Shown here: piece after piece, positions 1 through 51,347 of the stretch
How the letters are laid out: each line of letters begins with the position of its first letter
How positions within the stretch are numbered: the stretch's first letter is position 1
DNA from: Deltaproteobacteria bacterium
GTDB lineage: Bacteria; Desulfobacterota; Desulfomonilia; UBA1062
Assembly (NCBI GenBank): GCA_016929755.1
Contig: JAFGIF010000260.1
Location: forward strand, 1-51,347
Length of the DNA stretch: 51,347 nt
Reading direction: 5' to 3'
Notes under the pieces: generated by a model
The model's database searches: none
Seen by the model: only the letters and a program-made list of their open reading frames with translations
What the model was told of the DNA's origin: nothing
Program-made: the position numbers and the translations under genes

Positions 1-219
1 GGCGGAGACCAATTCTATGAGGAAGACAACAGCGATATTTACGATGACTGCTCCGGCGGTTACGACCCGCATACCAACGTCGATATTATCCTGGGATATA
101 AATTTAGCCACTACCAACTGTCACTGAGAGTCAACAACGTCAGCGATAACAAATACTGGGAGGGAACATCCGAAAATCCCGGCCGCACCTTTATGGCGAA
201 GGTAAGTGCCACTTTCTAG
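1..219 (+). CDS. TonB-dependent outer-membrane receptor, C-terminal fragment (5' end outside window)
   Basis: Frame 1 is open from the window edge to TAG at 217-219. The translation ...ILGYKFSHYQLSLRVNNVSDNKYWEGTSENPGRTFMAKVSATF ends in a terminal Phe after alternating hydrophobic residues, the usual last beta-strand of TonB-dependent receptors. It is followed by exbB-exbD-tonB. Confidence 0.6.
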   Translation, partial: GGDQFYEEDNSDIYDDCSGGYDPHTNVDIILGYKFSHYQLSLRVNNVSDNKYWEGTSENPGRTFMAKVSATF

Positions 220-242
220 AATAGTTTTTGTCTTTAAAGCAG

Positions 243-284
243 ACGCCCTGAATTGCATACTTGCAATTCAGGGCGTATTTATTT
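243..284 (+). terminator. Rho-independent terminator downstream of the receptor gene
   Basis: Perfect 15-bp inverted repeat ACGCCCTGAATTGCA (243-257) / TGCAATTCAGGGCGT (262-276) with the 4-nt loop TACT, followed by ATTTATTT (277-284). Confidence 0.8.
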
Positions 285-314
285 AAGCAATACTAAACAC
301 AACAAGGAGTTCGT

Positions 315-872
315 ATGGAATGGCTGGATAAAAGCGGCGTGGTCGGATACATCCTGGCGGGAATCTCGGTTGTTACCCTCGCTGTCTTTCTCGAACGGTT
401 TTTCATGCTGCAACTGGAACGCTACCGGATAAAAAAAGGCGCCGGAATCATGGCAAAGATAAAAATGCTGATCGACGACAATTTCGGAATGAACATATCC
501 CGGCTGGAAGATCTGGTCTCTTTCAGGGCTGAAGAGGAAATCGAACGGATCTCATCCGGGATCGGACTGATCCGGTTGTCTTCCGCGGTCTCACCCCTGC
601 TGGGCCTGCTCGGAACCGTTCTGGGGATGATCGAGTCCTTCAAACAGGTATCCGAAATGGGCGGAAGCGTGAAACCGGCGGTTCTGGCTTCCGGCATCTG
701 GGTGGCACTACTGACGACTGCCGAAGGTCTCGTGATTGCAATAACCGCCTTTTTAATGCACCACTACCTGCAGTTCGTGGTATCCAGGATCGGTAAATAT
801 ATAATTCGCGAGGCGGATAAACAGATCATCGGAGTTCAAAATGATTCGGCTGAATCGCAACCACAAAAATGA
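315..872 (+). CDS. exbB: MotA/TolQ/ExbB proton-channel family protein
   Basis: 185 aa with three hydrophobic segments. The C-terminal half (LLGLLGTVLGMIESF ... GIWVALLTTAEGLVIAI) is typical of ExbB/TolQ. AAGGAG lies 5 nt upstream of the ATG. exbD and tonB follow. Confidence 0.85.
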   Translation: MEWLDKSGVVGYILAGISVVTLAVFLERFFMLQLERYRIKKGAGIMAKIKMLIDDNFGMNISRLEDLVSFRAEEEIERISSGIGLIRLSSAVSPLLGLLGTVLGMIESFKQVSEMGGSVKPAVLASGIWVALLTTAEGLVIAITAFLMHHYLQFVVSRIGKYIIREADKQIIGVQNDSAESQPQK

Positions 873-1233
873 TGCTTCGTCCACAATTGAAATCACCCCG
901 CTGGTGGACGTTGTTTTCCTGCTGCTGATCTTTTTCCTGCTGACGGCGACTTACTTCCATCCTTCCATGGACCTGACACTGCCTGAAGCCGAATCAGCAA
1001 CCCATCAGGAACACGAAGAGCCCATCACCATTGCCATTTCAGAGTATGGCGAGATCGAGATCAACAACGTTAGCGCAACCCTGGAAGACATTGCCCGCAT
1101 TCCAATAAATTCTCCGGTGCTGATCCTGGAAGATAAAACCGGGCCCTATGGGACTTTCATTGAAGTACTCGACACCCTTCGGATCAGTGGAATCGAAAAA
1201 ATATCCATAGTAACCGATGAAAAAACTGAGTAG
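841..1233 (+). CDS. exbD: ExbD/TolR biopolymer transport protein
   Basis: 130 aa with an N-terminal TM segment carrying the IEITPLVDVVFLLLIFFLL motif characteristic of ExbD/TolR. Overlaps exbB by 32 nt. Confidence 0.85.
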   Translation: MIRLNRNHKNDASSTIEITPLVDVVFLLLIFFLLTATYFHPSMDLTLPEAESATHQEHEEPITIAISEYGEIEINNVSATLEDIARIPINSPVLILEDKTGPYGTFIEVLDTLRISGIEKISIVTDEKTE

Positions 1234-1861
1234 AATTATCTTATTCCTGGCGATTTCAATAATCGTTCATATGAGCATCACCCAACTGCTGGAATCTACC
1301 CAAACCAAACAAACGCCCTATCAGAGCGTTGCGGTCTCCATCATTAAAGCGGTCAAACCGGAAGAGGAAATACCCGAACCACCTCCTCCGCCTCCACCTC
1401 CCCCAAAGCCGAAACCCAAGCCTAAGCCGAAACCAAAACCCGAGCCTATCCCGGAACCCGAACCGGAACCAGTCCCACAACCAGAGGTGGTTGAATCACC
1501 ACCTTCTCCTGAGCCCGTCATTATGGCTGAACCTCAGGCAACGCCGCTCCCACAGCCTGCGCAGGTGAATCATGCCAGGTTAAAAAAGGATTACCGATCT
1601 CTGGTGGAATCCATTATCCGTAATAATATCTATTATCCTCAAAGCGCCCGCAGACGCAATATTCAAGGTACGGTCGAAGTCCTGTTCACTATTAACGAGC
1701 ACGGAGAAATCTCGGATATCAAGATCACCAGATCATCGGGAAGCTCTCTTCTTGACAAGGCCGCTATCTATACCCTTAAAAAATGCACCTTCCCTCCGCC
1801 TCCGTCCGATCCGATGGAATATCCGATACCGATAACATACAAACTGATGGAGGCATCTTGA
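1217..1861 (+). CDS. tonB: Energy transducer TonB
   Basis: 214 aa with an N-terminal membrane anchor and a Pro-rich spacer PPPPPPPPPKPKPKPKPKPKPEPIPEPEPEPVPQPE (about nt 1375-1480). The C-terminal TonB domain reads YPQSARRRNIQGTVEVLFTINEHGEISDIKITRSSGSSLLDKAA. Overlaps exbD by 17 nt. Confidence 0.85.
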   Translation: MKKLSRIILFLAISIIVHMSITQLLESTQTKQTPYQSVAVSIIKAVKPEEEIPEPPPPPPPPPKPKPKPKPKPKPEPIPEPEPEPVPQPEVVESPPSPEPVIMAEPQATPLPQPAQVNHARLKKDYRSLVESIIRNNIYYPQSARRRNIQGTVEVLFTINEHGEISDIKITRSSGSSLLDKAAIYTLKKCTFPPPPSDPMEYPIPITYKLMEAS

Positions 1862-1865
1862 GGAT

Positions 1866-2675
1866 ATGCAGTCTATGATTGAAATCAGCACGTTGGAATT
1901 TTCATATATCAATAAAACCTCGGTATTTACTGATATATCATTTTCACTCCCAGCAGGAAGACTGTGTGCACTTATGGGTGGCAACGGTTCGGGTAAAACA
2001 ACTCTGCTGAAATGCATTGCCGGGCTCCTGGTTCCTTCGCATGGAACCATCTCAATTGCGGGAACCCGGATCAGCAAACTTACGAAACGACAACGTGCCC
2101 GCCGGATGAGTATGGTTCCCCAGGAACATTCAACCGTATTCCCCTACACGGTTGAAAACATGGTGCTGATGGGCAGGGCTCCCTATATCGACGCATTCGC
2201 CATGCCCGGAGAGGATGATCTGTCCGTTGCGTATCAGGCCATGCAGGAAGTCGGCATCGAACATCTGGCCCACAAAATGTACTCTCAGATCAGCGGGGGC
2301 GAACGGCAGCTGGTCCTGATCGCCCGGTCTTTGGCCCAGAACACCCCGATCATGCTCCTGGATGAACCTACCAGCCACCTCGACTATCGCAACCAGATTC
2401 TGACCATGTCAATCGTCAGACGCCTGGTCAAGGAAAAGGGCTTTCTGGCTCTGATCGCCACTCACGATCCTAACCATGCCCTGTTCTTTGCCGATACGGT
2501 AATCATCCTGCACCAGGGGCGTATCCTGAGAAACGGTCCATCCGGAGAGGTGATAAATCGCGACAATATCAGCACGGTCTACGGCATTGAAGTACAGGAA
2601 ATCCGGGATCATGATAAAATCAGATGGATCATGCCGGATGTGGAAATCCTCAATCACAGGAGAGATCCGCAATGA
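1866..2675 (+). CDS. ABC transporter ATP-binding protein (FepC/FecE/BtuD type)
   Basis: Walker A GGNGSGKTT, ABC signature ISGGERQ and Walker B IMLLDEPTSHLD. The start could instead be the ATG at 1875. Confidence 0.9.
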   Translation: MQSMIEISTLEFSYINKTSVFTDISFSLPAGRLCALMGGNGSGKTTLLKCIAGLLVPSHGTISIAGTRISKLTKRQRARRMSMVPQEHSTVFPYTVENMVLMGRAPYIDAFAMPGEDDLSVAYQAMQEVGIEHLAHKMYSQISGGERQLVLIARSLAQNTPIMLLDEPTSHLDYRNQILTMSIVRRLVKEKGFLALIATHDPNHALFFADTVIILHQGRILRNGPSGEVINRDNISTVYGIEVQEIRDHDKIRWIMPDVEILNHRRDPQ

Positions 2676-3703
2676 TTCGAGGCCGACGCTTGTGCATGCT
2701 GATACTCCCAGTGGCGCTGTTTGTGATCCCGGCCTGTCAGCCAGTACAGTCCAAAGGAGAAACCCACGCCACGAGAGTCATAACCGATATGACAGGCAGA
2801 CAGGTACAGATCCCGGGCGAGGTCAGACGGGTTGTTACCGCCATGTACCCCATCGCCACCCAGCTAATGTTCCTGGTGAGTGCCCAGGAGAGCCTTGTGG
2901 GTATATCGGATTATGACATTAACGATGTCATGCTGCGTATCTATCCTCCTATGAAAGACATTTACCGTCCGGCGCGCTCTAATGGCGGGGAAATTTCGGT
3001 TGAAGAAATCATCAAGATGAAGCCGGATGTGGTCTTCTGCCATATGCGCAACGCCCGCGAGCATACCTTGAAAAACCTTGACATCGCCAGGGTGATTCTG
3101 AGACTTGAAAATCCCGAAGCCCTCATGCAGGGTATACTTCTGGTCGGCGACATCATGAACAGAACCGAGCAAGCCTGCAAGGTAGTGCATTACTACCGCT
3201 CGAAACTCGATTATATCAAACGCCGCACCGCCGGAATCAACCCGAAAAAAACAGTCTATTTTGCCGGTCCGGCCAAGCTCAGCACCGCCGGGGGGGACTT
3301 CTTCCAGAATTTTGTGATCGAGTATGCCGGTGGAATAAATGTCGGCCGGGAAGGTCGCGGCGGCTGGTGCTCGATTTCCATCGAACATCTCCTGGCCTGG
3401 AACCCGGACTGCATCTTCATCGGCAACTACGGCACGGCATCCATTGAAAGTTTTACAGGCGATCCCCGGCTCAGAGATATCTCGGCCGTGAAAAAAGGGG
3501 ATGTCTACATGTCGCCATACTACATTGGTTCCTGGGATGTACCCACGCCTGAATCCGTACTGGGTATTATGTGGCTGGCAAACATCCTTTACCCTGAAGC
3601 CGTTGCCTTTGATATGGCCAAAGAGATGAACGAGTTTTATACATTCTGCTACGGGTACACCCCTAAGCACGATGAGATTGCCCGCGTCCTGGGGGAAAAA
3701 TGA
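2672..3703 (+). CDS. ABC transporter periplasmic substrate-binding protein (Fe-siderophore/haem/corrinoid class), probable lipoprotein
   Basis: I chose the ATG at 2672 (ATGA overlap with the ATPase stop) rather than the ORF-track start at 2624. The N-terminus MIRGRRLCMLILPVALFVIPAC looks like a signal peptide ending in Cys. The body resembles the Peripla_BP_2 family and is a paralogue of 6713-7675. Confidence 0.85.
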   Translation: MIRGRRLCMLILPVALFVIPACQPVQSKGETHATRVITDMTGRQVQIPGEVRRVVTAMYPIATQLMFLVSAQESLVGISDYDINDVMLRIYPPMKDIYRPARSNGGEISVEEIIKMKPDVVFCHMRNAREHTLKNLDIARVILRLENPEALMQGILLVGDIMNRTEQACKVVHYYRSKLDYIKRRTAGINPKKTVYFAGPAKLSTAGGDFFQNFVIEYAGGINVGREGRGGWCSISIEHLLAWNPDCIFIGNYGTASIESFTGDPRLRDISAVKKGDVYMSPYYIGSWDVPTPESVLGIMWLANILYPEAVAFDMAKEMNEFYTFCYGYTPKHDEIARVLGEK

Positions 3704-4707
3704 GAAAAGTCCAGCACTACCTTGTCTACCTTATAGTGCTCAATATTTTAATGTTCTGCCTCTCCATGTTTCTGGGCCGGTATCATATTCCCATGGGAGA
3801 GGTTATTAACGCTATTTTCTCACCAATCATAACAAGTGGCTCGGAACCATCACGCATTGTCACAACCGTACTGTTCCATGTGCGCCTGCCAAGAATCCTG
3901 CTGGCAATGCTGATCGGGGCCGGACTTGGAATTACCGGGGCATCCTTCCAGGGCATTTTCAGAAATCCCCTGGTATCGCCCTATATACTGGGGGTCTCCT
4001 CGGGCGGCGGGTTCGGCGCAGCCCTGGCGATTCTGCTCTTTAACAGCCCCATGGCAATACAGATCCTGGCTTTTGTATTCGGCATGCTGGCCGTGGGAAT
4101 TACCTATTTTATCGCCCTTCTCGGGTACCGGATTTCAACCTATACCCTGGTCCTGGCCGGCATTGTAGTCGGATCATTTTTTACCGCCCTCATTTCACTA
4201 TTGAAATATGTGGCCGACATTTACACCAAACTACCGGCCATCGTATTCTGGCTCATGGGTTCCCTGGCAGCGGTGGATATATCCGATATGTTGCGCACAG
4301 GACCAATTATCGCGGTGTGCATAATTGTGCTGATCATGCTCAGGTGGCGCTTCAACATACTCTCTCTTGGCTCTCAGGAGGCCAAAACGCTCGGAATTAA
4401 TACAACGGTACTCTATTTGGTGATCATAACCCTATCCACGGTTATCGCCGCCTCGATCGTTGCCATCGCAGGCATAATCGGCTGGGTCGGTCTGGTGGTC
4501 CCGCACCTGTGCCGCATGATGGTGGGGGCGGATCATGAAAAACTGCTGCCGGCCTCTGCCCTGATGGGTTCGGCCTACATGCTCATGGTGGATGATGTCG
4601 CCCGGACTCTGGTATCACAAGAAATTCCCCTGGGAATCGTAACCGCTATCATTGGTGCACCGTTCTTCGCATATCTGCTGAAACGCCGCCGAGGAGGCAA
4701 ACCATGA
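3700..4707 (+). CDS. ABC transporter permease, FecCD/BtuC family
   Basis: 335 aa and highly hydrophobic. Typical FecCD strings are LPRILLAMLIGAGLGITGASFQGIFRNPLVSPYILGVSSG and GWVGLVVPHLCRMMVGADH. ATGA overlap with the upstream gene. Confidence 0.9.
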   Translation: MRKVQHYLVYLIVLNILMFCLSMFLGRYHIPMGEVINAIFSPIITSGSEPSRIVTTVLFHVRLPRILLAMLIGAGLGITGASFQGIFRNPLVSPYILGVSSGGGFGAALAILLFNSPMAIQILAFVFGMLAVGITYFIALLGYRISTYTLVLAGIVVGSFFTALISLLKYVADIYTKLPAIVFWLMGSLAAVDISDMLRTGPIIAVCIIVLIMLRWRFNILSLGSQEAKTLGINTTVLYLVIITLSTVIAASIVAIAGIIGWVGLVVPHLCRMMVGADHEKLLPASALMGSAYMLMVDDVARTLVSQEIPLGIVTAIIGAPFFAYLLKRRRGGKP

Positions 4708-6716
4708 TTTATCCGCTCTCGACCCTGTATGCCGGATCCGTGGAACAAATCCCGTTCTTCCATTACTACCCAGGGCACAAAGCGCTCATCATCGGCACCT
4801 ACGGCTGTAACCTTGATTGCAAGTACTGCATGAACCAGCATCTGCTCAACGAACCGTCGAACTTCTTCGACCTTGCACCCGCACAGGTCGCTGCAAAGGC
4901 CAAGACAAGCGGGTGCGATCTGATCAGTTTCAGTGCCAATGAACCGGCCGTAAGCTTCGACTATTTCATCGATATCGCCGAGGCCGCCAAAGAGTATGGA
5001 ATTATAACCGGTTGCAGCACAAACGGCCTTTTTAATGACTCCCAACTCGACAAACTCAAAAACAGCATCGCTTTCGCCAATGTAAGCCTCAAGGGACCGT
5101 CCGAACAATTTTACCATGAAATGTGCTCTGCCGGCTCTCCGCAACGGGTGCTTACCACCGTGAACGAATTGCATGCCAACTCTGTCCACGTCGAGGTTAC
5201 CACACCCTATGTGCCCTTGATCACCCCTGACGAAATGTTTTCAATGGCTGAAATGATCGGGAACGTCAGCCCTCACATTCCCTGGCATATCTTCAGGCTG
5301 TTGCCGGAATACAAGCTGACGGACATTGCCCAACCAGGTATCGACGACCTGCTCGAAATGAAAAACCGCGTTCTGAAATACCTTTTGTACATCTACCTGG
5401 AGAATTTCGCCAGTTCGCACTGGGTAGATACCTGCTGCCCGCAATGCGATTCTCTGCTGTTGCAGCGTATCAGCACCCGCGGTTGCGGGGCCCACTTAAT
5501 GAAAATTCAGATAACCGACGGGGCCTGTCCGGTCTGCAGCCGACCCGTGGATATTATCGGCCAAGCCGCGATTGTAGATTTACTCAGTCTGGATGAAGTC
5601 GATCCCCGAACCGGGCTCATTGACGTGGGAGGATGGCAGAGCTACGTTGATATGGGATCCGGGGTTCCCAAAACCGAAGGACAGCAAAGTCCGGCTCGCC
5701 ATATCATTTCAAAACATCCCTATCCCGGAGATATGAATTTCGAGGCCGACCAATGGGTAGTCGATGTAGCCCTCGACATCATCCCCGAGATTAAACCCGA
5801 CCTTATGGTACTGACTTTTTCCCAGCCGTCACTGGTGGGCAGGCATATGCCGGATATAGAAACCTACCGGAGCTTTGTAAACAACACCATATCCGAAGTG
5901 GAACGTTTTATCAGCCAAGCCGCAATGGAGTATCTCATCGTAGGTTTGGGCGATCTGAATGATACCAAGGGCGTCATCAACCTGGAACAACATATCCGGG
6001 GAGCGGCATCGGCTGATGAGGGCATTGCCTGTCTTTACGATTGCACACCCGTAGATGCCGAGCGCGTTAAACAGCTCGAAGGAGTTCAGGCTGTTATAAC
6101 CAGGCAAGAGATGCAAACCCGTCTCGGCCATGCCCTTGATCCGGACATCTTCGGGACATTTTTTGTATTGGCTCACAGCGGTTATCAGTTTCTGGCACTG
6201 TCTTCGAGCAGCAGATATGCCTACCGACAACCGGCCCAGGACACTCGCATACCCGTAATGACATCTCTCGATCGTTCCCCCGGCTCGATCAGGGACATCC
6301 GGGAAATAGCAGGCGAAATCGTAATCAGACAAAAACGCAGACTGGCCCTGATCCTGATCGAAGGCATCGGCTTAAAAACGTTCCCTCTCGATTCACAACC
6401 GGCAGATAATTCAATCAACGGGATTGTCTACAGTTCGACTTTGCTGCAGTACATGGTGATCAGCACCGGTCAGGCGGTGTTTCCGACCTTTTTCGGCTAT
6501 CCCCTCTGGAAAACATCACCATTGGTCAATCCGTTTTCCCGACACACCCCTTTCCTGCAAAGCTGTCTCACCCGGGATATCATTGCAGCAGGCATGAAAT
6601 CCGTGAGTATAGGAAATCGCAGCATTATGACCCACACGGCATTTCCAGCCTCATTGAGCGTCGAATGTCACTGCGCATCCCTGCACAACTACGGTTCTTT
6701 GGAGGTGACTCTATGA
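4704..6716 (+). CDS. Radical SAM enzyme (PflA/AmmeMemoRadiSam-like core plus Cys4 ribbon) fused to an unassigned ~380-aa C-terminal domain
   Basis: CX3CX2C motif GCNLDCKYC (C35/C39/C42, nt 4806-4829). Cys-rich ribbon CCPQC...C...CPVC (residues 244-278, nt 5433-5537). I cannot assign residues ~290-670 to a family. ATGA overlaps on both sides (4704-4707 and 6713-6716). Confidence 0.8.
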   Translation: MIYPLSTLYAGSVEQIPFFHYYPGHKALIIGTYGCNLDCKYCMNQHLLNEPSNFFDLAPAQVAAKAKTSGCDLISFSANEPAVSFDYFIDIAEAAKEYGIITGCSTNGLFNDSQLDKLKNSIAFANVSLKGPSEQFYHEMCSAGSPQRVLTTVNELHANSVHVEVTTPYVPLITPDEMFSMAEMIGNVSPHIPWHIFRLLPEYKLTDIAQPGIDDLLEMKNRVLKYLLYIYLENFASSHWVDTCCPQCDSLLLQRISTRGCGAHLMKIQITDGACPVCSRPVDIIGQAAIVDLLSLDEVDPRTGLIDVGGWQSYVDMGSGVPKTEGQQSPARHIISKHPYPGDMNFEADQWVVDVALDIIPEIKPDLMVLTFSQPSLVGRHMPDIETYRSFVNNTISEVERFISQAAMEYLIVGLGDLNDTKGVINLEQHIRGAASADEGIACLYDCTPVDAERVKQLEGVQAVITRQEMQTRLGHALDPDIFGTFFVLAHSGYQFLALSSSSRYAYRQPAQDTRIPVMTSLDRSPGSIRDIREIAGEIVIRQKRRLALILIEGIGLKTFPLDSQPADNSINGIVYSSTLLQYMVISTGQAVFPTFFGYPLWKTSPLVNPFSRHTPFLQSCLTRDIIAAGMKSVSIGNRSIMTHTAFPASLSVECHCASLHNYGSLEVTL

Positions 6717-7675
6717 AACTTTTGTATCGCATCGGATTTTCAATAGTTTGTTTCATGCTGTTGTATCTGCCTGCCTCACATGCCAGACATATCGTGGACA
6801 TGATGGGCCGCACCGTAGAGGTGCCGGTAAAAATTGAACGGGTCGCATCGCCCTATCGAATCGCAACCGAGATGATCATTACACTCGGAGCTCAGGATAA
6901 ACTGGTGGGAGTCTCCACTGTGCCCGGTGATATCATTAAACATTATTTCCCCGATATAACAAATTTATCCTTAGCCGACAGGCATTCCAGTGTTGAAGAA
7001 TTTCTGCGCATGAAGCCGGACGTGATCTTCACGACCTACTCGCCGGTGGTCGACAAACTGGCACAATCCGGCATCAGTGTATTCTGCATGAAGGTTGAAA
7101 ATCCCGATTCCATGCTTGAAGGGATGCTCATGATCGGTGATGTCCTTAACAAAACAGAACAGGCCCAAAACTTTGCTCGCTATTTCAAAGCCAAACTCGA
7201 TCACATCGAAGCCATGACCAAGGCCATTACACCCAAGAAAGCAGTATATGTTGTCGGACCTAAGATACTTATAACCGTGGGAGGTGACTTTTACCAAAAT
7301 TTTATCGTACAGTATGCTGGCGGAATCAACGTCGCCCGGGATCTCAGGGGAGGGTGGGTACCTGTTTCCCGCGAGCATCTGATCGCCTGGGATCCGGATG
7401 TTTTCATCACCATCGGCTATACGGCCATGGACCCCTCGCAGATTAAAAATGATGCCGGGCTGGCTCCGCTGAAGGCCCTTAAAACCAACGCCATCTACAT
7501 CTTTCCCAGCTATATCGATTCCTGGGATATGCCAACACCGGAATCACTTCTTGCCATCATGTGGCTGGCAAATATTCTGTATCCTGAAAAGGTCAACTTC
7601 GATATGCACAAAGAGGCCCGCGAGTTTTACCTAAAATTCTACGGCAGCTATCCCCAAGAGGTCAGACTCAATTGA
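6713..7675 (+). CDS. Second ABC transporter periplasmic substrate-binding protein (paralogue of 2672-3703)
   Basis: I chose the ATG at 6713 (GGAGGTG upstream, ATGA overlap) rather than 6665. Signal peptide MKLLYRIGFSIVCFMLLYLPASHA. Shares long strings with the first binding protein: GGDF(F/Y)QNF, YAGGINV, RGGW, EHL(L/I)AW(N/D)PD, SWD(V/M)PTPES, MWLANILYPE. Confidence 0.85.
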   Translation: MKLLYRIGFSIVCFMLLYLPASHARHIVDMMGRTVEVPVKIERVASPYRIATEMIITLGAQDKLVGVSTVPGDIIKHYFPDITNLSLADRHSSVEEFLRMKPDVIFTTYSPVVDKLAQSGISVFCMKVENPDSMLEGMLMIGDVLNKTEQAQNFARYFKAKLDHIEAMTKAITPKKAVYVVGPKILITVGGDFYQNFIVQYAGGINVARDLRGGWVPVSREHLIAWDPDVFITIGYTAMDPSQIKNDAGLAPLKALKTNAIYIFPSYIDSWDMPTPESLLAIMWLANILYPEKVNFDMHKEAREFYLKFYGSYPQEVRLN

Positions 7676-8232
7676 GAAATCGCAACACACTGGTTATTCT
7701 GACAGGACTGAGAGGCTGCGGAAAAACAAGCCTTCTGAAAAATCTGATCGAACGCCATGACCTTAATGTCCAGGGTTTTCTGAGCTGCAAGGAATTCAGC
7801 GGCTCTTTGATGACAGGCATCAATCTTGTTGTCCTGCCCGGGAAAACATCCATGCCAATGGCAACCACGACCCCGTTTTCCACCCCGGTTAGCACAGGGC
7901 GGTTTTATTTCTTTTCGGAAACATTCGGGCTTATAGAGCGCCATTTCAATACAATCAGACCCAAGATACCGTTTATTTTCGATGAGTTTGGTCAATTGGA
8001 GATGAGACAGGAGGGCCACTATCCCCTGTTTCAAAAACTCATTGAGAAAAACCATCCGTTGCTGCTGGTGGTACGTAAAGAAATGCTTGAAGAATTTCTG
8101 GCATCTTTGCCACAAGAAACCCTCTTTAACATCTTCGATATGGATGAAATGATTCATCAAGATATTAACAACTGTATGTTGGAATTTCTGGAAAATCCGG
8201 CATCCGCATGTACAACGAACAAGACTTATTGA
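7672..8232 (+). CDS. P-loop NTPase, THEP1/NTPase_1-like
   Basis: 186 aa with Walker A GLRGCGKTS at residues 12-20 and a Walker B-like IFDEFGQLEM, comparable to the IDEIGKME string of THEP1-type NTPases. The only start codon upstream of the P-loop is TTG at 7672, which overlaps the preceding stop (TTGA). Confidence 0.6.
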   Translation: MRNRNTLVILTGLRGCGKTSLLKNLIERHDLNVQGFLSCKEFSGSLMTGINLVVLPGKTSMPMATTTPFSTPVSTGRFYFFSETFGLIERHFNTIRPKIPFIFDEFGQLEMRQEGHYPLFQKLIEKNHPLLLVVRKEMLEEFLASLPQETLFNIFDMDEMIHQDINNCMLEFLENPASACTTNKTY

Positions 8233-8287
8233 CAAAAAATGGAAAGTCATTCAACAATATGAATATATCTTTCAATAGGAGGAAGCC

Positions 8288-8482
8288 ATGGAAGAGAATG
8301 TCAGCACTCTTGACCGGGTGGTAAGAGCTGTAGTTGCTATTCTGATCATCGTATTGTATCTCAAAGGCTGGATCAAGGGCCTCGCCGGACTGTTACTCGT
8401 TGTCAGCGGGGCTCTACTTTCAAGCGTGCTTTCCGGTTATTGTCCGCTTTACGAACAACTGGGCATCAGCACCAGGGAATAG
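8288..8482 (+). CDS. Small membrane protein, DUF2892 (YgaP C-terminal-like)
   Basis: 64 aa with LDRVVRAVVAILIIVLY ... GYCPLYEQLGIST, as in DUF2892 proteins. AGGAGG lies upstream of the ATG. Confidence 0.6.
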   Translation: MEENVSTLDRVVRAVVAILIIVLYLKGWIKGLAGLLLVVSGALLSSVLSGYCPLYEQLGISTRE

Positions 8483-8485
8483 AAC

Positions 8486-9025
8486 TCAGGCAGTTATTGT
8501 CTGCTTGATATAGCTGTGCATATAGTCAAAACCTGACCACAATGTGAAGAAAAAGGCGATCCACAAAAAGAATTCGCCTGCAACCTGGAAGCGAACCCCC
8601 AATATGGTGTAATGAAAGAGGAGCGGAATCAGGGCCGCACACTGAAAGGCTGTCTTGTATTTGCCAAGCCAGTTAGCGGCAATGATAATATGCTTTTCAG
8701 AGGCAAGACTTCGAAGCCCGGTCACAGCAATTTCCCGGCCTATTATCACCGCAACAATCCAGGCCGGAACCCTGCCCAGCGGGATTAAAAATATCAGAAC
8801 GGTAGCTATCAGTAATTTGTCCGCCAGAGGATCCAAAAGCTTGCCGAGATCGGATTCAATATTATATTTGCGCGCAATATGCCCATCCAGGAAATCGGTA
8901 ACGGTTGCCGCGATAAACAGCAGTGCGGCGATAAACGATGACCAGAAATCACCTGAAAAGAGCAATAATGCGATTACCGGTACAATCAGAATACGCGACA
9001 TGGTTAATGCATTCGGAATATTCAC
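8486..9025 (-). CDS. pgsA: CDP-diacylglycerol--glycerol-3-phosphate 3-phosphatidyltransferase
   Basis: CDP-alcohol phosphatidyltransferase motif DFLDGHIARKYNIESDLGKLLDPLADKL. 179 aa and multi-TM. Confidence 0.9.
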   Translation of the reverse strand: MNIPNALTMSRILIVPVIALLLFSGDFWSSFIAALLFIAATVTDFLDGHIARKYNIESDLGKLLDPLADKLLIATVLIFLIPLGRVPAWIVAVIIGREIAVTGLRSLASEKHIIIAANWLGKYKTAFQCAALIPLLFHYTILGVRFQVAGEFFLWIAFFFTLWSGFDYMHSYIKQTITA

Positions 9026-9031
9026 AAAAAA

Positions 9032-9634
9032 TTATTCTCCGCCTGAATTTAAAATTGTCAGTACATTTTTAACATATTCTCGCGTCTCTTGGTAGGGTGG
9101 AATTCCATTATAGATATCAACCATGGTCGGGCCTGCGTTGTATGCTGCCAGGGCCTTTACCAGGTCCCCATCGTAGCGCTTTAAAAGTTGGGCAATATAT
9201 CTTGTACCGGCCCTGATATTCTCTGCCGGATCCCACGGATCAGCCACACCCATTTCAGCAGCCGTATCTGGAAGCAACTGCATCAGACCGATTGCACCCT
9301 TGGAGGAGAGTGCTGTCGGTACAAAATTCGATTCCACCTCAATAATCCCCCGGATAAGCCGTGGCTCAATTCCATTGGTTTTGGCCGCTTGGCGAATCGT
9401 TTTTTCCAGACTGTGCGCATCACCCGGCATCTGGCTTGGCTTGGGCTTCTCCTGCATATACAACGTCCAATCATTCCCGCTCGGACAATCGGTAAAAATA
9501 AGCCTGCCATCAATAAGTTGCTTGACAAAAATATCGGCTCTGCTTTCAATGCTCATTGCCGGTATAAACACAGTGGCAATCAATAAAACCAAAAGCATCT
9601 TATGCGCAAGTGCATTAATTTTCAGTTTTCTCAT
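9032..9634 (-). CDS. Lytic transglycosylase (SLT domain) with signal peptide
   Basis: SLT motifs IIEVESNF, GAIGLMQLLPDTA and AAYNAGP, plus an N-terminal hydrophobic signal. Confidence 0.85.
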   Translation of the reverse strand: MRKLKINALAHKMLLVLLIATVFIPAMSIESRADIFVKQLIDGRLIFTDCPSGNDWTLYMQEKPKPSQMPGDAHSLEKTIRQAAKTNGIEPRLIRGIIEVESNFVPTALSSKGAIGLMQLLPDTAAEMGVADPWDPAENIRAGTRYIAQLLKRYDGDLVKALAAYNAGPTMVDIYNGIPPYQETREYVKNVLTILNSGGE

Positions 9635-9677
9635 ACCTGCTGCAGATTCCCTCGCGGTTTAAATATTTGAGCAATCA

Positions 9678-11195
9678 TCATTGCAGGGTTTTCTCCCGGT
9701 CGCTTTTCACGATCAGCTTCTTGGGAAGACAAATTCGCATGTGGGTTCCCTTGCCCTCTGTACTGTTTACCGTAATGAAACCGTGGTGCTCTTCAATAAT
9801 CATGTACACTTTTGAGAGTCCCGTGCCGGCACCGTAAACCTTGGAAGTATAAAATGGGTTAAAGATATCATGGATTTCATCAGCAGGGATGCCCCTGCCT
9901 GTATCAATTACGTTCACGATAATGAATTTTTGATTGATACTAACACTGATCGTCAAAGTGCCACTGCCTTCCATGGCCTCGCAGGCATTGACGAACAGAT
10001 GCCAGAACGCTTCTATGAGCGAATTGCGGTCCGCATTGATTTCCTCAAGCTCAGATGGAATGTCAACCTCATATTGGATTCCTGTAAGATCTTGTTTAGA
10101 AAAAGTTTGTATCAATGCCTCATCGATAACGTCCTCAATACTTACCTTGGAAAATGACAATTTATGGATTTTGGCATAATTGGCGTATTCCTCAATATCT
10201 GAAACCATTTTTTCCAGTCGCTCTACATCGCCAATAATATATTCCAAGTAAATTTTCTGATGGGTTCCGGGTTCGATCAGACGTTCCAGCCTTCTGGTAA
10301 ATCCGCCCAGCGAAGTCAGAGAATTTCTTATTTCATGTGCAACTCCCTCGACGACATTGCCCAGGGAAGCAAGCTTTTCAGCATTAATGATCTGTCTGCG
10401 CATCTCTTCCACTTGGGAAAGATCCCTGACAACAATCACTATGCCGCCTTTATACTTGCCTTGTTTCAATGGGGAAAGCGTTACCAGGCCTGCAAACGTA
10501 CTGCCGTCAATCCTTTTGAAAAGATGCTCGCGTTCAAAACGCTCCATTCCCTGCTCAAGCGAAGATTTAATATCACCCAGAATATCGTCTCCGGGATCGT
10601 CAAAGAGAACGCCCAAAAATTGACCTTTCAACTCTGCGTCATTCCCCCACAGCTCTTTGGCCATGGGATTCATGAATTGGATATAGCCTTCAGAATCTAC
10701 CGTGACAACCGCTTCTCCAATGGCTTCGGTAATCGTGACCAGAAAGTCCTTATACGCATCACCCCGGTCTCTCAATCGCAGGGTTTCCATCAGAATTTCA
10801 TGATCCCGGATCAACTTATTGGCAAGTTGTACCATCTCGGGCATTGAAATCGGCTTGGAAATATAATCATCAGCGCCGGCTTTCATGGCCTGCACAGCCA
10901 CATCTTCCGATCCTTCCCCTGTGATGAATACTACCGGCGCGTTGGGGTCTTTGGCCTTGATCTCTTTAAGCACATCCATGCCATCCTTGCCGGGCATGCG
11001 GTAATCTAGAAAGACCAGATCCGGCATCTCCTCTTCAAAGGCTTTGAGCGCTTCGAGCCCATCGAAGGCCTGGATGACCTGAAAACCGTAATCACCGAGA
11101 ACTTCCATTATAGAATCGTTCACATACCGATTGTCATCAGCAATTACGATTTTGCGTTTTTTTACAACGTCCTCTCCCATTCCTGTTTCTTCCAT
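9678..11195 (-). CDS. Hybrid response-regulator receiver / PAS / histidine kinase
   Basis: Receiver domain (KIVIADDN ... DLVFLDYRMPGKDGMDVL ... VVFITG ... KPI). A PAS-like middle region. H-box VAHEIRNSL and ATPase boxes DTGRGIP and GAGTGLS. The start may be the ATG at 11180. The 5' end overlaps the folK 3' end. Confidence 0.85.
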   Translation of the reverse strand: MEETGMGEDVVKKRKIVIADDNRYVNDSIMEVLGDYGFQVIQAFDGLEALKAFEEEMPDLVFLDYRMPGKDGMDVLKEIKAKDPNAPVVFITGEGSEDVAVQAMKAGADDYISKPISMPEMVQLANKLIRDHEILMETLRLRDRGDAYKDFLVTITEAIGEAVVTVDSEGYIQFMNPMAKELWGNDAELKGQFLGVLFDDPGDDILGDIKSSLEQGMERFEREHLFKRIDGSTFAGLVTLSPLKQGKYKGGIVIVVRDLSQVEEMRRQIINAEKLASLGNVVEGVAHEIRNSLTSLGGFTRRLERLIEPGTHQKIYLEYIIGDVERLEKMVSDIEEYANYAKIHKLSFSKVSIEDVIDEALIQTFSKQDLTGIQYEVDIPSELEEINADRNSLIEAFWHLFVNACEAMEGSGTLTISVSINQKFIIVNVIDTGRGIPADEIHDIFNPFYTSKVYGAGTGLSKVYMIIEEHHGFITVNSTEGKGTHMRICLPKKLIVKSDREKTLQ

Positions 11196-11665
11196 ACAAG
11201 TACTATCTCGTCATCTCCCAAAGCTTTCTTAACGTCCTGTATATGCCTTCCTGATGGAAGAATAATGTCAGGCGCTATCTCTGAGAGGGGGTACATCACA
11301 AAGGAACGTGACTCCATTCTCGGGTGAGGCACCTGAAGTTCTGCCGTTGTTATTGTAATGCCTTCAAGGGCAAGGATGTCAATATCAATACTGCGGGGTG
11401 CATGATAATAAGGCCGTTGCCTGCCCAGGGCATCTTCAACCTGATGACAGATCTGCAGCAGTTCAAAAGGCCTTAAGATGGTTTCCATTTTTATAACCAT
11501 ATTAAAATAGGCCCGTTGAGGATGGATTACCTCAAGGGCCTTTGTTTCGTAAATACTTGATTGATCGATTATTCTGATACCGTATGCCGGCAGACAGTCC
11601 CGGGCCCGCTGCAGATTGAGTAATCTGTCTCCAAGGTTGGCGCCGAGAGAGAGAAACCCTTTCAT
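11162..11665 (-). CDS. folK: 2-amino-4-hydroxy-6-hydroxymethyldihydropteridine pyrophosphokinase
   Basis: LSLGANLGDR, HAPRSIDIDIL and VPHPRM are characteristic HPPK motifs. 167 aa. Confidence 0.9.
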   Translation of the reverse strand: MKGFLSLGANLGDRLLNLQRARDCLPAYGIRIIDQSSIYETKALEVIHPQRAYFNMVIKMETILRPFELLQICHQVEDALGRQRPYYHAPRSIDIDILALEGITITTAELQVPHPRMESRSFVMYPLSEIAPDIILPSGRHIQDVKKALGDDEIVLVWKKQEWERTL

Positions 11666-12409
11666 TCAGGAAACCTTGTTCTGCAAGACTCCTATACCCT
11701 CGATCTCAACCTGAATGGAATCACCCGGTTCCATTGGCCCAATGCCGGAAGGGGTACCGGTCGCAATTACATCACCCATCTCCAGAGTCATGATCATGGA
11801 AATAAAACTAATAAGCTCATATACATTGAATATCAGGTTGGATGTATTCGAAGACTGTTTCACTTCTGAGTTGAGTCTGGCTGAAACTGCCAGGTTATGA
11901 GGATCCTCCAGGTCTGTGACGATCCATGGCCCGATGGGCGAAAAAGTATCAAAAGATTTTGCCCGTGTCCACTGGCCATCCTTGATCTGGAGGTCACGCG
12001 CAGTCACATCGTTGAAACAGGTGTATCCTAAAATGTAGTCCTTGGCATGTTCCTGTTTGATATTTCTGCATCGCCTCGAGATTACTACGGCCAGTTCAGC
12101 CTCGTAATCCAGACGGGTCGACTGGGAAGGATAGCAAATTTCGTCACCGGGACCGATTACGCTGCTCGATGGCTTCAGAAACAGTATCGGCTCTAAAGGA
12201 ACCTCCAACCCGAGTTCGCGGGCATGATCCCGGTAATTCAGTCCAACCGCTACGATTTTTGTCGGTTGCACCGGGGCCAGGATCTGCTTGATATCCAGAG
12301 GGTTTCCCTTTTTTCTGCTTTCAAAGTCCCATGTATGGAACTGCGATCCATCATCACTCGCAAACCAGACGGCGGTTCCGCCACTCTCGATTCCTCTGCC
12401 GATTTTCAT
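11666..12409 (-). CDS. Fumarylacetoacetate hydrolase (FAH) family protein
   Basis: KIVAVGLNYRDHARELG ... DYEAELAVVI ... GDVIATGTPSGIG are typical of the FAH family. I chose the start at 12409 (MKIGR), 1 nt after the dapB stop. The ORF-track start at 12427 is an alternative. Confidence 0.85.
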   Translation of the reverse strand: MKIGRGIESGGTAVWFASDDGSQFHTWDFESRKKGNPLDIKQILAPVQPTKIVAVGLNYRDHARELGLEVPLEPILFLKPSSSVIGPGDEICYPSQSTRLDYEAELAVVISRRCRNIKQEHAKDYILGYTCFNDVTARDLQIKDGQWTRAKSFDTFSPIGPWIVTDLEDPHNLAVSARLNSEVKQSSNTSNLIFNVYELISFISMIMTLEMGDVIATGTPSGIGPMEPGDSIQVEIEGIGVLQNKVS

Positions 12410-12410
12410 C

Positions 12411-13211
12411 TTACAACCCCAACACATCGATCATTGAATACAACCCGGGACCTTTACCGTCCAGCCATTTTGCGGCTCGCAGGGCTCCCTTTGCAAAATT
12501 CTCCCGTGAATGCGCCCGGTGGGTGATTTCAATCCGTTCGCCGGTGCCTGCAAACAGCACTGTATGCTCCCCAACGATATCTCCGGCCCTTAACGTCTGA
12601 ATGCCGATTTCGCCTTGAGAGCGCTCCCCGATAATGCCGTTGCGCTCATAACGTGCATGATCGCTCAACTCAACACCCCGGGCCTGGGCAACACGCTGCG
12701 CCAAACCCTTGGCCGTGCCGGACGGTGCATCCTTCTTGAATCGGTGGTGGGTCTCAACGATTTCGATATCATAGTCTTCACCGAGCATTTCTGTAAGCAT
12801 CCCGACCGCTTTGAACATCACATTCACCCCGATGCTCATATTAGGCGCCATAACTATAGGTATCTTGCCGGCCAGATCAATCAGAGTATCCTTTTGTTCA
12901 TCACTGAACCCGGTTGTCCCGATCACCATGGCCTTACCTTGAATCGAGGCATACCAGACATTCTTCATGCTGGCCTTGGGCAGCGAAAAATCAATAATTA
13001 TCGAACACTCGCCAAATGCCTGATTCAGATCAGATGTGAGCGCGACCTGCAAAGGCTTAGATCCAATCACAAACCCGACATCGGTACCGATCAGGGAGTG
13101 ACCCTCGATCTCCGTTGCCCCGCCCAAGACCATATCATCGCTGGCAACAACACCTTCTGCAAGCATACGTCCCATTCTGCCTGCGACACCGACCACACCG
13201 ACTTTCAACAT
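12411..13211 (-). CDS. dapB: 4-hydroxy-tetrahydrodipicolinate reductase
   Basis: MLKVGVVGVAGRMG N-terminal NAD(P) fold, ETHHRFKKDAPSGTA and IRAGDIVGEHTVLF, the classical DapB motifs. Confidence 0.95.
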   Translation of the reverse strand: MLKVGVVGVAGRMGRMLAEGVVASDDMVLGGATEIEGHSLIGTDVGFVIGSKPLQVALTSDLNQAFGECSIIIDFSLPKASMKNVWYASIQGKAMVIGTTGFSDEQKDTLIDLAGKIPIVMAPNMSIGVNVMFKAVGMLTEMLGEDYDIEIVETHHRFKKDAPSGTAKGLAQRVAQARGVELSDHARYERNGIIGERSQGEIGIQTLRAGDIVGEHTVLFAGTGERIEITHRAHSRENFAKGALRAAKWLDGKGPGLYSMIDVLGL

Positions 13212-13228
13212 AGTCTACCCCCTGAAAG

Positions 13229-14101
13229 CTAAACGCATCCGTACGATCTGAGTACACCGAGCAGTTTCTCCCGGTTATCGGCTGCCATGGTACACAGCGG
13301 CAATCGGAATTCTTCCGTGATCTTGCCCATCATGGCCAGGGCGGTTTTTACCGGGATGGGATTTGTCTCGAGGAACATGGCATCATGAATGTCCAGCAGG
13401 TCAAAATGAATCTCTCTGGCTTTCTCGACATCATGATTGAACCAAGCATCCATCATGGCGGCCATCTTGTCCGGCACAACATTAGCCGTGACCGAGATAG
13501 CGCCTTTGCCTCCCAAGGAGAGGATGGGCAGATTCAAGGCATCTTCTCCAGAGAGAACACTGAAGTCACTCGGAGAATTTCTTACAATCCGTGCACATTT
13601 TACCAGGTCGCCGCTGGCCTCTTTCACTCCCACAATCGTATCAATTTCAGCCAGTGAAATAACCGTCTCGGCAGCCATGTTGCAGCCGGTCCTGGAAGGC
13701 ACATTATAGAGAACCTGTGGAATGTCACAGGCAAGAGCTACGGCCTTATAATGTTCATAGAGCCCTTTCTGGGTAGGCTTGTTATAATAGGGGGTAATCA
13801 AAAGAGCGCCGTCGGCACCTGCCTCACGGGCATGCCTGGTGAGCCTGATAGCCTCCTCCGTCGAATTTGAACCGGTTCCGGCAATTACAAAAACCCTGCC
13901 CTTGACTTCATCTATAGTTATATCGATCACCAGTTGGTGCTCGACATGGCTCAAGGTGGCAGATTCTCCGGTCGTGCCACAGGGAACGATCCCGGAAATG
14001 CCTGATTCAATCTGAAAATTTATAAGCTTTCTCAGAGAATCCTCATCAACTTTGCCATTCTTGAATGGCGTTACAATTGCTGTTATTGCGCCTGAAAACA
14101 T
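13229..14101 (-). CDS. dapA: 4-hydroxy-tetrahydrodipicolinate synthase
   Basis: AIVTPF ... GTTGESATLS ... YNVPSRTG ... GVKEASGD are DapA hallmarks. Confidence 0.95.
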   Translation of the reverse strand: MFSGAITAIVTPFKNGKVDEDSLRKLINFQIESGISGIVPCGTTGESATLSHVEHQLVIDITIDEVKGRVFVIAGTGSNSTEEAIRLTRHAREAGADGALLITPYYNKPTQKGLYEHYKAVALACDIPQVLYNVPSRTGCNMAAETVISLAEIDTIVGVKEASGDLVKCARIVRNSPSDFSVLSGEDALNLPILSLGGKGAISVTANVVPDKMAAMMDAWFNHDVEKAREIHFDLLDIHDAMFLETNPIPVKTALAMMGKITEEFRLPLCTMAADNREKLLGVLRSYGCV

Positions 14102-14111
14102 CTTCTACCTC

Positions 14112-15374
14112 CTATTTCTGCAATATTTCATCGGGCAGGATTTCTTCAGCTACAAGGTCTTCGTAGGTCTGTCGTTTTGTAACCACAAAGTATTGTGCCC
14201 CGTCCACCAGGATCTCGGCTGACTTGGGTCGCGAGTTGTAATTGGATGCCATGGTAAACCCGTAGGCTCCGGCACTCATAACAGCGACCAGATCTCCCCG
14301 GGACAAGTGGGGAAGATTGCGGTCCTTGGCAAGGAAATCACCACTCTCACAAATGGGACCCACAACGTCCGCCTTTTGTCTGCCGGCATGATTTTCTCTA
14401 AGAGGCCAAATATCATGATAGGCATTATACAGCGAGGGCCTGATGAGATCATTCATCCCGGCATCCACTACCACAAAGATTTTACCGGATCTTTGTTTGC
14501 GATACAATACCTTGGTTACCAGAATGCCCGTATTGCCGATGATTACTCTACCGGGCTCGAATATGAGTTTTAACCCAAGTCCTTCGACTGCTTCCCTGAT
14601 GGCCTTAACGTATTCATTCGGATGCGGGGGTTCTTCATCGGAGTAAGTGATACCCAATCCTCCGCCGAGATCCAGGTAACGAAACTCTATACCGTGTTCT
14701 TTCAGACGCGCAATCAGAAACTTCAACCGCTCAATCGCGTCGATAAATGGCCTCAACTCGGTAAGCTGGCTGCCGATATGGCAATCTATGCCCACGACAT
14801 CAAGATATTCCATTTCCTTGGCCTTAAGGTATTGAGCAATGGAACCTTCGACATCGATACCGAACTTGTTCTCTTTCAGGCCGGTCGAGATATAGGGGTG
14901 GGTCTGAGCATCCACATCAGGGTTGACCCGTATCGATATGGCGACTTTTTTGCCGAGAGCTTGGGCTTGCTCGTGGATTACCTCGAGTTCTTCCTCGCTC
15001 TCGATATTAAACATCATGATGCCCGCATTGATAGCCATGTCGATCTCTTCCACGGTCTTGCCCACTCCGGAGTAGACAATTTTTGAACCATCGATTCCGG
15101 CCTTCAATGCCCTATAGAGCTCCCCGCCCGAGACCACATCCGCACCAAGACCCTGCCCGGCCATGTATGACAGAATCGCCATACTCGAGTTGGCCTTCAT
15201 GGCAAAACAGGTTTGATGATCCACACCGGCAAGAGGTCCTTCGAAAGCCTGTATATGCCGACGAATGGTCGGCAGGCTGTAGCAGAAAAATGGAGTCCCA
15301 ACATCTTTAGCGATCTTTGCCAAATCAATGTCACCGCAGTAAAGCTTACCTTGTTTGTACATAAAATCATGCAT
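14112..15374 (-). CDS. lysA: Diaminopimelate decarboxylase
   Basis: 420 aa with PLP-dependent Orn/DAP/Arg decarboxylase motifs (FAMKANS, LDLGGGLG, CESGD). Confidence 0.95.
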   Translation of the reverse strand: MHDFMYKQGKLYCGDIDLAKIAKDVGTPFFCYSLPTIRRHIQAFEGPLAGVDHQTCFAMKANSSMAILSYMAGQGLGADVVSGGELYRALKAGIDGSKIVYSGVGKTVEEIDMAINAGIMMFNIESEEELEVIHEQAQALGKKVAISIRVNPDVDAQTHPYISTGLKENKFGIDVEGSIAQYLKAKEMEYLDVVGIDCHIGSQLTELRPFIDAIERLKFLIARLKEHGIEFRYLDLGGGLGITYSDEEPPHPNEYVKAIREAVEGLGLKLIFEPGRVIIGNTGILVTKVLYRKQRSGKIFVVVDAGMNDLIRPSLYNAYHDIWPLRENHAGRQKADVVGPICESGDFLAKDRNLPHLSRGDLVAVMSAGAYGFTMASNYNSRPKSAEILVDGAQYFVVTKRQTYEDLVAEEILPDEILQK

Positions 15375-15395
15375 AACCGTTGATCCTTACCATTT

Positions 15396-15770
15396 TCAGT
15401 TACATCTTATCTTTGCATCACTTAACCAGAATGATGTACCCTTCGCAAGCCCTACACGATACACCATGCATCTGGTCTCCGGCTCAGTATCCTTGAGCAC
15501 ATACATGCCCTCTCTATCGATGGGAAGTTCCATCTTTTGCTTGAGATCATCCGTACAGGCCGGACATAGTCCTTTGGGTTTTCCCAGTAGAACCAGATTG
15601 TCCCCCGGGGCATTACATCTGACTTTGACCACGAATGTGTCATGAGTAAACTTAATCGATACCACTTCCACCGGGTCGGGTGTTCCTGGTGGAAGTGGCG
15701 GCAGTTTGCGGCCGCAACCCGCACATAGTACAAGAATTAATAATATAATTGTGGCAAGCTTATTTCTCAT
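15396..15770 (-). CDS. Cys-rich putative lipoprotein of unknown function
   Basis: [20 protein letters not shown] is a signal peptide with a lipobox-like CAGC. 124 aa with 8 Cys, including CPAC. Overlaps the argH 3' end by 11 nt and sits 21 nt upstream of lysA. Confidence 0.6.
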   Translation of the reverse strand: MRNKLATIILLILVLCAGCGRKLPPLPPGTPDPVEVVSIKFTHDTFVVKVRCNAPGDNLVLLGKPKGLCPACTDDLKQKMELPIDREGMYVLKDTEPETRCMVYRVGLAKGTSFWLSDAKIRCN

Positions 15771-17154
15771 CTTTCAAGCTGCCCAGGATGCGTGAAGCTT
15801 CACGCAGGGATTCTCTGACATTATTCCTGGCAGTCCCGCCATAACTGGTCCTGCGGTCGACCGAGTTTTGGGGCGAGATGTATGTAAAAATGTCTTGTGC
15901 AAACATATCAGAAAACTTCTTGAATTCATCAAGGCTTGTTTGATCCAGTTGCTTGCCCTGATGCTCGAGATGGACGACCAGATTGCCGGTAATTTGATGG
16001 GCATCCCGGAAAGGCAACCCCTTTTCCACCAGATAATCGGCTATATCGGTGGCAGTGATAAAACCGGCTTGCAGTAATTTCTCGAGCACATCTGTTTTGA
16101 TGGAAAGCCCGTCCATGAGACCTCTCATCACCTCCAGGCTGGCCTTGAGAGTATCAATGGTCGTGAAAAGAGGCACCTTGTCCTCCTGCATATCCCGATT
16201 GTATGCCAGGGGAAGGCCTTTCATCATGGTCAGCAGGCTCACCAGATTGCCATACACGCTTCCCACCTTGCCTCTGACCAGTTCGGCCACATCGGGGTTC
16301 TTCTTCTGGGGCATAATGGAACTGCCGGTGCAATAGGCATCCGGGAGTTCGATAAAAGCAAATTCCTGCGAATTCCACAGGATAATCTCTTCAGCCAGAC
16401 GGCTCAGGTGCATCATGACCAGTGCCGCGGCAAAGACCACCTCAAGCACAAAATCGCGATCGCTGACCGCATCGATGGAATTGCGGCTGGGTGCATCAAA
16501 CCCCAGAGCAGAGGCAGTCATAAAACGATCGACTGGGTGGGGCGTACCGGCCAGTGCGGCGCTGCCCAGAGGGCTGACATTCACCCGCGCAAAAGTATCT
16601 GAAAAACGCTGATAGTCGCGGTAGAACATTTCAAAGTATGCCAGCAGATGATGGGCAAAGGATATCGGCTGGGCATGCTGCAGATGAGTCATGCCGGGAA
16701 CAAGTATATCCACATGAGCTTCAGCCTTTTCTGTAATCGTCTGCAGAAAGTCCATGAGCAGGGCTTTGATGCTGCGTATTTCATCACGCACATACATCCT
16801 GAGATCGGTAGCCACCTGATCATTTCGACTCCTGGCCGTATGCAGCTTCTTGCCGGCTTCCCCGATTCGCCTGGTGAGTTCAACCTCAATGTTCATGTGG
16901 ACGTCTTCGAGGGCCGGATCAAACTCAAAACTGCCGTTTTCAATATCCTCTCGGATTTTCTTTAAACCGCTGATGATTGCCGCACTCTCCTCCTCGGAAA
17001 GCAGACCTGTCGAAGCAAGCATTCCGGCATGGGCGATACTGCCCTCAATATCCTGGCGGTATAGACGTTTATCAAATGCTATTGATGCGCTGTAGTCTTC
17101 CACCAATTGGTTAATATTCTGTCGAAACCTGCCTGCCCACGGTTTTTCAGCCAT
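15760..17154 (-). CDS. argH: Argininosuccinate lyase
   Basis: 464 aa with the fumarate-lyase signature [12 protein letters not shown] and the N-terminal WAGRF. Confidence 0.95.
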
Positions 17155-18352
17155 CTTTCACCTGTGCGCGCATTCTCAGCCTGAGTGAATTCAGGCGGAT
17201 AAAGCCTTTCGCGTCTTTCTGATTATATACATCATCTTCTTCAAAGGTTGCCACTTGTGGATTGTAGAGAGATTTCGGTGCCCTGCGCCCGGTTACGATA
17301 CAGTTGCCTTTATAGAGCTTCAGCCTGACATCGCCGCTAACACCTCTCTGCGAATCATCGATCAGGAGCTGCAAAGCCTCTCTTTCAGGTGCAAACCAGT
17401 AGCCGTTATAGATCAGGGTAGCATAGCGCGGCATGAGTTCGTCACGCAAATGCATAAGTTCCCGATCCATGGTAATCTGTTCGATGGCACGGTGGGCAAC
17501 CTTCATAATCGTGCCGCCCGGGGTTTCATATACCCCTCTGGACTTCATGCCGACATAACGGTTCTCAACGATATCGACCCGGCCGATGCCATTTGCTCCC
17601 CCAAGTTCATTAAGCTTTGCAAGCAGCGCCGCCGGTGTCATTGGTGTTGCATTGATAGCTACCGGGTCACCGTCCCTGAATGATATTTCTATTTCCGTGG
17701 GTGTTTCGGGAGCATTCTCGGGCGAACAGGAAAGGACAAACATATCCTCATCCGGCGCGTTCCACAGATCCTCCAGGATTCCACCTTCAAAACTGATATG
17801 CAGCAAGTTGCGGTCCATGCTGTAAGGCTTTTTCTTGCTCACCGGAATATCGATTCCGTGCAAGGCTGCATAGTCAATCATCTTTTCCCGGGAGCGGAGT
17901 GTCCATTCATCCATCTTCCAGGGGGCGATTACTTTGATATCAGGTTCCAGTGCCCAGAAGGTGAGCTCGAAACGTACCTGATCGTTGCCTTTGCCGGTGG
18001 CCCCATGGGCCACATAGGAAGCGCCTTCTTCCCGGGCAATATCGATCATGCGCTTCGCGATCAGCGGTCGAGCCAGGGAGGTTCCCAGCAGGTACCAGCC
18101 CTCATAGGCCACATCCGCCCTGAAAGCCGGAAACACATAGTCTCTGACAAATTCCTCTGTGAGATCATCGATGTAAATTTTGGAGGCCCCGGTCTTTTTG
18201 GCCTTTTCCTCGAGTCCGTTGAGTTCTTCAGCCTGGCCGACATCCGCCGCATAGCAGACTACCTCATAGCCGAATTCGTCCTGCAGCCATTTGAGAATCA
18301 CCGATGTGTCAAGACCGCCTGAATACGCCAGTACAACCTTGTTCGTGTCCAT
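17147..18352 (-). CDS. argG: Argininosuccinate synthase
   Basis: [12 protein letters not shown]-binding motif and [13 protein letters not shown]. 401 aa. Confidence 0.95.
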
Positions 18353-19515
18353 TATAACCCCTTTTCTTGTAATAGTTCGCTGATTATGCCTGTCGCCTGA
18401 TCGATCTCCTCCCGGGTGATTATGAGCGGAGGGACCAGGCGTATAATATGATCTTTGATGACATTGAGCAGAATGCCCTTTTCAAGCCCTGCTCGTGGCA
18501 AAAAAGAAATATCCGCTTCACATTCGACTCCCACCATAAGGCCCTGTCCTCGTATCTCCTTGATGCAGGAATGGGATTGCTTAAGCTCTTTCAGTTTGCT
18601 TTGCAGATAAAGCCCCTGCTGATGAGCCTTTTCGCTGATATCTTCCCGGATCATGGTCTCGAGGGTGGCCACGCCGCAGGCCATGGCAAGCGGGTTGCCG
18701 CCGAAGGTGGAGGCATGTGATCCGGGAGCAAAGGCCTCGGCTACAGCCGGCCTGGCCAGAACCGCTCCGGCCGGAAATCCGTTGGCAAGGGCCTTGGCCA
18801 GAGTCATAATATCCGGTACACACTCTTCATGCATATAGCCGAAAAGTTTGCCGGTCCTGCCCATACCGGTCTGAACTTCATCAAAGACCAGCAGCAGATC
18901 ATGCAAGTCACACAGTGCTCTTACCTTCTGCAAATAGCCCTGGGGCGGCACACGAATACCGCCTTCTCCCTGGATGGGCTCTATCATCACGGCCCCGACA
19001 GTTTCATCAATTGCTTCCTCGAGAGCATCTATGTCGCCATAGGCGACTTTTTTAAACCCGGCCGGAATCGGATCAAATCCCTTTCTGAACTTGTCCTGTC
19101 CGGTGGCAGCCACGGTGGCCAGAGTTCTCCCGTGGAACGAACCATCAAATGTCAGTATCTTGGCCCCGGATTTATTTTTGTTACTGCTAAAACGTCTCAC
19201 CAGTTTGATGGCAGCCTCGTTCGCCTCGGCCCCCGAATTACAGAAAAATGCTTTAGCCTCAAACGAATTTTCCGAAAGCATTCTCGCTAAAGTTTCCTGC
19301 TGGGGTATATGATAGAGATTGGAGCAGTGAAATAATTGTGCGGCCTGCTGTTGTAAAGCCGCCGCTACCACAGGATGTGCATGCCCGAGATTACACACTG
19401 CAATGCCCGCAACCATGTCGAGATAGGCCTTCCCGCCCTCATCCCAGACATGACAGCCCTTGCCCTTTACAAGATGCAACGGCAAAGGCGAATATGTCTC
19501 CATAAGATAATTCAT
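18352..19515 (-). CDS. argD: Acetylornithine aminotransferase
   Basis: Class-III aminotransferase ([35 protein letters not shown]) within an arg operon. Confidence 0.9.
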
Positions 19516-19521
19516 TGCTTA

Positions 19522-20406
19522 TTATTCCTTTACGATTTGAGTTCCGATTCCTGAATCCGTCAGCAGTTCCAGCAATATCGAGTAGGGAGTTCTGCCGTCA
19601 ATGATATGCGCCTTCATTATTCCTTTTCCCAGACCGGTCCTGCAGCACTCAAGTTTGGGAATCATGCCGCCGCTGACTACCTTTTTATCAATCAATGTTT
19701 TTATATCATTATAATTCAGGCTTGATATGAGCCTGCCGTCCTGATCCAGAACACCCTTTTCGTCGGTCAGAATGATCAGCTTTTCGGCCTTGAGACTGCT
19801 TGCGATCTCTGCGGCCACCGTATCAGCGTTAATGTTATATGTTACCCCGTCATCGCCGACACCCAGAGGAGCAATCACTGCCACAAAACCGGCTTTCTCC
19901 AACGTTTCGATGATACCTGTATCAACTGCTGCAACTTCGCCCACCTGCCCCATGTCGACCAGGGCCTCTTCGCCATCTTCTATCGATGACCTGGAAAGAT
20001 AGAACTTTCTGGCCTTGATCAGAGAGCCATCCTTGCCGCTAAGCCCGACCGCCTTTCCTCCGTCACGATTGATCAGATTGACTATATCCTTGTTGACGCC
20101 TCCGGCCAGTACCATCTCAACCACGTCCATGGTCTTGTCATCGGTTATACGTTTGCCTTCATAAAAACTGGATTCTATTCCCATCTGCTTGAGAACCCGT
20201 CCGATCTGGGGCCCGCCGCCATGGACGACCACGACCTGAATTCCCACGTACTGCAGCAGGATAATCTGTCTGGCAAATATGCTCTTTAATTCCGGGTCAA
20301 CCATTGCATGACCGCCATACTTCACCACAATTCGCCTGCCCCTGAAATCCCTGATATAGGGTAGCGCTTCGACCAATATTTTTGCCCGTTGAACAGCCTG
20401 CTCCAT
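19522..20406 (-). CDS. argB: Acetylglutamate kinase
   Basis: I chose the ATG at 20406 (MEQAVQRAKILVEALPYIRDFRGRRIVVKYGG), which gives a normal-length ArgB with AAAGGA upstream. The 85-codon N-terminal extension in the ORF track has no ArgB counterpart. Confidence 0.9.
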   Translation of the reverse strand: MEQAVQRAKILVEALPYIRDFRGRRIVVKYGGHAMVDPELKSIFARQIILLQYVGIQVVVVHGGGPQIGRVLKQMGIESSFYEGKRITDDKTMDVVEMVLAGGVNKDIVNLINRDGGKAVGLSGKDGSLIKARKFYLSRSSIEDGEEALVDMGQVGEVAAVDTGIIETLEKAGFVAVIAPLGVGDDGVTYNINADTVAAEIASSLKAEKLIILTDEKGVLDQDGRLISSLNYNDIKTLIDKKVVSGGMIPKLECCRTGLGKGIMKAHIIDGRTPYSILLELLTDSGIGTQIVKE

Positions 20407-20635
20407 AGTTCGATCCTTTACATGAAAAAATGAATATTCCTTATTAGCACCCATAATCCATATATTCCAGTACTTTTCCACGATGTACCTGTGGATTGGA
20501 GTTAAAAACAAATGTTTTGGAACGTGTTTTTTCAGGCCTCGTCGCATTAGGCCGCCTACCTGCCAAGAATGCTCCCGAAACGAGCATAGCCCTGTTTTTG
20601 TGAACGTATCCATTTTGTCCTGAAATGAAAGGTTA

Positions 20636-20665
20636 TTGACATGGCCGCAATTTGCATGCAATAAT
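20636..20665 (+). promoter_or_regulatory. Candidate sigma70 promoter for the small membrane-protein gene
   Basis: TTGACA (20636-20641), an 18-nt spacer, then AATAAT (20660-20665). GGAGA lies 6 nt upstream of the GTG at 20686. Confidence 0.3.
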
Positions 20666-20685
20666 TCTACCTTCTGGAGAAAAAA

Positions 20686-20895
20686 GTGGATATTAACAGC
20701 ATACGGGACAATTCAAAAATCATTCTGATCGTTATCCTGATTGTTGCAGTGATTGTTTTTATTCTCCAGAATTTCGAACAGACTTCCTTTCAATTTCTGA
20801 TCTGGACAATCCTGACCGGGCCGAAATGGATTGTGATCAGCCTGACATTTCTTATCGGGATGGGGTTCGGGTATCTCCTCGCCAAAAAACGCTGA
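20686..20895 (+). CDS. Small two-TM membrane protein, LapA-domain/DUF1049-like
   Basis: 69 aa with a GTG start and two hydrophobic helices (IILIVILIVAVIVFIL and WIVISLTFLIGMGFGYLL), ending in AKKR. Confidence 0.5.
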   Translation: MDINSIRDNSKIILIVILIVAVIVFILQNFEQTSFQFLIWTILTGPKWIVISLTFLIGMGFGYLLAKKR

Positions 20896-20897
20896 AA

Positions 20898-22124
20898 CTA
20901 TCCCATTCTTTCAATGATTGCCTGCCCGAACTGCGAGCATTTAAGAAGCGTTGCCCCTTGCATCTGACGTTCGAAATCGTACGTAACCTGCTTGTCAATT
21001 ATCGCCCTCTCCAGGCCATCTCTCACCAGAGTAGCAGCATCTATCCACCCCAGATGATCTAGCATCATGGCCCCCGAGAGGATCAGCGATCCCGGATTCA
21101 CTTTGTCCTGGCCGGCATACTTGGGGGCTGTGCCGTGGGTGGCCTCAAAAAGAGCGGTCGGAATACCGATATTTGCGCCGGGTGCAATCCCGAGCCCGCC
21201 CACCTGGGCCGCCAGGGCATCGGAAATGAAATCGCCGATCAGATTCGGAACCGCCAGGACATCGTATTCGTCAGGACGCAGCAGCACCTGCTGGAACATT
21301 GAATCGGCAATGCGGTCATTTATCAGGATCTTGCCCTCGGGCACCTTGCCGTCGAACTCTTTCCAAAGCTCGTCTTCGGTGACGACATGATCGCGAAAAT
21401 CGTCCATGGCAAGCTCGTAGCCCCAATCACGGAAGGAGCCCTCAGTAAACTTCATGATATTACCCTTGTGCACGAGGGTGACTACCTTTTTGTCGTTTTG
21501 GAGGGCAAACTCGATCGCCATGCGCACGAGCCGCTTAGTGCCGGTAATCGATATGGGCTTGATGCCGATTCCCGAGTCGGAGCGGATGTTCGTGTTTAGC
21601 TCGGTATTAAGGTAATCAATGAGTTTGCCTGCTTCTACAGATCCCTGCTTCCATTCGATCCCGGCATAGACATCTTCGGTATTTTCACGAAATACGGTTA
21701 TATCCACCAGCTCAGGGCGTTTGACCGGGGAGGGTGTTCCCTGGTAATAGCGCACCGGCCTGACGCAGGCGAAGAGATCCAGAATCTGGCGCATGGACAC
21801 ATTCAAGCTCCTGATGCCACCACCCACCGGAGTCGTCAGAGGTCCTTTGATGCCGACAATATATTTTCTTAAGGCATCAAGGCTTTCCTGGGGCAGATAT
21901 TCACCTGACCGCTCATAGGCCTTCTGACCGGCATAGATTTCTTTCCATATAATTGCACGCTTTTTCTGGTAGGCCTTATCCACCGCGGCAGACAGAACCA
22001 TCTGTGTGGTTTTCCAGATATCGGGCCCGACGCCGTCGCCCTCGATAAATGGAATGATCGGAAAATCCGGTACAAGTAGTTTGCCATCGCTATATTCAAT
22101 CATTTTGCCGTGTAGTTCTGTCAT
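20898..22124 (-). CDS. icd: NADP-dependent isocitrate dehydrogenase
   Basis: 408 aa with [27 protein letters not shown] and [19 protein letters not shown], the typical prokaryotic ICDH motifs. Confidence 0.95.
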
Positions 22125-22286
22125 GATAATGTCCTATATTATGTTATGTCTGGTTCTGGATTGTCTTCCTTCCCGATTGAAAAACCTCGTTGAAAGTTTT
22201 CTTAACGGTTCTCTATAGATGCCGGGCTCAATTCTTTTGGCGGAAATACAGCAGAACACCTTTTCCCCTAATTCCCTTTTGCCATA

Positions 22287-23105
22287 CTACTTTTTCCTCT
22301 TGGGAATAAACGCATCTTGCGGTAACTTTTCCGGTGCCGGCGCTCCAGCCTCCCGGCGGGCTTCGATTATTTCTTCCATGGTCATATTCCTGGGTATTTT
22401 CAGATCCTGTCCCGGATAGATAACCTTGGGATCTTTAATCTGATCCCGATTGGCCTTGTATATTAGCGGCCACATAAATGAATCATTATAGACTTCATGC
22501 CTGGCGGCTACACTTGGCAGGGAATCATCCTTATTGACTACATAGATGGTGGGGTATACTTCAAATATCTCTGTCTTGGCCTGTTTCTGGATTTCCTCGC
22601 GTTTTACTTCAATATCTTCTCCGAGTTTTTCCAGATGTTTCAGCTTTCCTTCTTCCGTCATCTGCCGTGCACTGGCGGCCTTATTGTAAAAATTTTCTTT
22701 TAAATCTTTTAATTCGCCTTCATCGCCATCAATATAGGCATTCTGAAGTTCGAGATATGCAACCAAAAGCTCGAATGACTCATGCGGGGCATATTCAAAG
22801 CCTTTCATGGCCAGGTTACTTTTAAGCTCTCTGGTAGCATGCGCCAAAATATTCTTGCCATTTTCCTCCAGGCTTTTGTTTACCTCTCCAGCGGAAACGG
22901 ATATGACGATATCTTCTTTTTCACTGTCTTGAGCAACCGCGACATTTTTAATCTCTTGTGGTGGCAGTGGACTCTGCGTTGCCTCTGTCTCTGCTTGTTT
23001 CTGGATAGGAGCCGCCGTATTGGATTCCCTTTCTACTCCGGTCCACAGCGTGATACAGCCCGCAATGGGCAACATCATGAAAATGCACACTATAATTCTT
23101 TTCAT
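22287..23105 (-). CDS. LysM domain-containing lipoprotein
   Basis: Signal plus lipobox MMLPIAGC. C-terminal LysM-like segment YVVNKDDSLPSVAARHEVYNDSFMWPLIYKANRDQIKDPKVIYPGQDLKIP. Confidence 0.75.
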   Translation of the reverse strand: MKRIIVCIFMMLPIAGCITLWTGVERESNTAAPIQKQAETEATQSPLPPQEIKNVAVAQDSEKEDIVISVSAGEVNKSLEENGKNILAHATRELKSNLAMKGFEYAPHESFELLVAYLELQNAYIDGDEGELKDLKENFYNKAASARQMTEEGKLKHLEKLGEDIEVKREEIQKQAKTEIFEVYPTIYVVNKDDSLPSVAARHEVYNDSFMWPLIYKANRDQIKDPKVIYPGQDLKIPRNMTMEEIIEARREAGAPAPEKLPQDAFIPKRKK

Positions 23106-23109
23106 GCCT

Positions 23110-24888
23110 TTACTTTATCACCTTTATGCCGAGTTCTGCAAGTTGAGCATTGTCAAGTGCTGAAGGTGCATCGGTCATCGCGCACGCGGCTTTCTGGGTT
23201 TTCGGAAACGCTATAACATCCCGCAGAGACGATGCACCGGCGAGCAGCATGACCAATCTATCAAACCCGAAAGCGATGCCCCCATGAGGAGGGGCTCCAT
23301 ACTTAAGTGCATCCAGGAGGAAACCGAATTTTCTGCGGGCTTCCGTCTCCGTTAACCCAATCGTGCTAAAAACCTTGCGCTGAATATCCTGATTGTGAAT
23401 ACGTATACTTCCTCCACCAACCTCATTGCCGTTAATAACCATATCGTAGGCCTGCGCCCTTACCTTTTGGGGCGCAGATTCCAAAAGATTGATGTCTTCA
23501 GGTTTCGGGGCGGTAAACGGATGATGAACCGAGACCAGACGCTGCTCTTCCCGGCTCCATTCCAGCAGCGGAAAATCCGTCACCCACAAAGCACTGTAGA
23601 TGTCATCAGGGATCATATCGAAACGCATGGCAAGATGATGTCTCAAGGCTGCCAGGCTCGCATTGGCCACATCTTCCTGATCAGCTATAAACAGAACCAT
23701 ATCACCCACGCTTAATCCCAGCCTGGTATTAACTGCCTGGATCTGTTCTTCACTCATAAACTTGCTCAGGCTTGAGTTCCAGCTGTTTTCAGTCACCCTT
23801 GCCCACAAAACCCCTTTGGCTCCATAATCAGCTACAACCGAACCAAGCCCATCCAGCTCTTTTCTGCTCAGGCTCGCAGGAGCCTTGACCGGTATGGCCT
23901 TTACGACACCACCATCAGAGAAAACTGCCGAAAACACCTTGAAATCACTTCCGGCCACGATATCCGATACATCTTTGAGCAGCATCTCATAGCGAGTGTC
24001 AGGACGGTCGCACCCATAGTCAGCCATGGCCTGATTATAGCTCAGGCGTTCAAAGGGACGAGACATCTCAACCCCGATGGTCTCTTTGAATATTGTAGCG
24101 ATCAGTCCTTCGGTTATTTCCATTATATCAGCTTCTTGAACGAATGACATTTCGATGTCAATCTGAGTGAATTCAGGCTGGCGGTCGGCGCGCAAATCTT
24201 CATCACGAAAACACTTTACAATCTGGTAATAGCGGTCAAAGCCTGAAATCATGAGTAATTGTTTGAATAGTTGCGGGGATTGAGGCAGGGCGTAAAACTC
24301 ACCGGGAAACACCCTGCTGGGTACCAGATAATCTCTGGCGCCTTCCGGGGTGCTCTTGGTCAACACCGGTGTCTCTACTTCAATAAAGCCGTTGTCATCC
24401 ATATACCTGCGCGAGGCTGCAGCAGCCCTGTGCCTGAGCATAATATTTCTCTGCAGGCCCGGTCGTCTCAAGTCAAGGTAACGATATTTGAGTCTGAGGG
24501 CATCGCTCACTTCCACCCCGTCTTCCACCACAAACGGGGGGGTGTCAGACTCATTCAGGATGCTCACGCCATGCGCATGCAGCTCGACATCACCGGTTGG
24601 CATGCTTGGATTGCGCATTTCTTCGGGTCTCATGGCAAGTTCGCCCATAACGGCAATACAGTATTCGGGTTTCAATGTATGCGCTATTGCGTGTACCTCC
24701 GGATGTGCTTCAGGATTGAATACGACCTGGCAGATGCCGCTACGGTCACGCAGGTCTATAAAGATCAACCCTCCCAGGTCTCTTCTTCTTTGCACCCATC
24801 CCAGCATACTGACCTGTAAGCCTGCCTCATGCTTGCCGACTTCGCCACAGTAATGGGTCCTTGCAAAAACTGTTCGACCAGAATTCAC
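23110..24888 (-). CDS. aspS: Aspartate--tRNA ligase
   Basis: 592 aa with RTHYCGE, FIDLRDRSG, class-II motifs (FRDEDLRADRQPEFTQID, GGGSIRIH) and GIAFGFDRL. GTG start overlapping the hisS stop (GTGA). Confidence 0.95.
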   Translation of the reverse strand: MNSGRTVFARTHYCGEVGKHEAGLQVSMLGWVQRRRDLGGLIFIDLRDRSGICQVVFNPEAHPEVHAIAHTLKPEYCIAVMGELAMRPEEMRNPSMPTGDVELHAHGVSILNESDTPPFVVEDGVEVSDALRLKYRYLDLRRPGLQRNIMLRHRAAAASRRYMDDNGFIEVETPVLTKSTPEGARDYLVPSRVFPGEFYALPQSPQLFKQLLMISGFDRYYQIVKCFRDEDLRADRQPEFTQIDIEMSFVQEADIMEITEGLIATIFKETIGVEMSRPFERLSYNQAMADYGCDRPDTRYEMLLKDVSDIVAGSDFKVFSAVFSDGGVVKAIPVKAPASLSRKELDGLGSVVADYGAKGVLWARVTENSWNSSLSKFMSEEQIQAVNTRLGLSVGDMVLFIADQEDVANASLAALRHHLAMRFDMIPDDIYSALWVTDFPLLEWSREEQRLVSVHHPFTAPKPEDINLLESAPQKVRAQAYDMVINGNEVGGGSIRIHNQDIQRKVFSTIGLTETEARRKFGFLLDALKYGAPPHGGIAFGFDRLVMLLAGASSLRDVIAFPKTQKAACAMTDAPSALDNAQLAELGIKVIK

Positions 24889-26147
24889 GAATATCCTCCT
24901 TGTTCTTCGAGTAAGCTGTACACTTTTTTGGCGACTTCATTCCTGGGCGCCTGGGTCTGAAAAGATGTTCGTAAATCCTTGAGGGTGACAACGCCCCGGG
25001 CGAGCTCATCTTCTCCTATAATGGCACAGACCGGATATTCAGACCTGCCTGCTCTTTTCATTTGAGCTTTGAAGCTCTTCTCCAGAACAGCTTCTGCCCT
25101 GAGATTGGCCGAGCGTAAATCGGACAACAGCTTGAGTGCCTCATGTTGGAGGCGCTCATCTCCGTGTATGACAACATAACAACCCTTGACATCCTCTGTT
25201 CTATCCTCAAGCAGCATAATAATACGTTCGATACCAAAAGCAAACCCGATCCCGGGCACATCAGGGCCGCCCAGTGTACTGATCAGCCCATCGTACCTGC
25301 CCCCGCCGGCAATGGCATTTTGTGAACCCAATCCAGAGGCCGTGAGTTCAAAGGTCGTACGGGTATAGTAATCGAGTCCCCGTACCAGCCGGGCATTCTT
25401 GGTATACGGGACCTGTAGAGATTTAAGTCCTTCCAACACACAGTGGTAATGACCCCGGCAGTCATCACATAGAAAATCCTCTATCGAAGGGGCATCGGCT
25501 ACGACCTGTTGGCAGGTGTCGGTTTTGCAATCGAGCACCCTCAGCGGGTTAGTATGCATCCTGCGTGAACAGTCTTCACATAAGACTGCCTGCTTATGCT
25601 CCAAAAAGGATTGGAGCTGCTGCATGAACACTTTTCTGCATGAAGCGCACCCTAAAGAGTTTATTTCCAGGCTCACATTGTTTAAGTCCAGCGCAGTTGC
25701 CAGTTCATAGGCCATGGCCAATGTTTCGGCATCACAGTACGGACCCTCCTCACCGAGGCGTTCAACGTTTATCTGGTGAAACTGGCGATATCTGCCCTTT
25801 TGCGGTCTCTCATAACGAAACATGGGCCCGATACTGTAGAGTTTCTGAATCGGGTCCTTGCCGAGCAAGCCATGCTCAATGACCGCCCTGAGTACCGAGG
25901 CTGTCGCCTCGGGTCTGAGGGTAATCGAGGCACCAGACTTGTCGCTGAAGGTATACATTTGTTTTTCCACAACATCGGTATCCTCACCAATACCACGCAG
26001 AAAAAGCTCGGTTCGCTCTAAAATCGGGGAGCGCAACTCGGCAAAGCCGTACAGATCGAAAATTCTTCGCGTTGTATCTTCAACGAAGTGCCATTTCCCT
26101 ATCTCTTCCGGGAGAATATCATTCATACCTCGGATTGCTTTCATCAA
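24885..26147 (-). CDS. hisS: Histidine--tRNA ligase
   Basis: AIRGMNDILP, LRPEATASV, FRYERPQKGRYRQFHQ and GGGRYDGL, the classical HisRS motifs. Confidence 0.95.
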   Translation of the reverse strand: MMKAIRGMNDILPEEIGKWHFVEDTTRRIFDLYGFAELRSPILERTELFLRGIGEDTDVVEKQMYTFSDKSGASITLRPEATASVLRAVIEHGLLGKDPIQKLYSIGPMFRYERPQKGRYRQFHQINVERLGEEGPYCDAETLAMAYELATALDLNNVSLEINSLGCASCRKVFMQQLQSFLEHKQAVLCEDCSRRMHTNPLRVLDCKTDTCQQVVADAPSIEDFLCDDCRGHYHCVLEGLKSLQVPYTKNARLVRGLDYYTRTTFELTASGLGSQNAIAGGGRYDGLISTLGGPDVPGIGFAFGIERIIMLLEDRTEDVKGCYVVIHGDERLQHEALKLLSDLRSANLRAEAVLEKSFKAQMKRAGRSEYPVCAIIGEDELARGVVTLKDLRTSFQTQAPRNEVAKKVYSLLEEQGGYS

Positions 26148-26202
26148 AACATACTACCTCCGAAAAAAGGCCCTCTTATACCATGCGACAGGCATTTGTC
26201 AA

Positions 26203-27081
26203 TCAAAGCCCCCTGGCCCATTCAGGGCGGAGCAAGCCTGATTTTTTATCGCCTAAGGCCATGTCGATCAGCTTTAGAATCTTTTGTTTGTCCTGTGGAA
26301 AATCTCCATGTATCGGGAGATAATTGGATGCGTGCTCTGTGCCGAAATGAGTGCCTTTGAGTTCCAGATCTTCCACAAACCACCTCAACTCCTGAAGGCT
26401 CTGGCGTTTGTCGAGCAACTTGAATCCATCTCCCATGATCTTGGTTTCATACACCTCGCTGAAGTGTCCCAGCATGAGGGTCAAGCAGGAAAGGAAGGAG
26501 GGATTGATCGCATTGACCACCTTGGCCGAATCCTTGGCATGTACAAAACTCCCATCCACGCCGCCCAGCCCGAGCAAAATAATCGTTGAAAGCCTCAATC
26601 CCGCATCCAGGGCCTTGCGGCCGGCCTCGATAATTTCGGCACTGCCGGCCCCCTTGCAGATCCTCTTGAGTAGATCATCATTGCCGGTTTCAATACCCAG
26701 ATAGAGCATGTCCAGTTTTCTCTTCCTGAGTGCCTTAAGGTTACTGATGGTCTTATCCTTGAAATTTGTCGGCCCGGCATAAATACCAACTCGTTCCAGT
26801 GAGCGGAATTTTTCATTAAGCAGTTCAAGTATCCTGATCAAAAATGGGGTTTCAACACCGAGCGCATCACCATCGGCCAGAAAAATCCTCCTGGTATCCG
26901 GTTGCAACCATGCCATTTCCAGCACATCTTTCTCTATCTCTTCCCATTTTCGGACCTGGTAGCGCTTGCTTTTATACATGCCGCAAAAAAGACACCTGTT
27001 CCACGAACAACCGAGCGTAATCTGAAATATCAGGGAATTTGCTTCGGATGGTGGCCTATACAAAGGCATATCGTACTGCAT
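26203..27081 (-). CDS. Radical SAM protein with CX4CX2C cluster motif (paralogue A)
   Basis: RPPSEANSLIFQITLGCSWNRCLFCGMY: C25, four residues, C30, two residues, C33 (nt 26983-27009). Also GIETGND and LLGLGG. Clear paralogue of 29412-30314. Confidence 0.8.
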   Translation of the reverse strand: MQYDMPLYRPPSEANSLIFQITLGCSWNRCLFCGMYKSKRYQVRKWEEIEKDVLEMAWLQPDTRRIFLADGDALGVETPFLIRILELLNEKFRSLERVGIYAGPTNFKDKTISNLKALRKRKLDMLYLGIETGNDDLLKRICKGAGSAEIIEAGRKALDAGLRLSTIILLGLGGVDGSFVHAKDSAKVVNAINPSFLSCLTLMLGHFSEVYETKIMGDGFKLLDKRQSLQELRWFVEDLELKGTHFGTEHASNYLPIHGDFPQDKQKILKLIDMALGDKKSGLLRPEWARGL

Positions 27082-27090
27082 ATGATCCTC

Positions 27091-28737
27091 CTACTTGATG
27101 CCGGATAATGATTCGGCAATGTTGTATGCGTGGTCACCAATTTTCTCAAAACTGGTGAGTATGTCCACATAAATCAGGCCTGCATCAGCACTGCAAACAG
27201 AATCTTTGAGCCGGTCCATATGGTTGATCCGCATCTCGCGGCGCATCGTATTCAGGCGGTTCTCATAGCGCCTTACCTGTTCGATCAGATCAGATGGTGT
27301 ATCTTTTATTGCCTGAATAATAATCTTCAGATACTCAAGTGTGTGGTGAAAAATTTCATTCAGCTCTTTTTTACCGGCATCGGAAAATATCAGGCTATAC
27401 TCATTTCTGCGCTTACATAATTTTGCAAGACTCTCACAATGATCTCCGATCCTCTCGAGATTGCTCACCATATACAGCATGGAAAAAATTTCTTTTGATT
27501 GACTCTCTGTTACCGACTGGCGGGAGAGTTCGGTAAGGTAGGTATTTATCTCTTTCTGGAGGTCGTCAACGAGTGACTCCATCTCCTCGACCCGTTTTAA
27601 CACCTTATCGGTATTAACATTATCGATGATTGGGTTTTCAACAACGGCCAGCATATTGAAAACCTCATTGCCCATATAATCAATCTCCTGCTTGGCCTCA
27701 TCGAGCGCCACGGGAACTGTCTCAAATATGCTCGGATCCAAAGACTCCAGTCTGAATGTTCGCGGCCGTACCTCTCCGGGGACGATCAATGCAGAAATTT
27801 TGGCCAATATTCCCAGCATCGGCAGAAACACCAGACAGTTCGCCACATTAAATATTGTATGGAAATTAGCAATATGTCTGGCTATATAGGGCAGATTTCC
27901 GTTGAGCGCCAAATCAGGTTGCCCAGGGGTTACAAAATCAACAAACTCCACAAACAATGGGAAAATCAATAGAATGATACCGACCCCGATTACGTTGAAC
28001 ATCAAGTGGGATATGGCAACCCTTTTGGCCGATACATTGGTTCCTATGGAAGCAAGCTGGGCGGTGATAGTGGTGCCTATATTGTCACCCAAAACCAAAG
28101 CGGCTGCACCGTAAAAATCCACAACCCCGCTTGAAGCCAGAGCAATTACCAATCCTATCGTTGCCGAAGAGCTTTGAAAAAGCATGGTAATGATTGTTCC
28201 TACAACGACTCCAAGGATTGGGGTCGTTGAAAAATAAATAAAGAGATCGCTGATCCAGGGGGCGGAGCGCAAAGGAGTCATTGCATCTTTCATCACAAAC
28301 AGGCCAAAAAAGATCAGACCGAATCCCATTATGAACTCTCCTGAAAACTTCGTTCTTTCCTTTCGTCCCAGGAGTTTCATGAACATCCCGATGCCGATTG
28401 TGGGCAAGGCGATATCAGTCAGATTAAAGGCTATAATCTGCGCCGTGACAGTTGTACCGATATTGGAGCCGATTACAACACCGATTGCCTGTCGTAGCGT
28501 CATAAGCCCTGCGTTGACGAGGCCGACGGTCATGACTGTTGTAGCGCTTGAACTCTGGATGACGGAGGTTATAGCTGTCCCGGCGATCACTGCGACCACA
28601 CGGTTTGTGGTAAGACGCTCCAGAATATGCCGCATTTTGGGTCCGGCAAGCTTCTGCAGACCATCAGACATGATATGCATACCAAAGAGAAAAAGCCCCA
28701 GACCTCCGAGTGTTGTGAGCAAAATATTAGTTATCAA
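27091..28737 (-). CDS. Na/Pi cotransporter family protein with C-terminal PhoU-like repeats
   Basis: 548 aa. The N-terminal two-thirds is polytopic with duplicated QSSSATT / QSSSATIG motifs of the Na/Pi-cotransporter II-related family. The C-terminus has two PhoU-like helical repeats (ERIGDHCE and EKIGDHAYNI). Confidence 0.9.
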   Translation of the reverse strand: MITNILLTTLGGLGLFLFGMHIMSDGLQKLAGPKMRHILERLTTNRVVAVIAGTAITSVIQSSSATTVMTVGLVNAGLMTLRQAIGVVIGSNIGTTVTAQIIAFNLTDIALPTIGIGMFMKLLGRKERTKFSGEFIMGFGLIFFGLFVMKDAMTPLRSAPWISDLFIYFSTTPILGVVVGTIITMLFQSSSATIGLVIALASSGVVDFYGAAALVLGDNIGTTITAQLASIGTNVSAKRVAISHLMFNVIGVGIILLIFPLFVEFVDFVTPGQPDLALNGNLPYIARHIANFHTIFNVANCLVFLPMLGILAKISALIVPGEVRPRTFRLESLDPSIFETVPVALDEAKQEIDYMGNEVFNMLAVVENPIIDNVNTDKVLKRVEEMESLVDDLQKEINTYLTELSRQSVTESQSKEIFSMLYMVSNLERIGDHCESLAKLCKRRNEYSLIFSDAGKKELNEIFHHTLEYLKIIIQAIKDTPSDLIEQVRRYENRLNTMRREMRINHMDRLKDSVCSADAGLIYVDILTSFEKIGDHAYNIAESLSGIK

Positions 28738-28822
28738 GGATGCCCCCGCAAATAATAAGTCCAGTGCTGTAAAACCACATTACCAAAAATATTTCAACCT
28801 TTAACAAAACGTTCCGTCTCTA

Positions 28823-29212
28823 TCATAAAGGCTTATACGGCTTGATATCCAGAATTGGCGTTTCGTCCACCAGATCGACATTATCCACGTAAATAAGCTG
28901 CCGTTCGACTTTGAGCAATTTGAGCACCGACATGCCGATCGGATTTGGACGCATGGGAGAACACAGGCTGAAAACCCCTTTCATTTCGCCATGGGCCATA
29001 CGCTTTTGCACCAGAGAATAGCGTTCGGAGAGATGAAAATGAAACAGGACCACAATGTGCTCAAGTTCTTCAAGCCCAAGGAGCCCCTGGGTATAGGGCT
29101 CATAGATTTCGATAGTGCCCTTGATCTTCGATATGGAATAAAACTTTGGCGCTGAAGCCGCATCCTTTAGTTCACAGTGCATGATCCCGATCGGCTTATA
29201 GGATATTTTCAT
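28823..29212 (-). CDS. TsaA/TrmO-family (UPF0066) domain protein, short form
   Basis: I chose the ATG at 29212 (MKISYKPIGIMHC) with GGAAGGAGA upstream. RPNPIGMSVLKLLKVE ... DLVDETPILDIKPY are typical of the TsaA fold. At 130 aa it lacks the C-terminal domain of E. coli TrmO. Confidence 0.8.
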   Translation of the reverse strand: MKISYKPIGIMHCELKDAASAPKFYSISKIKGTIEIYEPYTQGLLGLEELEHIVVLFHFHLSERYSLVQKRMAHGEMKGVFSLCSPMRPNPIGMSVLKLLKVERQLIYVDNVDLVDETPILDIKPYKPL

Positions 29213-29385
29213 CGTTTCTCCTTCCAGCACCACCCCGGGCTTCATTACCTGCAAACCCCTGTCTTTTCAATACTATCACCGATACAAAGCAGGTCTTTAA
29301 GCTCCAATTATCATATCTGTTCCAATCTACCAAGGAACAAGTTAGCAACGCATGCATGTAATGGTCGGGAAATCAGTGGATCTGC

Positions 29386-29416
29386 TTGACCCAAGTCTTT
29401 AAAAGACCTATATGAT
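29386..29416 (+). promoter_or_regulatory. Candidate promoter with embedded palindrome upstream of radical SAM paralogue B
   Basis: TTGACC (29386-29391). Possible -10 TATATG (29409-29414, 17-nt spacer) or TATGAT (29411-29416, 19-nt spacer). The spacer contains the 13-bp palindrome GTCTTTAAAAGAC (29395-29407). There is no SD before either ATG (29412 or 29421). Confidence 0.3.
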
Positions 29417-30314
29417 TTCTATGCATGTCCCCGAACAACTGGTTATTCGCCCTCCCAGCGAAGCTGCAAGTCTGCTGATTAGAACCGTGCGCGGCTGTAA
29501 CTGGAACCGCTGCCTCTTCTGCGGCATTTACGATCTCTACGGTGTCCCTTATTCTCAGAGAACACCGAAGGAAGTGAAAAATGATATTGATGCCTTTGAG
29601 GCACACTATGGTGACCACTTTGAAACCGCTTTTCTGGGGGATGCCAATCCTATGGATCTGCCCACGGAATTCCTGGTCGATATTTTAACTCACCTGCGCG
29701 TAAAATTTCCGTCTTTGCAGCGGGTTACCGTCTATGGCAGGGCTTCCAGCATATGGAAAAAATCACTCGATGAACTCACCCGAATCCGTAATGCCGGCCT
29801 GGATCGGGTGCATACAGGTATGGAAAGCGGTTCAAACCGGGTTTTAGCTTTCCATAAAAAAGGCTCCAACCAAAAGCAGTTGATAGAGGCGGGACAAAAG
29901 GCACGGGATGCCGGTCTGGAGTTAAGCTACTACTTCCTGCTCGGCCTGGGCGGAAAAACCATGTGGCAGGATCATGTAATCGATTCAGCTAAAGTGATCA
30001 ACCTCGCACGCCCGCATTTCGTCAGGGTCAGACGCTTGTGGATTCATCCAATGTCAAGGCTGATGCAAAAGGTTGACTCCGGGGAGTTTGTTCCTCAGGA
30101 GCCTGAAGGAACCGTGATCGAATTGAAAGATCTGGTCGAAAATCTGGATGCCCCGGGAACCACTTTCGCCTGCGATCACGCCAATAACTATATCCAGGTC
30201 TTCGGCAGACTCAATGATGATAAAAAACATATGCTATCAATAATAAACAACTTCCTGGCCTTGCCACCTGAGAAGCGCACTGCTCACTATAATTCCATTC
30301 CTTCGGTAATCTGA
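29412..30314 (+). CDS. Radical SAM protein with CX4CX2C cluster motif (paralogue B)
   Basis: RPPSEAASLLIRTVRGCNWNRCLFCGIY: C29, four residues, C34, two residues, C37 (nt 29496-29522). Also GMESGSN and LLGLGG. The start may be 29421. Confidence 0.8.
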   Translation: MISMHVPEQLVIRPPSEAASLLIRTVRGCNWNRCLFCGIYDLYGVPYSQRTPKEVKNDIDAFEAHYGDHFETAFLGDANPMDLPTEFLVDILTHLRVKFPSLQRVTVYGRASSIWKKSLDELTRIRNAGLDRVHTGMESGSNRVLAFHKKGSNQKQLIEAGQKARDAGLELSYYFLLGLGGKTMWQDHVIDSAKVINLARPHFVRVRRLWIHPMSRLMQKVDSGEFVPQEPEGTVIELKDLVENLDAPGTTFACDHANNYIQVFGRLNDDKKHMLSIINNFLALPPEKRTAHYNSIPSVI

Positions 30315-30354
30315 AAAATATTTTAATCATCCCAGACAAAGGGCCTGATAAGGC

Positions 30355-31437
30355 CTAGGATGGAACCTGGGGCACGTACAGGGTATAAAAAAGGCGCAGA
30401 AAGGCTGAATCCGTCAGGCTTGCAATAAAATCCCGTACAATTTCGGAAGGAATATGATGCTCTTCGTATTCCGGGGTCATATGTACCAGAAATTGCGTGA
30501 ATATTGGAGAATTTTGATCATCTGATTCAATAGCATCCGCCAGGGACGCGAATATGAGCGCATACATGGCCTTGATCTTGTCCGATTCTTTTTTGACTTT
30601 TTCGTTCAGATAGATATTTTCGTAGTTAAAAGCCTTGAGCTCCGACAGGGCCTGAAATATCCGCTGCGAATACGAGATAGCGTCATGGCCCGAGTGTTGT
30701 ATCAGGTCCTCAACTAGGGTGTAAACGATCTTTCCGTTGGTATCACCCAAAATGTTTACAATTTTTTGGGGCAGATCGGCGCGGGAGATGATACCCAGGG
30801 CAATCGCATCCTCAATGTCCCGGCCCACATAACTGATCGTATCCACTACTCTGACAAGGCATCCTTCCATGGTAGCCGGGGCCGGACTCTGTCCTTGCCG
30901 GCAATGCTGAAGTTTCTCATCAAAATCATCAAACGCATGTATCAAGTCAGGGGCAATGGATTGTTCCGTCATCTCTCCGTTATGGCACAGAATTCCATCA
31001 AGCACCTCTAAAGTCAGGTTCAGCCCTTTGCCGTCCTTTTCTACAATTTCCAGGGCCTGAACAGCCTGGACATTATGCCTGAATAGCCCGATGTTTGTCT
31101 GCTGGCAGATTCCATCCAGGTAGATTTCTCCATCGTGGCCAAATGGAGGATGACCGATATCATGTCCTATGGCAATTGCCTCTATCAGATCATCATTCAA
31201 TCCGAGCTTGCGCCCGATGGTACGGGCAATACGGGAGAGCAGTTGAACATGAATGACACGGTGAGAAATGCCCTGATGTCCGATCAGGTAAAAAACCTGG
31301 GTCTTATCAATATAGGAGGTATATGCCCTGGAGTGCAGGATGCGGTCTACATCGATGGAAAAAGCGTCACGCATGTCCCACTTGCTGCGCTCTTCGGACT
31401 TTCTCCGTTTTGCTTTAGCTGGATCTGTCCATTTCAT
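30355..31437 (-). CDS. HD-domain dNTP triphosphohydrolase-like protein (dGTPase family)
   Basis: RDAFSIDVDRILHSRAYTSYIDKTQVF, HRVIHVQ and IGHDIGHPPFGHDGE, the HD/dGTPase-family motifs. 360 aa. Confidence 0.85.
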   Translation of the reverse strand: MKWTDPAKAKRRKSEERSKWDMRDAFSIDVDRILHSRAYTSYIDKTQVFYLIGHQGISHRVIHVQLLSRIARTIGRKLGLNDDLIEAIAIGHDIGHPPFGHDGEIYLDGICQQTNIGLFRHNVQAVQALEIVEKDGKGLNLTLEVLDGILCHNGEMTEQSIAPDLIHAFDDFDEKLQHCRQGQSPAPATMEGCLVRVVDTISYVGRDIEDAIALGIISRADLPQKIVNILGDTNGKIVYTLVEDLIQHSGHDAISYSQRIFQALSELKAFNYENIYLNEKVKKESDKIKAMYALIFASLADAIESDDQNSPIFTQFLVHMTPEYEEHHIPSEIVRDFIASLTDSAFLRLFYTLYVPQVPS

Positions 31438-31445
31438 GATTCATT

Positions 31446-33515
31446 TTAAGTAGACAGTGAAGAAAACCTCGCCATCCTTTCAAATAAGGAAACCAGCCGA
31501 TTCAAAAGTGCAATCCGGTTGTTTCTGGTGGAAATGTCGTCACTCATCACCAGAACCTTGTCGAAAAAGGTATCGATCGGCTCTTTCAGACCGACCAGCA
31601 GTTTCAGGGCAGCGATATAATCCCCCTTGCCGGCATACTCAATAAAAGGCTCTTCAACTTCTTTTAACTTAAAGAATAAATCTTTCTCGGGCTGCTCAAG
31701 GAAAAGATTTTCAGAAATTTCAGAGATTTCTTCGGTCTTTTTGAGTATATTTTCAACCCGTTTTGAAGCGGCACAGATTGTAGCCAGCCAGGGTTCATCT
31801 TTCAGCTGAAAAATCGCACGAGCCCGCATATATGTATCGAAGGGATCATCAAAATCTGTAAGGACTGCCTCGATCACATCCCCGGCAATACCCTCGCCGT
31901 GCAGAATTGAGACAAACCGGGAGGAAAAAAAGCTCAGCACATCCGATTTGATTTCACCCGCACTGCGATTGATCCTGCTTTTAAGTTGCGCTAGTGCCTG
32001 ATCTATAAGCCCGCTCAGCGATAGTTTATATTTCTTGCCGACTAAAAGCCGTTCGATGGCAATTGCCTGCCTGCGCAGGGCATAGGGATCTGACGTACCG
32101 CTCGGAATCATGCCGACCCCGAAACAGCCACAGATGGTATCAATTCTGTCGGCTATACCCACCAAGTCGCCGATAATGCCCGAGGGCAGATCATCTTCAG
32201 CCCAGGCCGGCAGATAGTGTTCATGAATCGCCAGGGCCACTTCAGGGTCAATGCCCTGCCGCAGCGCATACTCCCGTCCCATGATGCCTTGCAGTTCCGG
32301 CAACTCGTATACCATCAGAGAGTTCAGATCTCCCTTGCAGAGCTGAGAAGCGAGCTTAACCTTGTCGCGCTTATCCGGCGCGAACAGATCTGAAAGGTAG
32401 AGCGCATTTTGGGTAAAGCGTTCGACCTTCTCATAGGATGTTCCCAGATCCTTATGGAAAATTACATCCTTCAGACTCAGGGCGTAATCTTTAAGGGGCA
32501 CTTTGAAATCTTCCTGGAAGAAATACGAGGCATCTTCCAGGCGTGCCTTGAGCACCCGCTCGTTGCCGATACGCACAACAGCGGAATCCTTGGGTATGAT
32601 ATTGCTTACCGCAATGAAATACGGCTGCAATGTGCCCTTTTCATCTTTGCTGTACAGCGGGAAAAATCGCTGGTGGTGTTTCATGACCGTCACCAGGACC
32701 TCTGTAGGCAGATCGAGGAAGTGTTCGTCGAAAGACCCTACAATCGGATAGGGATATTCCAGCAGGTTTACAACCTCATCCAGCAGGTCTTTATCAAGAA
32801 TCCGGGCCTGGAGTTCATCAGCCTTAGCGTTGATATCACTCCATATCAGCTCTTTTCTTTTATCAATATCGGGAATCACATGGTTTGCTTCAAGGAGAGT
32901 TTCGTACATGCCGGGAGAAGATACTTCGATTGTGCCTGCGGACATAAAACGGTTGCCACGGGTAGTATTGCCGGAAGTAATATTTCCGAATTTGACTGGT
33001 ACTATCTCATCCTCAAAAAGAGCCAGAATCCAATGTACGGGCCTGGCAAATCTCACGCCCGGATTCGACCAGCGCATGGTCTTGGGAAACGGGATGTCCC
33101 GGATCGTCTCTTCCATGATTTCGGGCAAAACATCTATGGTGAGCCTGCCGGGAATATTAACCTCAACACACAGGTATTCGCCTTTGGGGGTTTCCTTGGT
33201 GCTGATATCATCCATATCGACCCCGGACGAACGTGCAAACCCAAGAGCTGCCTTGGTAGGCTTCCCGTCTTCATCATAGGAGATTTTTCTGGGCGGACCC
33301 ATCCGTGTTTCAACTCTGTCGGCCAGCTTGGAGGGGAGGCCTTTGACAATCAGGGCCAGCCTGCGGGGCGTGCCGTACAATGCAGGAGTATCGTACTCAA
33401 TCCCAATCTGGGAAAAACGCTCGGTAACTCTTGCGCGTATAAATTCAAGCGCAGGGACAATGAAGCTTGATGGTATTTCCTCGGTGCCTATCTCAAGGAG
33501 TAACGATTTTTTCAT
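31446..33515 (-). CDS. glyS: Glycine--tRNA ligase beta subunit
   Basis: I chose the ATG at 33515 ([15 protein letters not shown]), which forms an ATGA overlap with the glyQ stop. The 52-codon extension in the ORF track lies inside glyQ. Confidence 0.95.
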
Positions 33516-34375
33516 GGCTGCCCCTCGTCCTGCCGGGGTTCGTCTTTGAGATACAGGGCTGCTGCCGCCTTGGCCATTTCCCTGACCCGGCCCACATAGG
33601 CTGTTCTCTCGGTTGTACTGATGGCATTTCTCGCATCCAGCAAGTTGAACAGGTGCGAACATTTCAAACACATGTCATATACCGGCAGACACAGGCCTGC
33701 ATCAGCCAGTCTCCTGGCTTCATCCTCGTAGAGCCTGAACAGATCAAGCAGGGTCGGGACATCAGCCTGCTCAAAGTTGTACTTCGACCACTGAACCTCG
33801 CCGGCATGGTGCACATCGCCGTAAGTGATATCGTCCTTCCAGCGGATATCATATACCGAGTCAACCCCCTGCAGAAACATTACTATACGTTCGAGACCAT
33901 AGGTGATCTCGGTACAGACCGGGTCCAGATCAAAACCGCCGACCTGCTGGAAATAGGTGAACTGGGTGATTTCCATACCGTCCAGCCACACCTCCCAGCC
34001 GAGCCCCCAGGCCCCGACAGTGGGGGATTCCCAATCATCCTCGACAAAGCGGATATCATGTTCAAGAGGATCGATGCCCAGGGTTTTCAGGCTTTCGAGG
34101 TACACTTCCTGCACATCGATCGGGGACGGCTTGAGAATCACCTGGAACTGGTAATAGTGCTGAAGCCGGTTCGGGTTCTCACCGTAGCGACCGTCCGTAG
34201 GTCTCCTGGATGGTTCCACATAGGCTACTTTCCAGGACTTTGGCCCGAGACAGCGCAGAAACGTGGCCGGGTTGAAAGTGCCGGCGCCGACTTCCAAATC
34301 ATAGGGCTGGGCGATCAGACACCCATACCCGGACCAAAAAGCCTGTAATGTCATGATTACTTCCTGAAAATCCAT
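33512..34375 (-). CDS. glyQ: Glycine--tRNA ligase alpha subunit
   Basis: 287 aa with [50 protein letters not shown] and [11 protein letters not shown], all highly conserved in GlyQ. Confidence 0.95.
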
Positions 34376-34388
34376 GTGTGACCCTCTA

Positions 34389-35099
34389 TCATTGGTTATT
34401 ATTCACGTCAAGCAACTTTGCCAGAAACCCGGCACTCTTGAGCGGCTTATCCGCGACGTGGTTGCACAGCCATAACAGATACGTCTCCAATTCCGAGCGG
34501 GCCCGGGAACTTATTGAAAGCTTGTTAATTACCTGAACTTCCAGATCCAGCCCCTTCGCCAGAAACATCAGGGCTTCATTTGAGAGACGCGATACCTGAG
34601 CTCCCCGTCCTGTATGCAATGGGGTCTTCTTTTGCAACCCTTTCACATCAATACCATATCCAAGAATCCCCAGGATACGGACCAGAGCGATACACCATAC
34701 CGAAAACCACCGAGAACGCGGATTCATTGTCTCCAGGGCCCAGCTCAGGCATGCATACGTCTCGGGGCTCGGATCCAGAGGCCCCAGGTGGGTAATTACG
34801 TTCTCGACCAGAACGGATGCATGTGCAAACAGATCGAGATCCGTCCTGATATCCAGGTTGGCCCTGATAAGATCGGCAGATTCTATGCGCAACAGATCCA
34901 TTCCCGGACGGGAAAAGACCAGCAGGGACACCTCGCTGAAGGGTTCCAATGTGCCGGGAAAGCGTCTTTTGCTCCTTTTGGCCCCCTTTGCTATGGCATT
35001 GATCACACCCCTGTCTCTACTCAGGGCGCAGATAATCTTGTCTGACTCCAGGTAGTCGATCGTATTCAGAATAATGGCATCGGTAGAAAATCTGGGCAT
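34389..35099 (-). CDS. recO: DNA repair protein RecO
   Basis: 236 aa. The N-terminal OB-fold string [17 protein letters not shown] and the overall length and organisation match RecO. Confidence 0.8.
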
Positions 35100-35105
35100 A
35101 GCCTG

Positions 35106-36446
35106 TTAGAAGAGGAGTGCAACAGCGATAACGAAATAGGCAAAAACCCCGACAAGATCCATCGTGGTAGTTACAAAGGGGGCTGAAGCAACAGCTGGAT
35201 CCTTGCCCAGCTTGTAAAAAAGAATAGGCAGGGCTGTGCCGACGAAAGAAGCCAACATCATTGAGATAAAGATGGCCAGGCCGACGACAATGCTCATCTT
35301 GGGTATATCAGGGTAAATCCCAAAGGCGATAATGCCCAGCATCAGTCCGTATACAGCGCCCAGCAACGCTCCCACGACAAACTGTTTAGTAATAATTTCA
35401 ACAAATTGTGCGGTAGTGGCTCTGCCTGTGGCAATACCTCTGACAATCAATGCCACTGATTGTGCTCCAATGTTCCCTCCCATACCAAGTATGATCGGCA
35501 TGAAGGCCGCCAGACCAATAAGCTGATTAAGGGTTGTCTCAAAACCCTTGATCAACAACGTGGTCAGCACACCTCCTATCCAGCACACAAAGAGCCAGGG
35601 AATTCGGGTGGCAGCATTCTTGAGGATTGATGAGCTCAACAGGTCCTCTTCCGCACCCGCCATCATGAACATGTCCTCGGTAGCCTCTTCCTCAATAATA
35701 TCGACAATATCATCCACCGTGATACGTCCCAGCAGAACTCCACTTTTGTCCACTACCGGCATGACCAACTTGTCATATTTCTTGAAAAGCATTGCCACTT
35801 CTTCCTGATCCATCTCGACCGGAACAGTCATGGGATCGATGTTCATGATCTGCGCGATAGGAGTTTCCGTCTTTGAAAGGATAAGATCAACCAGGGGGAC
35901 TGTCCCCATTAACTTGCCCTGTTGATCCACGACAAAAATATACTGGATATTATCTATCTCCAGATGAAGTTGTCTGATCTGGGATATCACTTCATCAACA
36001 AGCGTGCTCGGAGGGGTTGAGACAAGCTCGCGCTGCATAATACCGCCGGCCGAATCCTCGGGATATTCCAGCAGGGCCTTGATTTCAGATGCATCAACCA
36101 ACCCCATCTCAGCCAGAACCCTCTCGGCCCGATCATCCTTAAGATCTCCCACCAGATCGGCAGCATCATCCGAATCCATATCCTGAACAATTCGAGCCAA
36201 GGCCTTATCAGAGATGTCGTCAAGAATATCTTCGCGCGATTCTGATGATAGCTCGGCAATGACTTCCGAGGCTGTATCTACATCGAGCAGCAGAAAGAAT
36301 TTGCCGCGGGATTCTTCATCCAGGGCCTCGATGAGTTCGGCGATTTCGACCGGCTTCAAGTCATGCAGCATCTCAATGATATGAAACTCCCAGCCCTTGT
36401 CGATATACTCTTTGAGACGCTTCAGTTCGGAAGCCTTGTCCGGCAT
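35106..36446 (-). CDS. mgtE: Magnesium transporter MgtE
   Basis: I chose the ATG at 36446 (AAGGGG upstream). The protein has an N-terminal MgtE_N region, tandem CBS domains and a C-terminal five-TM domain with PIILGMGGNIGAQS and DPAVASAPFVTTTMD. Confidence 0.9.
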   Translation of the reverse strand: MPDKASELKRLKEYIDKGWEFHIIEMLHDLKPVEIAELIEALDEESRGKFFLLLDVDTASEVIAELSSESREDILDDISDKALARIVQDMDSDDAADLVGDLKDDRAERVLAEMGLVDASEIKALLEYPEDSAGGIMQRELVSTPPSTLVDEVISQIRQLHLEIDNIQYIFVVDQQGKLMGTVPLVDLILSKTETPIAQIMNIDPMTVPVEMDQEEVAMLFKKYDKLVMPVVDKSGVLLGRITVDDIVDIIEEEATEDMFMMAGAEEDLLSSSILKNAATRIPWLFVCWIGGVLTTLLIKGFETTLNQLIGLAAFMPIILGMGGNIGAQSVALIVRGIATGRATTAQFVEIITKQFVVGALLGAVYGLMLGIIAFGIYPDIPKMSIVVGLAIFISMMLASFVGTALPILFYKLGKDPAVASAPFVTTTMDLVGVFAYFVIAVALLF

Positions 36447-36456
36447 AGCAAACCCC

Positions 36457-36960
36457 TTATAATCTGCATGATTGAAGAGTACCCACAGTACTTTCTTGGG
36501 CAAAAACAGCAGATGGTCCCTTCTGTTCTATGGAGTTTGCCAGAGGATGGATATAGGTATCCAGGCCTGACTGGGTTGTATCGTCACCCTTTTTTACACA
36601 AAATCCAAAGGTCAAAATGACTATAAGTACGATTGCCACGATAATGGTGAGCAAAACCAGCCGATTTTTACCAGGAGCCTGTTTCCTGCTCGAAAGGGGT
36701 TCCTGGTATCCGGAAGCAGCCATAGTTTCCTCCATATATTGCAACAGCAGCTCTTCATCCATATCAAACTCTCGAGCAATCACCTGAAGGAAGCCTCTTA
36801 GAAAGGCCCGAGGAGGCAGCACATCGAGTCTGTCCTCTTCCAGAAATTTCAATGTCTGTGCAGAAATTTTGGTTTTTTCTTCGATCTGCTTGAGATCGAT
36901 TTTCCGTTTTTCACGTTCCTGCTTGAAAAACTCTCCCAGAGTGAGTTTCTCTTCAGACAT
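36457..36960 (-). CDS. RodZ-like helix-turn-helix membrane protein
   Basis: I chose the ATG at 36960 (TAGGAGG upstream). HTH LTLGEFFKQEREKRKIDLKQIEEKTKISAQTLKFLEEDRLDVLPPRAFLRGFL as in the RodZ N-termini, with a single TM (LVLLTIIVAIVLIVILTFGF). It lacks a long C-terminal domain. Confidence 0.7.
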   Translation of the reverse strand: MSEEKLTLGEFFKQEREKRKIDLKQIEEKTKISAQTLKFLEEDRLDVLPPRAFLRGFLQVIAREFDMDEELLLQYMEETMAASGYQEPLSSRKQAPGKNRLVLLTIIVAIVLIVILTFGFCVKKGDDTTQSGLDTYIHPLANSIEQKGPSAVFAQESTVGTLQSCRL

Positions 36961-37101
36961 AACGCCTCCTATCCGCACAAAATAACACGAGAAGCTTTCA
37001 GTAGCAAGGATGAAGAACTTCTCCTTTAGAAAGCTATTGATTGACTAATACATCCTCAACAGGGTAGCCTATTGACCATATTAAAGATGGAGGTGGCGGA
37101 C

Positions 37102-38049
37102 ATGCAACAATTACATGAAGTTGATAAAATTGAAATCCTTACACTTCAGGACAATTACATTGACATTGCTTCCGGCGACAACACGGAGATCATCACTCGG
37201 GCAATGCCGCTCAAAGGCATGGAGATCAAAAACTCTATCCTGGCCGAGCACGGCTTTTCCGCCTTGGTAAAAATCACGCAAGGCCAAAGCACCCGCAGTC
37301 TTCTTTTTGATTTCGGATTTTCTCAACATGGCGCTGCATTCAATGCCGAGGCCCTCAGTGTCGATTTGACTGAAGTAGAGGCCATGGCGCTTTCCCATGG
37401 ACACATGGATCATTTCGGCGGGTTAAAACAGCTCACCGAAAAAATCGGCAAACCCGGTATAAAACTGGTTCTACACCCGGCAGCCTTCAGAAAACCCCGT
37501 TATATCAAGATCACCGAAGAATTTAAAATTATCATGCCCTCGCTGACACGTGATGCGATCGAGGAAGCCGATATCCAGGTCGTAGAGAGCATTGAACCAT
37601 ACCCGTTGCTGGACGAATCGCTCCTCTTTCTGGGGCAGATACCGCGCAAAACCGATTTTGAAAAAGGTATGCCCAACTTCTACTATGAACAGGAAGGCAC
37701 CGAAATATGGGACAGCCTCGATGATGACACCGCAATTGTAGCCAATGTCAAAGACAAAGGCCTGGTAGTGCTTTCAGGATGCGCCCATTCGGGAATCATC
37801 AATACCGTCTCCTATGCCAAGGAATTAACCGGAATCAATAAGGTGTATGCCGTAATGGGCGGATTTCATCTGACCGGAGCTGACTTTGATCCGATTATCC
37901 CCCCGACGACACAGGCCTTGAAAGACCTTGATCCCACCTATATCATCCCGACCCACTGTACCGGTAGAAAAGCCATCATGACTATTGAAAAAGAGATGCC
38001 TGATAAATTTCTTCTGAATATGTCAGGCTCCACCCTGACTTTCTCATAA
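37102..38049 (+). CDS. MBL-fold metallo-hydrolase (COG1237-like)
   Basis: I chose the ATG at 37102 (GGAGGTG 6 nt upstream). Contains the ALSHGHMDHFGG metallo-beta-lactamase motif, GCAHSG and PTHCTG. Confidence 0.8.
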   Translation: MQQLHEVDKIEILTLQDNYIDIASGDNTEIITRAMPLKGMEIKNSILAEHGFSALVKITQGQSTRSLLFDFGFSQHGAAFNAEALSVDLTEVEAMALSHGHMDHFGGLKQLTEKIGKPGIKLVLHPAAFRKPRYIKITEEFKIIMPSLTRDAIEEADIQVVESIEPYPLLDESLLFLGQIPRKTDFEKGMPNFYYEQEGTEIWDSLDDDTAIVANVKDKGLVVLSGCAHSGIINTVSYAKELTGINKVYAVMGGFHLTGADFDPIIPPTTQALKDLDPTYIIPTHCTGRKAIMTIEKEMPDKFLLNMSGSTLTFS

Positions 38050-40371
38050 ATGAGTATTGAGAAACAGCTGCATACCATTACCAGGCCGACACGTTATCTC
38101 GGCAGTGAAATCAACCAGATTGTAAAACCCGCAGAAGAAGTAAGGGTTCGCATTGCCCTGGCTTTTCCGGATGTCTATGAAATCGGGATGTCGCATGCCG
38201 GTATAAAGATCCTCTATCAAATCCTGAATGCCATGCCCGGAGTCTGGGCTCAAAGAGTTTTTGCCCCCTGGCACGACATGGCCGCGGCCCTTAAAGAAAC
38301 GGACACTCCCCTGTTTAGCCTTGAAGAACAGCGACCTCTGCGCCAATTTGATATTCTCGGATTCTCCCTGCTCTATGAACTCTCTTACAGCACCGTAATC
38401 AGAATGCTCAAGCTGGGGCGCATTCCCACCTATGCCGCACAACGAACCAAGGATGACCCCATTGTAATAGCAGGCGGCACCTCCACAGCCAATCCCACCC
38501 CGTACCAGGACTTCTTCGACCTTGTGGCCATAGGTGACGGGGAACAGATCGTTGAGGAAATTGCCCGCATCTGCCTCCAAACCGGGGAGCGTACAGAACG
38601 AATCCTTGCCATCGCCGACCTCTCCGGCATATACCGACCCGGCACCAAAAAAACACCAAGGAGAAGCATCCTGCCTGACCTGGATTCGTACCCGTTTCCA
38701 AACCATCCGGTGCTGCCCAACACATCCATCGTGCATGACCGGCTGGGAGTTGAAGTGGCTCGCGGATGTACCCGGGGTTGCAGGTTCTGCCAGGCCGGTA
38801 TGATTTACCGGCCGTATCGGGAGCGTTCGCTTTCATCGGTAATGAACACTTTCGATAGGGGTCTCAAGGCAACCGGATACGACGAAATCTCCATGCTGGC
38901 GCTGTCCGTGACCGATTTAAGCTATCTGGATTCAATCATGACCTCTCTGTATTGTCCATCCAGAGAGATTTCTGTAGGGATTCCCTCCATGCGGGTCGAA
39001 GGCCTGCCCAAAAGCGTGACGGATCTGCTTTCGTCGGTCAAAAAACCGGGATTCACGCTGGCACCGGAAGCAGCCAGTGAAAAACTCAGAACCATCATCA
39101 ACAAGGGCAATACCGAAGATGATCTGTTTCGAACCGTGCGGTGCAGCCGTGAGTTCGGGTGGAAGTCATTAAAACTCTACTTCATGATCGGTTTACCCGG
39201 CGAGACCGAAGCGGACCGCGTTGCCATCTGTGATTTGTCAAAAAGAATCGCCAGAGAATTCAAAGGCAGGATCACGGTGAGCATATCGGCCTTTATTCCA
39301 AAACCGTTCACGCCCTTCCAGTGGGAATCACAGATATCGCCGGAGAGGCACCAGGTGTGGCTGGATTTTTTCCATCAAAATATTCGCGATCGCCGCATTT
39401 CACTCAAATGGCAGGATCCCCCGTTGACGTTTCTCGAGGGGGTCTTTTCACGTGGTGATTCCAGGCTTGCCAAGGTGATCGTTGAGGCGGAAGAAAATGG
39501 AGCCTATCTGGATGGCTGGGTTGATACGTTCAACTTCAAGGCCTGGCAGGATGCATTTAAAAACAACGGCATAGACCCGAACGAATATCTCGCAGAGAGA
39601 GATCCGCAGCAAAACCTGCCCTGGGAATTTATCGACATGCGCATCAAAAAAGACTTTCTGCTGAAAGAACGCTCTCTGGCCTATGAAATCAGCCCGACTC
39701 CCGACTGCAGGGAAGGCCTCTGCAGCGACTGCGGCACATGTGAGAGCGAGATAGACAATATTGTCAGGAAAAAGGTCAAGCCAATACAGATATTCAAAAA
39801 ACCCGTGACATCACAGAATATACCCTATGTAATCGGGCTTACAAAACATGACGTTCTGAAATTCACAGCCCCCAGTGACTGGGTGGAGATGATCAAGCGC
39901 ACTATCCGCAGAGCACAGCTCCCCGCAGTCTATTCCCGGGGCTACAGCCCCGGCATGAAGCTCAGCCTGATTCCGCCCACATCCTTTGGTATCGAATCTT
40001 CCAGCGAATATTTCCAGTTCGAACTCAGGCAAGAAATCGAACCGGACCTCATTATCTCACGGCTTGGGAAGCATTTGCCCAAGGGCGCCGCAATCTTCGA
40101 GTGCTTCAAAGGGAAGTTGCCAAAGGTCGAAGCGTACATATACAGGCTCAAAAAACCACTCCATCTCACTCTAAAAGTTGATTCCTGTATTGAAAAAGGA
40201 TCTTCGCTGTTAAAGGTTCATGATTACCTTACACAACCCGACGAAAAAACACTCGAAATTCGGTTTATTGAGGGCAGAACACTCTCCCCGATGATGATAG
40301 CCCAATCGTTTGCCAAAGAGCCGCTAATTCCGCAAGATATTACTAAGATCAAGACGATCTTTTGTGAGTGA
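38050..40371 (+). CDS. Radical SAM protein of the TIGR03960 type fused to a DUF2344 (TIGR03936-type) domain
   Basis: The N-terminus ITRPTRYLGSEINQ ... ALAFPDVYEIGMSHAGIKILY and CX3CX2C in ARGCTRGCRFCQAG match my recollection of TIGR03960. The C-terminal ~200 aa (IRRAQLPAVYSRGYSPGMKLSLIPPTSFGIESSSEYFQFEL) resembles DUF2344. The ATG directly abuts the stop of the MBL gene. Confidence 0.8.
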   Translation: MSIEKQLHTITRPTRYLGSEINQIVKPAEEVRVRIALAFPDVYEIGMSHAGIKILYQILNAMPGVWAQRVFAPWHDMAAALKETDTPLFSLEEQRPLRQFDILGFSLLYELSYSTVIRMLKLGRIPTYAAQRTKDDPIVIAGGTSTANPTPYQDFFDLVAIGDGEQIVEEIARICLQTGERTERILAIADLSGIYRPGTKKTPRRSILPDLDSYPFPNHPVLPNTSIVHDRLGVEVARGCTRGCRFCQAGMIYRPYRERSLSSVMNTFDRGLKATGYDEISMLALSVTDLSYLDSIMTSLYCPSREISVGIPSMRVEGLPKSVTDLLSSVKKPGFTLAPEAASEKLRTIINKGNTEDDLFRTVRCSREFGWKSLKLYFMIGLPGETEADRVAICDLSKRIAREFKGRITVSISAFIPKPFTPFQWESQISPERHQVWLDFFHQNIRDRRISLKWQDPPLTFLEGVFSRGDSRLAKVIVEAEENGAYLDGWVDTFNFKAWQDAFKNNGIDPNEYLAERDPQQNLPWEFIDMRIKKDFLLKERSLAYEISPTPDCREGLCSDCGTCESEIDNIVRKKVKPIQIFKKPVTSQNIPYVIGLTKHDVLKFTAPSDWVEMIKRTIRRAQLPAVYSRGYSPGMKLSLIPPTSFGIESSSEYFQFELRQEIEPDLIISRLGKHLPKGAAIFECFKGKLPKVEAYIYRLKKPLHLTLKVDSCIEKGSSLLKVHDYLTQPDEKTLEIRFIEGRTLSPMMIAQSFAKEPLIPQDITKIKTIFCE

Positions 40372-40561
40372 TCCGGAAGTCACCACCTTCAATGGTCCTT
40401 GCTATGGCTTTTATTCATTCCTCCTTTTAACCAAATCAGATCTGATATCTGTTCAGTATGACTCTTTGTTCTATCCCTCTATGACATAAAATTTTGACCA
40501 CGCTTGCTTGAATATGGAAATTTTTACCCTATTTTAAACTGACATGCCAAGGGAGTATATA

Positions 40562-43030
40562 ATGGAAGCCAAAAAAAAGTGCTGTGAGCACAAACCCAAT
40601 AACAATCATATCTACAAAGACCCTGTCTGCTCTATGACCACAGATGAAAAAGACGACTACCTGGCTTATGAATACCAGGGCACTACATATTATTTCTGCT
40701 GCCAGCACTGTAAGGATAAATTTATAAAAAATCCGGATTTATATCTTACCTCAAAAGAAATCCCTTCCCCGTTCTTCCAGCCTGAACTGCCATCCACACA
40801 GGCTGCATTCACCTGCCCGATGTGTCCGGACATCCGGCAGGATACACCGGGATCGTGTCCTAAGTGCGGAATGGCGCTCGAGCCGCTTATACCGGCAATG
40901 CCTGTGCTCCAAACGCAATGGACCTGTCCCATGCATCCGGACATCGTCCAAGATGAGCCCGGTACATGCCCAAAATGCGGCATGGCCCTTGAGCCCGTGA
41001 CCTCTGAGGCCCTTGAAGAGGAAAACCCTGAGTATGCCTATATGAAAAATCGTCTCTGGATCGCTGCCGTGCTGACGATTCCCCTCATGATCATTGCCAT
41101 GCGCGAGCTCTTTCCCATCCTGGCCCTTAACAACCTTGCATCTGCTACGGTATACGGCTACCTTGAGCTGCTGCTCGCAACACCGGTTGTACTGTGGTGT
41201 GGCTGGCCGTTTTTTGTGCGCGCTTGGCGCTCGCTTGCCAACAGGAGTCCGAACATGTTCACCCTGATCGGCCTAGGGGTAAGCGTGGCCTACGGCTACA
41301 GTCTCCTGGCTGTAGTAATGCCGGACATGTTTCCGGCATCCGTGCGCAAACCAGACGGCACCCTGGGAATCTACTTTGAAGCCTCAGCGGTAATCGTGAC
41401 CCTGGTTTTGTTGGGTCAGGTACTTGAATTAAAAGCACGCAGTAAAACCGGAGAGGCAATCAAGGCGCTGTTGAACCTGGCACCCAAAACCGCCAGGCGG
41501 ATCAATATAGACGGCTTGGAAGAAGATACTGCGCTCGATACGGTTCAGCCCGGAGACCGGTTGCGCATCAGACCGGGAGAAAAAGTCCCTGTGGATGGAA
41601 CCGTGCTGGAAGGTTCGAGCAGTGTCGACGAATCAATGATTACCGGGGAGCCCATACCGGAGGTAAAACGGCCGGGAGATGCCATAATCGGTGCCACGAT
41701 CAACACGAATGGTACTCTCATCATGGAAGCCCGAAAAGTCGGGGCTCAAACGCTTTTATCGCAGATCATAGCCATGGTCGCTCAGGCACAGCGAAGCCGG
41801 GCGCCAATCCAGCGCCTCGCCGACAGGGTAGCGGCCTATTTCGTGCCCGCCGTAATTGCAAGCGCCGCGCTGGCCTTTATCATCTGGCTTTTGATCGGGC
41901 CGACACCCCGTCTGGCCTACGCTCTGATTGCCGCGGTCTCGGTATTAATTATTGCCTGCCCATGTGCCTTGGGACTCGCCACGCCCATGTCCATCATGGT
42001 TGCCGCCGGAAAAGGAGCCTCTCTCGGCGCCCTTTTCAAGGATGCCGAATTCATCGAAACCCTCAGGAAAGTCGACACGTTGGTGGTGGATAAAACCGGC
42101 ACCCTGACCGAAGGCCGTCCAAAACTTACATCAATAGTGCCTGCACCGGGCTGGGATAAAAGCCACCTGCTGTCCCTGGCAGCCAGCCTGGAAAAGGGCA
42201 GTGAGCATCCCCTGGCCGAAGCCATCGTTCAGGGTGCTCTCGATGAAGAGCTGCAACTGTCAGACGCGCTGGATTTTGAATCCATTGCGGGCAAAGGCGT
42301 CCTCGGCAGGGTTGATGGTCGCCGGGTTGGGCTTGGTAACCCCAAATTACTGCAGGAATTGAGCCTGGATTCAGAAAATCTGCTGGCGCAAGCCCAGGAG
42401 CTGTACTCTCAGGGACAAAGCGTCATGTTCGTTACGGTAGATGACCAGATTGCAGGATTCCTGGGGGTTTCCGACCCCATCAAGGCCACCTCGGCGCAGG
42501 CCATCGATCAACTGCATAGCGAGGGCCTGCGCATCGTTATGCTGACCGGAGACAATCATACCACGGCCGAGACGGTTGGTAAAAAGCTCCATATCGACGA
42601 GGTAATTGCCGAAGTAATGCCCCAAGAAAAGCAGCAAAAGATCCAGGCCCTGCAAAATACGGGGCACATCGTAGCCATGGCCGGCGACGGCATAAACGAT
42701 GCCCCCGCCCTGGCGCAGGCCCACGTCGGGATTGCCATGGGCACCGGCACCGATGTTGCCATGGAAAGCGCCGGGCTCACGCTGGTCAAGGGGGACCTGC
42801 TGGGCATAGTACGCGCCAGGCGCCTCAGCCGGGCTACCATGCGCAATATCAAGCAGAATCTCTTCTTTGCCTTTATCTACAATGTCATCGGGGTCCCGAT
42901 CGCCGCCGGGATTCTTTATCCGGCCTTCGGCCTCCTGCTCTCGCCGATGATCGCAGCCGCCGCCATGAGCTTTTCTTCGGTATCGGTAATTACAAATTCA
43001 CTGCGCTTGAGAAACAAAGACCTAGACTGA
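40562..43030 (+). CDS. copA: Copper-translocating P1B-type ATPase
   Basis: I chose the ATG at 40562 (AAGGGAG 6 nt upstream). Contains TGEP, the CPC motif ([13 protein letters not shown]), DKTGTLT, MLTGDN and GDGINDAP. The N-terminus is unusual (see findings). Confidence 0.9.
40808..40996 (+). repeat. Tandem duplication encoding two Cys-rich metal-binding modules in the CopA N-terminus
   Basis: [26 protein letters not shown] (nt 40808-40885) and [26 protein letters not shown] (nt 40919-40996). The repeat is visible in both the protein and the DNA. Confidence 0.75.
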
Positions 43031-43088
43031 GGCCATCCAACGGTTTTGTTTCGATACTTTTTTTCAGGCCGGCTGAAATGGTTTACGT

Positions 43089-43697
43089 CTAGAAAATTTT
43101 CTGATCCCGTTTCTGGTCCATGATACCCAGGGCCATGATCTGCATGGTTCTCTTCATGATGTCCTTGGATGTAAACTCTTTGAGGGTATCAGTGCGGCCA
43201 TAGGTGCCTGCCTGGTATAACTTGTAGCCCATATAGGCCGCGATTCTGCTGTTGCATTGGACAAACGTGCCTTCATTGATGGCTCCCTGGATCAAACTTT
43301 CAAGCAGCCCGACCACAAAGGTTTCGATCTCCATCACGTAGCGTTCATGCATATAGGGCGCCAGGCCCAGTTCATTGGCACGCAGAATATGCATGAGGAA
43401 GTTGTCTTTTTCGTAAAAATCAAGGGCATTGGACCAGGCCCGGGCAATCTGTGCCATTGGATTTTCTTCCTCATCCAAACCTTGGCTTAATGATGCCTTG
43501 AGGAATTCAATCTCCATATCGATCACAGCGGTAATAATATCGTCCTTGCTGCTGAAATACTGGTAGAGAATCGGTTTGCCCACGCCGGCCTTTTGGGCGA
43601 TATCACCCATAGTGGTCCGTCGCACGCCGTTAGGGCCGAAAAGGTCCCTTGCGGTTTCTAAAATCAAATCCCTCCTGATATCACGCCTCTCGGCCAT
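43089..43697 (-). CDS. TetR/AcrR family transcriptional regulator
   Basis: I chose the ATG at 43697 (MAERRDIRRDLILETARDLFGPNGVRRTTMGDIAQKAGVGKPILYQYFSSKDDI), a canonical TetR N-terminal HTH. Confidence 0.85.
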   Translation of the reverse strand: MAERRDIRRDLILETARDLFGPNGVRRTTMGDIAQKAGVGKPILYQYFSSKDDIITAVIDMEIEFLKASLSQGLDEEENPMAQIARAWSNALDFYEKDNFLMHILRANELGLAPYMHERYVMEIETFVVGLLESLIQGAINEGTFVQCNSRIAAYMGYKLYQAGTYGRTDTLKEFTSKDIMKRTMQIMALGIMDQKRDQKIF

Positions 43698-43704
43698 AGA
43701 TAAT

Positions 43705-43733
43705 ATAATATATGAAAAATCGCAGCATGTCAA
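43705..43733 (-). promoter_or_regulatory. Near-consensus sigma70 promoter of the TetR gene (leaderless configuration)
   Basis: On the minus strand: TTGACA (43733-43728), a 17-nt spacer, TATTAT (43710-43705), then only 7 nt to the ATG at 43697. There is no Shine-Dalgarno sequence. Confidence 0.45.
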
Positions 43734-43760
43734 TTAAGGCTGGATCAGCGCATAATGCCA

Positions 43761-43769
43761 TGCTAGAAT
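43761..43769 (+). promoter_or_regulatory. Extended -10 promoter element for the NTase-like gene (leaderless configuration)
   Basis: TGcTAGAAT (43761-43769) is followed by 7 nt and the ATG at 43777, with no Shine-Dalgarno sequence. The -35 region is weak (TGGATC). Confidence 0.4.
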
Positions 43770-43776
43770 GTGAACG

Positions 43777-44550
43777 ATGGAAACCCAAAAAGAGCATAAG
43801 AACTTGGATTTAAGCGGCCTTCCGGACCAGGCTTCTCCAACTGTAGAAGCATTTGCGCAGGAGATCCTCGCCCGGGACTTTGACAATATCAACTCGATTG
43901 TTATTACCGGCAGTGTTGTGAGTCCCGATTATATGCCCGGCAGATCGGATATCAATTCCGTTGTTGTACTCAAGGAAATGAAGCTTCCTGTCCTCGACAG
44001 CCTGGCCTCTCTGGGCAAACGCTACGCAAAAAAAAGCGTCCGGGCGCCTCTGATCATGACCGCAAGCTACATCGAAAGATCGCTGGATGTCTTTCCGATA
44101 GAATTTTTCGATATCAAGCTGCTGCACAAAACCATCTACGGTCAGGATCTGTTCGTTGAACTTGTTCCTGATCGGGCTATGCTCAGGATACAGTGCGAAC
44201 GCGATCTGAAAGCCAAACTCATTCATCTCAGGCAGGGTTATATATCATCTTTCGGCCGTAAAGCCGGCCTTGTCAGCATGCTGCTGCAGGCATTACCCGG
44301 GTTTTTCCCCCTTCTGAGGGCCATGCTCTACATAATGCATGATGAAGCGACTCCTCCGCTTTCCAGGGCCAAAGTTCTGGTCGAAACCCAGAAAGTGTTT
44401 GATATCTCCATGCACGGGCTGCTGGAAATACAGGGGTTTCGCTCCCAGAAGAAACCATCCATCTCCGATGATCTGGCGCACAGGCTCTTTACTGAAATGT
44501 ACAGGATTACTGATGAACTTTCTCTCAAGATCGATGAGATCAATATCTAG
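43777..44550 (+). CDS. Nucleotidyltransferase-fold protein (putative, possibly degenerate) with helical C-terminal half
   Basis: VITGSVVSPDYMPGRSDINSVVV fits the minimal NTase pattern hG[GS]-x(9-13)-Dh[DE]h, except that the second acidic residue is Asn. The C-terminal half is helical and contains RAMLYIMH (Rx6H). Confidence 0.45.
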   Translation: METQKEHKNLDLSGLPDQASPTVEAFAQEILARDFDNINSIVITGSVVSPDYMPGRSDINSVVVLKEMKLPVLDSLASLGKRYAKKSVRAPLIMTASYIERSLDVFPIEFFDIKLLHKTIYGQDLFVELVPDRAMLRIQCERDLKAKLIHLRQGYISSFGRKAGLVSMLLQALPGFFPLLRAMLYIMHDEATPPLSRAKVLVETQKVFDISMHGLLEIQGFRSQKKPSISDDLAHRLFTEMYRITDELSLKIDEINI

Positions 44551-45292
44551 CCTTGCTCTGGCGTTCCTGATCCTCTGCGTGCCGGGTTTTGTGCCCGCAG
44601 CCAGCCCGGGCGCATCCTATGTGGTTGACCAGGCAAATGTCATTGAGAACAGTGCCCGGCAGATGCTCTCCGGCCAGCTTCAGGAACTCGAGCAGAAAAC
44701 CGGCGTGCAGATGATCGTATTGACGATTGACTCCACCGACGGTATTCCCATTGAGCAATATGCACTGGGCATGGCCGAAAAATGGCAGCTGGGACAAAAG
44801 GGCAAGGACAACGGGTTGCTCATGGTCGTGGCGGTTAAAGACAAACTCTACCGCATCGAAACCGGCTATGGATTGGAGTCCATTCTGCCCGACAGCCTGG
44901 CCGGCAGTATTGCCCGCGAGCATCTTGTACCCAGGTTCCGCCAGGGTGATTATACGGGCGGTATCATGGCTGCAGCCGCAGTAATCATGAATGTCATTGC
45001 GCAGGCCGAGGGAGTGGAACTCGCCGGCGTGCCCAAGCTTAACAGCGCTCAACCCCGATCGCACTCATCGCCTGTTGGTGGCCTGCTGTCATTTCTGATC
45101 CTCATATTCATATTCTCCTCATTGTTCCGGCGGGGGGGATCGCGCGGCTTGTTAGGAATGCTGCTTTTGGGCTCGCTTATGGGTGGCAGAAGGTCTTCAG
45201 GTTTCGGCAGCTTCGGCGGAGGCGGCTTCGGTTCTTTCGGTGGTGGTGGCGGAGGCGGCTTCGGCGGAGGTGGTGTGAGCGGTGGCTGGTAG
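44513..45292 (+). CDS. TPM-domain (YgcG-like) membrane protein with Gly-rich tail
   Basis: I chose the ATG at 44513 (AGGA 6 nt upstream); the alternative is 44534. After a signal peptide come the TPM strings YVVDQANVI ... TGVQMIVLTIDS ... LLMVVAVKDKLYRIETGYGLE. Then a TM segment and the tail GFGSFGGGGFGSFGGGGGGGFGGGGVSGGW. Confidence 0.8.
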   Translation: MNFLSRSMRSISSLALAFLILCVPGFVPAASPGASYVVDQANVIENSARQMLSGQLQELEQKTGVQMIVLTIDSTDGIPIEQYALGMAEKWQLGQKGKDNGLLMVVAVKDKLYRIETGYGLESILPDSLAGSIAREHLVPRFRQGDYTGGIMAAAAVIMNVIAQAEGVELAGVPKLNSAQPRSHSSPVGGLLSFLILIFIFSSLFRRGGSRGLLGMLLLGSLMGGRRSSGFGSFGGGGFGSFGGGGGGGFGGGGVSGGW

Positions 45293-45331
45293 GAGACATA
45301 TTTGCATAATACATGCTATCAGGGAGGTTGT

Positions 45332-45898
45332 ATGAAAAAAAATCTCTTGATCATGCTGGGAATTATCGTCGTCGTTATTCTATTGTTCGCGACTACATTA
45401 ATCTCGCAGTACAACAAGGTTATCCGCATGAATGAAGCGGTAGATGCCCAGTGGGCCCAGGTGGAAAATCAGCTCAAGCGGCGCTTCGACCTGATTCCGA
45501 ACCTGGTTGAAACCGTTAAAGGCTATGCCGCCCATGAAAAAGAGGTTTTTGAATTTATCGCCGAGGCCAGAACAGCCTACTTTTCGGCCAAGAGTGTCGG
45601 GGACAAGGCACGCACGGCAGGTGAACTCGAAGGCGCGCTTTCGAGGCTGCTGCTGCTGCAGGAACGCTATCCGGATCTGAAGGCCAATGAATCATTCCTG
45701 AAACTGCAGGACAGCCTGGAAGGGGCAGAAAACCGCATTGCTGTGGAACGCATGCGCTATAATGAAACGGTGCGGATGCTCAACAGCTATGTCAAATCAT
45801 TCTGGGGCAGATTCTTTGCCGCCTGGGCCGGTGTCGAGAAAGCCCAGTATTTCGAGATTCCCGAGGCCCAGACAGAAACCCCCAAGGTCAAGTTCTAG
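45332..45898 (+). CDS. lemA: LemA family protein
   Basis: I chose the ATG at 45332 (GGGAGG upstream). An N-terminal TM is followed by YNKVIRMNEAVDAQWAQVENQLKRRFDLIPNLVETVKGYAAHEKEVF and RMRYNETV, the typical LemA motifs. Confidence 0.9.
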   Translation: MKKNLLIMLGIIVVVILLFATTLISQYNKVIRMNEAVDAQWAQVENQLKRRFDLIPNLVETVKGYAAHEKEVFEFIAEARTAYFSAKSVGDKARTAGELEGALSRLLLLQERYPDLKANESFLKLQDSLEGAENRIAVERMRYNETVRMLNSYVKSFWGRFFAAWAGVEKAQYFEIPEAQTETPKVKF

Positions 45899-47762
45899 GA
45901 ATCACGATTTCACTTAAAAAACCTGAGGGAACCTGGAATGTCTCGCGCCCGTACAGGGCCCTGACCCTGGACCACGAAAGCATCGCCCTTCTGCGGGCGC
46001 GCGTTATGCCAACGTAGAGCAGGCGCCGTTCCTCCTCGATGTCAACGGCGGAATCCATAGAACGCGAATGCGGCAGCAGGCCTTCCTCGAGCCCCATGAT
46101 AAAGACATGATCGAATTCGAGGCCCTTTGACATATGCAGAGTCATAACGCTGACCCTGTCTTCATCCTGGACCGTATCAATTTCAGATATCAGGGCCTTT
46201 TCTTCCAGGTATGCGGCCAGATCGGTCTGTCCCTCGCTGCTGGCAATCAGTTCGCTTATATTGGTCAGCCGGTCGTGTCCGTCAATTTCATTTTTGAGGG
46301 CTTCCTGGAGCCCGGAATGCTGCATGATAGCCCGGAACAGGTCAGCCACATCCATATAACCTGCCAGGGAGATAAGCCGTTTCATCACCTCGCTGAAGGC
46401 CTGTGCGCCACGGGCGCCGCTGCCCTTGACAATACCTTCTTCAAGGGCTTGGTCCAGCACGGACAGGGTTGGCAGAGACTGCGCTGCGGCATATGCCCGA
46501 AGCGTGGCCAGGGTCTTCAGACCGATACCGCGCGAGGGAGTGTTGATAATTCGCCCCAGGGCCTCTTCGTCTTCCGGGTGGGCGATCAGGCGCAGATAGG
46601 CCAGCACGTCCCTGATTTCCCGGCGCTCGTAAAACCGCATGCCGCCATAGACCGCATACGGGATCTGCCGTCTGACAAAGGTCTCTTCAATCACCCGGGA
46701 CAAAGCGTTGATGCGATAGAATACCCCGATTTGACGAGGATTTACGCCTTCTTCGATCAGCCGCTCGATAGTATAGGCAACCCCCTGGGCTTCATTCTCA
46801 TCGTTGGAAAACTCTTCGATCCAGACGTCTTCTCCCCCGGAGATGGTGGACCTGATCTTCTTGGGTGCCCGGTAGCGATTATTGGCGATCAGCGAAGATG
46901 CCGCTTCAAGGATTCTCTCGGTTGAACGGTAATTCCTCTCCAGGGTGATCACTTTTGCCTCGGGAAAATCGTCCTTGAAACGCAGGATATTACCGACCTC
47001 GGCCCCGCGCCAGCCATAGATCGACTGGTCGTCGTCTCCCACTACGCAGATGTTGCTTTCCTCTCCGACAAGCTGCATCAGCATGGTATACTGGGCCATG
47101 TTGGTATCCTGGTACTCGTCGACCAGGATGTAGCGGATCCTGGTGTTGTAGCGCTCGCGCATGCCCGGGACCTCCGAGAGTATCCTGCTGGGCAACAGCA
47201 GCAGGTCTCCGAAATCAAGAGCCCCGTATTCCTGTTTGCGCTTCTCATAGAGCTCGGCCACCGGTTCGGGATCGATGAGCAGTTCATGCGGAATATCTCC
47301 GATGCTCTGCATGGTGTCCTTGCCCAGGCTGATCAGCCAGGCAATACTGCTGTCGGTGCCCCGTTCCTTTTTCAAGTGCAGGTCCTTGATACATCTGCCG
47401 ATCAGCGAGCGTTGATCGGCAGCATCATAAATGATAAACGAGCGCGGATAGCCCGCATGGTGGGCCTCGCGCCGGAGAAACCAGGCCCCGAAAGCATGGA
47501 ACGTGCCGGCCCACACATTGACTGATTCCACACCCAGCAGATGTTTCAACCGCAGTTTCATCTCAGCCGCGGCCTTGTTGGTAAAGGTAAGGCACAGGAT
47601 TTCGGCCGGGTTTATCCCGCTTTCGATCAGGTTGGCCACGCGGTGCACAATCACGCGGGTCTTGCCGGAACCGGCCCCGGCAAATATCAGCAGCGGGCCT
47701 TTGCTATGGTTTACCGCCCGGATCTGCTCCGGATTCAGTCCATCTATAATCTTCTTTGACAT
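45888..47762 (-). CDS. UvrD/Rep/PcrA-family ATP-dependent DNA helicase (short, 624 aa)
   Basis: SF1 motifs AGAGSGKT, TFTNKAA, VDEYQDT, VGDDDQSIYGWRGA, YRS, TLHMSKGLEFD and YVGITRAR. The protein ends about 40 aa after motif VI. Confidence 0.9.
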   Translation of the reverse strand: MSKKIIDGLNPEQIRAVNHSKGPLLIFAGAGSGKTRVIVHRVANLIESGINPAEILCLTFTNKAAAEMKLRLKHLLGVESVNVWAGTFHAFGAWFLRREAHHAGYPRSFIIYDAADQRSLIGRCIKDLHLKKERGTDSSIAWLISLGKDTMQSIGDIPHELLIDPEPVAELYEKRKQEYGALDFGDLLLLPSRILSEVPGMRERYNTRIRYILVDEYQDTNMAQYTMLMQLVGEESNICVVGDDDQSIYGWRGAEVGNILRFKDDFPEAKVITLERNYRSTERILEAASSLIANNRYRAPKKIRSTISGGEDVWIEEFSNDENEAQGVAYTIERLIEEGVNPRQIGVFYRINALSRVIEETFVRRQIPYAVYGGMRFYERREIRDVLAYLRLIAHPEDEEALGRIINTPSRGIGLKTLATLRAYAAAQSLPTLSVLDQALEEGIVKGSGARGAQAFSEVMKRLISLAGYMDVADLFRAIMQHSGLQEALKNEIDGHDRLTNISELIASSEGQTDLAAYLEEKALISEIDTVQDEDRVSVMTLHMSKGLEFDHVFIMGLEEGLLPHSRSMDSAVDIEEERRLLYVGITRARRRAMLSWSRVRALYGRETFQVPSGFLSEIVIPRT

Positions 47763-49016
47763 CTAGGCCTTCTTCGGGACAACCTTGTCGCCCTGGCTGT
47801 AGGGCTTGCGGATAAGTTCTCCGGCCCTCACGGCAAAGGGCAGTTTCACGGCAAAGACTTCATTGGGCCGGATATGTGTTTTGCGAGTTCCGCCTGCTTG
47901 AGCGTCTTTCAGCTCGAAGATCCGGCTTTTGCCCGCAGCTGCCAGCCATTCGAGCTGCATGCCTTCGATCAGGGGATTGCGGGCCTCCAGTATGGTCTTC
48001 TCTCCATTTGTTTCCAGCACCCTGGCCGCCAGGTGGTGGGTCTGGGTATAGCCCTTGAAATCGTAATTTGTGCCACTCGTATCAGGCAGAGAACTGAAGA
48101 AGCCGGTAAAATACCCGCGGTGGCTGGCTTTCATGAGTTCATCCAGCCATTCTTTTTGGACCTGAAACCCTTGAGGATCCTTCATCCAGGCATCGCGAGC
48201 CCGGCAATAGGCGCTTACGATCGTGGCCACGTACAGGGCGGTCTTGTTACGGCCTTCGATTTTCAGACCATCGACCCCCAATGCCATTACTTGGTCGAAT
48301 ACCGGCATCAGGCATAAATCCCTGGAATTGTAGAGGTACGTAAACCCGTCATCTTCGACCACCGGCAGGTATTCCCCGGCCCGGGTGCGCTCCACAAGCG
48401 CATATTCCCAGCGGCAGGGCTGGGTGCACCCGCCCTGGTTGGCATCCCGCGCGTTTAGGTAGTTGCTGATCAGGCACCTGCCCGAAATCGAGATGCACAT
48501 ACTGCCGTGCACAAATATTTCCAGCTCGATCTTTGTGTTTCCCCTTATGCTGGCAATCTCACCTCGCGAAAGCTCACGGGCCAGGATGACCCGCGATATA
48601 CCCAGATCGTCCCAGGCATTGACTGCGGCGGAATTGACAGCATTGGCCTGCGTGCTCAAATGCAGCGGCATCCCCGGTGCAATGCTGCGCACCAGGCGCA
48701 ATACACCCAGGTCCGAGACAATTATCGCATCGACATGATTTTCTGCCGCCAGGCGGATAATGTCCGGCATCTGCCGCAGCTGTTCATCGTGGGGATAGGT
48801 ATTGAGTGTCAGGTAGACCTTGACCCCGCTTTCATGGGCCAGACCAAGCGCAGCCGGAAATTCATCAAAACTGAAATTTTTAGCACCGGAGCGTAGATTG
48901 GTCTCGCCGCGGATCCCCAGGTAGACTGCGTCCGCCCCATACAGACAGGCGGTCTCCAGGGCTTCCATGCTGCCGGCCGGGGCCAGAATTTCGGGCTTTT
49001 TCATAGCATGCTGCAT
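47763..49016 (-). CDS. Peptidase U32 family protein
   Basis: U32 signature EIFVHGSMCISISGRCLIS and the N-terminal KKPEILAPAGS. The start is ambiguous: ATG 49016 (GGGG upstream) is chosen, with ATG 49004 or TTG 49043 as alternatives. The stop directly abuts the helicase ATG (TAGATG). Confidence 0.85.
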   Translation of the reverse strand: MQHAMKKPEILAPAGSMEALETACLYGADAVYLGIRGETNLRSGAKNFSFDEFPAALGLAHESGVKVYLTLNTYPHDEQLRQMPDIIRLAAENHVDAIIVSDLGVLRLVRSIAPGMPLHLSTQANAVNSAAVNAWDDLGISRVILARELSRGEIASIRGNTKIELEIFVHGSMCISISGRCLISNYLNARDANQGGCTQPCRWEYALVERTRAGEYLPVVEDDGFTYLYNSRDLCLMPVFDQVMALGVDGLKIEGRNKTALYVATIVSAYCRARDAWMKDPQGFQVQKEWLDELMKASHRGYFTGFFSSLPDTSGTNYDFKGYTQTHHLAARVLETNGEKTILEARNPLIEGMQLEWLAAAGKSRIFELKDAQAGGTRKTHIRPNEVFAVKLPFAVRAGELIRKPYSQGDKVVPKKA

Positions 49017-49413
49017 ATACCCCAAGAGCGTGTTCTCATACAAGGTGAAATCAGAAAAACAGCGCTGCCTGTGAGGTAAATATTCGGTGTATTTTCAAAA
49101 ACACGATCGGTATGCACTGGCTCATCGATGATCCTCTGGACTCATGTAGAAGAAGGCATGCTCTGTCGTTTTCAATTACCTGCACATTTTCAAGTCAAAA
49201 TGGTTCTCTGCCTTTTCGGATACCCCCGGCTTATTTGAAAACCTCCCGCATTGATTACCCCGCGTTTATGCAACACACGCCGCCGAGAAAAAAGACAAGA
49301 TACACTTTCGTGAAAGGCTGGATCATATATAAACGGAAAACGACATGTTATCCAAGGCCAGACAAAATAATTTTAAACCGATATGCACGGGGCTCGAACC
49401 TTATCAAAAGAAC

Positions 49414-49444
49414 AGACAGACTAGTATCAGATAATACCCTGTCT
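49414..49444 (-). terminator. Weak candidate terminator after the acylase gene
   Basis: On the minus strand: AGACAG (49444-49439), a 19-nt loop with internal GTAT/ATAC pairing, CTGTCT (49419-49414), then GTTCTTTTG. The stem is short, so this is marginal. Confidence 0.3.
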
Positions 49445-51347
49445 CACGGATTTAAAATCAAACTCTTCCTGCTATGCTCCTGAATCGCCTGGTCGCTGAA
49501 CCACCAGTAGCGCTTTTCGCCTGACATGAAGGGACCCACCTGGTCGTCGCCGTGCGGGTCGAATACCCGCCCTGACACACCCCCCGGCAGAATGGCCAGG
49601 ACCTTGTCATCATCCGCCAGATCAGCCACCATACGCAAGGAAGCAGAGGTCGTGACCTCGAATGGCCTGTCAAAAGAATAGATCGCGCGGTACAGCGTCT
49701 GGCCGGAGCCGCCCATGGGATGCGAGCCCGCGCCCAGCAGCCCTGCCCCGAAGCCGCTGCGTCTGATGGGGCTGACAAATGTCAGCCTATGGATTTTGCC
49801 CCAGCGCCACTTTTCAGGGTTCCTGCCGCAATACTCCTCCAATTGGGTCCTGGCCGCCAGGGCGGCCTGGTAGAACAGGTCGTCCCTGGTTTCGATGGTG
49901 TCCTGGGTGAGCACGTTGTCAAACCAGGCCGACGAGCCCTTGTGAACCATATCCAGCAGGCGCTCTTCCCAGAAATACCAGTCCTTCAGCATGGTTGTGG
50001 CAAGATCCTCGCCCAGTTCGTCGGCAAATACCAGCTGGGCAAAGTTGCGGTAGATTACCTGAAATACGGCCGGGGCCGCCAGATCCGGGTTATCGAAGTA
50101 GTCCCACTTCTCAAGAATCCGGGCCATGTCCATTGTGCCGGGGCGTGAGGCCAGAACTTCAGCTATAATCGGTGCGATCTGCCGGGCCAGAAGATTTTTG
50201 GTATCACGTTGGATGTGCCAGTGATCCTCCGGCGTGATTATATCTTTCGATTCGAGCAGTGCCTTAAGCCTGCGGTAGCGAAACGAGGGCGACATGTGGG
50301 ATGAGTAATAGTAGGGATAATCCGAAGCCACGGTCATGTGGTTGCAGGTGCCGACCCAGCCCCTGGTTGGATTGTAGGACTGAGGCATATCGTCAAAGGG
50401 GATCCAGCCGTTCCAGTTGTCTTGTGTGTTTTTTACCACATACGGAATCGTGCCATTGCCCCGGGACCGGACCGGGAGTGTTCCCGAGGCCTGCCAGCCG
50501 ATGTTGCCCTGGGTGTCGGCAAATACAAAATTGAGCATAATGACATTGAGCGCCCTGAGCGCATCGCGCACATCGTACACACTCCTGGCATGCAGGATCC
50601 TGTCAAGCCCGATGGCCGGCTCCATGGTCTCGAACGGCGCCCAGCGCATGCTGATAACCTTGTCGGTTTTCAGGCCCGGCAGAACATCAGAAATCACTGG
50701 CCCGCGCCGGGTGAGCCGGATGCTGATGTTCTGAGAGCGAAAACCTGCCTCGGCCTTTTTATCTTTTATTTTGATGGCCTCTTCAATAACCTCAAAGGGC
50801 CGTGACACATCTCCCTCGAGATAGCGGCCCGGATCTGCCGGGTCGATTGTCTCGACATAGAGGTCCTGCGCGTCTCCGTAGGCATTGGTCACGCCGAGGG
50901 CGATATGCGCGGTGCGTCCGATAACAATGCCGGGAACCCCGGGGATGCCCACCCCGACAAAGCGGGTATCCGGCGTGATGATCCCGATTGGATACCAGGG
51001 CCCGGGCAGCATGCTGACATTGAGATGCGGATCATTGGCGACAACCGGTTTGCCGCCCGGCGATGAAAGCGCGCCCACCGTCCAGTTATTACTGCCCAGT
51101 TGAAGGGGCCCGCTTGTCAGATACGCCGCGAGTTTTTTATCATGAGAAACGCCACAATTTTCTTTATCCAGGGGCACGGCCCATTTCTGTTCATATCCCG
51201 GGTCATCCGGGTTGATGTTCAATGGGAAAATTTCGCGGGCCTTTTCAATGCCGAGCTTTTCAATGAGCATGCCCGCTATGATCTCGGTTGTAAGATTGGC
51301 GGCCGAGTCCCAGCTCATCAGATACATGACGGCCAGTGATTCTTCAA
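49444..51347 (-). CDS. Penicillin acylase (Ntn-hydrolase) family protein, 5' end outside the window
   Basis: The frame stays open through 51347, upstream of the ORF-track Met. It contains the GSNNWTV motif (nucleophilic Ser of the beta subunit) and NDPHL. The visible length of 634 codons is shorter than the roughly 800 aa I recall for this family, which is consistent with truncation by the window edge. Confidence 0.85.
   Translation of the reverse strand, partial: EESLAVMYLMSWDSAANLTTEIIAGMLIEKLGIEKAREIFPLNINPDDPGYEQKWAVPLDKENCGVSHDKKLAAYLTSGPLQLGSNNWTVGALSSPGGKPVVANDPHLNVSMLPGPWYPIGIITPDTRFVGVGIPGVPGIVIGRTAHIALGVTNAYGDAQDLYVETIDPADPGRYLEGDVSRPFEVIEEAIKIKDKKAEAGFRSQNISIRLTRRGPVISDVLPGLKTDKVISMRWAPFETMEPAIGLDRILHARSVYDVRDALRALNVIMLNFVFADTQGNIGWQASGTLPVRSRGNGTIPYVVKNTQDNWNGWIPFDDMPQSYNPTRGWVGTCNHMTVASDYPYYYSSHMSPSFRYRRLKALLESKDIITPEDHWHIQRDTKNLLARQIAPIIAEVLASRPGTMDMARILEKWDYFDNPDLAAPAVFQVIYRNFAQLVFADELGEDLATTMLKDWYFWEERLLDMVHKGSSAWFDNVLTQDTIETRDDLFYQAALAARTQLEEYCGRNPEKWRWGKIHRLTFVSPIRRSGFGAGLLGAGSHPMGGSGQTLYRAIYSFDRPFEVTTSASLRMVADLADDDKVLAILPGGVSGRVFDPHGDDQVGPFMSGEKRYWWFSDQAIQEHSRKSLILNP

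What the first reader, a model, noticed from the sequence alone, without database searches (positions are those of the whole stretch)
1..8232. TonB/ExbBD plus ABC importer locus with an embedded radical SAM fusion enzyme, two binding proteins and a P-loop NTPase
Seen: the locus starts with the receptor tail (1-219), a hairpin terminator (243-284) and exbB/exbD/tonB with 32- and 17-nt overlaps. Six ORFs then follow, joined by 4-nt start/stop overlaps at five consecutive junctions (ATGA at 2672, 3700, 4704 and 6713; TTGA at 7672). Established: Peripla_BP_2/FecCD/FepC-type importers paired with a TonB-dependent receptor carry Fe-siderophores, haem or corrinoids. The anaerobic cargo-processing partners I know are HemN-like ChuW/HutW (haem) and CbiZ (corrinoids), and neither resembles the enzyme encoded here. 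Inference: the radical SAM fusion, the second binding protein and the NTPase are stoichiometrically coupled parts of the uptake system. They may perform an O2-independent step that opens, de-metallates or remodels the imported ligand. I know of no characterised uptake operon with this composition.
Basis: partly seen in the sequence, partly recalled or inferred. Interest (0 to 1): 0.75.

Follow-up and report, generated by a model that had tools for sequence, protein, structure and literature searches.

The report
Molybdenum/tungsten uptake locus with new enzyme
This is most likely a system that pumps molybdenum or tungsten, not iron, haem or vitamin B12, into an anaerobic bacterium, and it carries an undescribed radical-SAM enzyme that travels with such pumps in at least five bacterial phyla.

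Summary
The cargo assignment (Fe-siderophore, haem or corrinoid) is not supported. The permease is closest to MolB of the Haemophilus molybdate/tungstate importer. Both binding proteins fall in the MolA branch.

The 670-aa protein has two halves. The N-terminal half is a PFL-activase/AmmeMemoRadiSam-like radical SAM domain. The C-terminal half is a ~375-aa domain with no Pfam, NCBIfam or PDB sequence match and a remote alkaline-phosphatase-superfamily fold.

A scan of one genome per species confirmed relatives in 192 stretches. In the 78 loci examined:
- the pair is fused in 34 and split into two adjacent genes in 42;
- 66 have a Peripla_BP_2 or FecCD gene within about 9 kb.

In 20 loci the operon starts with a Moco/Tuco riboswitch, and 20 of the 24 aptamers lack the P3 stem (the tungsten-cofactor type). 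Other loci carry MoeA, FmdE, DUF364, a TOBE-tailed ATPase or a LysR/PBP_like regulator.

My reading is a TonB-dependent, MolABC-type Mo/W acquisition system with a conserved, uncharacterised cytoplasmic enzyme acting after import. The chemistry of that enzyme is unknown. The Mo/W link in this window's own clade rests on orthology and gene neighbours, not on a riboswitch.

The parts
1..219 (+). 3' end of the TonB-dependent outer-membrane receptor gene (last 72 codons).
   Evidence: Weak matches to the C-termini of TonB receptor models. It is the end of a 733-aa Plug + TonB_dep_Rec_b-barrel protein in the near-identical contig L001.
243..286 (+). Intrinsic-terminator-like hairpin between the receptor gene and exbB: a 15-bp stem with 8 G-C pairs, a 4-nt loop and an ATTTATTT tail.
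   Evidence: Its function (attenuating read-through into exbB) is inferred.
315..872 (+). exbB (185 aa).
   Evidence: Pfam MotA_ExbB 2e-23.
841..1233 (+). exbD (130 aa); overlaps exbB by 32 nt.
   Evidence: Pfam ExbD 2e-25.
1217..1861 (+). tonB (214 aa) with a Pro/Lys/Glu-rich spacer; overlaps exbD by 17 nt.
   Evidence: Pfam TonB_C 5e-21. The gene caller on L001 starts it 30 nt later.
1866..2675 (+). ABC importer ATPase (269 aa) of the FepC/MolC type, without a TOBE tail.
   Evidence: Pfam ABC_tran 1e-33. NCBIfam haem, corrinoid and FecE ATPase models all score below their cut-offs.
2672..3703 (+). Substrate-binding protein 1 (343 aa), a Cluster A binding protein. The N-terminus reads as a lipoprotein signal (…VIPAC).
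   Evidence: Peripla_BP_2 4e-22. PDB best matches: 4hn9 1e-39, 4ovk 7e-37, MolA HI_1472 6e-27. The lipobox was read from the sequence.
3700..4707 (+). FecCD-family permease (335 aa), MolB-like.
   Evidence: FecCD 2e-87. Best PDB match is HI1471 (MolB, 2nq2) at 5e-75 and 256 bits over the full length, ahead of FhuB 206, HmuU 178 and BtuC 136 bits.
4704..5588 (+). N-terminal half of the 670-aa fusion (aa 1-295). It holds the radical SAM core with C35-x3-C39-x2-C42 and a 4-Cys ribbon (C245, C248, C275, C278).
   Evidence: Radical_SAM 4e-19. TIGR04337 AmmeMemoRadiSam model 135.9 bits, below the 220 cut-off. Invariant cysteines in the 18-sequence alignment. Foldseek best hit is PFL-activating enzyme 3c8f, 2e-9.
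5589..6716 (+). C-terminal half of the fusion (aa 296-670): a new domain family with a remote alkaline-phosphatase-superfamily fold. Invariant across the 31-sequence A4 alignment: P341, W351, Y576, G589, R639, E654. Near-invariant (at least 90 %): D343, E553, H644, C655, G664.
   Evidence: No Pfam, NCBIfam or PDB sequence match. AF2 model pLDDT 89.3, pTM 0.91. Foldseek: phosphonoacetate hydrolase 3szy/1ei6 4e-5 and ENPP6 1e-3, TM 0.35-0.40. Only 111 hits among 1.84 billion representative proteins, fused or standalone at ~380 aa. Conservation.
6713..7675 (+). Substrate-binding protein 2 (320 aa) with a Sec-type signal peptide; 44 % identical to binding protein 1.
   Evidence: Peripla_BP_2 9e-24. 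BLASTP against binding protein 1 gives 2e-92. PDB: 4hn9 4e-40, 4ovk 4e-34, MolA 1e-27 aligned over both lobes.
7672..8232 (+). THEP1-type P-loop NTPase (186 aa) with a TTG start and Walker A motif GLRGCGKT.
   Evidence: NTPase_1 1e-9, above the gathering score; weak DUF2478. Closest PDB entry is Aquifex THEP1 1ye8, 6e-4. Homologous or divergent P-loop genes occupy the same position in L001, L021, L003, L009 and L010-L015.

Best explanation
The locus is a complete outer-membrane-to-cytoplasm acquisition system for molybdenum and/or tungsten in a strictly anaerobic Thermodesulfobacteriota bacterium.

How it would work:
- A TonB-dependent receptor, powered by its own ExbB-ExbD-TonB, brings a scarce Mo/W species into the periplasm. 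The species could be the oxyanion, a thio-form or a small complex.
- Two paralogous MolA-branch binding proteins, one lipid-anchored and one soluble, hand it to a MolBC-type (type II ABC) importer.
- The translationally coupled cytoplasmic radical SAM + alkaline-phosphatase-like enzyme then acts on what has been imported. It would make the metal available to the molybdopterin metal-insertion step (MoeA).
- The THEP1-type NTPase would serve as a clade-specific helper.

Shown: gene content, couplings, homologies, conserved synteny, and Mo/W-responsive control in orthologous loci.

Inferred: the identity of the cargo in this organism, and everything about the chemistry of the radical SAM/AP-like enzyme and the NTPase.
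For: 1. Permease: the best solved relative is MolB (HI1471) at 256 bits over the full length, against 206 for FhuB, 178 for HmuU and 136 for BtuC.

2. Binding proteins: after two structural-genomics proteins of unknown ligand, the best hit for both is the molybdate/tungstate-binding MolA, at 6e-27 and 1e-27. MolA ligand specificity is taken from PMC4031551.

3. Synteny: relatives of the 670-aa protein sit beside Peripla_BP_2/FecCD/ABC genes in 66 of 78 loci. These come from Thermodesulfobacteriota, Bacillota, Spirochaetia, Chloroflexota and Actinomycetota. The two halves are separate adjacent genes in 42 loci and fused in 34.

4. Riboswitch: RF01055 (Moco/Tuco) lies 65-470 nt upstream of the first gene of the operon in 20 loci. 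There are 24 aptamers, 22 of them above Rfam's gathering score. In L006 and L020 the aptamer sits directly in front of fused genes that are 33 % identical to the window protein. Twenty of the 24 lack the P3 stem, the class associated with tungsten cofactor (PMC2408646).

5. TOBE (Mop-type) tail on the importer ATPase in L006, L007 and L020.

6. Same-phylum neighbours: MoeA lies inside the operon in Smithella L030 and in L034, and nearby in L079.
   - L030 reads FmdE - methyltransferase - FecCD - ABC - MoeA - DUF364 - binding protein - rSAM - AP-like - Metallophos - TBDR - ExbB - ExbD - TonB.
   - It has a divergent LysR/PBP_like regulator.

7. DUF364 is present in 19 loci. The literature reports it as conserved next to molybdate/tungstate uptake genes (PMC2954201; bioRxiv 10.1101/2024.03.05.583561).

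8. In L090/L091 the methyltransferase-rSAM-AP-like trio follows three sulfite-oxidase-family molybdoenzyme genes.

9. In Eubacterium limosum, Tuco riboswitches precede two 'Fe ABC-type' transporters, and one of them is induced by W limitation (PMC11725836).
Against: - No riboswitch, TOBE tail, MoeA, DUF364 or FmdE is present in the window itself or in L001. The Mo/W assignment for this clade therefore rests on orthology at 29-54 % identity and on neighbours in related Thermodesulfobacteriota loci.
- The binding proteins resemble two proteins of unknown ligand more than they resemble MolA. The ligand-contact residues of MolA were not compared.
- The receptor's best subfamily model is the haem/haemoglobin receptor family (219 bits, below the 317 cut-off). 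A CcsA-like haem-handling homologue lies upstream in L001.
- Type II importers and TonB receptors usually carry larger ligands than an oxyanion.
- The canonical alkaline-phosphatase metal ligands are not obviously conserved, so no catalytic mechanism can be read from the sequence.
Confidence: 0.6

Rival explanations
1. Metallophore biosynthesis. The rSAM/AP-like pair would build a dedicated Mo/W chelator (a 'tungstophore' or 'molybdophore'), together with DUF364 (a SAM-cyclising enzyme family) and the class I methyltransferase where these are present. The receptor and ABC importer would then take the loaded chelator back up.
For: - DUF364 occurs in 19 of 78 loci and a methyltransferase in 16, next to the pair.
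- The first characterised DUF364 enzyme converts a SAM derivative into an azetidine amino acid (PMC12930334). This chemistry is related to nicotianamine-type metallophore synthesis (my own knowledge).
- A TonB receptor plus a type II importer is the classical architecture for metal-chelate uptake.
Against: - The minimal operons contain no DUF364, methyltransferase or exporter. Examples are S. wolfei L048 (riboswitch, ABC, binding protein, FecCD, rSAM, AP-like) and this window.
- Tight translational coupling to the transporter subunits fits a cargo-handling role better than a secreted-product pathway.
Confidence: 0.15
2. Cofactor or pterin salvage. The cargo would be Moco/Tuco, a dinucleotide form, or a pterin precursor released by other anaerobes. 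The AP-like domain (with NPP-type fold relatives) and the Metallophos enzymes would trim phosphodiester or pyrophosphate groups. MoeA would then re-metallate the pterin.
For: - Riboswitch-controlled TonB/FecCD importers normally carry the riboswitch ligand or its precursor, as with the B12 riboswitch and BtuB/BtuFCD (established knowledge).
- Two kinds of phosphoesterase recur: the AP-like domain and Metallophos in 6 loci.
- MoeA is embedded in some operons.
- The system is found only in anaerobic lineages in this sample, where an oxygen-labile cofactor could persist outside cells.
Against: - Mop-type TOBE tails on the ATPase sense oxyanions.
- The permease is closest to the small-substrate MolB.
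- DUF364 also sits in a type I molybdate ModABC operon in Methanococcus (bioRxiv 10.1101/2024.03.05.583561).
- The role of a radical SAM step in salvage is unclear.
Confidence: 0.12
3. Activase and target. The rSAM domain would not act on the cargo. It would be a maturase or activase that modifies the AP-like domain itself, by analogy with anaerobic sulfatase-maturating enzymes acting on AP-superfamily sulfatases, or with glycyl-radical activases. The modified AP-like domain would be the real catalyst. This rival concerns mechanism only and is compatible with a Mo/W role.
For: - The rSAM half belongs to the PFL-activase/AmmeMemoRadiSam branch, whose known members act on proteins.
- The two halves always occur as a fused or adjacent pair.
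- The full-length model is confident as a single unit, pTM 0.89.
- A conserved E-C…G motif lies in a C-terminal hairpin with a low-confidence loop at residues 659-662.
Against: - No sulfatase C/S-x-P-x-R motif and no RVxG[FYW] glycyl-radical motif was seen by eye in the C-terminal alignments.
- Some loci carry an extra standalone AP-like paralogue without a second rSAM gene.
- There is no direct evidence for any modification.
Confidence: 0.15
4. The system would import an iron chelate, haem or a corrinoid. The Tuco/Moco control in relatives would merely co-ordinate iron or cofactor supply with the production of Fe-S-rich tungstoenzymes, as proposed for E. limosum fetABC.
For: - The Peripla_BP_2/FecCD/FepC families are annotated as iron-complex transporters.
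- The receptor's best subfamily model is the haem receptor family, although below cut-off.
- A CcsA-like gene lies upstream in L001.
- The authors of PMC11725836 read their Tuco-controlled transporters as iron transporters and saw higher cellular Fe on lactate.
Against: - No cobalamin riboswitch or any other Rfam family was found in the window or L001.
- If these aptamers repress when cofactor is bound, as the E. coli Moco element does (PMC2408646), they would shut off iron uptake exactly when tungstoenzymes are being made.
- fetABC1 was induced by W limitation (PMC11725836).
- TOBE tails, MoeA, FmdE and DUF364 are all Mo/W-linked.
- The permease is closest to MolB, not HmuU, BtuC or FhuB.
- No ChuW/HutW or CbiZ-like enzyme is present.
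Confidence: 0.05

Closest known systems
MolBC-A (HI1470/HI1471/HI1472) molybdate/tungstate type II ABC importer of Haemophilus influenzae
   Same: - The FecCD permease is most similar to MolB.
- The Cluster A binding proteins are related to MolA.
- Both are type II importers for a Mo/W species.
   Different: - This locus adds a TonB-dependent receptor with its own ExbBD-TonB, a second binding protein, a radical SAM/AP-like enzyme and a P-loop NTPase.
- The binding proteins are only distantly MolA-like.
- MolBC-A is a low-affinity system (PMC4031551), whereas a TonB-dependent receptor suggests scavenging.
Tuco-riboswitch-controlled 'Fe ABC-type' transporters fetABC1/2 of Eubacterium limosum (PMC11725836)
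   Same: FecCD-type importers placed behind P3-less Moco-family riboswitches. One of them is induced by W limitation.
   Different: - They were published as iron transporters.
- The paper mentions no radical SAM or AP-like partner.
- Sequence relationship to this locus was not tested here.
BtuB + BtuFCD behind a cobalamin riboswitch
   Same: The same architecture: a TonB receptor plus a Peripla_BP_2/FecCD/ABC importer, with cofactor-riboswitch control in relatives.
   Different: - No cobalamin riboswitch is present.
- BtuC and BtuF are much weaker matches than MolB and MolA.
ChuW/HutW anaerobic haem-degrading radical SAM enzymes in haem uptake operons
   Same: A radical SAM enzyme encoded inside a TonB/ABC uptake operon of an anaerobe. 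This is a working analogy for O2-independent cargo processing.
   Different: - ChuW/HutW are HemN-like class C methyltransferases.
- The enzyme here is PFL-activase/AmmeMemoRadiSam-like with an AP-like partner domain.
- The regulatory context is Mo/W rather than haem.
Anaerobic sulfatase-maturating enzyme (anSME) with its sulfatase
   Same: A radical SAM enzyme paired with an alkaline-phosphatase-superfamily protein in anaerobes.
   Different: - anSMEs carry SPASM domains and recognise a C/S-x-P-x-R motif.
- Neither feature is seen here.
ModABC / TupABC / WtpABC type I molybdate and tungstate importers
   Same: - The same inferred nutrient.
- The same regulators in relatives: the Moco/Tuco riboswitch and a TOBE trans-inhibition domain.
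- The same DUF364 neighbour.
   Different: - A different transporter class: type I, with Cluster D binding proteins.
- No outer-membrane receptor and no radical SAM partner.

Membership tests
TonB-dependent uptake system | An outer-membrane receptor with Plug and 22-strand barrel domains, plus ExbB, ExbD and TonB. | tested here: met
   ExbB, ExbD and TonB_C are above the Pfam gathering scores. Only the receptor tail lies in the window. The full Plug + barrel protein is seen in the 99 % relative L001.
Type II ABC importer of the MolBC-A kind | A FecCD-family permease closest to MolB, and a Cluster A binding protein homologous to MolA. | tested here: met
   Permease against 2nq2 (HI1471): 5e-75, the best of all PDB chains. 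Binding proteins against 3psa (HI_1472): 6e-27 and 1e-27, third-best after two proteins of unknown ligand.
Type II ABC importer of the MolBC-A kind | The binding protein binds molybdate or tungstate. | not testable with these tools
   This needs ITC, DSF or ICP-MS on purified binding proteins. The MolA ligand-contact residues were not available for comparison (one search failed).
Moco/Tuco riboswitch regulon | An RF01055 aptamer upstream of the operon. | tested here: not met
   There is none in the window, in L001 or in any Thermodesulfobacteriota locus. It is met in 20 related loci of other phyla.
Radical SAM superfamily | A CX3CX2C cluster motif and a Pfam PF04055 match above the gathering score. 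| tested here: met
   C35, C39 and C42 are nearly invariant. PF04055 scores 69.9 bits against a cut-off of 29.5. Structural match to PFL-AE.
AmmeMemoRadiSam system radical SAM enzyme (TIGR04337) | A score above the curated cut-off, and neighbouring AMMECR1 and Memo genes. | tested here: not met
   135.9 bits against a cut-off of 220. No AMMECR1 or Memo gene appears in the window or in the annotated related loci. It is a related branch, not a member.
Glycyl-radical enzyme activase with its glycyl-radical enzyme | A partner protein with the RVxG[FYW] glycine loop and the 10-stranded barrel fold. | tested here: not met
   The partner domain has an AP-like fold. Its conserved C-terminal Gly lies in an N-x-G-x-hydrophobic context, not RVxG.
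Alkaline phosphatase superfamily | The core alpha/beta fold. | tested here: met
   Foldseek against phosphonoacetate hydrolase gives 4e-5 and against ENPP6 gives 1e-3, both with probability 1.0. TM is only 0.35-0.40 over about 200-235 columns. This is a remote, partial match.
Alkaline phosphatase superfamily | Bimetal site ligands (Asp/His sets) and a Ser/Thr/formylglycine nucleophile. | tested here: inconclusive
   E/D553 and T/S588 lie at plausible positions, but T588 is not invariant. The D-x-x-x-H and D-H positions appear replaced (Q374, G-L-G-D), and a conserved E654-C655 pair is atypical. No model coordinates were available for a superposition.
   No such NCBIfam or Pfam match was found for any ORF of the locus.
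THEP1 / NTPase_1 P-loop NTPases | A Walker A motif and a PF03266 match above the gathering score. | tested here: met
   GLRGCGKT motif. PF03266 scores 38.8 bits against 23.9. The nearest structure is Aquifex THEP1 1ye8.

The most novel reading that the evidence does not exclude
The radical SAM + AP-like pair would be the catalytic heart of a previously unknown, O2-independent pathway by which strict anaerobes assimilate tungsten or molybdenum from the chemical forms that dominate sulfidic habitats. Those forms are thiometalates, or a dedicated SAM-derived 'tungstophore' made by DUF364 and the methyltransferase. The AP-like domain would be an oxyanion/metalate-binding site re-purposed from a phosphoesterase fold. 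Radical chemistry would release or convert the metal for MoeA.
Probability: 0.2. Interest if true: 0.9.

Novelty: new variant of a known kind. Interest (0 to 1): 0.72.

Why it matters
How strict anaerobes obtain tungsten and molybdenum at trace levels, and in sulfidic water where the metals are thiolated, is an open question. These organisms include syntrophs, sulfate reducers, metal reducers and acetogens.

If this reading is right:
- A widespread class of genes annotated as 'iron complex ABC transporter' and 'radical SAM protein / PFL activase' is really a Mo/W acquisition module.
- Outer-membrane TonB-dependent uptake of Mo/W becomes a concrete, testable case.
- A new two-domain enzyme family is tied to the step between import and cofactor metal insertion. 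This family has only 111 hits among 1.84 billion representative proteins.
- The published reading of Tuco-riboswitch-controlled 'iron' transporters should be re-examined.

Cultured carriers make the idea directly testable. They include Syntrophomonas wolfei subsp. methylbutyratica, Solidesulfovibrio alcoholivorans and Desulfuromonas sp. CSMB_57.

Tried and rejected
- **Cobalamin, Fur or haem control.** Rfam at gathering score on the window and on L001, L004 and L006, and at E <= 1 on L001 1000-5700, gave no cobalamin or other riboswitch in the window's clade.
- **Sequence identification of the C-terminal domain.** Pfam at E <= 10, NCBIfam, and PDB profile searches with 11- and 31-sequence alignments gave only chance-level hits, such as PurE at 0.13.
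- **Whole-protein Foldseek.** This reported only the rSAM half. A second model of the C-terminal domain alone was needed.
- **First homologue search.** The word-indexed search returned just 23 clusters and suggested a tiny family. The genome scan and the exhaustive profile search showed a broader family, often split into two genes.
- **ModE operator.** AT-rich TATATA boxes upstream of the receptor gene in 7 related loci resemble ModE half-sites. Their spacing varies from 6 to 14 nt, so I do not claim an operator.
- **ATPase against PDB.** Uninformative.
- **MolA ligand residues.** The structure paper is not held, so the binding-site comparison was not done.
- **Literature.** Searches for this gene combination (Moco riboswitch, radical SAM, FecCD, tungsten, TonB, AmmeMemoRadiSam, DUF2478) found no description of it.
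- **Mo/W genes elsewhere in the window.** tblastn for DUF364, the methyltransferase and further transporter copies found nothing beyond the locus. tblastn for E. coli Mod, Moa, Moe, Mob and Mog proteins found nothing anywhere in the window. The rest of the window is housekeeping.

Full report

- The 4-nt overlaps are confirmed: ATGA at 2672, 3700, 4704 and 6713, and TTGA at 7672. So are the 32-nt and 17-nt overlaps in exbB/exbD/tonB and the 15-bp hairpin at 243-276 with a T-rich tail.
- A 99 %-identical contig (L001) supplies the missing upstream part. It holds a 733-aa Plug + barrel receptor with its own promoter-like region, preceded by a CcsA-like gene and a 245-aa membrane protein.
- The rest of the 51-kb window is housekeeping.

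**The transporter.**

- The permease's best solved relative is MolB (HI1471) of the Haemophilus molybdate/tungstate importer, at 256 bits over the full length. FhuB scores 206, HmuU 178 and BtuC 136.
- The two binding proteins are 44 % identical paralogues. One has a lipoprotein-type N-terminus and the other a Sec signal peptide.
- After two structural-genomics proteins of unknown ligand, their best solved relative is MolA, which binds molybdate and tungstate (PMC4031551).
- The receptor has no close characterised relative.

**The 670-aa protein.**

- Residues 1-295 are a radical SAM domain of the PFL-activase/AmmeMemoRadiSam branch. It has the CX3CX2C motif and a 4-Cys ribbon. It scores below the TIGR04337 cut-off and has no AMMECR1 or Memo neighbours.
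- Residues 296-670 match nothing by sequence in Pfam, NCBIfam or the PDB.
- An exhaustive profile search of 1.84 billion representative proteins found only 111 relatives. They occur either fused (650-740 aa) or as standalone proteins of about 380 aa.
- AlphaFold models are confident: full length pLDDT 86.8 and pTM 0.89; C-terminal domain alone 89.3 and 0.91.
- The C-terminal domain has a remote, partial alkaline-phosphatase-superfamily fold. Foldseek gives phosphonoacetate hydrolase at 4e-5 and ENPP6 at 1e-3, with TM 0.35-0.40.
- Across 31 fused and standalone members, the invariant positions are P341, W351, Y576, G589, R639 and E654. D343, E553, H644, C655 and G664 are conserved in at least 90 %. 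The canonical Asp/His bimetal ligands are not obviously kept.

**Conservation of the neighbourhood.** A scan of one genome per species confirmed relatives in 192 matched stretches; the 80 best, forming 78 distinct loci, were kept. The carriers are anaerobic lineages. They include Syntrophaceae/Smithella, Syntrophorhabdus, Desulfobacterales, Geobacter, Desulfuromonas, Pelobacter, Solidesulfovibrio, Syntrophomonas, other Bacillota, Spirochaetia, Chloroflexota and Actinomycetota.

For the synteny counts I used 78 loci: those of the scan and of the earlier contig look-ups, minus duplicates and the window's own contig.

| Feature | Loci out of 78 |
|---|---|
| Binding-protein or FecCD gene within about 9 kb | 66 |
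| Binding protein + FecCD + ABC all present | 56 |
| rSAM and AP-like halves fused | 34 |
| rSAM and AP-like halves as adjacent genes in different frames | 42 |
| TonB-dependent receptor | 22 |
| DUF364 | 19 |
| Class I methyltransferase | 16 |
| P-loop NTPase-like gene | 9 |

Many of the loci without a transporter are short or truncated contigs. The minimal form is the five-gene Syntrophomonas wolfei operon: riboswitch, ABC, binding protein, FecCD, rSAM, AP-like.

**What the system carries.** The decisive lead was a Moco riboswitch (RF01055, 58 bits) directly upstream of a fused homologue in a Spirochaetia genome.

- *Riboswitch.* Rfam and a covariance model built from six Rfam-validated examples found 24 aptamers in 20 loci. 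All lie on the coding strand, 65-470 nt upstream of the first operon gene. Twenty-two exceed Rfam's gathering score.
- *Aptamer class.* Twenty of the 24 lack the P3 stem. Regulski et al. associate this class with tungsten-cofactor metabolism (PMC2408646).
- *Other Mo/W markers.*
  - Mop-type TOBE tails on the importer ATPase in three loci.
  - MoeA inside the operon in Smithella L030 and in L034, and near it in L079.
  - FmdE-like zinc-finger proteins in 11 loci.
  - A divergent LysR regulator with a PBP_like domain in L030.
  - DUF364, reported as conserved next to molybdate/tungstate transporters (PMC2954201; bioRxiv 10.1101/2024.03.05.583561).
  - Three sulfite-oxidase-family molybdoenzyme genes preceding a methyltransferase-rSAM-AP-like trio in L090/L091.
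- *Published precedent.* In Eubacterium limosum, Tuco riboswitches precede two 'Fe ABC-type' transporters, one of them induced by W limitation. The authors read these as iron transporters (PMC11725836).

**Limits.**

- The window's own clade has no riboswitch, TOBE tail, MoeA, FmdE or DUF364 within the sequence available.
- DUF364 is adjacent in the 50 % relative L009. DUF364 and Metallophos lie about 6 kb downstream in the 54 % relative L010.
- The Mo/W assignment here is therefore by orthology and by same-phylum neighbours such as L030.
- AT-rich TATATA boxes upstream of the receptor gene in seven related loci recall ModE half-sites, but their spacing is irregular, so I do not count them as evidence.

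**Mechanism.**

- *Shown:* a complete TonB receptor, ExbBD-TonB, two binding proteins, a MolB-like permease and an ATPase, translationally coupled to a cytoplasmic rSAM + AP-like protein and an NTPase.
- *Inferred, moderately confident:* the cargo is a Mo/W species.
- *Inferred, low confidence:* the rSAM/AP-like enzyme handles the imported species before MoeA.

Alkaline-phosphatase-fold active sites bind tetrahedral oxyanions, and tungstate, molybdate and vanadate are classical ligands of them (established knowledge). A conserved Arg/His/Glu/Cys/Tyr set could form a metalate site.

Three alternatives remain open:
1. The pair builds a SAM-derived metallophore together with DUF364 and the methyltransferase. 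The first characterised DUF364 enzyme cyclises a SAM derivative (PMC12930334).
2. The system salvages Moco/Tuco or a pterin precursor, with the AP-like and Metallophos enzymes trimming phosphoesters.
3. The rSAM domain is an activase that modifies the AP-like domain, as anSME does for sulfatases. No sulfatase or glycyl-radical motif is present.

Iron, haem or corrinoid uptake is the least supported reading.

**Novelty.** The importer is a variant of a known kind (MolBC-A), extended by an outer-membrane receptor. The rSAM + AP-like pair is an undescribed family. I found no paper describing this gene combination.

Noticed in passing
L001 1718-3204 (immediately upstream of the window's start; also L009/L016, L021; unk245-like in L031): A CcsA-like 'cytochrome c assembly' homologue (PF01578, 1e-8) carries a degenerate WWD motif (LGWSYPFSW). 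It overlaps by 4 nt a 245-aa membrane protein that has no family. The pair sits directly upstream of the receptor gene in several related loci. It may be a further, periplasm-facing part of the system or just a neighbour.
   Followed up: partly
L001 3225-3275; L009, L010, L012, L013, L019 and L021 upstream of the receptor gene: There is a promoter-like TTGACA-17 nt-TTATAT element. AT-rich TATATA…ATATATA boxes overlap or follow the -10 hexamer. They resemble ModE half-sites (ATCGNTATATA-N6-TATATANCGAT), but the spacing varies from 6 to 14 nt.
   Followed up: partly
L030 3293-18155 (Smithella sp. MAG): This is the richest version of the cluster, all on one strand: FmdE/zinc finger, methyltransferase, FecCD, ABC, MoeA, DUF364, binding protein, rSAM, AP-like, Metallophos, TBDR, ExbB, ExbD, TonB. 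A divergent LysR regulator carries a PBP_like (PF12727) domain.
   Followed up: yes
L045, L050, L051, L053, L058, L061 (for example L051 14195-15313): Some Bacillota and Actinomycetota loci carry an additional standalone copy of the AP-like domain gene without a second radical SAM gene.
   Followed up: no
L061 6462-6723, L058 6501-6766, L020 9455-9775: Tandem Moco/Tuco aptamers lie in front of the operon. In L020 one aptamer has a P3 stem and the other lacks it.
   Followed up: partly
L075, L078, L080, L082 (for example Solidesulfovibrio alcoholivorans L078 4968-13629): A variant context lacks FecCD and Peripla_BP_2. It reads TonB-dependent receptor, a 477-aa double ABC ATPase, rSAM, AP-like, methyltransferase, PAP2 phosphatase.
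   Followed up: partly
window 1217-1861 versus L001 6502-7158: The two near-identical strains differ by 12 nt in the Pro/Lys/Glu-rich spacer of TonB. ExbB, ExbD and TonB are 96-97 % identical, against 99-100 % for the downstream genes.
   Followed up: no
window 26203-27081 (-), 29412-30314 (+), 38050-40371 (+): Three further radical SAM genes lie elsewhere in the window. The last has Radical_SAM_N2 and DUF2344 domains. None is adjacent to transport genes.
   Followed up: no
window 40544-43030 (+): A P-type heavy-metal ATPase with YHS and two HMBD domains. It is unrelated to the locus under study.
   Followed up: no

Follow-up and report, generated by a model that had tools for sequence, protein, structure and literature searches.

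Known molybdenum and tungsten (Mo/W) homeostasis comprises the ModABC, TupABC, WtpABC and MolBC-A transporters, control by ModE or by riboswitches, storage by Mop proteins and the Moa/Moe/Mog pathway. To our knowledge, no radical SAM enzyme acts at the uptake stage, and we know of no chemistry for radical SAM enzymes of the AmrS type. A literature search (Moco riboswitch or modABC combined with radical SAM; molybdophore combined with TonB; AmmeMemoRadiSam) likewise found no such enzyme at Mo/W uptake, and nothing on the module described below. The supply of Mo/W to its enzymes in euxinic habitats has been raised as a question (PMC11484787). The window analysed here, a stretch of 51,347 nucleotides from a Deltaproteobacteria bacterium (contig JAFGIF010000260.1), encodes a 670-residue fusion of a radical SAM half and a C-terminal domain (C-domain). 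We propose, with a probability of roughly 0.55, that in this protein the two parts of a conserved cytoplasmic Mo/W-acquisition enzyme, an AmrS-like radical SAM protein and a protein of alkaline-phosphatase fold, are fused.

The ORF reported in the first-pass annotation is present with an ATG start, and the claimed ATGA overlaps with transporter genes were found at both of its ends, namely at 4704-4707 (preceded by GAGGAGG at 4692-4698) and at 6713-6716 (preceded by GGAGGTG at 6701-6707). The fusion gene is translationally coupled within an operon that further encodes a receptor, ExbB-ExbD-TonB, a MolBC-A-type importer with two binding proteins, and an NTPase (Table 1). The signal peptide of binding protein 2 begins at the 6713 ATG rather than in the longer ORF from 6665. 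At the other end of the operon, residues 625-693 of the receptor of locus L005 matched window positions 4-210 (tblastn). A full-length receptor gene lies upstream in orthologous loci, and the P-loop NTPase gene is kept at the same position in such loci.

Table 1. Features of the operon and of the fusion gene (window coordinates).
Feature	Position	Strand	Basis
TonB-dependent outer-membrane receptor, 3′ end, cut by window start, stop at 217-219	1-219	+	tblastn
Hairpin in receptor/exbB gap, 15-bp stem and T-rich tail, terminator/attenuator-like	243-276	+	
ExbB	315-872	+	Pfam MotA_ExbB, 83 bits
ExbD	841-1233	+	Pfam ExbD, 89.6 bits
TonB	1217-1861	+	Pfam TonB_C, 75.3 bits
Type II importer ABC ATPase, MolC-like	1866-2675	+	Pfam ABC_tran; HI1470, 136 bits
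Binding protein 1, periplasmic, class III, MolA-like; true start maybe downstream of 2624	2624-3703	+	Peripla_BP_2
Permease, FecCD-type, MolB-like	3700-4707	+	FecCD, 293.6 bits
Radical SAM/alkaline-phosphatase-like C-domain fusion, 670 aa	4704-6716	+	ORF, ATG start
CX3CX2C radical SAM cluster motif, C35/C39/C42	4806-4829	+	Translation, homologue alignments
Cys4 ribbon, invariant C245/C248/C275/C278	5436-5537	+	AmrS-model alignment, homologue alignment
C-domain, residues ~296-670, remote alkaline-phosphatase/NPP fold	5589-6713	+	Family alignment, Foldseek
Binding protein 2, periplasmic, signal peptide, 44% identical paralogue of binding protein 1	6713-7675	+	
P-loop NTPase, NTPase_1/THEP1-like, TTG start, last gene of the operon	7672-8232	+	Pfam NTPase_1, 38.8 bits

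The N-terminal half belongs to the radical SAM superfamily (PF04055, 69.9 bits against a cut-off of 29.5). Its cluster motif had been correctly located: GCNLDCKYC spans G34 to C42, and the three cysteines do not vary among 10 close full-length homologues; in a set of 18 sequences, one of which is N-terminally truncated, their conservation is at least 90%. The ribbon CCPQC-x12-C-x13-CPVC likewise lies at residues 244-278 as described, and homologue alignment revealed that C244 and C261 vary, so that only the other four cysteines are invariant. The earlier reading of the first ~290 residues as AmrS/PflA-like also held, with TIGR04337 (AmrS) as top NCBIfam model, aligning over residues 12-282 including the Cys4 ribbon, and the pyruvate formate-lyase activase PFL-AE as top fold match (TMt 0.74) in a Foldseek search with the full-length model, which further matched NifB, BioB and MoaA. 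The curated TIGR04337 cut-off of 220 was missed both by the window protein (135.9 bits) and by the split partner of locus L097 (148 bits), and no AMMECR1 or Memo gene was called among the neighbours in the Pfam-annotated loci (L001-L006 and L088-L090). A role in glycyl-radical activation was rejected, because the activase models scored far under their cut-offs (TIGR02493 31.8/231.75, TIGR02494 33.6/174.35, TIGR02495 39.2/131.15) and neither a glycyl-radical partner nor its motif was found; none of the loci whose neighbours carry Pfam annotation had a glycyl radical enzyme call. We also set aside 17 GTDB loci (L017-L033) with standalone radical SAM genes of 24-33% identity and neither C-domain nor transporter, which are members of the wider AmrS-like family and not of the two-part module.

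The C-terminal half had been described as lacking any sequence-level assignment, and our searches agreed with this: Pfam searches with the last 381 and the last 420 residues returned nothing at E<=10, and PDB sequence and profile searches gave no match beyond weak radical SAM hits or noise (e.g. PurE). When 30 family members were searched at E<=1, five scattered single-member Pfam matches to unrelated families appeared, and Phosphodiest, Metalloenzyme and Sulfatase were absent from the matches. Nevertheless, this half is not a chance ORF, since the full-length fusion has 23 homologue clusters (33-54% identity) and a confident AlphaFold model (pLDDT 86.8, pTM 0.89), the pTM suggesting a fixed arrangement of the two modelled domains.

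Because the radical SAM half swamped Foldseek with the full-length model, the C-domain was modelled separately. Its sole significant matches were phosphonoacetate hydrolase (PhnA; 3szy/1ei6, E 1.6e-5 to 2e-4) and ENPP6 and ENPP7 (E 1e-3 to 4e-3), all with a probability of 1.0, followed by noise at 0.13 or below. The similarity covers about half the domain and is weak (TM 0.35-0.39 across 200-235 columns), and the modelled C-domain thus has an alkaline-phosphatase fold that is real but remote. The resemblance to alkaline-phosphatase-superfamily phosphodiesterases that had been noticed in KPDLMVLTFSQPSLVGRHMPD (residues 364-384) therefore stood at the level of the fold, while at the level of the metal ligands it did not extend across the family: judged from sequence, the candidate ligands D307 and D343 are mostly kept, but not H381 and D417, which distant members lack. 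Family-wide, P341, W351, Y576, G589, R639 and E654 are invariant, and D343, E553, S640, H644, C655 and G664 nearly so. The C-domain is a new, independent family of ~380 residues, a branch of that superfamily so far without annotation.

An exhaustive search yielded only 110 representative clusters of this family in 1.84 billion, and a profile search with one family alignment added few new proteins. Most members stand alone at ~380 residues. Among 94 non-redundant loci, the C-domain is fused to a radical SAM domain in 18, and in another 60 its gene lies immediately downstream of an AmrS-like radical SAM gene (e.g. L006 and L090). In the Rosetta-stone sense, the fusion therefore points to a conserved pair, and the view of the C-domain as a mere activase extension gives way to that of an independent family, usually encoded by its own gene directly after the radical SAM gene. 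The association with transport genes is conserved among the homologue loci, as had been anticipated; in roughly 80 loci the pair, which has no characterised member, accompanies Mo/W importers and regulators of several kinds. Strict anaerobes, among them syntrophs and sulfate reducers, are the source of the named loci, and fermentation and bioreactor assemblies that of some of the metagenome contigs. The fusion is predicted to be cytoplasmic, as it carries an Fe-S domain and both fused and standalone forms start without an obvious signal sequence.

The first-pass annotation had named haem, corrinoids and ferric siderophores as candidate substrates, and both the transporter and the regulation of its relatives pointed elsewhere. 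MolBC-A is a molybdate/tungstate importer (PMC4031551). Among PDB entries, the permease ranked MolB (HI1471) first at 256 bits, ahead of FhuB (206), HmuU (178) and BtuC (136). For the ATPase, HI1470 came fifth at 136 bits, just behind FhuC (139.6) among bacterial importer ATPases, and both binding proteins matched MolA (HI1472) at 97-100 bits, with 97 bits for binding protein 1, as their third PDB match after two better ones without a stated ligand (4hn9 and 4ovk for binding protein 1). Taken together, permease, ATPase and binding proteins are related to MolBC-A, and by homology the transporter is of the molybdenum/tungsten importer type and not a siderophore, haem or B12 system.

In eight loci (L001, L119, L134, L140, L141, L144, L151 and L155), the operon of transporter, radical SAM and C-domain genes begins with a match to the Moco riboswitch family RF01055 that scores 58-76 bits, where the gathering score is 36, and the permeases of these operons are 42-55% identical to that of the window. 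In L097, bona fide modA-modB-modC genes are directly followed by the pair, with no receptor, and in L127 the pair is followed by ModE-ModD-modABC, all at or above NCBIfam cut-offs. Moreover, the ATPases of L001 and L004 bear TOBE extensions, and window-clade orthologous operons adjoin a Mop gene (L089), DUF364 genes (L088 and L005) and formate dehydrogenase/FdhE genes (L005). Rfam detected no riboswitch in the window or in its orthologues L002, L005, L009/L089 and L012/L088, and Fur and canonical ModE boxes upstream of window-clade receptor genes scored no better than in shuffles. The Mo/W link of the window operon rests on homology and neighbours, because its own 5′ regulatory region lies beyond the window start. 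Near the L002 operon lie genes for a glutaredoxin and for the beta subunit of a ferredoxin-thioredoxin reductase (FeThRed_B).

The two-part module is thus probably a step in the Mo/W acquisition of anaerobes, and not in that of iron, haem or B12. From the domain identities, the conserved pairing, the tie to Mo/W transporters and regulators and the predicted cytoplasmic location, we infer anion binding by the C-domain, a radical step and its target as follows. The operon of the relatives would be turned on when the molybdenum or tungsten cofactor is scarce, and the enzyme induced by this starvation would process or hand on imported molybdate or tungstate, or a thio or complexed form. In the C-domain, the usual two-metal phosphate site of the fold may have been replaced by its own set of Asp, Glu, Arg, Ser, His and Cys residues, which would bind the imported tetrahedral group-6 anion, either as molybdate/tungstate or, as is typical of sulfidic habitats, in a thio or complexed form. 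Tungstate, molybdate and vanadate bind active sites of the alkaline phosphatase superfamily as phosphate analogues. The radical SAM half would reductively cleave SAM, and the resulting 5′-deoxyadenosyl radical would act on the species held by the C-domain, or on a C-domain residue, to give a form able to enter cofactor synthesis. Several points count against this proposal: free molybdate, as far as we know, requires no radical chemistry before cofactor insertion, and nine solo C-domain loci (L162-L170) have no radical SAM or transporter gene nearby. The negative riboswitch, Fur-box and ModE-box results for the window clade, the partial fold match and the third rank of MolA weigh against it too. 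More tentatively, strict anaerobes might need a radical-SAM-dependent step that makes environmental Mo/W usable, for example by releasing the metal, once imported, from thiometalates or from other complexes of a sulfidic or organic kind, and the riboswitch-controlled pair could be that step.

It is unlikely, but deserves the most attention among the alternatives, that the radical SAM half is an activase or maturase within Mo/W acquisition, which would modify a C-domain residue (C655, S640 or G664 of the C-terminal hairpin) into the catalytic group of an alkaline-phosphatase-fold hydrolase, by analogy to the formylglycine made by anSME or the glycyl radical made by PFL-AE. The top fold match is indeed a protein-directed activase, the pairing is strictly 1:1 (fused or adjacent, often with overlapping genes) as in activase-substrate pairs, the partner fold is that of the sulfatases, and the low-confidence loop 659-662 next to the ECHC motif may be flexible in the model. 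However, Pfam found no SPASM domain in the fusion (NCBIfam SPASM families matched the core only, at ~20 bits), and neither a C/S-x-P-x-R sulfatase motif nor an RVxG-type glycyl radical motif or glycyl-radical-enzyme barrel is present; the activase-family scores and the solo C-domain clade count against this scheme as well.

Rather less plausibly, the pair could cooperate with SAM methyltransferases, DUF364 and TrmO-like proteins encoded nearby in making a SAM-derived extracellular molecule that captures Mo/W and is re-imported as a complex via the TonB receptor and type II importer. SAM-using enzymes are enriched around the pair (a methyltransferase gene in 28/94 loci, a TrmO_N-FmdE fusion in 5, DUF364 in several), the only characterised DUF364 enzyme is a SAM cyclase (PMC12930334), and large chelates are the usual cargo of such receptor-importer systems. 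Against this, the pair of L097 stands directly behind a plain modABC, an importer of the free anion, without a receptor; no exporter, NRPS or NIS genes occur among the recurrent neighbours, and many operons consist of transporter and pair only.

A part in cofactor biosynthesis is improbable. Here the nucleotide bound by the NPP-like domain would be GTP or a cofactor dinucleotide, and a MoaA-like or salvage reaction would fall to the radical SAM half, in line with the relation of the fold matches to nucleotide pyrophosphatases/phosphodiesterases and with weak MoaA matches to the core (~30 bits). Moco riboswitches, moreover, typically control moa genes besides transporters. Yet the recurrent neighbours of the pair are transporters and not moa, moe or mog genes, the MoaA scores reflect generic similarity of radical SAM cores, and, judged from sequence, the catalytic residues canonical for NPPs do not seem to be conserved.

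The earlier reading, in which the radical SAM enzyme processes the cargo of a siderophore, haem or B12 uptake operon, comparable to ChuW/HutW, has become very improbable. Such cargo is usual for FecCD/Peripla_BP_2/TonB systems, weak NCBIfam matches to BtuF, IsdE and FecB-type models exist, and the redox genes close to the L002 operon would fit; but among solved relatives with an assigned ligand MolB and MolA come closest, the scanned loci contain eight Moco riboswitches and no cobalamin riboswitch, relatives adjoin modABC, ModE, ModD, Mop and TOBE, and no Fur box stands out. ChuW-like haem degradation was rejected as the fusion is not HemN/ChuW-like, and B12 salvage on the riboswitch result and on MolB as nearest solved permease. 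Finally, there is very little to recommend detoxification, by methylation and radical chemistry, of look-alike oxyanions (e.g. tellurite, selenite, arsenate or chromate) entering via Mo/W importers. Methyltransferases, one weakly TehB-like, do recur in these loci and speak for it, but they are lacking from the window operon and most loci, and Moco-riboswitch control fits supply rather than stress.

As a two-part Mo/W-acquisition enzyme, the pair would be a defined candidate for a missing step of Mo/W supply under sulfidic anoxia, the open question of PMC11484787, and would give an AmrS-like radical SAM enzyme its first functional context. It would also add to the alkaline phosphatase superfamily a branch with a putatively rebuilt active site, and likely correct the annotation of many 'iron complex'/FecCD transporters of anaerobes. 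Should a radical SAM step indeed free environmental Mo/W, the pair would stand as a new class among metal-acquisition enzymes and offer a direct handle on euxinic Mo/W supply (PMC11484787).

Compared with known systems, the operon shares with MolBC-A (HI1470/71/72) a homologous permease, ATPase and both binding proteins, with MolB as top PDB match; beyond these, it encodes a TonB-dependent receptor with ExbBD-TonB, one more binding protein, the fusion protein and an NTPase, and Mo/W is its predicted cargo. As with ChuW/HutW, a radical SAM enzyme is encoded within an uptake operon and presumably acts on imported cargo under anoxia, although ChuW/HutW belong to another, HemN-like clade, serve another cargo and have no alkaline-phosphatase-like partner. 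The pairing of a radical SAM enzyme with an alkaline-phosphatase-superfamily protein recalls anSME and its sulfatase, whereas anSME is SPASM-type and targets C/S-x-P-x-R, both absent from the window module. Phosphonoacetate hydrolase, ENPP6 and ENPP7 are matched in fold, and the PDL...GRH string recalls the metal-ligand strand of NPPs, yet the conserved set is family-specific and no sequence profile of that clade matches. PFL-AE (3c8f/3cb8) is the top structural match to the radical SAM half (TMt 0.71-0.74) and of the same small partial-barrel activase type, in contrast to its subthreshold family score and the lack of a glycyl radical partner or motif here. AmrS, finally, differs in the scores of window protein and split partner (136-148 bits against 220), in the first ~55 model positions, which the window clade lacks, and in that the partner is the C-domain in a context of Mo/W transport, and not AMMECR1/Memo in the Pfam-annotated loci; at the same time, it is the top family match both for residues 12-282 and for the separate partners of split loci, and its N-terminal Cys-rich segment is kept in distant fused relatives and split partners.

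Translation confirmed the open reading frame of the fusion, a protein that joins a radical SAM half to a C-terminal domain (C-domain, residues ~296-670), and with it the features listed by the first-pass annotation, namely the radical SAM motif C35-x3-C39-x2-C42, the Cys ribbon CCPQC-x12-C-x13-CPVC at residues 244-278 and the PDL...GRH string at residues 364-384. The overlaps claimed for both gene ends were found as well: the ATG at 4704 shares bases with the TGA of the permease gene and is preceded by the Shine-Dalgarno sequence GAGGAGG, and the stop codon (6714-6716) shares bases with the ATG at 6713, where, behind GGAGGTG, the signal peptide MKLLYRIGFSIVCFMLLYLPASHA of binding protein 2 begins. 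Because of this GGAGGTG and signal peptide, binding protein 2 was taken to start at 6713 rather than at 6665, where a longer mechanical ORF begins. Fragments aside, fusion homologues formed 23 clusters (626-740 residues, 33-54% identity). The three Cys of the cluster motif are conserved, as are four of the ribbon (C245, C248, C275, C278), and the AlphaFold model of the full-length fusion was confident (pLDDT 86.8, pTM 0.89). The gene is thus real; in source records the protein is named 'radical SAM protein' or 'pyruvate formate lyase activating enzyme'.

The sole Pfam match of the N-terminal half was Radical_SAM (residues 30-184), and its best NCBIfam model was the AmmeMemoRadiSam radical SAM enzyme TIGR04337, which spanned residues 12-282 (ribbon included) with 135.9 bits (cut-off 220). 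Activase, MoaA and SPASM models scored only 18-39 bits, and Foldseek placed the PFL-activating enzyme at the top (TMt 0.74), ahead of NifB, SuiB, BioB and MoaA. This half is therefore AmrS/PflA-like, as the first-pass annotation had it, yet belongs to neither curated family. The TIGR04337 match begins at model position 56 in the window protein versus 12 in the split partner of locus L097; an N-terminal Cys-rich segment is kept by the distant fused relatives P0021-P0023 and lost by the window clade (the loci orthologous to the window operon).

The C-domain had been called unassignable, and at the sequence level it remained so: the window domain gave no Pfam match at E<=10 and no PDB match by sequence or profile, and 30 family members yielded only scattered weak Pfam matches to unrelated families. 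A model of residues 296-670, built on an alignment of 30 sequences, was nevertheless confident (pLDDT 88.5, pTM 0.91). Its sole significant Foldseek matches in the PDB, all with probability 1.0 and followed by noise, were phosphonoacetate hydrolase (E 1.6e-5 to 2e-4) and ENPP6 and ENPP7 (E 1e-3 to 4e-3), so that the suspected alkaline phosphatase/NPP likeness holds at the level of the fold, even if partially (TM 0.35-0.39 across 200-235 columns). The accompanying caveat on metal ligands also stands, since distant members differ at putative ligand positions, H381 and D417 among them. The residues that are invariant (P341, W351, Y576, G589, R639, E654) or near-invariant (D343, E553, S640, H644, C655, G664) across the family form a different set. 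In the full-length model, pLDDT fell below 50 only at residues 44-47, 79-82 and 659-662, corresponding to the loop that follows the cluster motif, to the SAM-binding motif NEPA and to a hairpin loop beside the conserved ECHC motif; all three may belong to a single active site and depend on ligand.

When 1.84 billion representatives were searched exhaustively with a profile, only 110 C-domain matches were returned, including ~8 fused (650-735 residues) and ~40 full-length standalone proteins (~380 residues). At L006 and L090, the standalone gene lies directly 3′ of, and overlaps, a radical SAM gene of 335-338 residues. With 80 further loci from a metagenome scan, the non-redundant set comprised 94 loci. 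The question of whether the fusion is conserved or split received a mixed answer: fusion recurs (18/94), but the commonest form is two genes, with an AmrS-like radical SAM gene immediately upstream of the C-domain gene (60/94). The C-domain gene lies at a contig edge in seven loci, and the remaining nine form a 'solo' clade in housekeeping context. The C-domain is thus an independent family, and the fusion is the Rosetta stone for its pairing with the radical SAM protein. Members of the solo clade (L162-L170) are 35-38% identical to the standalone query alignment of the metagenome scan and have no adjacent radical SAM or transporter gene, their neighbours being DUF1648, thioesterase, BacA, FolD and MutS-like genes. 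L140 carries two C-domain genes and a single radical SAM gene in one riboswitch-controlled operon. In the uncultured Desulfovibrio MAG that carries L016, a receptor gene and an ATPase-like ORF of unusual length precede the fused gene, which is seen there as two ORFs that overlap and differ in frame, a form that could reflect a frameshift, pseudogene or assembly error.

The window begins within the 3′ end of a TonB-dependent receptor gene, followed by ExbB, ExbD, TonB, ABC ATPase, binding protein 1, FecCD permease, the fusion, binding protein 2 and a P-loop NTPase. The proposed link to transport was borne out, as this gene order is shared by Syntrophaceae, Desulfomonilia, Thermodesulfobacteriota and other MAGs; synteny with a Syntrophaceae genome was found for the genes 3′ of the operon. 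Among solved structures, HI1471/MolB was clearly the closest relative of the permease (256 bits, versus 206 for FhuB, 178 for HmuU and 136 for BtuC), and both binding proteins matched MolA (HI1472) with 97-100 bits, below two proteins without stated ligand. The importer thereby resembles MolBC-A, the type II molybdate/tungstate importer of Haemophilus influenzae (PMC4031551, PMC4245157). The two binding proteins are paralogues (44% identical) that serve one permease/ATPase pair and flank the enzyme gene on either side; they may carry different cargo, such as Mo versus W species. The strong hairpin between receptor and exbB may be a partial terminator setting the receptor-to-transporter expression ratio. 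The NTPase holds this position in 11 family loci, and it could act as a metallochaperone-like partner. Remaining window genes are housekeeping (aminoacyl-tRNA synthetases, ArgG/ArgH, DapA/DapB, LysA, MgtE, UvrD), apart from a second, unrelated radical SAM protein and a P-type ATPase.

Coordinates of features in the window and in related loci (L numbers)
Locus	Position	Feature
Window	217-219	receptor stop codon
Window	243-276	hairpin: 15-bp stem, 8 G-C pairs, T-rich tail
Window	315	exbB
Window	2624-3703	binding protein 1
Window	4704-6716 (+)	fusion, 670 residues
Window	6713-7675	binding protein 2
Window	7672-8232	P-loop NTPase, end of operon: NTPase_1/THEP1-like, weak DUF2478 match, TTG start overlapping binding protein 2 stop
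Window	38050-40371	773-aa radical SAM protein (Radical_SAM_N2 + DUF2344)
Window	40544-43030	heavy-metal P-type ATPase (YHS + HMBD domains)
L117	3322-4152	methyltransferase
L127	6182-7003	methyltransferase
L004	13282-14088	methyltransferase
L158	9125-9787	methyltransferase
L126	10966-11775	TrmO_N-FmdE fusion
L005	19612-20466	DUF4213/DUF364
L088	13349-14092	DUF4213/DUF364
L004	19080-19925	DUF4213/DUF364
L122, L123, L138		DUF4213/DUF364
L140	3243-4508; 6784-7968	two C-domain genes
L016	9581-12012	fused gene as two ORFs
L088	5000-5021	TATAT(A)...ATATA inverted repeat
L089	3421-3444	TATAT(A)...ATATA inverted repeat

Related loci tied the pair to molybdenum/tungsten (Mo/W). The Moco/Tuco riboswitch RF01055 (58-76 bits; gathering score 36) heads operons with transporter, radical SAM and C-domain genes in L001, L119, L134, L140, L141, L144, L151 and L155, whose permeases are 42-55% identical to that of the window; it was found in 7 of 18 newly scanned loci, and precedes a paralogous transporter in L004. 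The gene order is modA-modB-modC-radical SAM-C-domain in L097 and receptor-methyltransferase-radical SAM-C-domain-ModE-ModD-modA-modB-modC in L127; their modA, modB, modC and ModD matches exceed NCBIfam cut-offs, and the L127 ModE has its repressor domain exactly at, and its Mop domain well above, the cut-off. TOBE-type extensions occur on the ATPases of L001 and L004. Within the window clade, the NTPase of L089 is directly followed by a Mop/TOBE gene of 74 residues, and L088 and L005 carry DUF364, the latter along with formate dehydrogenase and FdhE. Classical Mo markers were present in 21 loci, and these and/or a FecCD-type system in 57 of the 78 fused or split loci, the others being mostly short contigs. 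None of the scanned loci showed a cobalamin riboswitch, and no Fur box stood out 5′ of receptor genes. Because the window clade showed no riboswitch (Rfam) and no convincing ModE box, and the window's own promoter region lies beyond the window, its probable Mo/W assignment rests on transporter homology, enzyme orthology and suggestive neighbours. Inverted repeats in L088 and L089, and a shared word, TATATATGC, that also occurs in L005, lie 30-60 nt upstream of receptor start codons. The repeats have spacings of 10 versus 12; these elements scored neither as Fur box nor as ModE box, and could form an operator particular to the clade or just be parts of the promoters.

Tungstate, molybdate and vanadate are classical ligands of the alkaline phosphatase superfamily. 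The two conserved parts of the module are obligatorily paired and attached to Mo/W import and regulation, and beyond this we infer the following mechanism. Because the C-domain is cytoplasmic, shares its fold with enzymes that bind tetrahedral anions in their active sites, and conserves an invariant Arg and Glu next to near-invariant Ser, His, Cys, Asp and Glu, we propose that it would hold the group-6 anion after import, either as such or in a thio or complexed form. The radical SAM half would then act on the held ligand or on the C-domain itself, and usable metal would be delivered to cofactor synthesis. The pair also accompanies plain modABC, an argument that the species in question need not be a large chelate and can be free anion.

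Two other explanations are less probable. By analogy with anSME and sulfatase, the radical SAM half might be a maturase, with which its activase-type fold and its 1:1 pairing with the C-domain are consistent. Alternatively, the module might serve ligand biosynthesis, as suggested by an enrichment of SAM-using neighbours: a SAM-dependent methyltransferase gene, in no case of a named NCBIfam family, adjoins the pair in 28/94 loci, and five loci carry a fusion of a TrmO-type SAM-binding domain to FmdE, a domain from the molybdenum formylmethanofuran dehydrogenase operon. DUF4213/DUF364 genes also adjoin the operons; DUF364 has been reported beside Mo/W/V transporters (PMC2954201, bioRxiv 10.1101/2024.03.05.583561) and its sole characterised member is a SAM cyclase (PMC12930334), which hints at SAM-derived chemistry in Mo/W handling.

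A literature search found no paper describing the radical SAM and C-domain module, and the question of how Mo reaches anaerobes in sulfidic habitats has been raised in the literature (PMC11484787). By the families' own criteria, the window protein is no member of AmrS, PflA, anSME or NPP, and there is a substantial chance that the module's chemistry is categorically new. Its two nearest logical analogues are ChuW/HutW, radical SAM enzymes embedded in uptake operons, and anSME with sulfatase, a radical SAM maturase paired with an alkaline-phosphatase-fold enzyme.

What the first reader, a model, noticed from the sequence alone, without database searches (positions are those of the whole stretch)
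26203..30314. Pair of paralogous radical SAM proteins with non-canonical CX4CX2C motif bracketing a Na/Pi-PhoU transporter and a TsaA-domain protein
Seen: the 292-aa (26203-27081, minus) and 300-aa (29412-30314, plus) proteins share RPPSEA-SL, GC-WNRCLFCG-Y, IEAG-KA-DAGL, LLGLGG and DSAKV. In both, the first two cluster cysteines are separated by four residues (CSWNRCLFC and CNWNRCLFC), not the canonical three. Between them lie a 548-aa Na/Pi cotransporter with PhoU repeats and a 130-aa TsaA/TrmO-fold protein, another SAM-utilising fold. Paralogue A sits in the run trmO-like, Na/Pi, radical SAM, hisS, aspS, with gaps of 85 nt (trmO-like to Na/Pi), 9 nt and 55 nt before hisS and aspS overlap by 4 nt. 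Established: deviant spacings are rare and family-specific, for example ThiC CX2CX4C and HmdB CX5CX2C. I recall CX4CX2C for archaeal Elp3, which should be verified. Inference: this may be an uncharacterised radical SAM family present as a duplicated pair, possibly linked to phosphate or organophosphorus handling or to tRNA modification.
Basis: partly seen in the sequence, partly recalled or inferred. Interest (0 to 1): 0.65.

Follow-up and report, generated by a model that had tools for sequence, protein, structure and literature searches.

The report
Two uncharacterised radical SAM paralogues
The two genes are real, anciently diverged members of a very large, widespread radical SAM enzyme family of unknown function, but their unusual cysteine spacing is already known elsewhere and their link to the phosphate transporter is local gene order, not a shared pathway.

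Summary
A (26203-27081, minus, 292 aa) and B (29412-30314, plus, 300 aa) are 37% identical (E 4e-55). Both carry CX4CX2C (CSWNRCLFC and CNWNRCLFC) and RPPSE.

They belong to one large family: 1038 clusters at 50% identity with E<=1e-30, in many bacterial and archaeal phyla. The spacing is kept in 147 of the best 150 representatives. No curated model or source name goes beyond "radical SAM protein". The nearest relatives are remote: MgmA, archaeal Elp3, OxsB and HemN.

CX4CX2C is already documented for archaeal Elp3, OxsB and GenD1/GenK, so it is not new in itself. A and B fall in the two deepest branches of the family. They are an ancient split, not a recent duplication.

The block B / TrmO_N - [Na/Pi-PhoU] - A - hisS - aspS recurs only in one Desulfomonilia/Syntrophia-like clade. 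The transporter is an optional insert. None of the 77 other loci examined has any of these neighbours.

The phosphate link is not supported. A role in tRNA modification remains a weak, untested lead. The substrate is unknown. Interest is modest.

The parts
26203..27081 (-). Paralogue A, 292 aa. It belongs to the main ('A-type') subfamily of the family, with the C-terminus ...LRPEWARGL.
   Evidence: ORF. PF04055 at 73 bits. No NCBIfam model above its cutoff. More than 7000 homologues. AlphaFold2 model with pLDDT 92.4 and pTM 0.90.
26983..27009 (-). CX4CX2C cluster motif of A (C25, C30, C33), the predicted [4Fe-4S] ligands.
   Evidence: Translation. These three Cys are invariant in a 98-sequence family alignment.
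27043..27057 (-). RPPSE motif of A (R9-E13), an N-terminal family signature just before the first strand.
   Evidence: Translation. P10 is invariant and R9, P11 and E13 are nearly invariant in the 98-sequence alignment. The motif is present in 113 of 150 representatives.
29412..30314 (+). Paralogue B, 300 aa (297 aa if it starts at the second ATG, as in most orthologues). It belongs to a smaller, deeply diverged subfamily with the C-terminus ...HYNSIPSVI.
   Evidence: ORF. PF04055 at 64.6 bits. 866 homologues. It sits in the opposite half of the family tree from A.
29496..29522 (+). CX4CX2C cluster motif of B (C29, C34, C37).
   Evidence: Translation.
28823..29254 (-). Stand-alone TrmO_N/TsaA-domain protein, 129 aa from the likely ATG at 29212. 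It lacks the C-terminal domain of full-length TrmO. It is transcribed divergently from B and lies upstream of A.
   Evidence: PF01980 and TIGR00104 above their cutoffs. Shine-Dalgarno sequence. It is present upstream of A in 11 of 13 loci of the close clade.
27091..28737 (-). Na/Pi cotransporter II-related protein fused to PhoU domains. It is an optional insert between TrmO_N and A.
   Evidence: PF02690, PF01895 and TIGR00704. It is present in 7 of 13 clade loci. It is absent in L008, L011, L012, L013, L093 and L094, where TrmO_N directly precedes A.
23110..26147 (-). hisS (24885-26147) and aspS (23110-24888), immediately downstream of A on the same strand. This is the most stable neighbour relation within the clade.
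   Evidence: ORFs. hisS is downstream of A in 12 of 13 clade loci. A and hisS share one base in L094.
30355..31437 (-). dGTP triphosphohydrolase-like HD protein, convergent with B. It is a neighbour only, not part of the feature.
   Evidence: PF01966 and PF13286. It is found near the pair only in the closest relatives, L006 and L090.

Best explanation
**What they are.** A and B are two anciently diverged members of a single, very large family of stand-alone radical SAM enzymes whose function has not been characterised.

**Shared architecture.**
- Members are typically about 290 aa.
- They have a Radical_SAM core, with a weak Radical_SAM_C-like tail in some members.
- They have no cobalamin-binding domain and no conserved extra cysteines for an auxiliary cluster.

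**Core mechanism.** The mechanism is inferred from the superfamily. The ligand residues are shown by conservation.
- The three cysteines of GCxxNxCxFC (C25, C30, C33 in A; C29, C34, C37 in B) hold a [4Fe-4S] cluster.
- That cluster binds SAM and reductively cleaves it to a 5'-deoxyadenosyl radical.
- The radical abstracts a hydrogen atom from a still unknown substrate.
- The four-residue first spacer is a fixed trait of the family. It is a known tolerated variant of the cluster loop, as in archaeal Elp3 and OxsB.

**Limits on the chemistry.** Without B12 or a second cluster, the reaction is limited to hydrogen-abstraction-initiated chemistry, or to a two-SAM reaction.

**Genomic arrangement.** The block B <-> TrmO_N - [Na/Pi-PhoU] - A - hisS - aspS - LysM - icd is lineage-specific synteny of housekeeping genes in a Desulfomonilia/Syntrophia-like clade. 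The phosphate transporter is an optional insert, not a partner.

**Best guess at the substrate (about 0.3).** I favour a component of the translation apparatus, most plausibly tRNA. Three observations point that way:
- A is apparently co-transcribed with hisS-aspS.
- A follows a TrmO_N gene.
- The nearest characterised relatives with the same core (Elp3, MiaB/MtaB) act on tRNA.

The confidence of 0.72 refers to the classification and the synteny conclusion, not to the substrate.
For: **Family size and spread**
- 1038 clusters at 50% identity with E<=1e-30, and 4044 with E<=1e-10.
- Genome loci come from Thermodesulfobacteriota, Archaeoglobi, Thermoplasmatota, Bacteroidales, Planctomycetota and Gammaproteobacteria.
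- Further protein hits are named for Clostridia (Caloranaerobacter, Lutispora, Clostridium) and Methanomassiliicoccales.
- Further hits lie in records of cultured Sulfuricurvum, Fusobacterium, Vibrio and Ilyobacter.

**Motif conservation**
- CX4CX2C is present in 147 of 150 representatives.
- C25, C30 and C33 are invariant.

**No curated identity**
- Only PF04055 passes its cutoff.
- Every NCBIfam hit is far below its cutoff.
- Source names are generic only.

**Remote relatives**
- By profile: MgmA 3.6e-12, archaeal Elp3 4e-12, OxsB 7e-11, HemN 1e-6.
- PF16199 Radical_SAM_C matches weakly in 16 of 98 members.

**Structure**
- A confident AlphaFold2 model (pLDDT 92.4) matches only generic radical SAM barrels.
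- TM-scores do not exceed 0.62. The best matches are MgmA, AprD4 and MiaB.

**Ancient split**
- In a neighbour-joining tree A falls among 60 leaves and B among 43, in the two halves of the tree.
- A is 40-50% identical to A-type proteins of other phyla, but only 37% identical to B.

**Synteny limited to one clade**
- TrmO_N is upstream of A in 11 of 13 loci, Na/Pi-PhoU is present in 7 of 13, hisS is downstream in 12 of 13, and B is divergent in 5 of 13.
- None of these neighbours occurs in the 77 other loci.
- Of seven B orthologues looked up, four lie away from A. Three are in unrelated contexts and one is about 22 kb from A on the same contig.
- The other three lie next to TrmO_N and A.
Against: - No biochemical or genetic datum bears on the substrate.
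- The tRNA idea rests on synteny in a single clade and on similarity of the shared radical SAM core.
- The proteins have a near-neutral pI: median 6.9 for A orthologues, 6.6 for B orthologues and 7.1 for the family. No recognisable RNA-binding domain was found.
- In other phyla the gene stands alone in unrelated contexts.
- In Pseudomonas and related Gammaproteobacteria it sits next to a DUF1285 gene. In Pseudomonas it also follows a TetR regulator and lies near ETF and FabV genes. That hints at lipid metabolism rather than tRNA.
- I could not query RadicalSAM.org or InterPro. A recent characterisation outside the searchable literature cannot be excluded.
Confidence: 0.72

Rival explanations
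1. The two radical SAM proteins, the Na/Pi-PhoU transporter and the TsaA-domain protein form one functional module for phosphate or organophosphorus handling.
For: The four genes are contiguous in the window. They are also contiguous in L002, L005, L006, L007, L090 and L091. B's best sub-threshold NCBIfam hit is the PhpK P-methyltransferase family, at 44.9 bits.
Against: The PhpK hit is far below its cutoff of 600 bits. It covers only the common radical SAM core, and the cobalamin domain that such methylases need is absent. Na/Pi-PhoU is missing between TrmO_N and A in L008, L011, L012, L013, L093 and L094. It is missing from all 77 loci outside the clade. No phosphonate-pathway genes are nearby; the surrounding genes are for arginine biosynthesis, icd, aminoacyl-tRNA synthetases, recO and mgtE.
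Confidence: 0.04
2. A and B work together, either as a heteromer or as consecutive steps on one substrate. The TrmO_N-domain protein would be a third, SAM-binding partner.
For: B, TrmO_N and A are adjacent or nearly so in at least 10 loci of the clade: the window, L002, L005, L006, L007, L012, L090, L091, L093 and L094.
Against: Loci in other phyla show a single family member within 10 kb, so the A-type protein does not need an adjacent B. B orthologues lie away from A in four of seven look-ups. B is transcribed divergently from the TrmO_N-A-hisS run rather than with it. Whole-genome co-occurrence of A and B could not be tested.
Confidence: 0.15
3. The family acts on a small molecule, lipid or cofactor rather than on RNA. 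It would be an anaerobe-enriched metabolic or repair enzyme. Its neighbours in the window would be uninformative.
For: Most taxa recovered are anaerobic groups: Clostridia, Bacteroidales, sulfate reducers, Archaeoglobi and Methanomassiliicoccales. There are several paralogous subfamilies, including a form of about 380 aa. The pI is near neutral. In Pseudomonas the gene follows a TetR regulator and lies next to ETF-QO, EtfAB and FabV-type genes. From my own knowledge of PAO1 gene order I take that regulator to be PvrA (PA2957), the fatty-acid-utilisation regulator described in PMC7293031. Structural neighbours include small-molecule enzymes: PylB, AprD4, HydE and HydG.
Against: No metabolic neighbour is conserved across phyla. 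The Pseudomonas context is again synteny in a single lineage. The closest sequence relatives act on macromolecules: Elp3 on tRNA and MgmA on protein.
Confidence: 0.3

Closest known systems
Archaeal Elp3, radical SAM domain (Methanocaldococcus infernus, PDB 6IAD/6IAZ/6IA8; NCBIfam TIGR01211)
   Same: It has the same CX4CX2C spacing (KCPHGKCIFC). It also has similar GxESG and LxGLPG-type core motifs and a Radical_SAM_C-like segment. The family profile matches it at E 4e-12 over about 120 residues.
   Different: Elp3 carries a C-terminal GNAT acetyltransferase domain and is about 480-550 aa; A and B have no such domain. TIGR01211 scores 20 bits against a cutoff of 350 for B and does not hit A. 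The N-terminal RPPSE motif and the C-terminal HASNY motif are specific to this family.
Cobalamin-dependent (class B) radical SAM enzymes: MgmA (PDB 9CCB), OxsB (5UL2), GenD1/GenK, PhpK, HpnJ
   Same: They are the best profile and structural matches to the radical SAM core: MgmA at E 3.6e-12 and TM 0.62, OxsB at 7e-11. OxsB and GenD1/GenK also have CX4CX2C.
   Different: All of them have an N-terminal cobalamin-binding domain of 150-300 residues. A and B begin only about 20 residues before the cysteine motif, so they cannot bind B12 in that way. MgmA has the canonical CX3CX2C. All the NCBIfam equivalog scores are far below their cutoffs.
MnmL/YtqA/YhcC (TIGR01212) and RaSEA (TIGR01210), the stand-alone tRNA-modifying radical SAM enzymes of about 300 aa
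   Same: They are similar in size and single-domain layout. MnmL/YhcC belongs to the same ELP3/YhcC subgroup. Its family was one of only three contexts in which a search for PF16199 turned up a paper. Both give weak sub-threshold hits.
   Different: Scores are 15-26 bits against cutoffs of 180-212. The RadicalSAM.org paper lists CX11CX2C and CX7CX2C motifs for the megaclusters assigned to the ELP3/YhcC subgroup, not CX4CX2C.
HemN/HemW coproporphyrinogen-oxidase-like radical SAM proteins (PDB 1OLT)
   Same: The family profile matches HemN at E 1e-6 over the whole core, residues 27-239.
   Different: There is no HemN_C domain. The cysteine spacing differs. HemW scores 17-19 bits against a cutoff of 205.

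Membership tests
Radical SAM superfamily | Match to PF04055 above the gathering threshold | tested here: met
   A scores 73.4 bits and B 64.6 bits, against a cutoff of 29.5. All 98 diverse family members match.
Radical SAM superfamily | Three-cysteine motif near the N-terminus that ligates the SAM-binding [4Fe-4S] cluster (canonical form CX3CX2C) | tested here: met
   It is present as the CX4CX2C variant. The three Cys are invariant. The variant is documented as functional in Elp3 and OxsB. Cluster binding itself was not tested.
Radical SAM superfamily | Partial or full (beta/alpha) barrel fold | tested here: met
   The AlphaFold2 model has pLDDT 92.4 with alternating strands and helices. Foldseek gives probability 1.00 to many radical SAM structures.
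Elp3 (TIGR01211) | Radical SAM domain fused to a C-terminal GNAT/KAT acetyl-CoA domain, and a model score above the cutoff | tested here: not met
   No GNAT domain was found in Pfam. B scores 20 bits against a cutoff of 350, and A gives no hit.
Class B cobalamin-dependent radical SAM enzymes | N-terminal cobalamin-binding (Rossmann-like) domain | tested here: not met
   Only 24-28 residues precede the first cysteine. There is no B12-binding Pfam hit. HpnJ, PhpK and MgmA-type models score 20-45 bits against cutoffs of 360-600.
MnmL/YhcC (TIGR01212) and RaSEA (TIGR01210) | Equivalog model score above the cutoff | tested here: not met
   Scores are 15.5-16.1 bits against 180 for TIGR01212, and 20-26.3 bits against 212 for TIGR01210.
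Methylthiotransferases, SPASM/twitch enzymes and lipoyl/biotin synthase-like enzymes (radical SAM with an auxiliary cluster) | Additional conserved cysteines for a second Fe-S cluster | tested here: not met
   In the 98-sequence alignment only C25, C30 and C33 are invariant or nearly invariant cysteines.
TrmO/TsaA (for the 129-143 aa neighbour) | TrmO_N beta-barrel domain, with TIGR00104 above its cutoff | tested here: met
   PF01980 at 110 bits, and TIGR00104 at 118.6 bits against a cutoff of 93.25. No Pfam domain other than TrmO_N was found. The protein is only 129-143 aa, so the C-terminal domain that I recall in full-length TrmO is absent. Whether it methylates t6A is not testable here.
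Na/Pi cotransporter II-related protein with PhoU (for the 548 aa neighbour) | Two Na_Pi_cotrans repeats plus PhoU domains, with TIGR00704 above its cutoff | tested here: met
   PF02690 at 230.7 bits in 2 stretches, PF01895 at 81.5 bits in 2 stretches, and TIGR00704 at 267.7 bits against a cutoff of 210.1.
Known anti-phage defence systems (PADLOC) | Match to any PADLOC model | tested here: not met
   A, B, the Sulfuricurvum plasmid homologue and the Pseudomonas homologue give no PADLOC hits.

The most novel reading that the evidence does not exclude
The GCxxNxCxFC/RPPSE family would be a new class of housekeeping radical SAM enzyme that installs a not-yet-assigned modification on tRNA or another part of the translation apparatus. 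It is widespread in anaerobic bacteria and archaea and is also present in Pseudomonas. The A and B subfamilies would have different targets or steps. In the Desulfomonilia-like clade a stand-alone TrmO_N protein would act as a partner.
Probability: 0.2. Interest if true: 0.6.

Novelty: new member of a known kind. Interest (0 to 1): 0.3.

Why it matters
If its function were found, a family with more than a thousand clusters at 50% identity would gain an annotation. That family spans gut Bacteroidales and Clostridia, sulfate reducers, archaea and Pseudomonas. The result might also account for an orphan modification or metabolic step.

As it stands, the finding is one more well-defined piece of radical SAM "dark matter". 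The cysteine spacing and the fold are ordinary for the Elp3/class-B branch of the superfamily. The suggestive gene neighbourhood does not hold outside one clade.

The useful outcomes here are three:
- a clean definition of the family: GCxxNxCxFC, RPPSE, HAxNY, about 290 aa, no B12 domain and no auxiliary cluster;
- the recognition of two deep subfamilies;
- the identification of genetically tractable hosts, such as Pseudomonas aeruginosa, for a knockout test.

Tried and rejected
- **Curated family assignment.** Pfam, NCBIfam and PADLOC scans of A and B gave only PF04055. All equivalog hits were far below their cutoffs and there was no defence model.
- **Solved homologues.** Single-sequence and profile searches of PDB sequences, and a Foldseek search with a confident model, found only remote radical SAM cores.
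- **Names from sources.** Three homologue searches and one cluster look-up returned only "radical SAM protein", COG1032/YgiQ, or spurious "Elp3/HAT" or "MiaB family" labels.
- **Conserved neighbours.**
  - I clustered the ORFs of 80 genome loci. A first count under-called TrmO_N and hisS, because longer antisense ORFs displaced them.
  - A tblastn recount corrected this. Outside one clade there are no shared neighbours.
  - Bacteroidales, Archaeoglobi and Gammaproteobacteria each have their own local synteny.
- **Metagenome scan for B.** It returned a single, near-identical locus, L090. It should have been run with an alignment rather than one sequence.
- **RNA elements.** There were no Rfam hits and no tRNA genes in the window. 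Promoter and terminator scans were uninformative.
- **Extra domains.** The longer family members were scanned for fused domains that might hint at function. None was found beyond weak Radical_SAM_C matches.
- **Phage origin.** A hit in the record "Pseudomonas phage Y13" (UNVERIFIED) turned out to sit among ordinary Pseudomonas chromosomal genes: PilZ, TatD, TetR, ETF-QO, EtfA and FabV. It was rejected as evidence for a phage-borne gene.
- **Literature.** Searches for the motif, PF16199, 9CCB, PA2956 and PA2957 found no characterisation of this family.
- **RadicalSAM.org.** Whether the family equals Megacluster-4-11, the CX4CX2C group named in PMC9477430, could not be determined.

Full report
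**1. The observation**

Both ORFs are present as described: A at 26203-27081 (minus, 292 aa) and B at 29412-30314 (plus, 300 aa). Translating the motif coordinates gives CSWNRCLFC for A and CNWNRCLFC for B, so both are CX4CX2C.

Between them lie two genes:
- a Na/Pi cotransporter fused to PhoU domains (TIGR00704 at 267.7 bits, cutoff 210);
- a stand-alone TrmO_N/TsaA-domain protein (TIGR00104 at 118.6 bits, cutoff 93).

The TrmO_N gene most likely starts at the ATG at 29212, which has GGAG 5 nt upstream. That gives 129 aa. The intergenic distances of 85, 9 and 55 nt, and the 4-nt hisS/aspS overlap, follow.

**2. What the proteins are**

Only the general Radical_SAM model PF04055 passes its threshold. 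Every NCBIfam hit is far below its cutoff. These hits include HpnJ, PhpK, MgmA-type, RaSEA, Elp3, HemW and MnmL.

The family is nevertheless large.
- A profile built from A and B orthologues finds 1038 representative clusters (50% identity) at E<=1e-30 and 4044 at E<=1e-10.
- Genome loci come from several phyla:
  - Thermodesulfobacteriota;
  - Archaeoglobi;
  - Thermoplasmatota;
  - Bacteroidales;
  - Planctomycetota;
  - SAR324;
  - Ignavibacteria;
  - Gammaproteobacteria, including Shewanella chilikensis.
- A profile search also recovers named members from Clostridia (Caloranaerobacter, Lutispora, Clostridium) and from Methanomassiliicoccales.
- Records of cultured Sulfuricurvum, Fusobacterium, Vibrio, Ilyobacter and Acetoanaerobium carry it too.
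- So does a Pseudomonas chromosome fragment deposited as "phage Y13".
- Names given by sources are never more specific than "radical SAM protein" or a COG label.

**3. The motif**

Among the 150 best representatives, 147 have CX4CX2C. Two of the other three are truncated, and one has an additional cysteine inside the same motif. RP[PA]SE is present in 113.

In a 98-sequence alignment with mean column identity of 32%:
- the invariant positions are P10, C25, C30, C33, G133, P194 and E231;
- the nearly invariant positions include R9, P11, E13, G24, N28, Y36, F67, Y101, G129, E131, K143, G171, G174, H181, H250 and N253.

The family signature is therefore RPPSE ... GCxxNxCxFC ... GxExG ... LGLGG ... 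HAxNY. No further conserved cysteine exists, so an auxiliary cluster is unlikely.

The spacing itself is not new. The literature records it for:
- archaeal Elp3 (PMC2996862; also seen directly);
- OxsB (PMC9204698; seen);
- GenD1/GenK (PMC4340712);
- a RadicalSAM.org megacluster (PMC9477430).

**4. Relatives and structure**

The family profile reaches four solved proteins:
- MgmA (9CCB) at 3.6e-12. This entry was identified as the MCR glutamine methylase through PMC11796369 and the Foldseek description.
- Archaeal Elp3 at 4e-12.
- OxsB at 7e-11.
- HemN at 1e-6.

Sixteen of 98 members weakly match PF16199 Radical_SAM_C. The family therefore sits in the Elp3 / class B / HemN / MiaB region of the superfamily.

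An AlphaFold2 model of A is confident (pLDDT 92.4, pTM 0.90). It matches only generic radical SAM barrels, with TM-scores no higher than 0.62; the best are MgmA, AprD4 and MiaB.

Only about 24 residues precede the first cysteine, so there is no room for a cobalamin domain. The proteins are not members of Elp3, class B, MnmL, RaSEA or HemN (see the membership table).

**5. The paralogy**

A is 40-50% identical to A-type proteins of other phyla but only 37% identical to B. In a neighbour-joining tree of 103 sequences, A falls in a group of 60 leaves and B in the other 43. B's half also contains a subfamily of about 380 aa that has an insertion after the cysteine motif. The two genes therefore represent the deepest split in the family, not a recent duplication. 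The A-type proteins share the C-terminus ...RPxWxRGL, while the B-type proteins end ...HYxSxPSVI.

**6. The neighbourhood**

I clustered the ORFs of 80 genome loci. I then recounted with tblastn, because antisense ORFs had masked short genes.

In the 13 informative loci whose A protein is at least 66% identical to the window's (labelled Desulfomonilia, Syntrophaceae or "Deltaproteobacteria"):
- TrmO_N lies upstream of A in 11;
- Na/Pi-PhoU is inserted between them in 7;
- hisS follows A in 12;
- B is divergent upstream in 5.

Seven look-ups of B orthologues gave a mixed result.
- Three lie next to TrmO_N and A.
- Three are in unrelated contexts.
- One is about 22 kb from A on the same contig.

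In L094, A and hisS share one base, which suggests co-transcription.

None of these neighbours occurs in the 77 other loci. Other lineages show their own local orders:
- a PflX-like radical SAM gene and a glycyl-radical enzyme in Bacteroidales;
- DUF1285 in Pseudomonas, Motiliproteus and Oleiphilaceae;
- a 3'-5' exonuclease on a Sulfuricurvum plasmid;
- isolated genes in Clostridia and Methanomassiliicoccales.

The rest of the window is ordinary chromosome: argB/D/G/H-type genes, icd, a LysM protein, glyQS, recO and mgtE.

**7. Interpretation**

*Shown.* There are two real paralogues. The family is very large, and CX4CX2C is fixed within it. There is no B12 domain and no auxiliary-cluster cysteines. 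The split between A and B is ancient. The synteny is limited to one clade, and the phosphate transporter is an optional insert within it.

*Inferred from the superfamily.* The three cysteines bind a [4Fe-4S] cluster. That cluster cleaves SAM to a 5'-deoxyadenosyl radical, which abstracts hydrogen from the substrate.

*Guessed.* The substrate is unknown.
- I favour a component of the translation apparatus, probably tRNA, at about 0.3. The reasons are the A-hisS-aspS run, the TrmO_N gene, and the Elp3 and MiaB relatives.
- Against this stand the neutral pI, the lack of an RNA-binding domain, and the absence of cross-phylum linkage.
- A small-molecule or lipid role is about equally likely.
- The phosphate or organophosphorus module is essentially excluded.

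**8. Verdict**

However, the two features that made the finding look special do not hold up. The "deviant" motif is already known in related enzymes. The bracketing of a transporter is local gene order. This is a well-defined member pair of the known radical SAM kind with unknown substrate. Interest is 0.3.

Noticed in passing
window 38050-40371 (+): A third, unrelated radical SAM gene of 773 aa, with Radical_SAM_N2, Radical_SAM and DUF2344 domains.
   Followed up: no
P0253, P0272, P0275, P0288 and about 30 other representatives: A subfamily of about 380 aa within the same family. The profile matches these proteins in two stretches, which implies an insertion of about 40 residues after the cysteine-motif region. 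They sit on B's side of the tree and one cluster includes a Desulfomonile sequence. No extra Pfam domain was found.
   Followed up: partly
L096 4006-4881 (record OQ572414.1, 'UNVERIFIED: Pseudomonas phage Y13'): A full-length A-type family member, 37% identical to A. It lies among ordinary Pseudomonas chromosomal genes: PilZ, TatD, a TetR regulator, DUF4823, DUF1285, ETF-QO, EtfA and FabV. The record looks like bacterial chromosome rather than phage. From memory of PAO1 gene order, the TetR gene would be pvrA (PA2957, PMC7293031) and the radical SAM gene PA2956. This assignment is unverified.
   Followed up: partly
L070 10001-11457; L074 3222-5171; L096 4006-6140: In three gammaproteobacterial lineages (Motiliproteus, Oleiphilaceae, Pseudomonas) the family member is followed by a DUF1285 gene. 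This is the only neighbour relation seen that is shared by more than one gammaproteobacterial lineage.
   Followed up: partly
L095 6472-7876 (Sulfuricurvum kujiense plasmid pSULKU02): A plasmid-borne family member, 40% identical to A, starts two bases after a DEDDh-type 3'-5' exonuclease gene. A second, partial copy lies on plasmid NC_014754.
   Followed up: partly
L030, L037, L043, L045, L050, L052, L057 (Bacteroidales loci): In five to six Bacteroidales loci the family member follows a PflX-like radical SAM gene. It also lies near a glycyl-radical enzyme and its activase.
   Followed up: no
window 31446-33671 (-) and 33512-34375 (-): The glyS-like ORF read from its first GTG overlaps the upstream glyQ-like ORF by 160 nt. 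The true glyS start is probably further downstream.
   Followed up: no
window 30355-31437 (-): The dGTPase-like HD protein convergent with B matches the PADLOC dGTPase model at 165.9 bits. It scores below every NCBIfam equivalog cutoff. It recurs only in the closest relatives, L006 and L090.
   Followed up: no
MT835575.1 296-1108 ('Bacteriophage sp.', human faecal sample): Another family member, 36% identical to A, lies at the very end of a 30-kb unannotated viral-labelled contig. It is not established whether the contig is truly phage.
   Followed up: no
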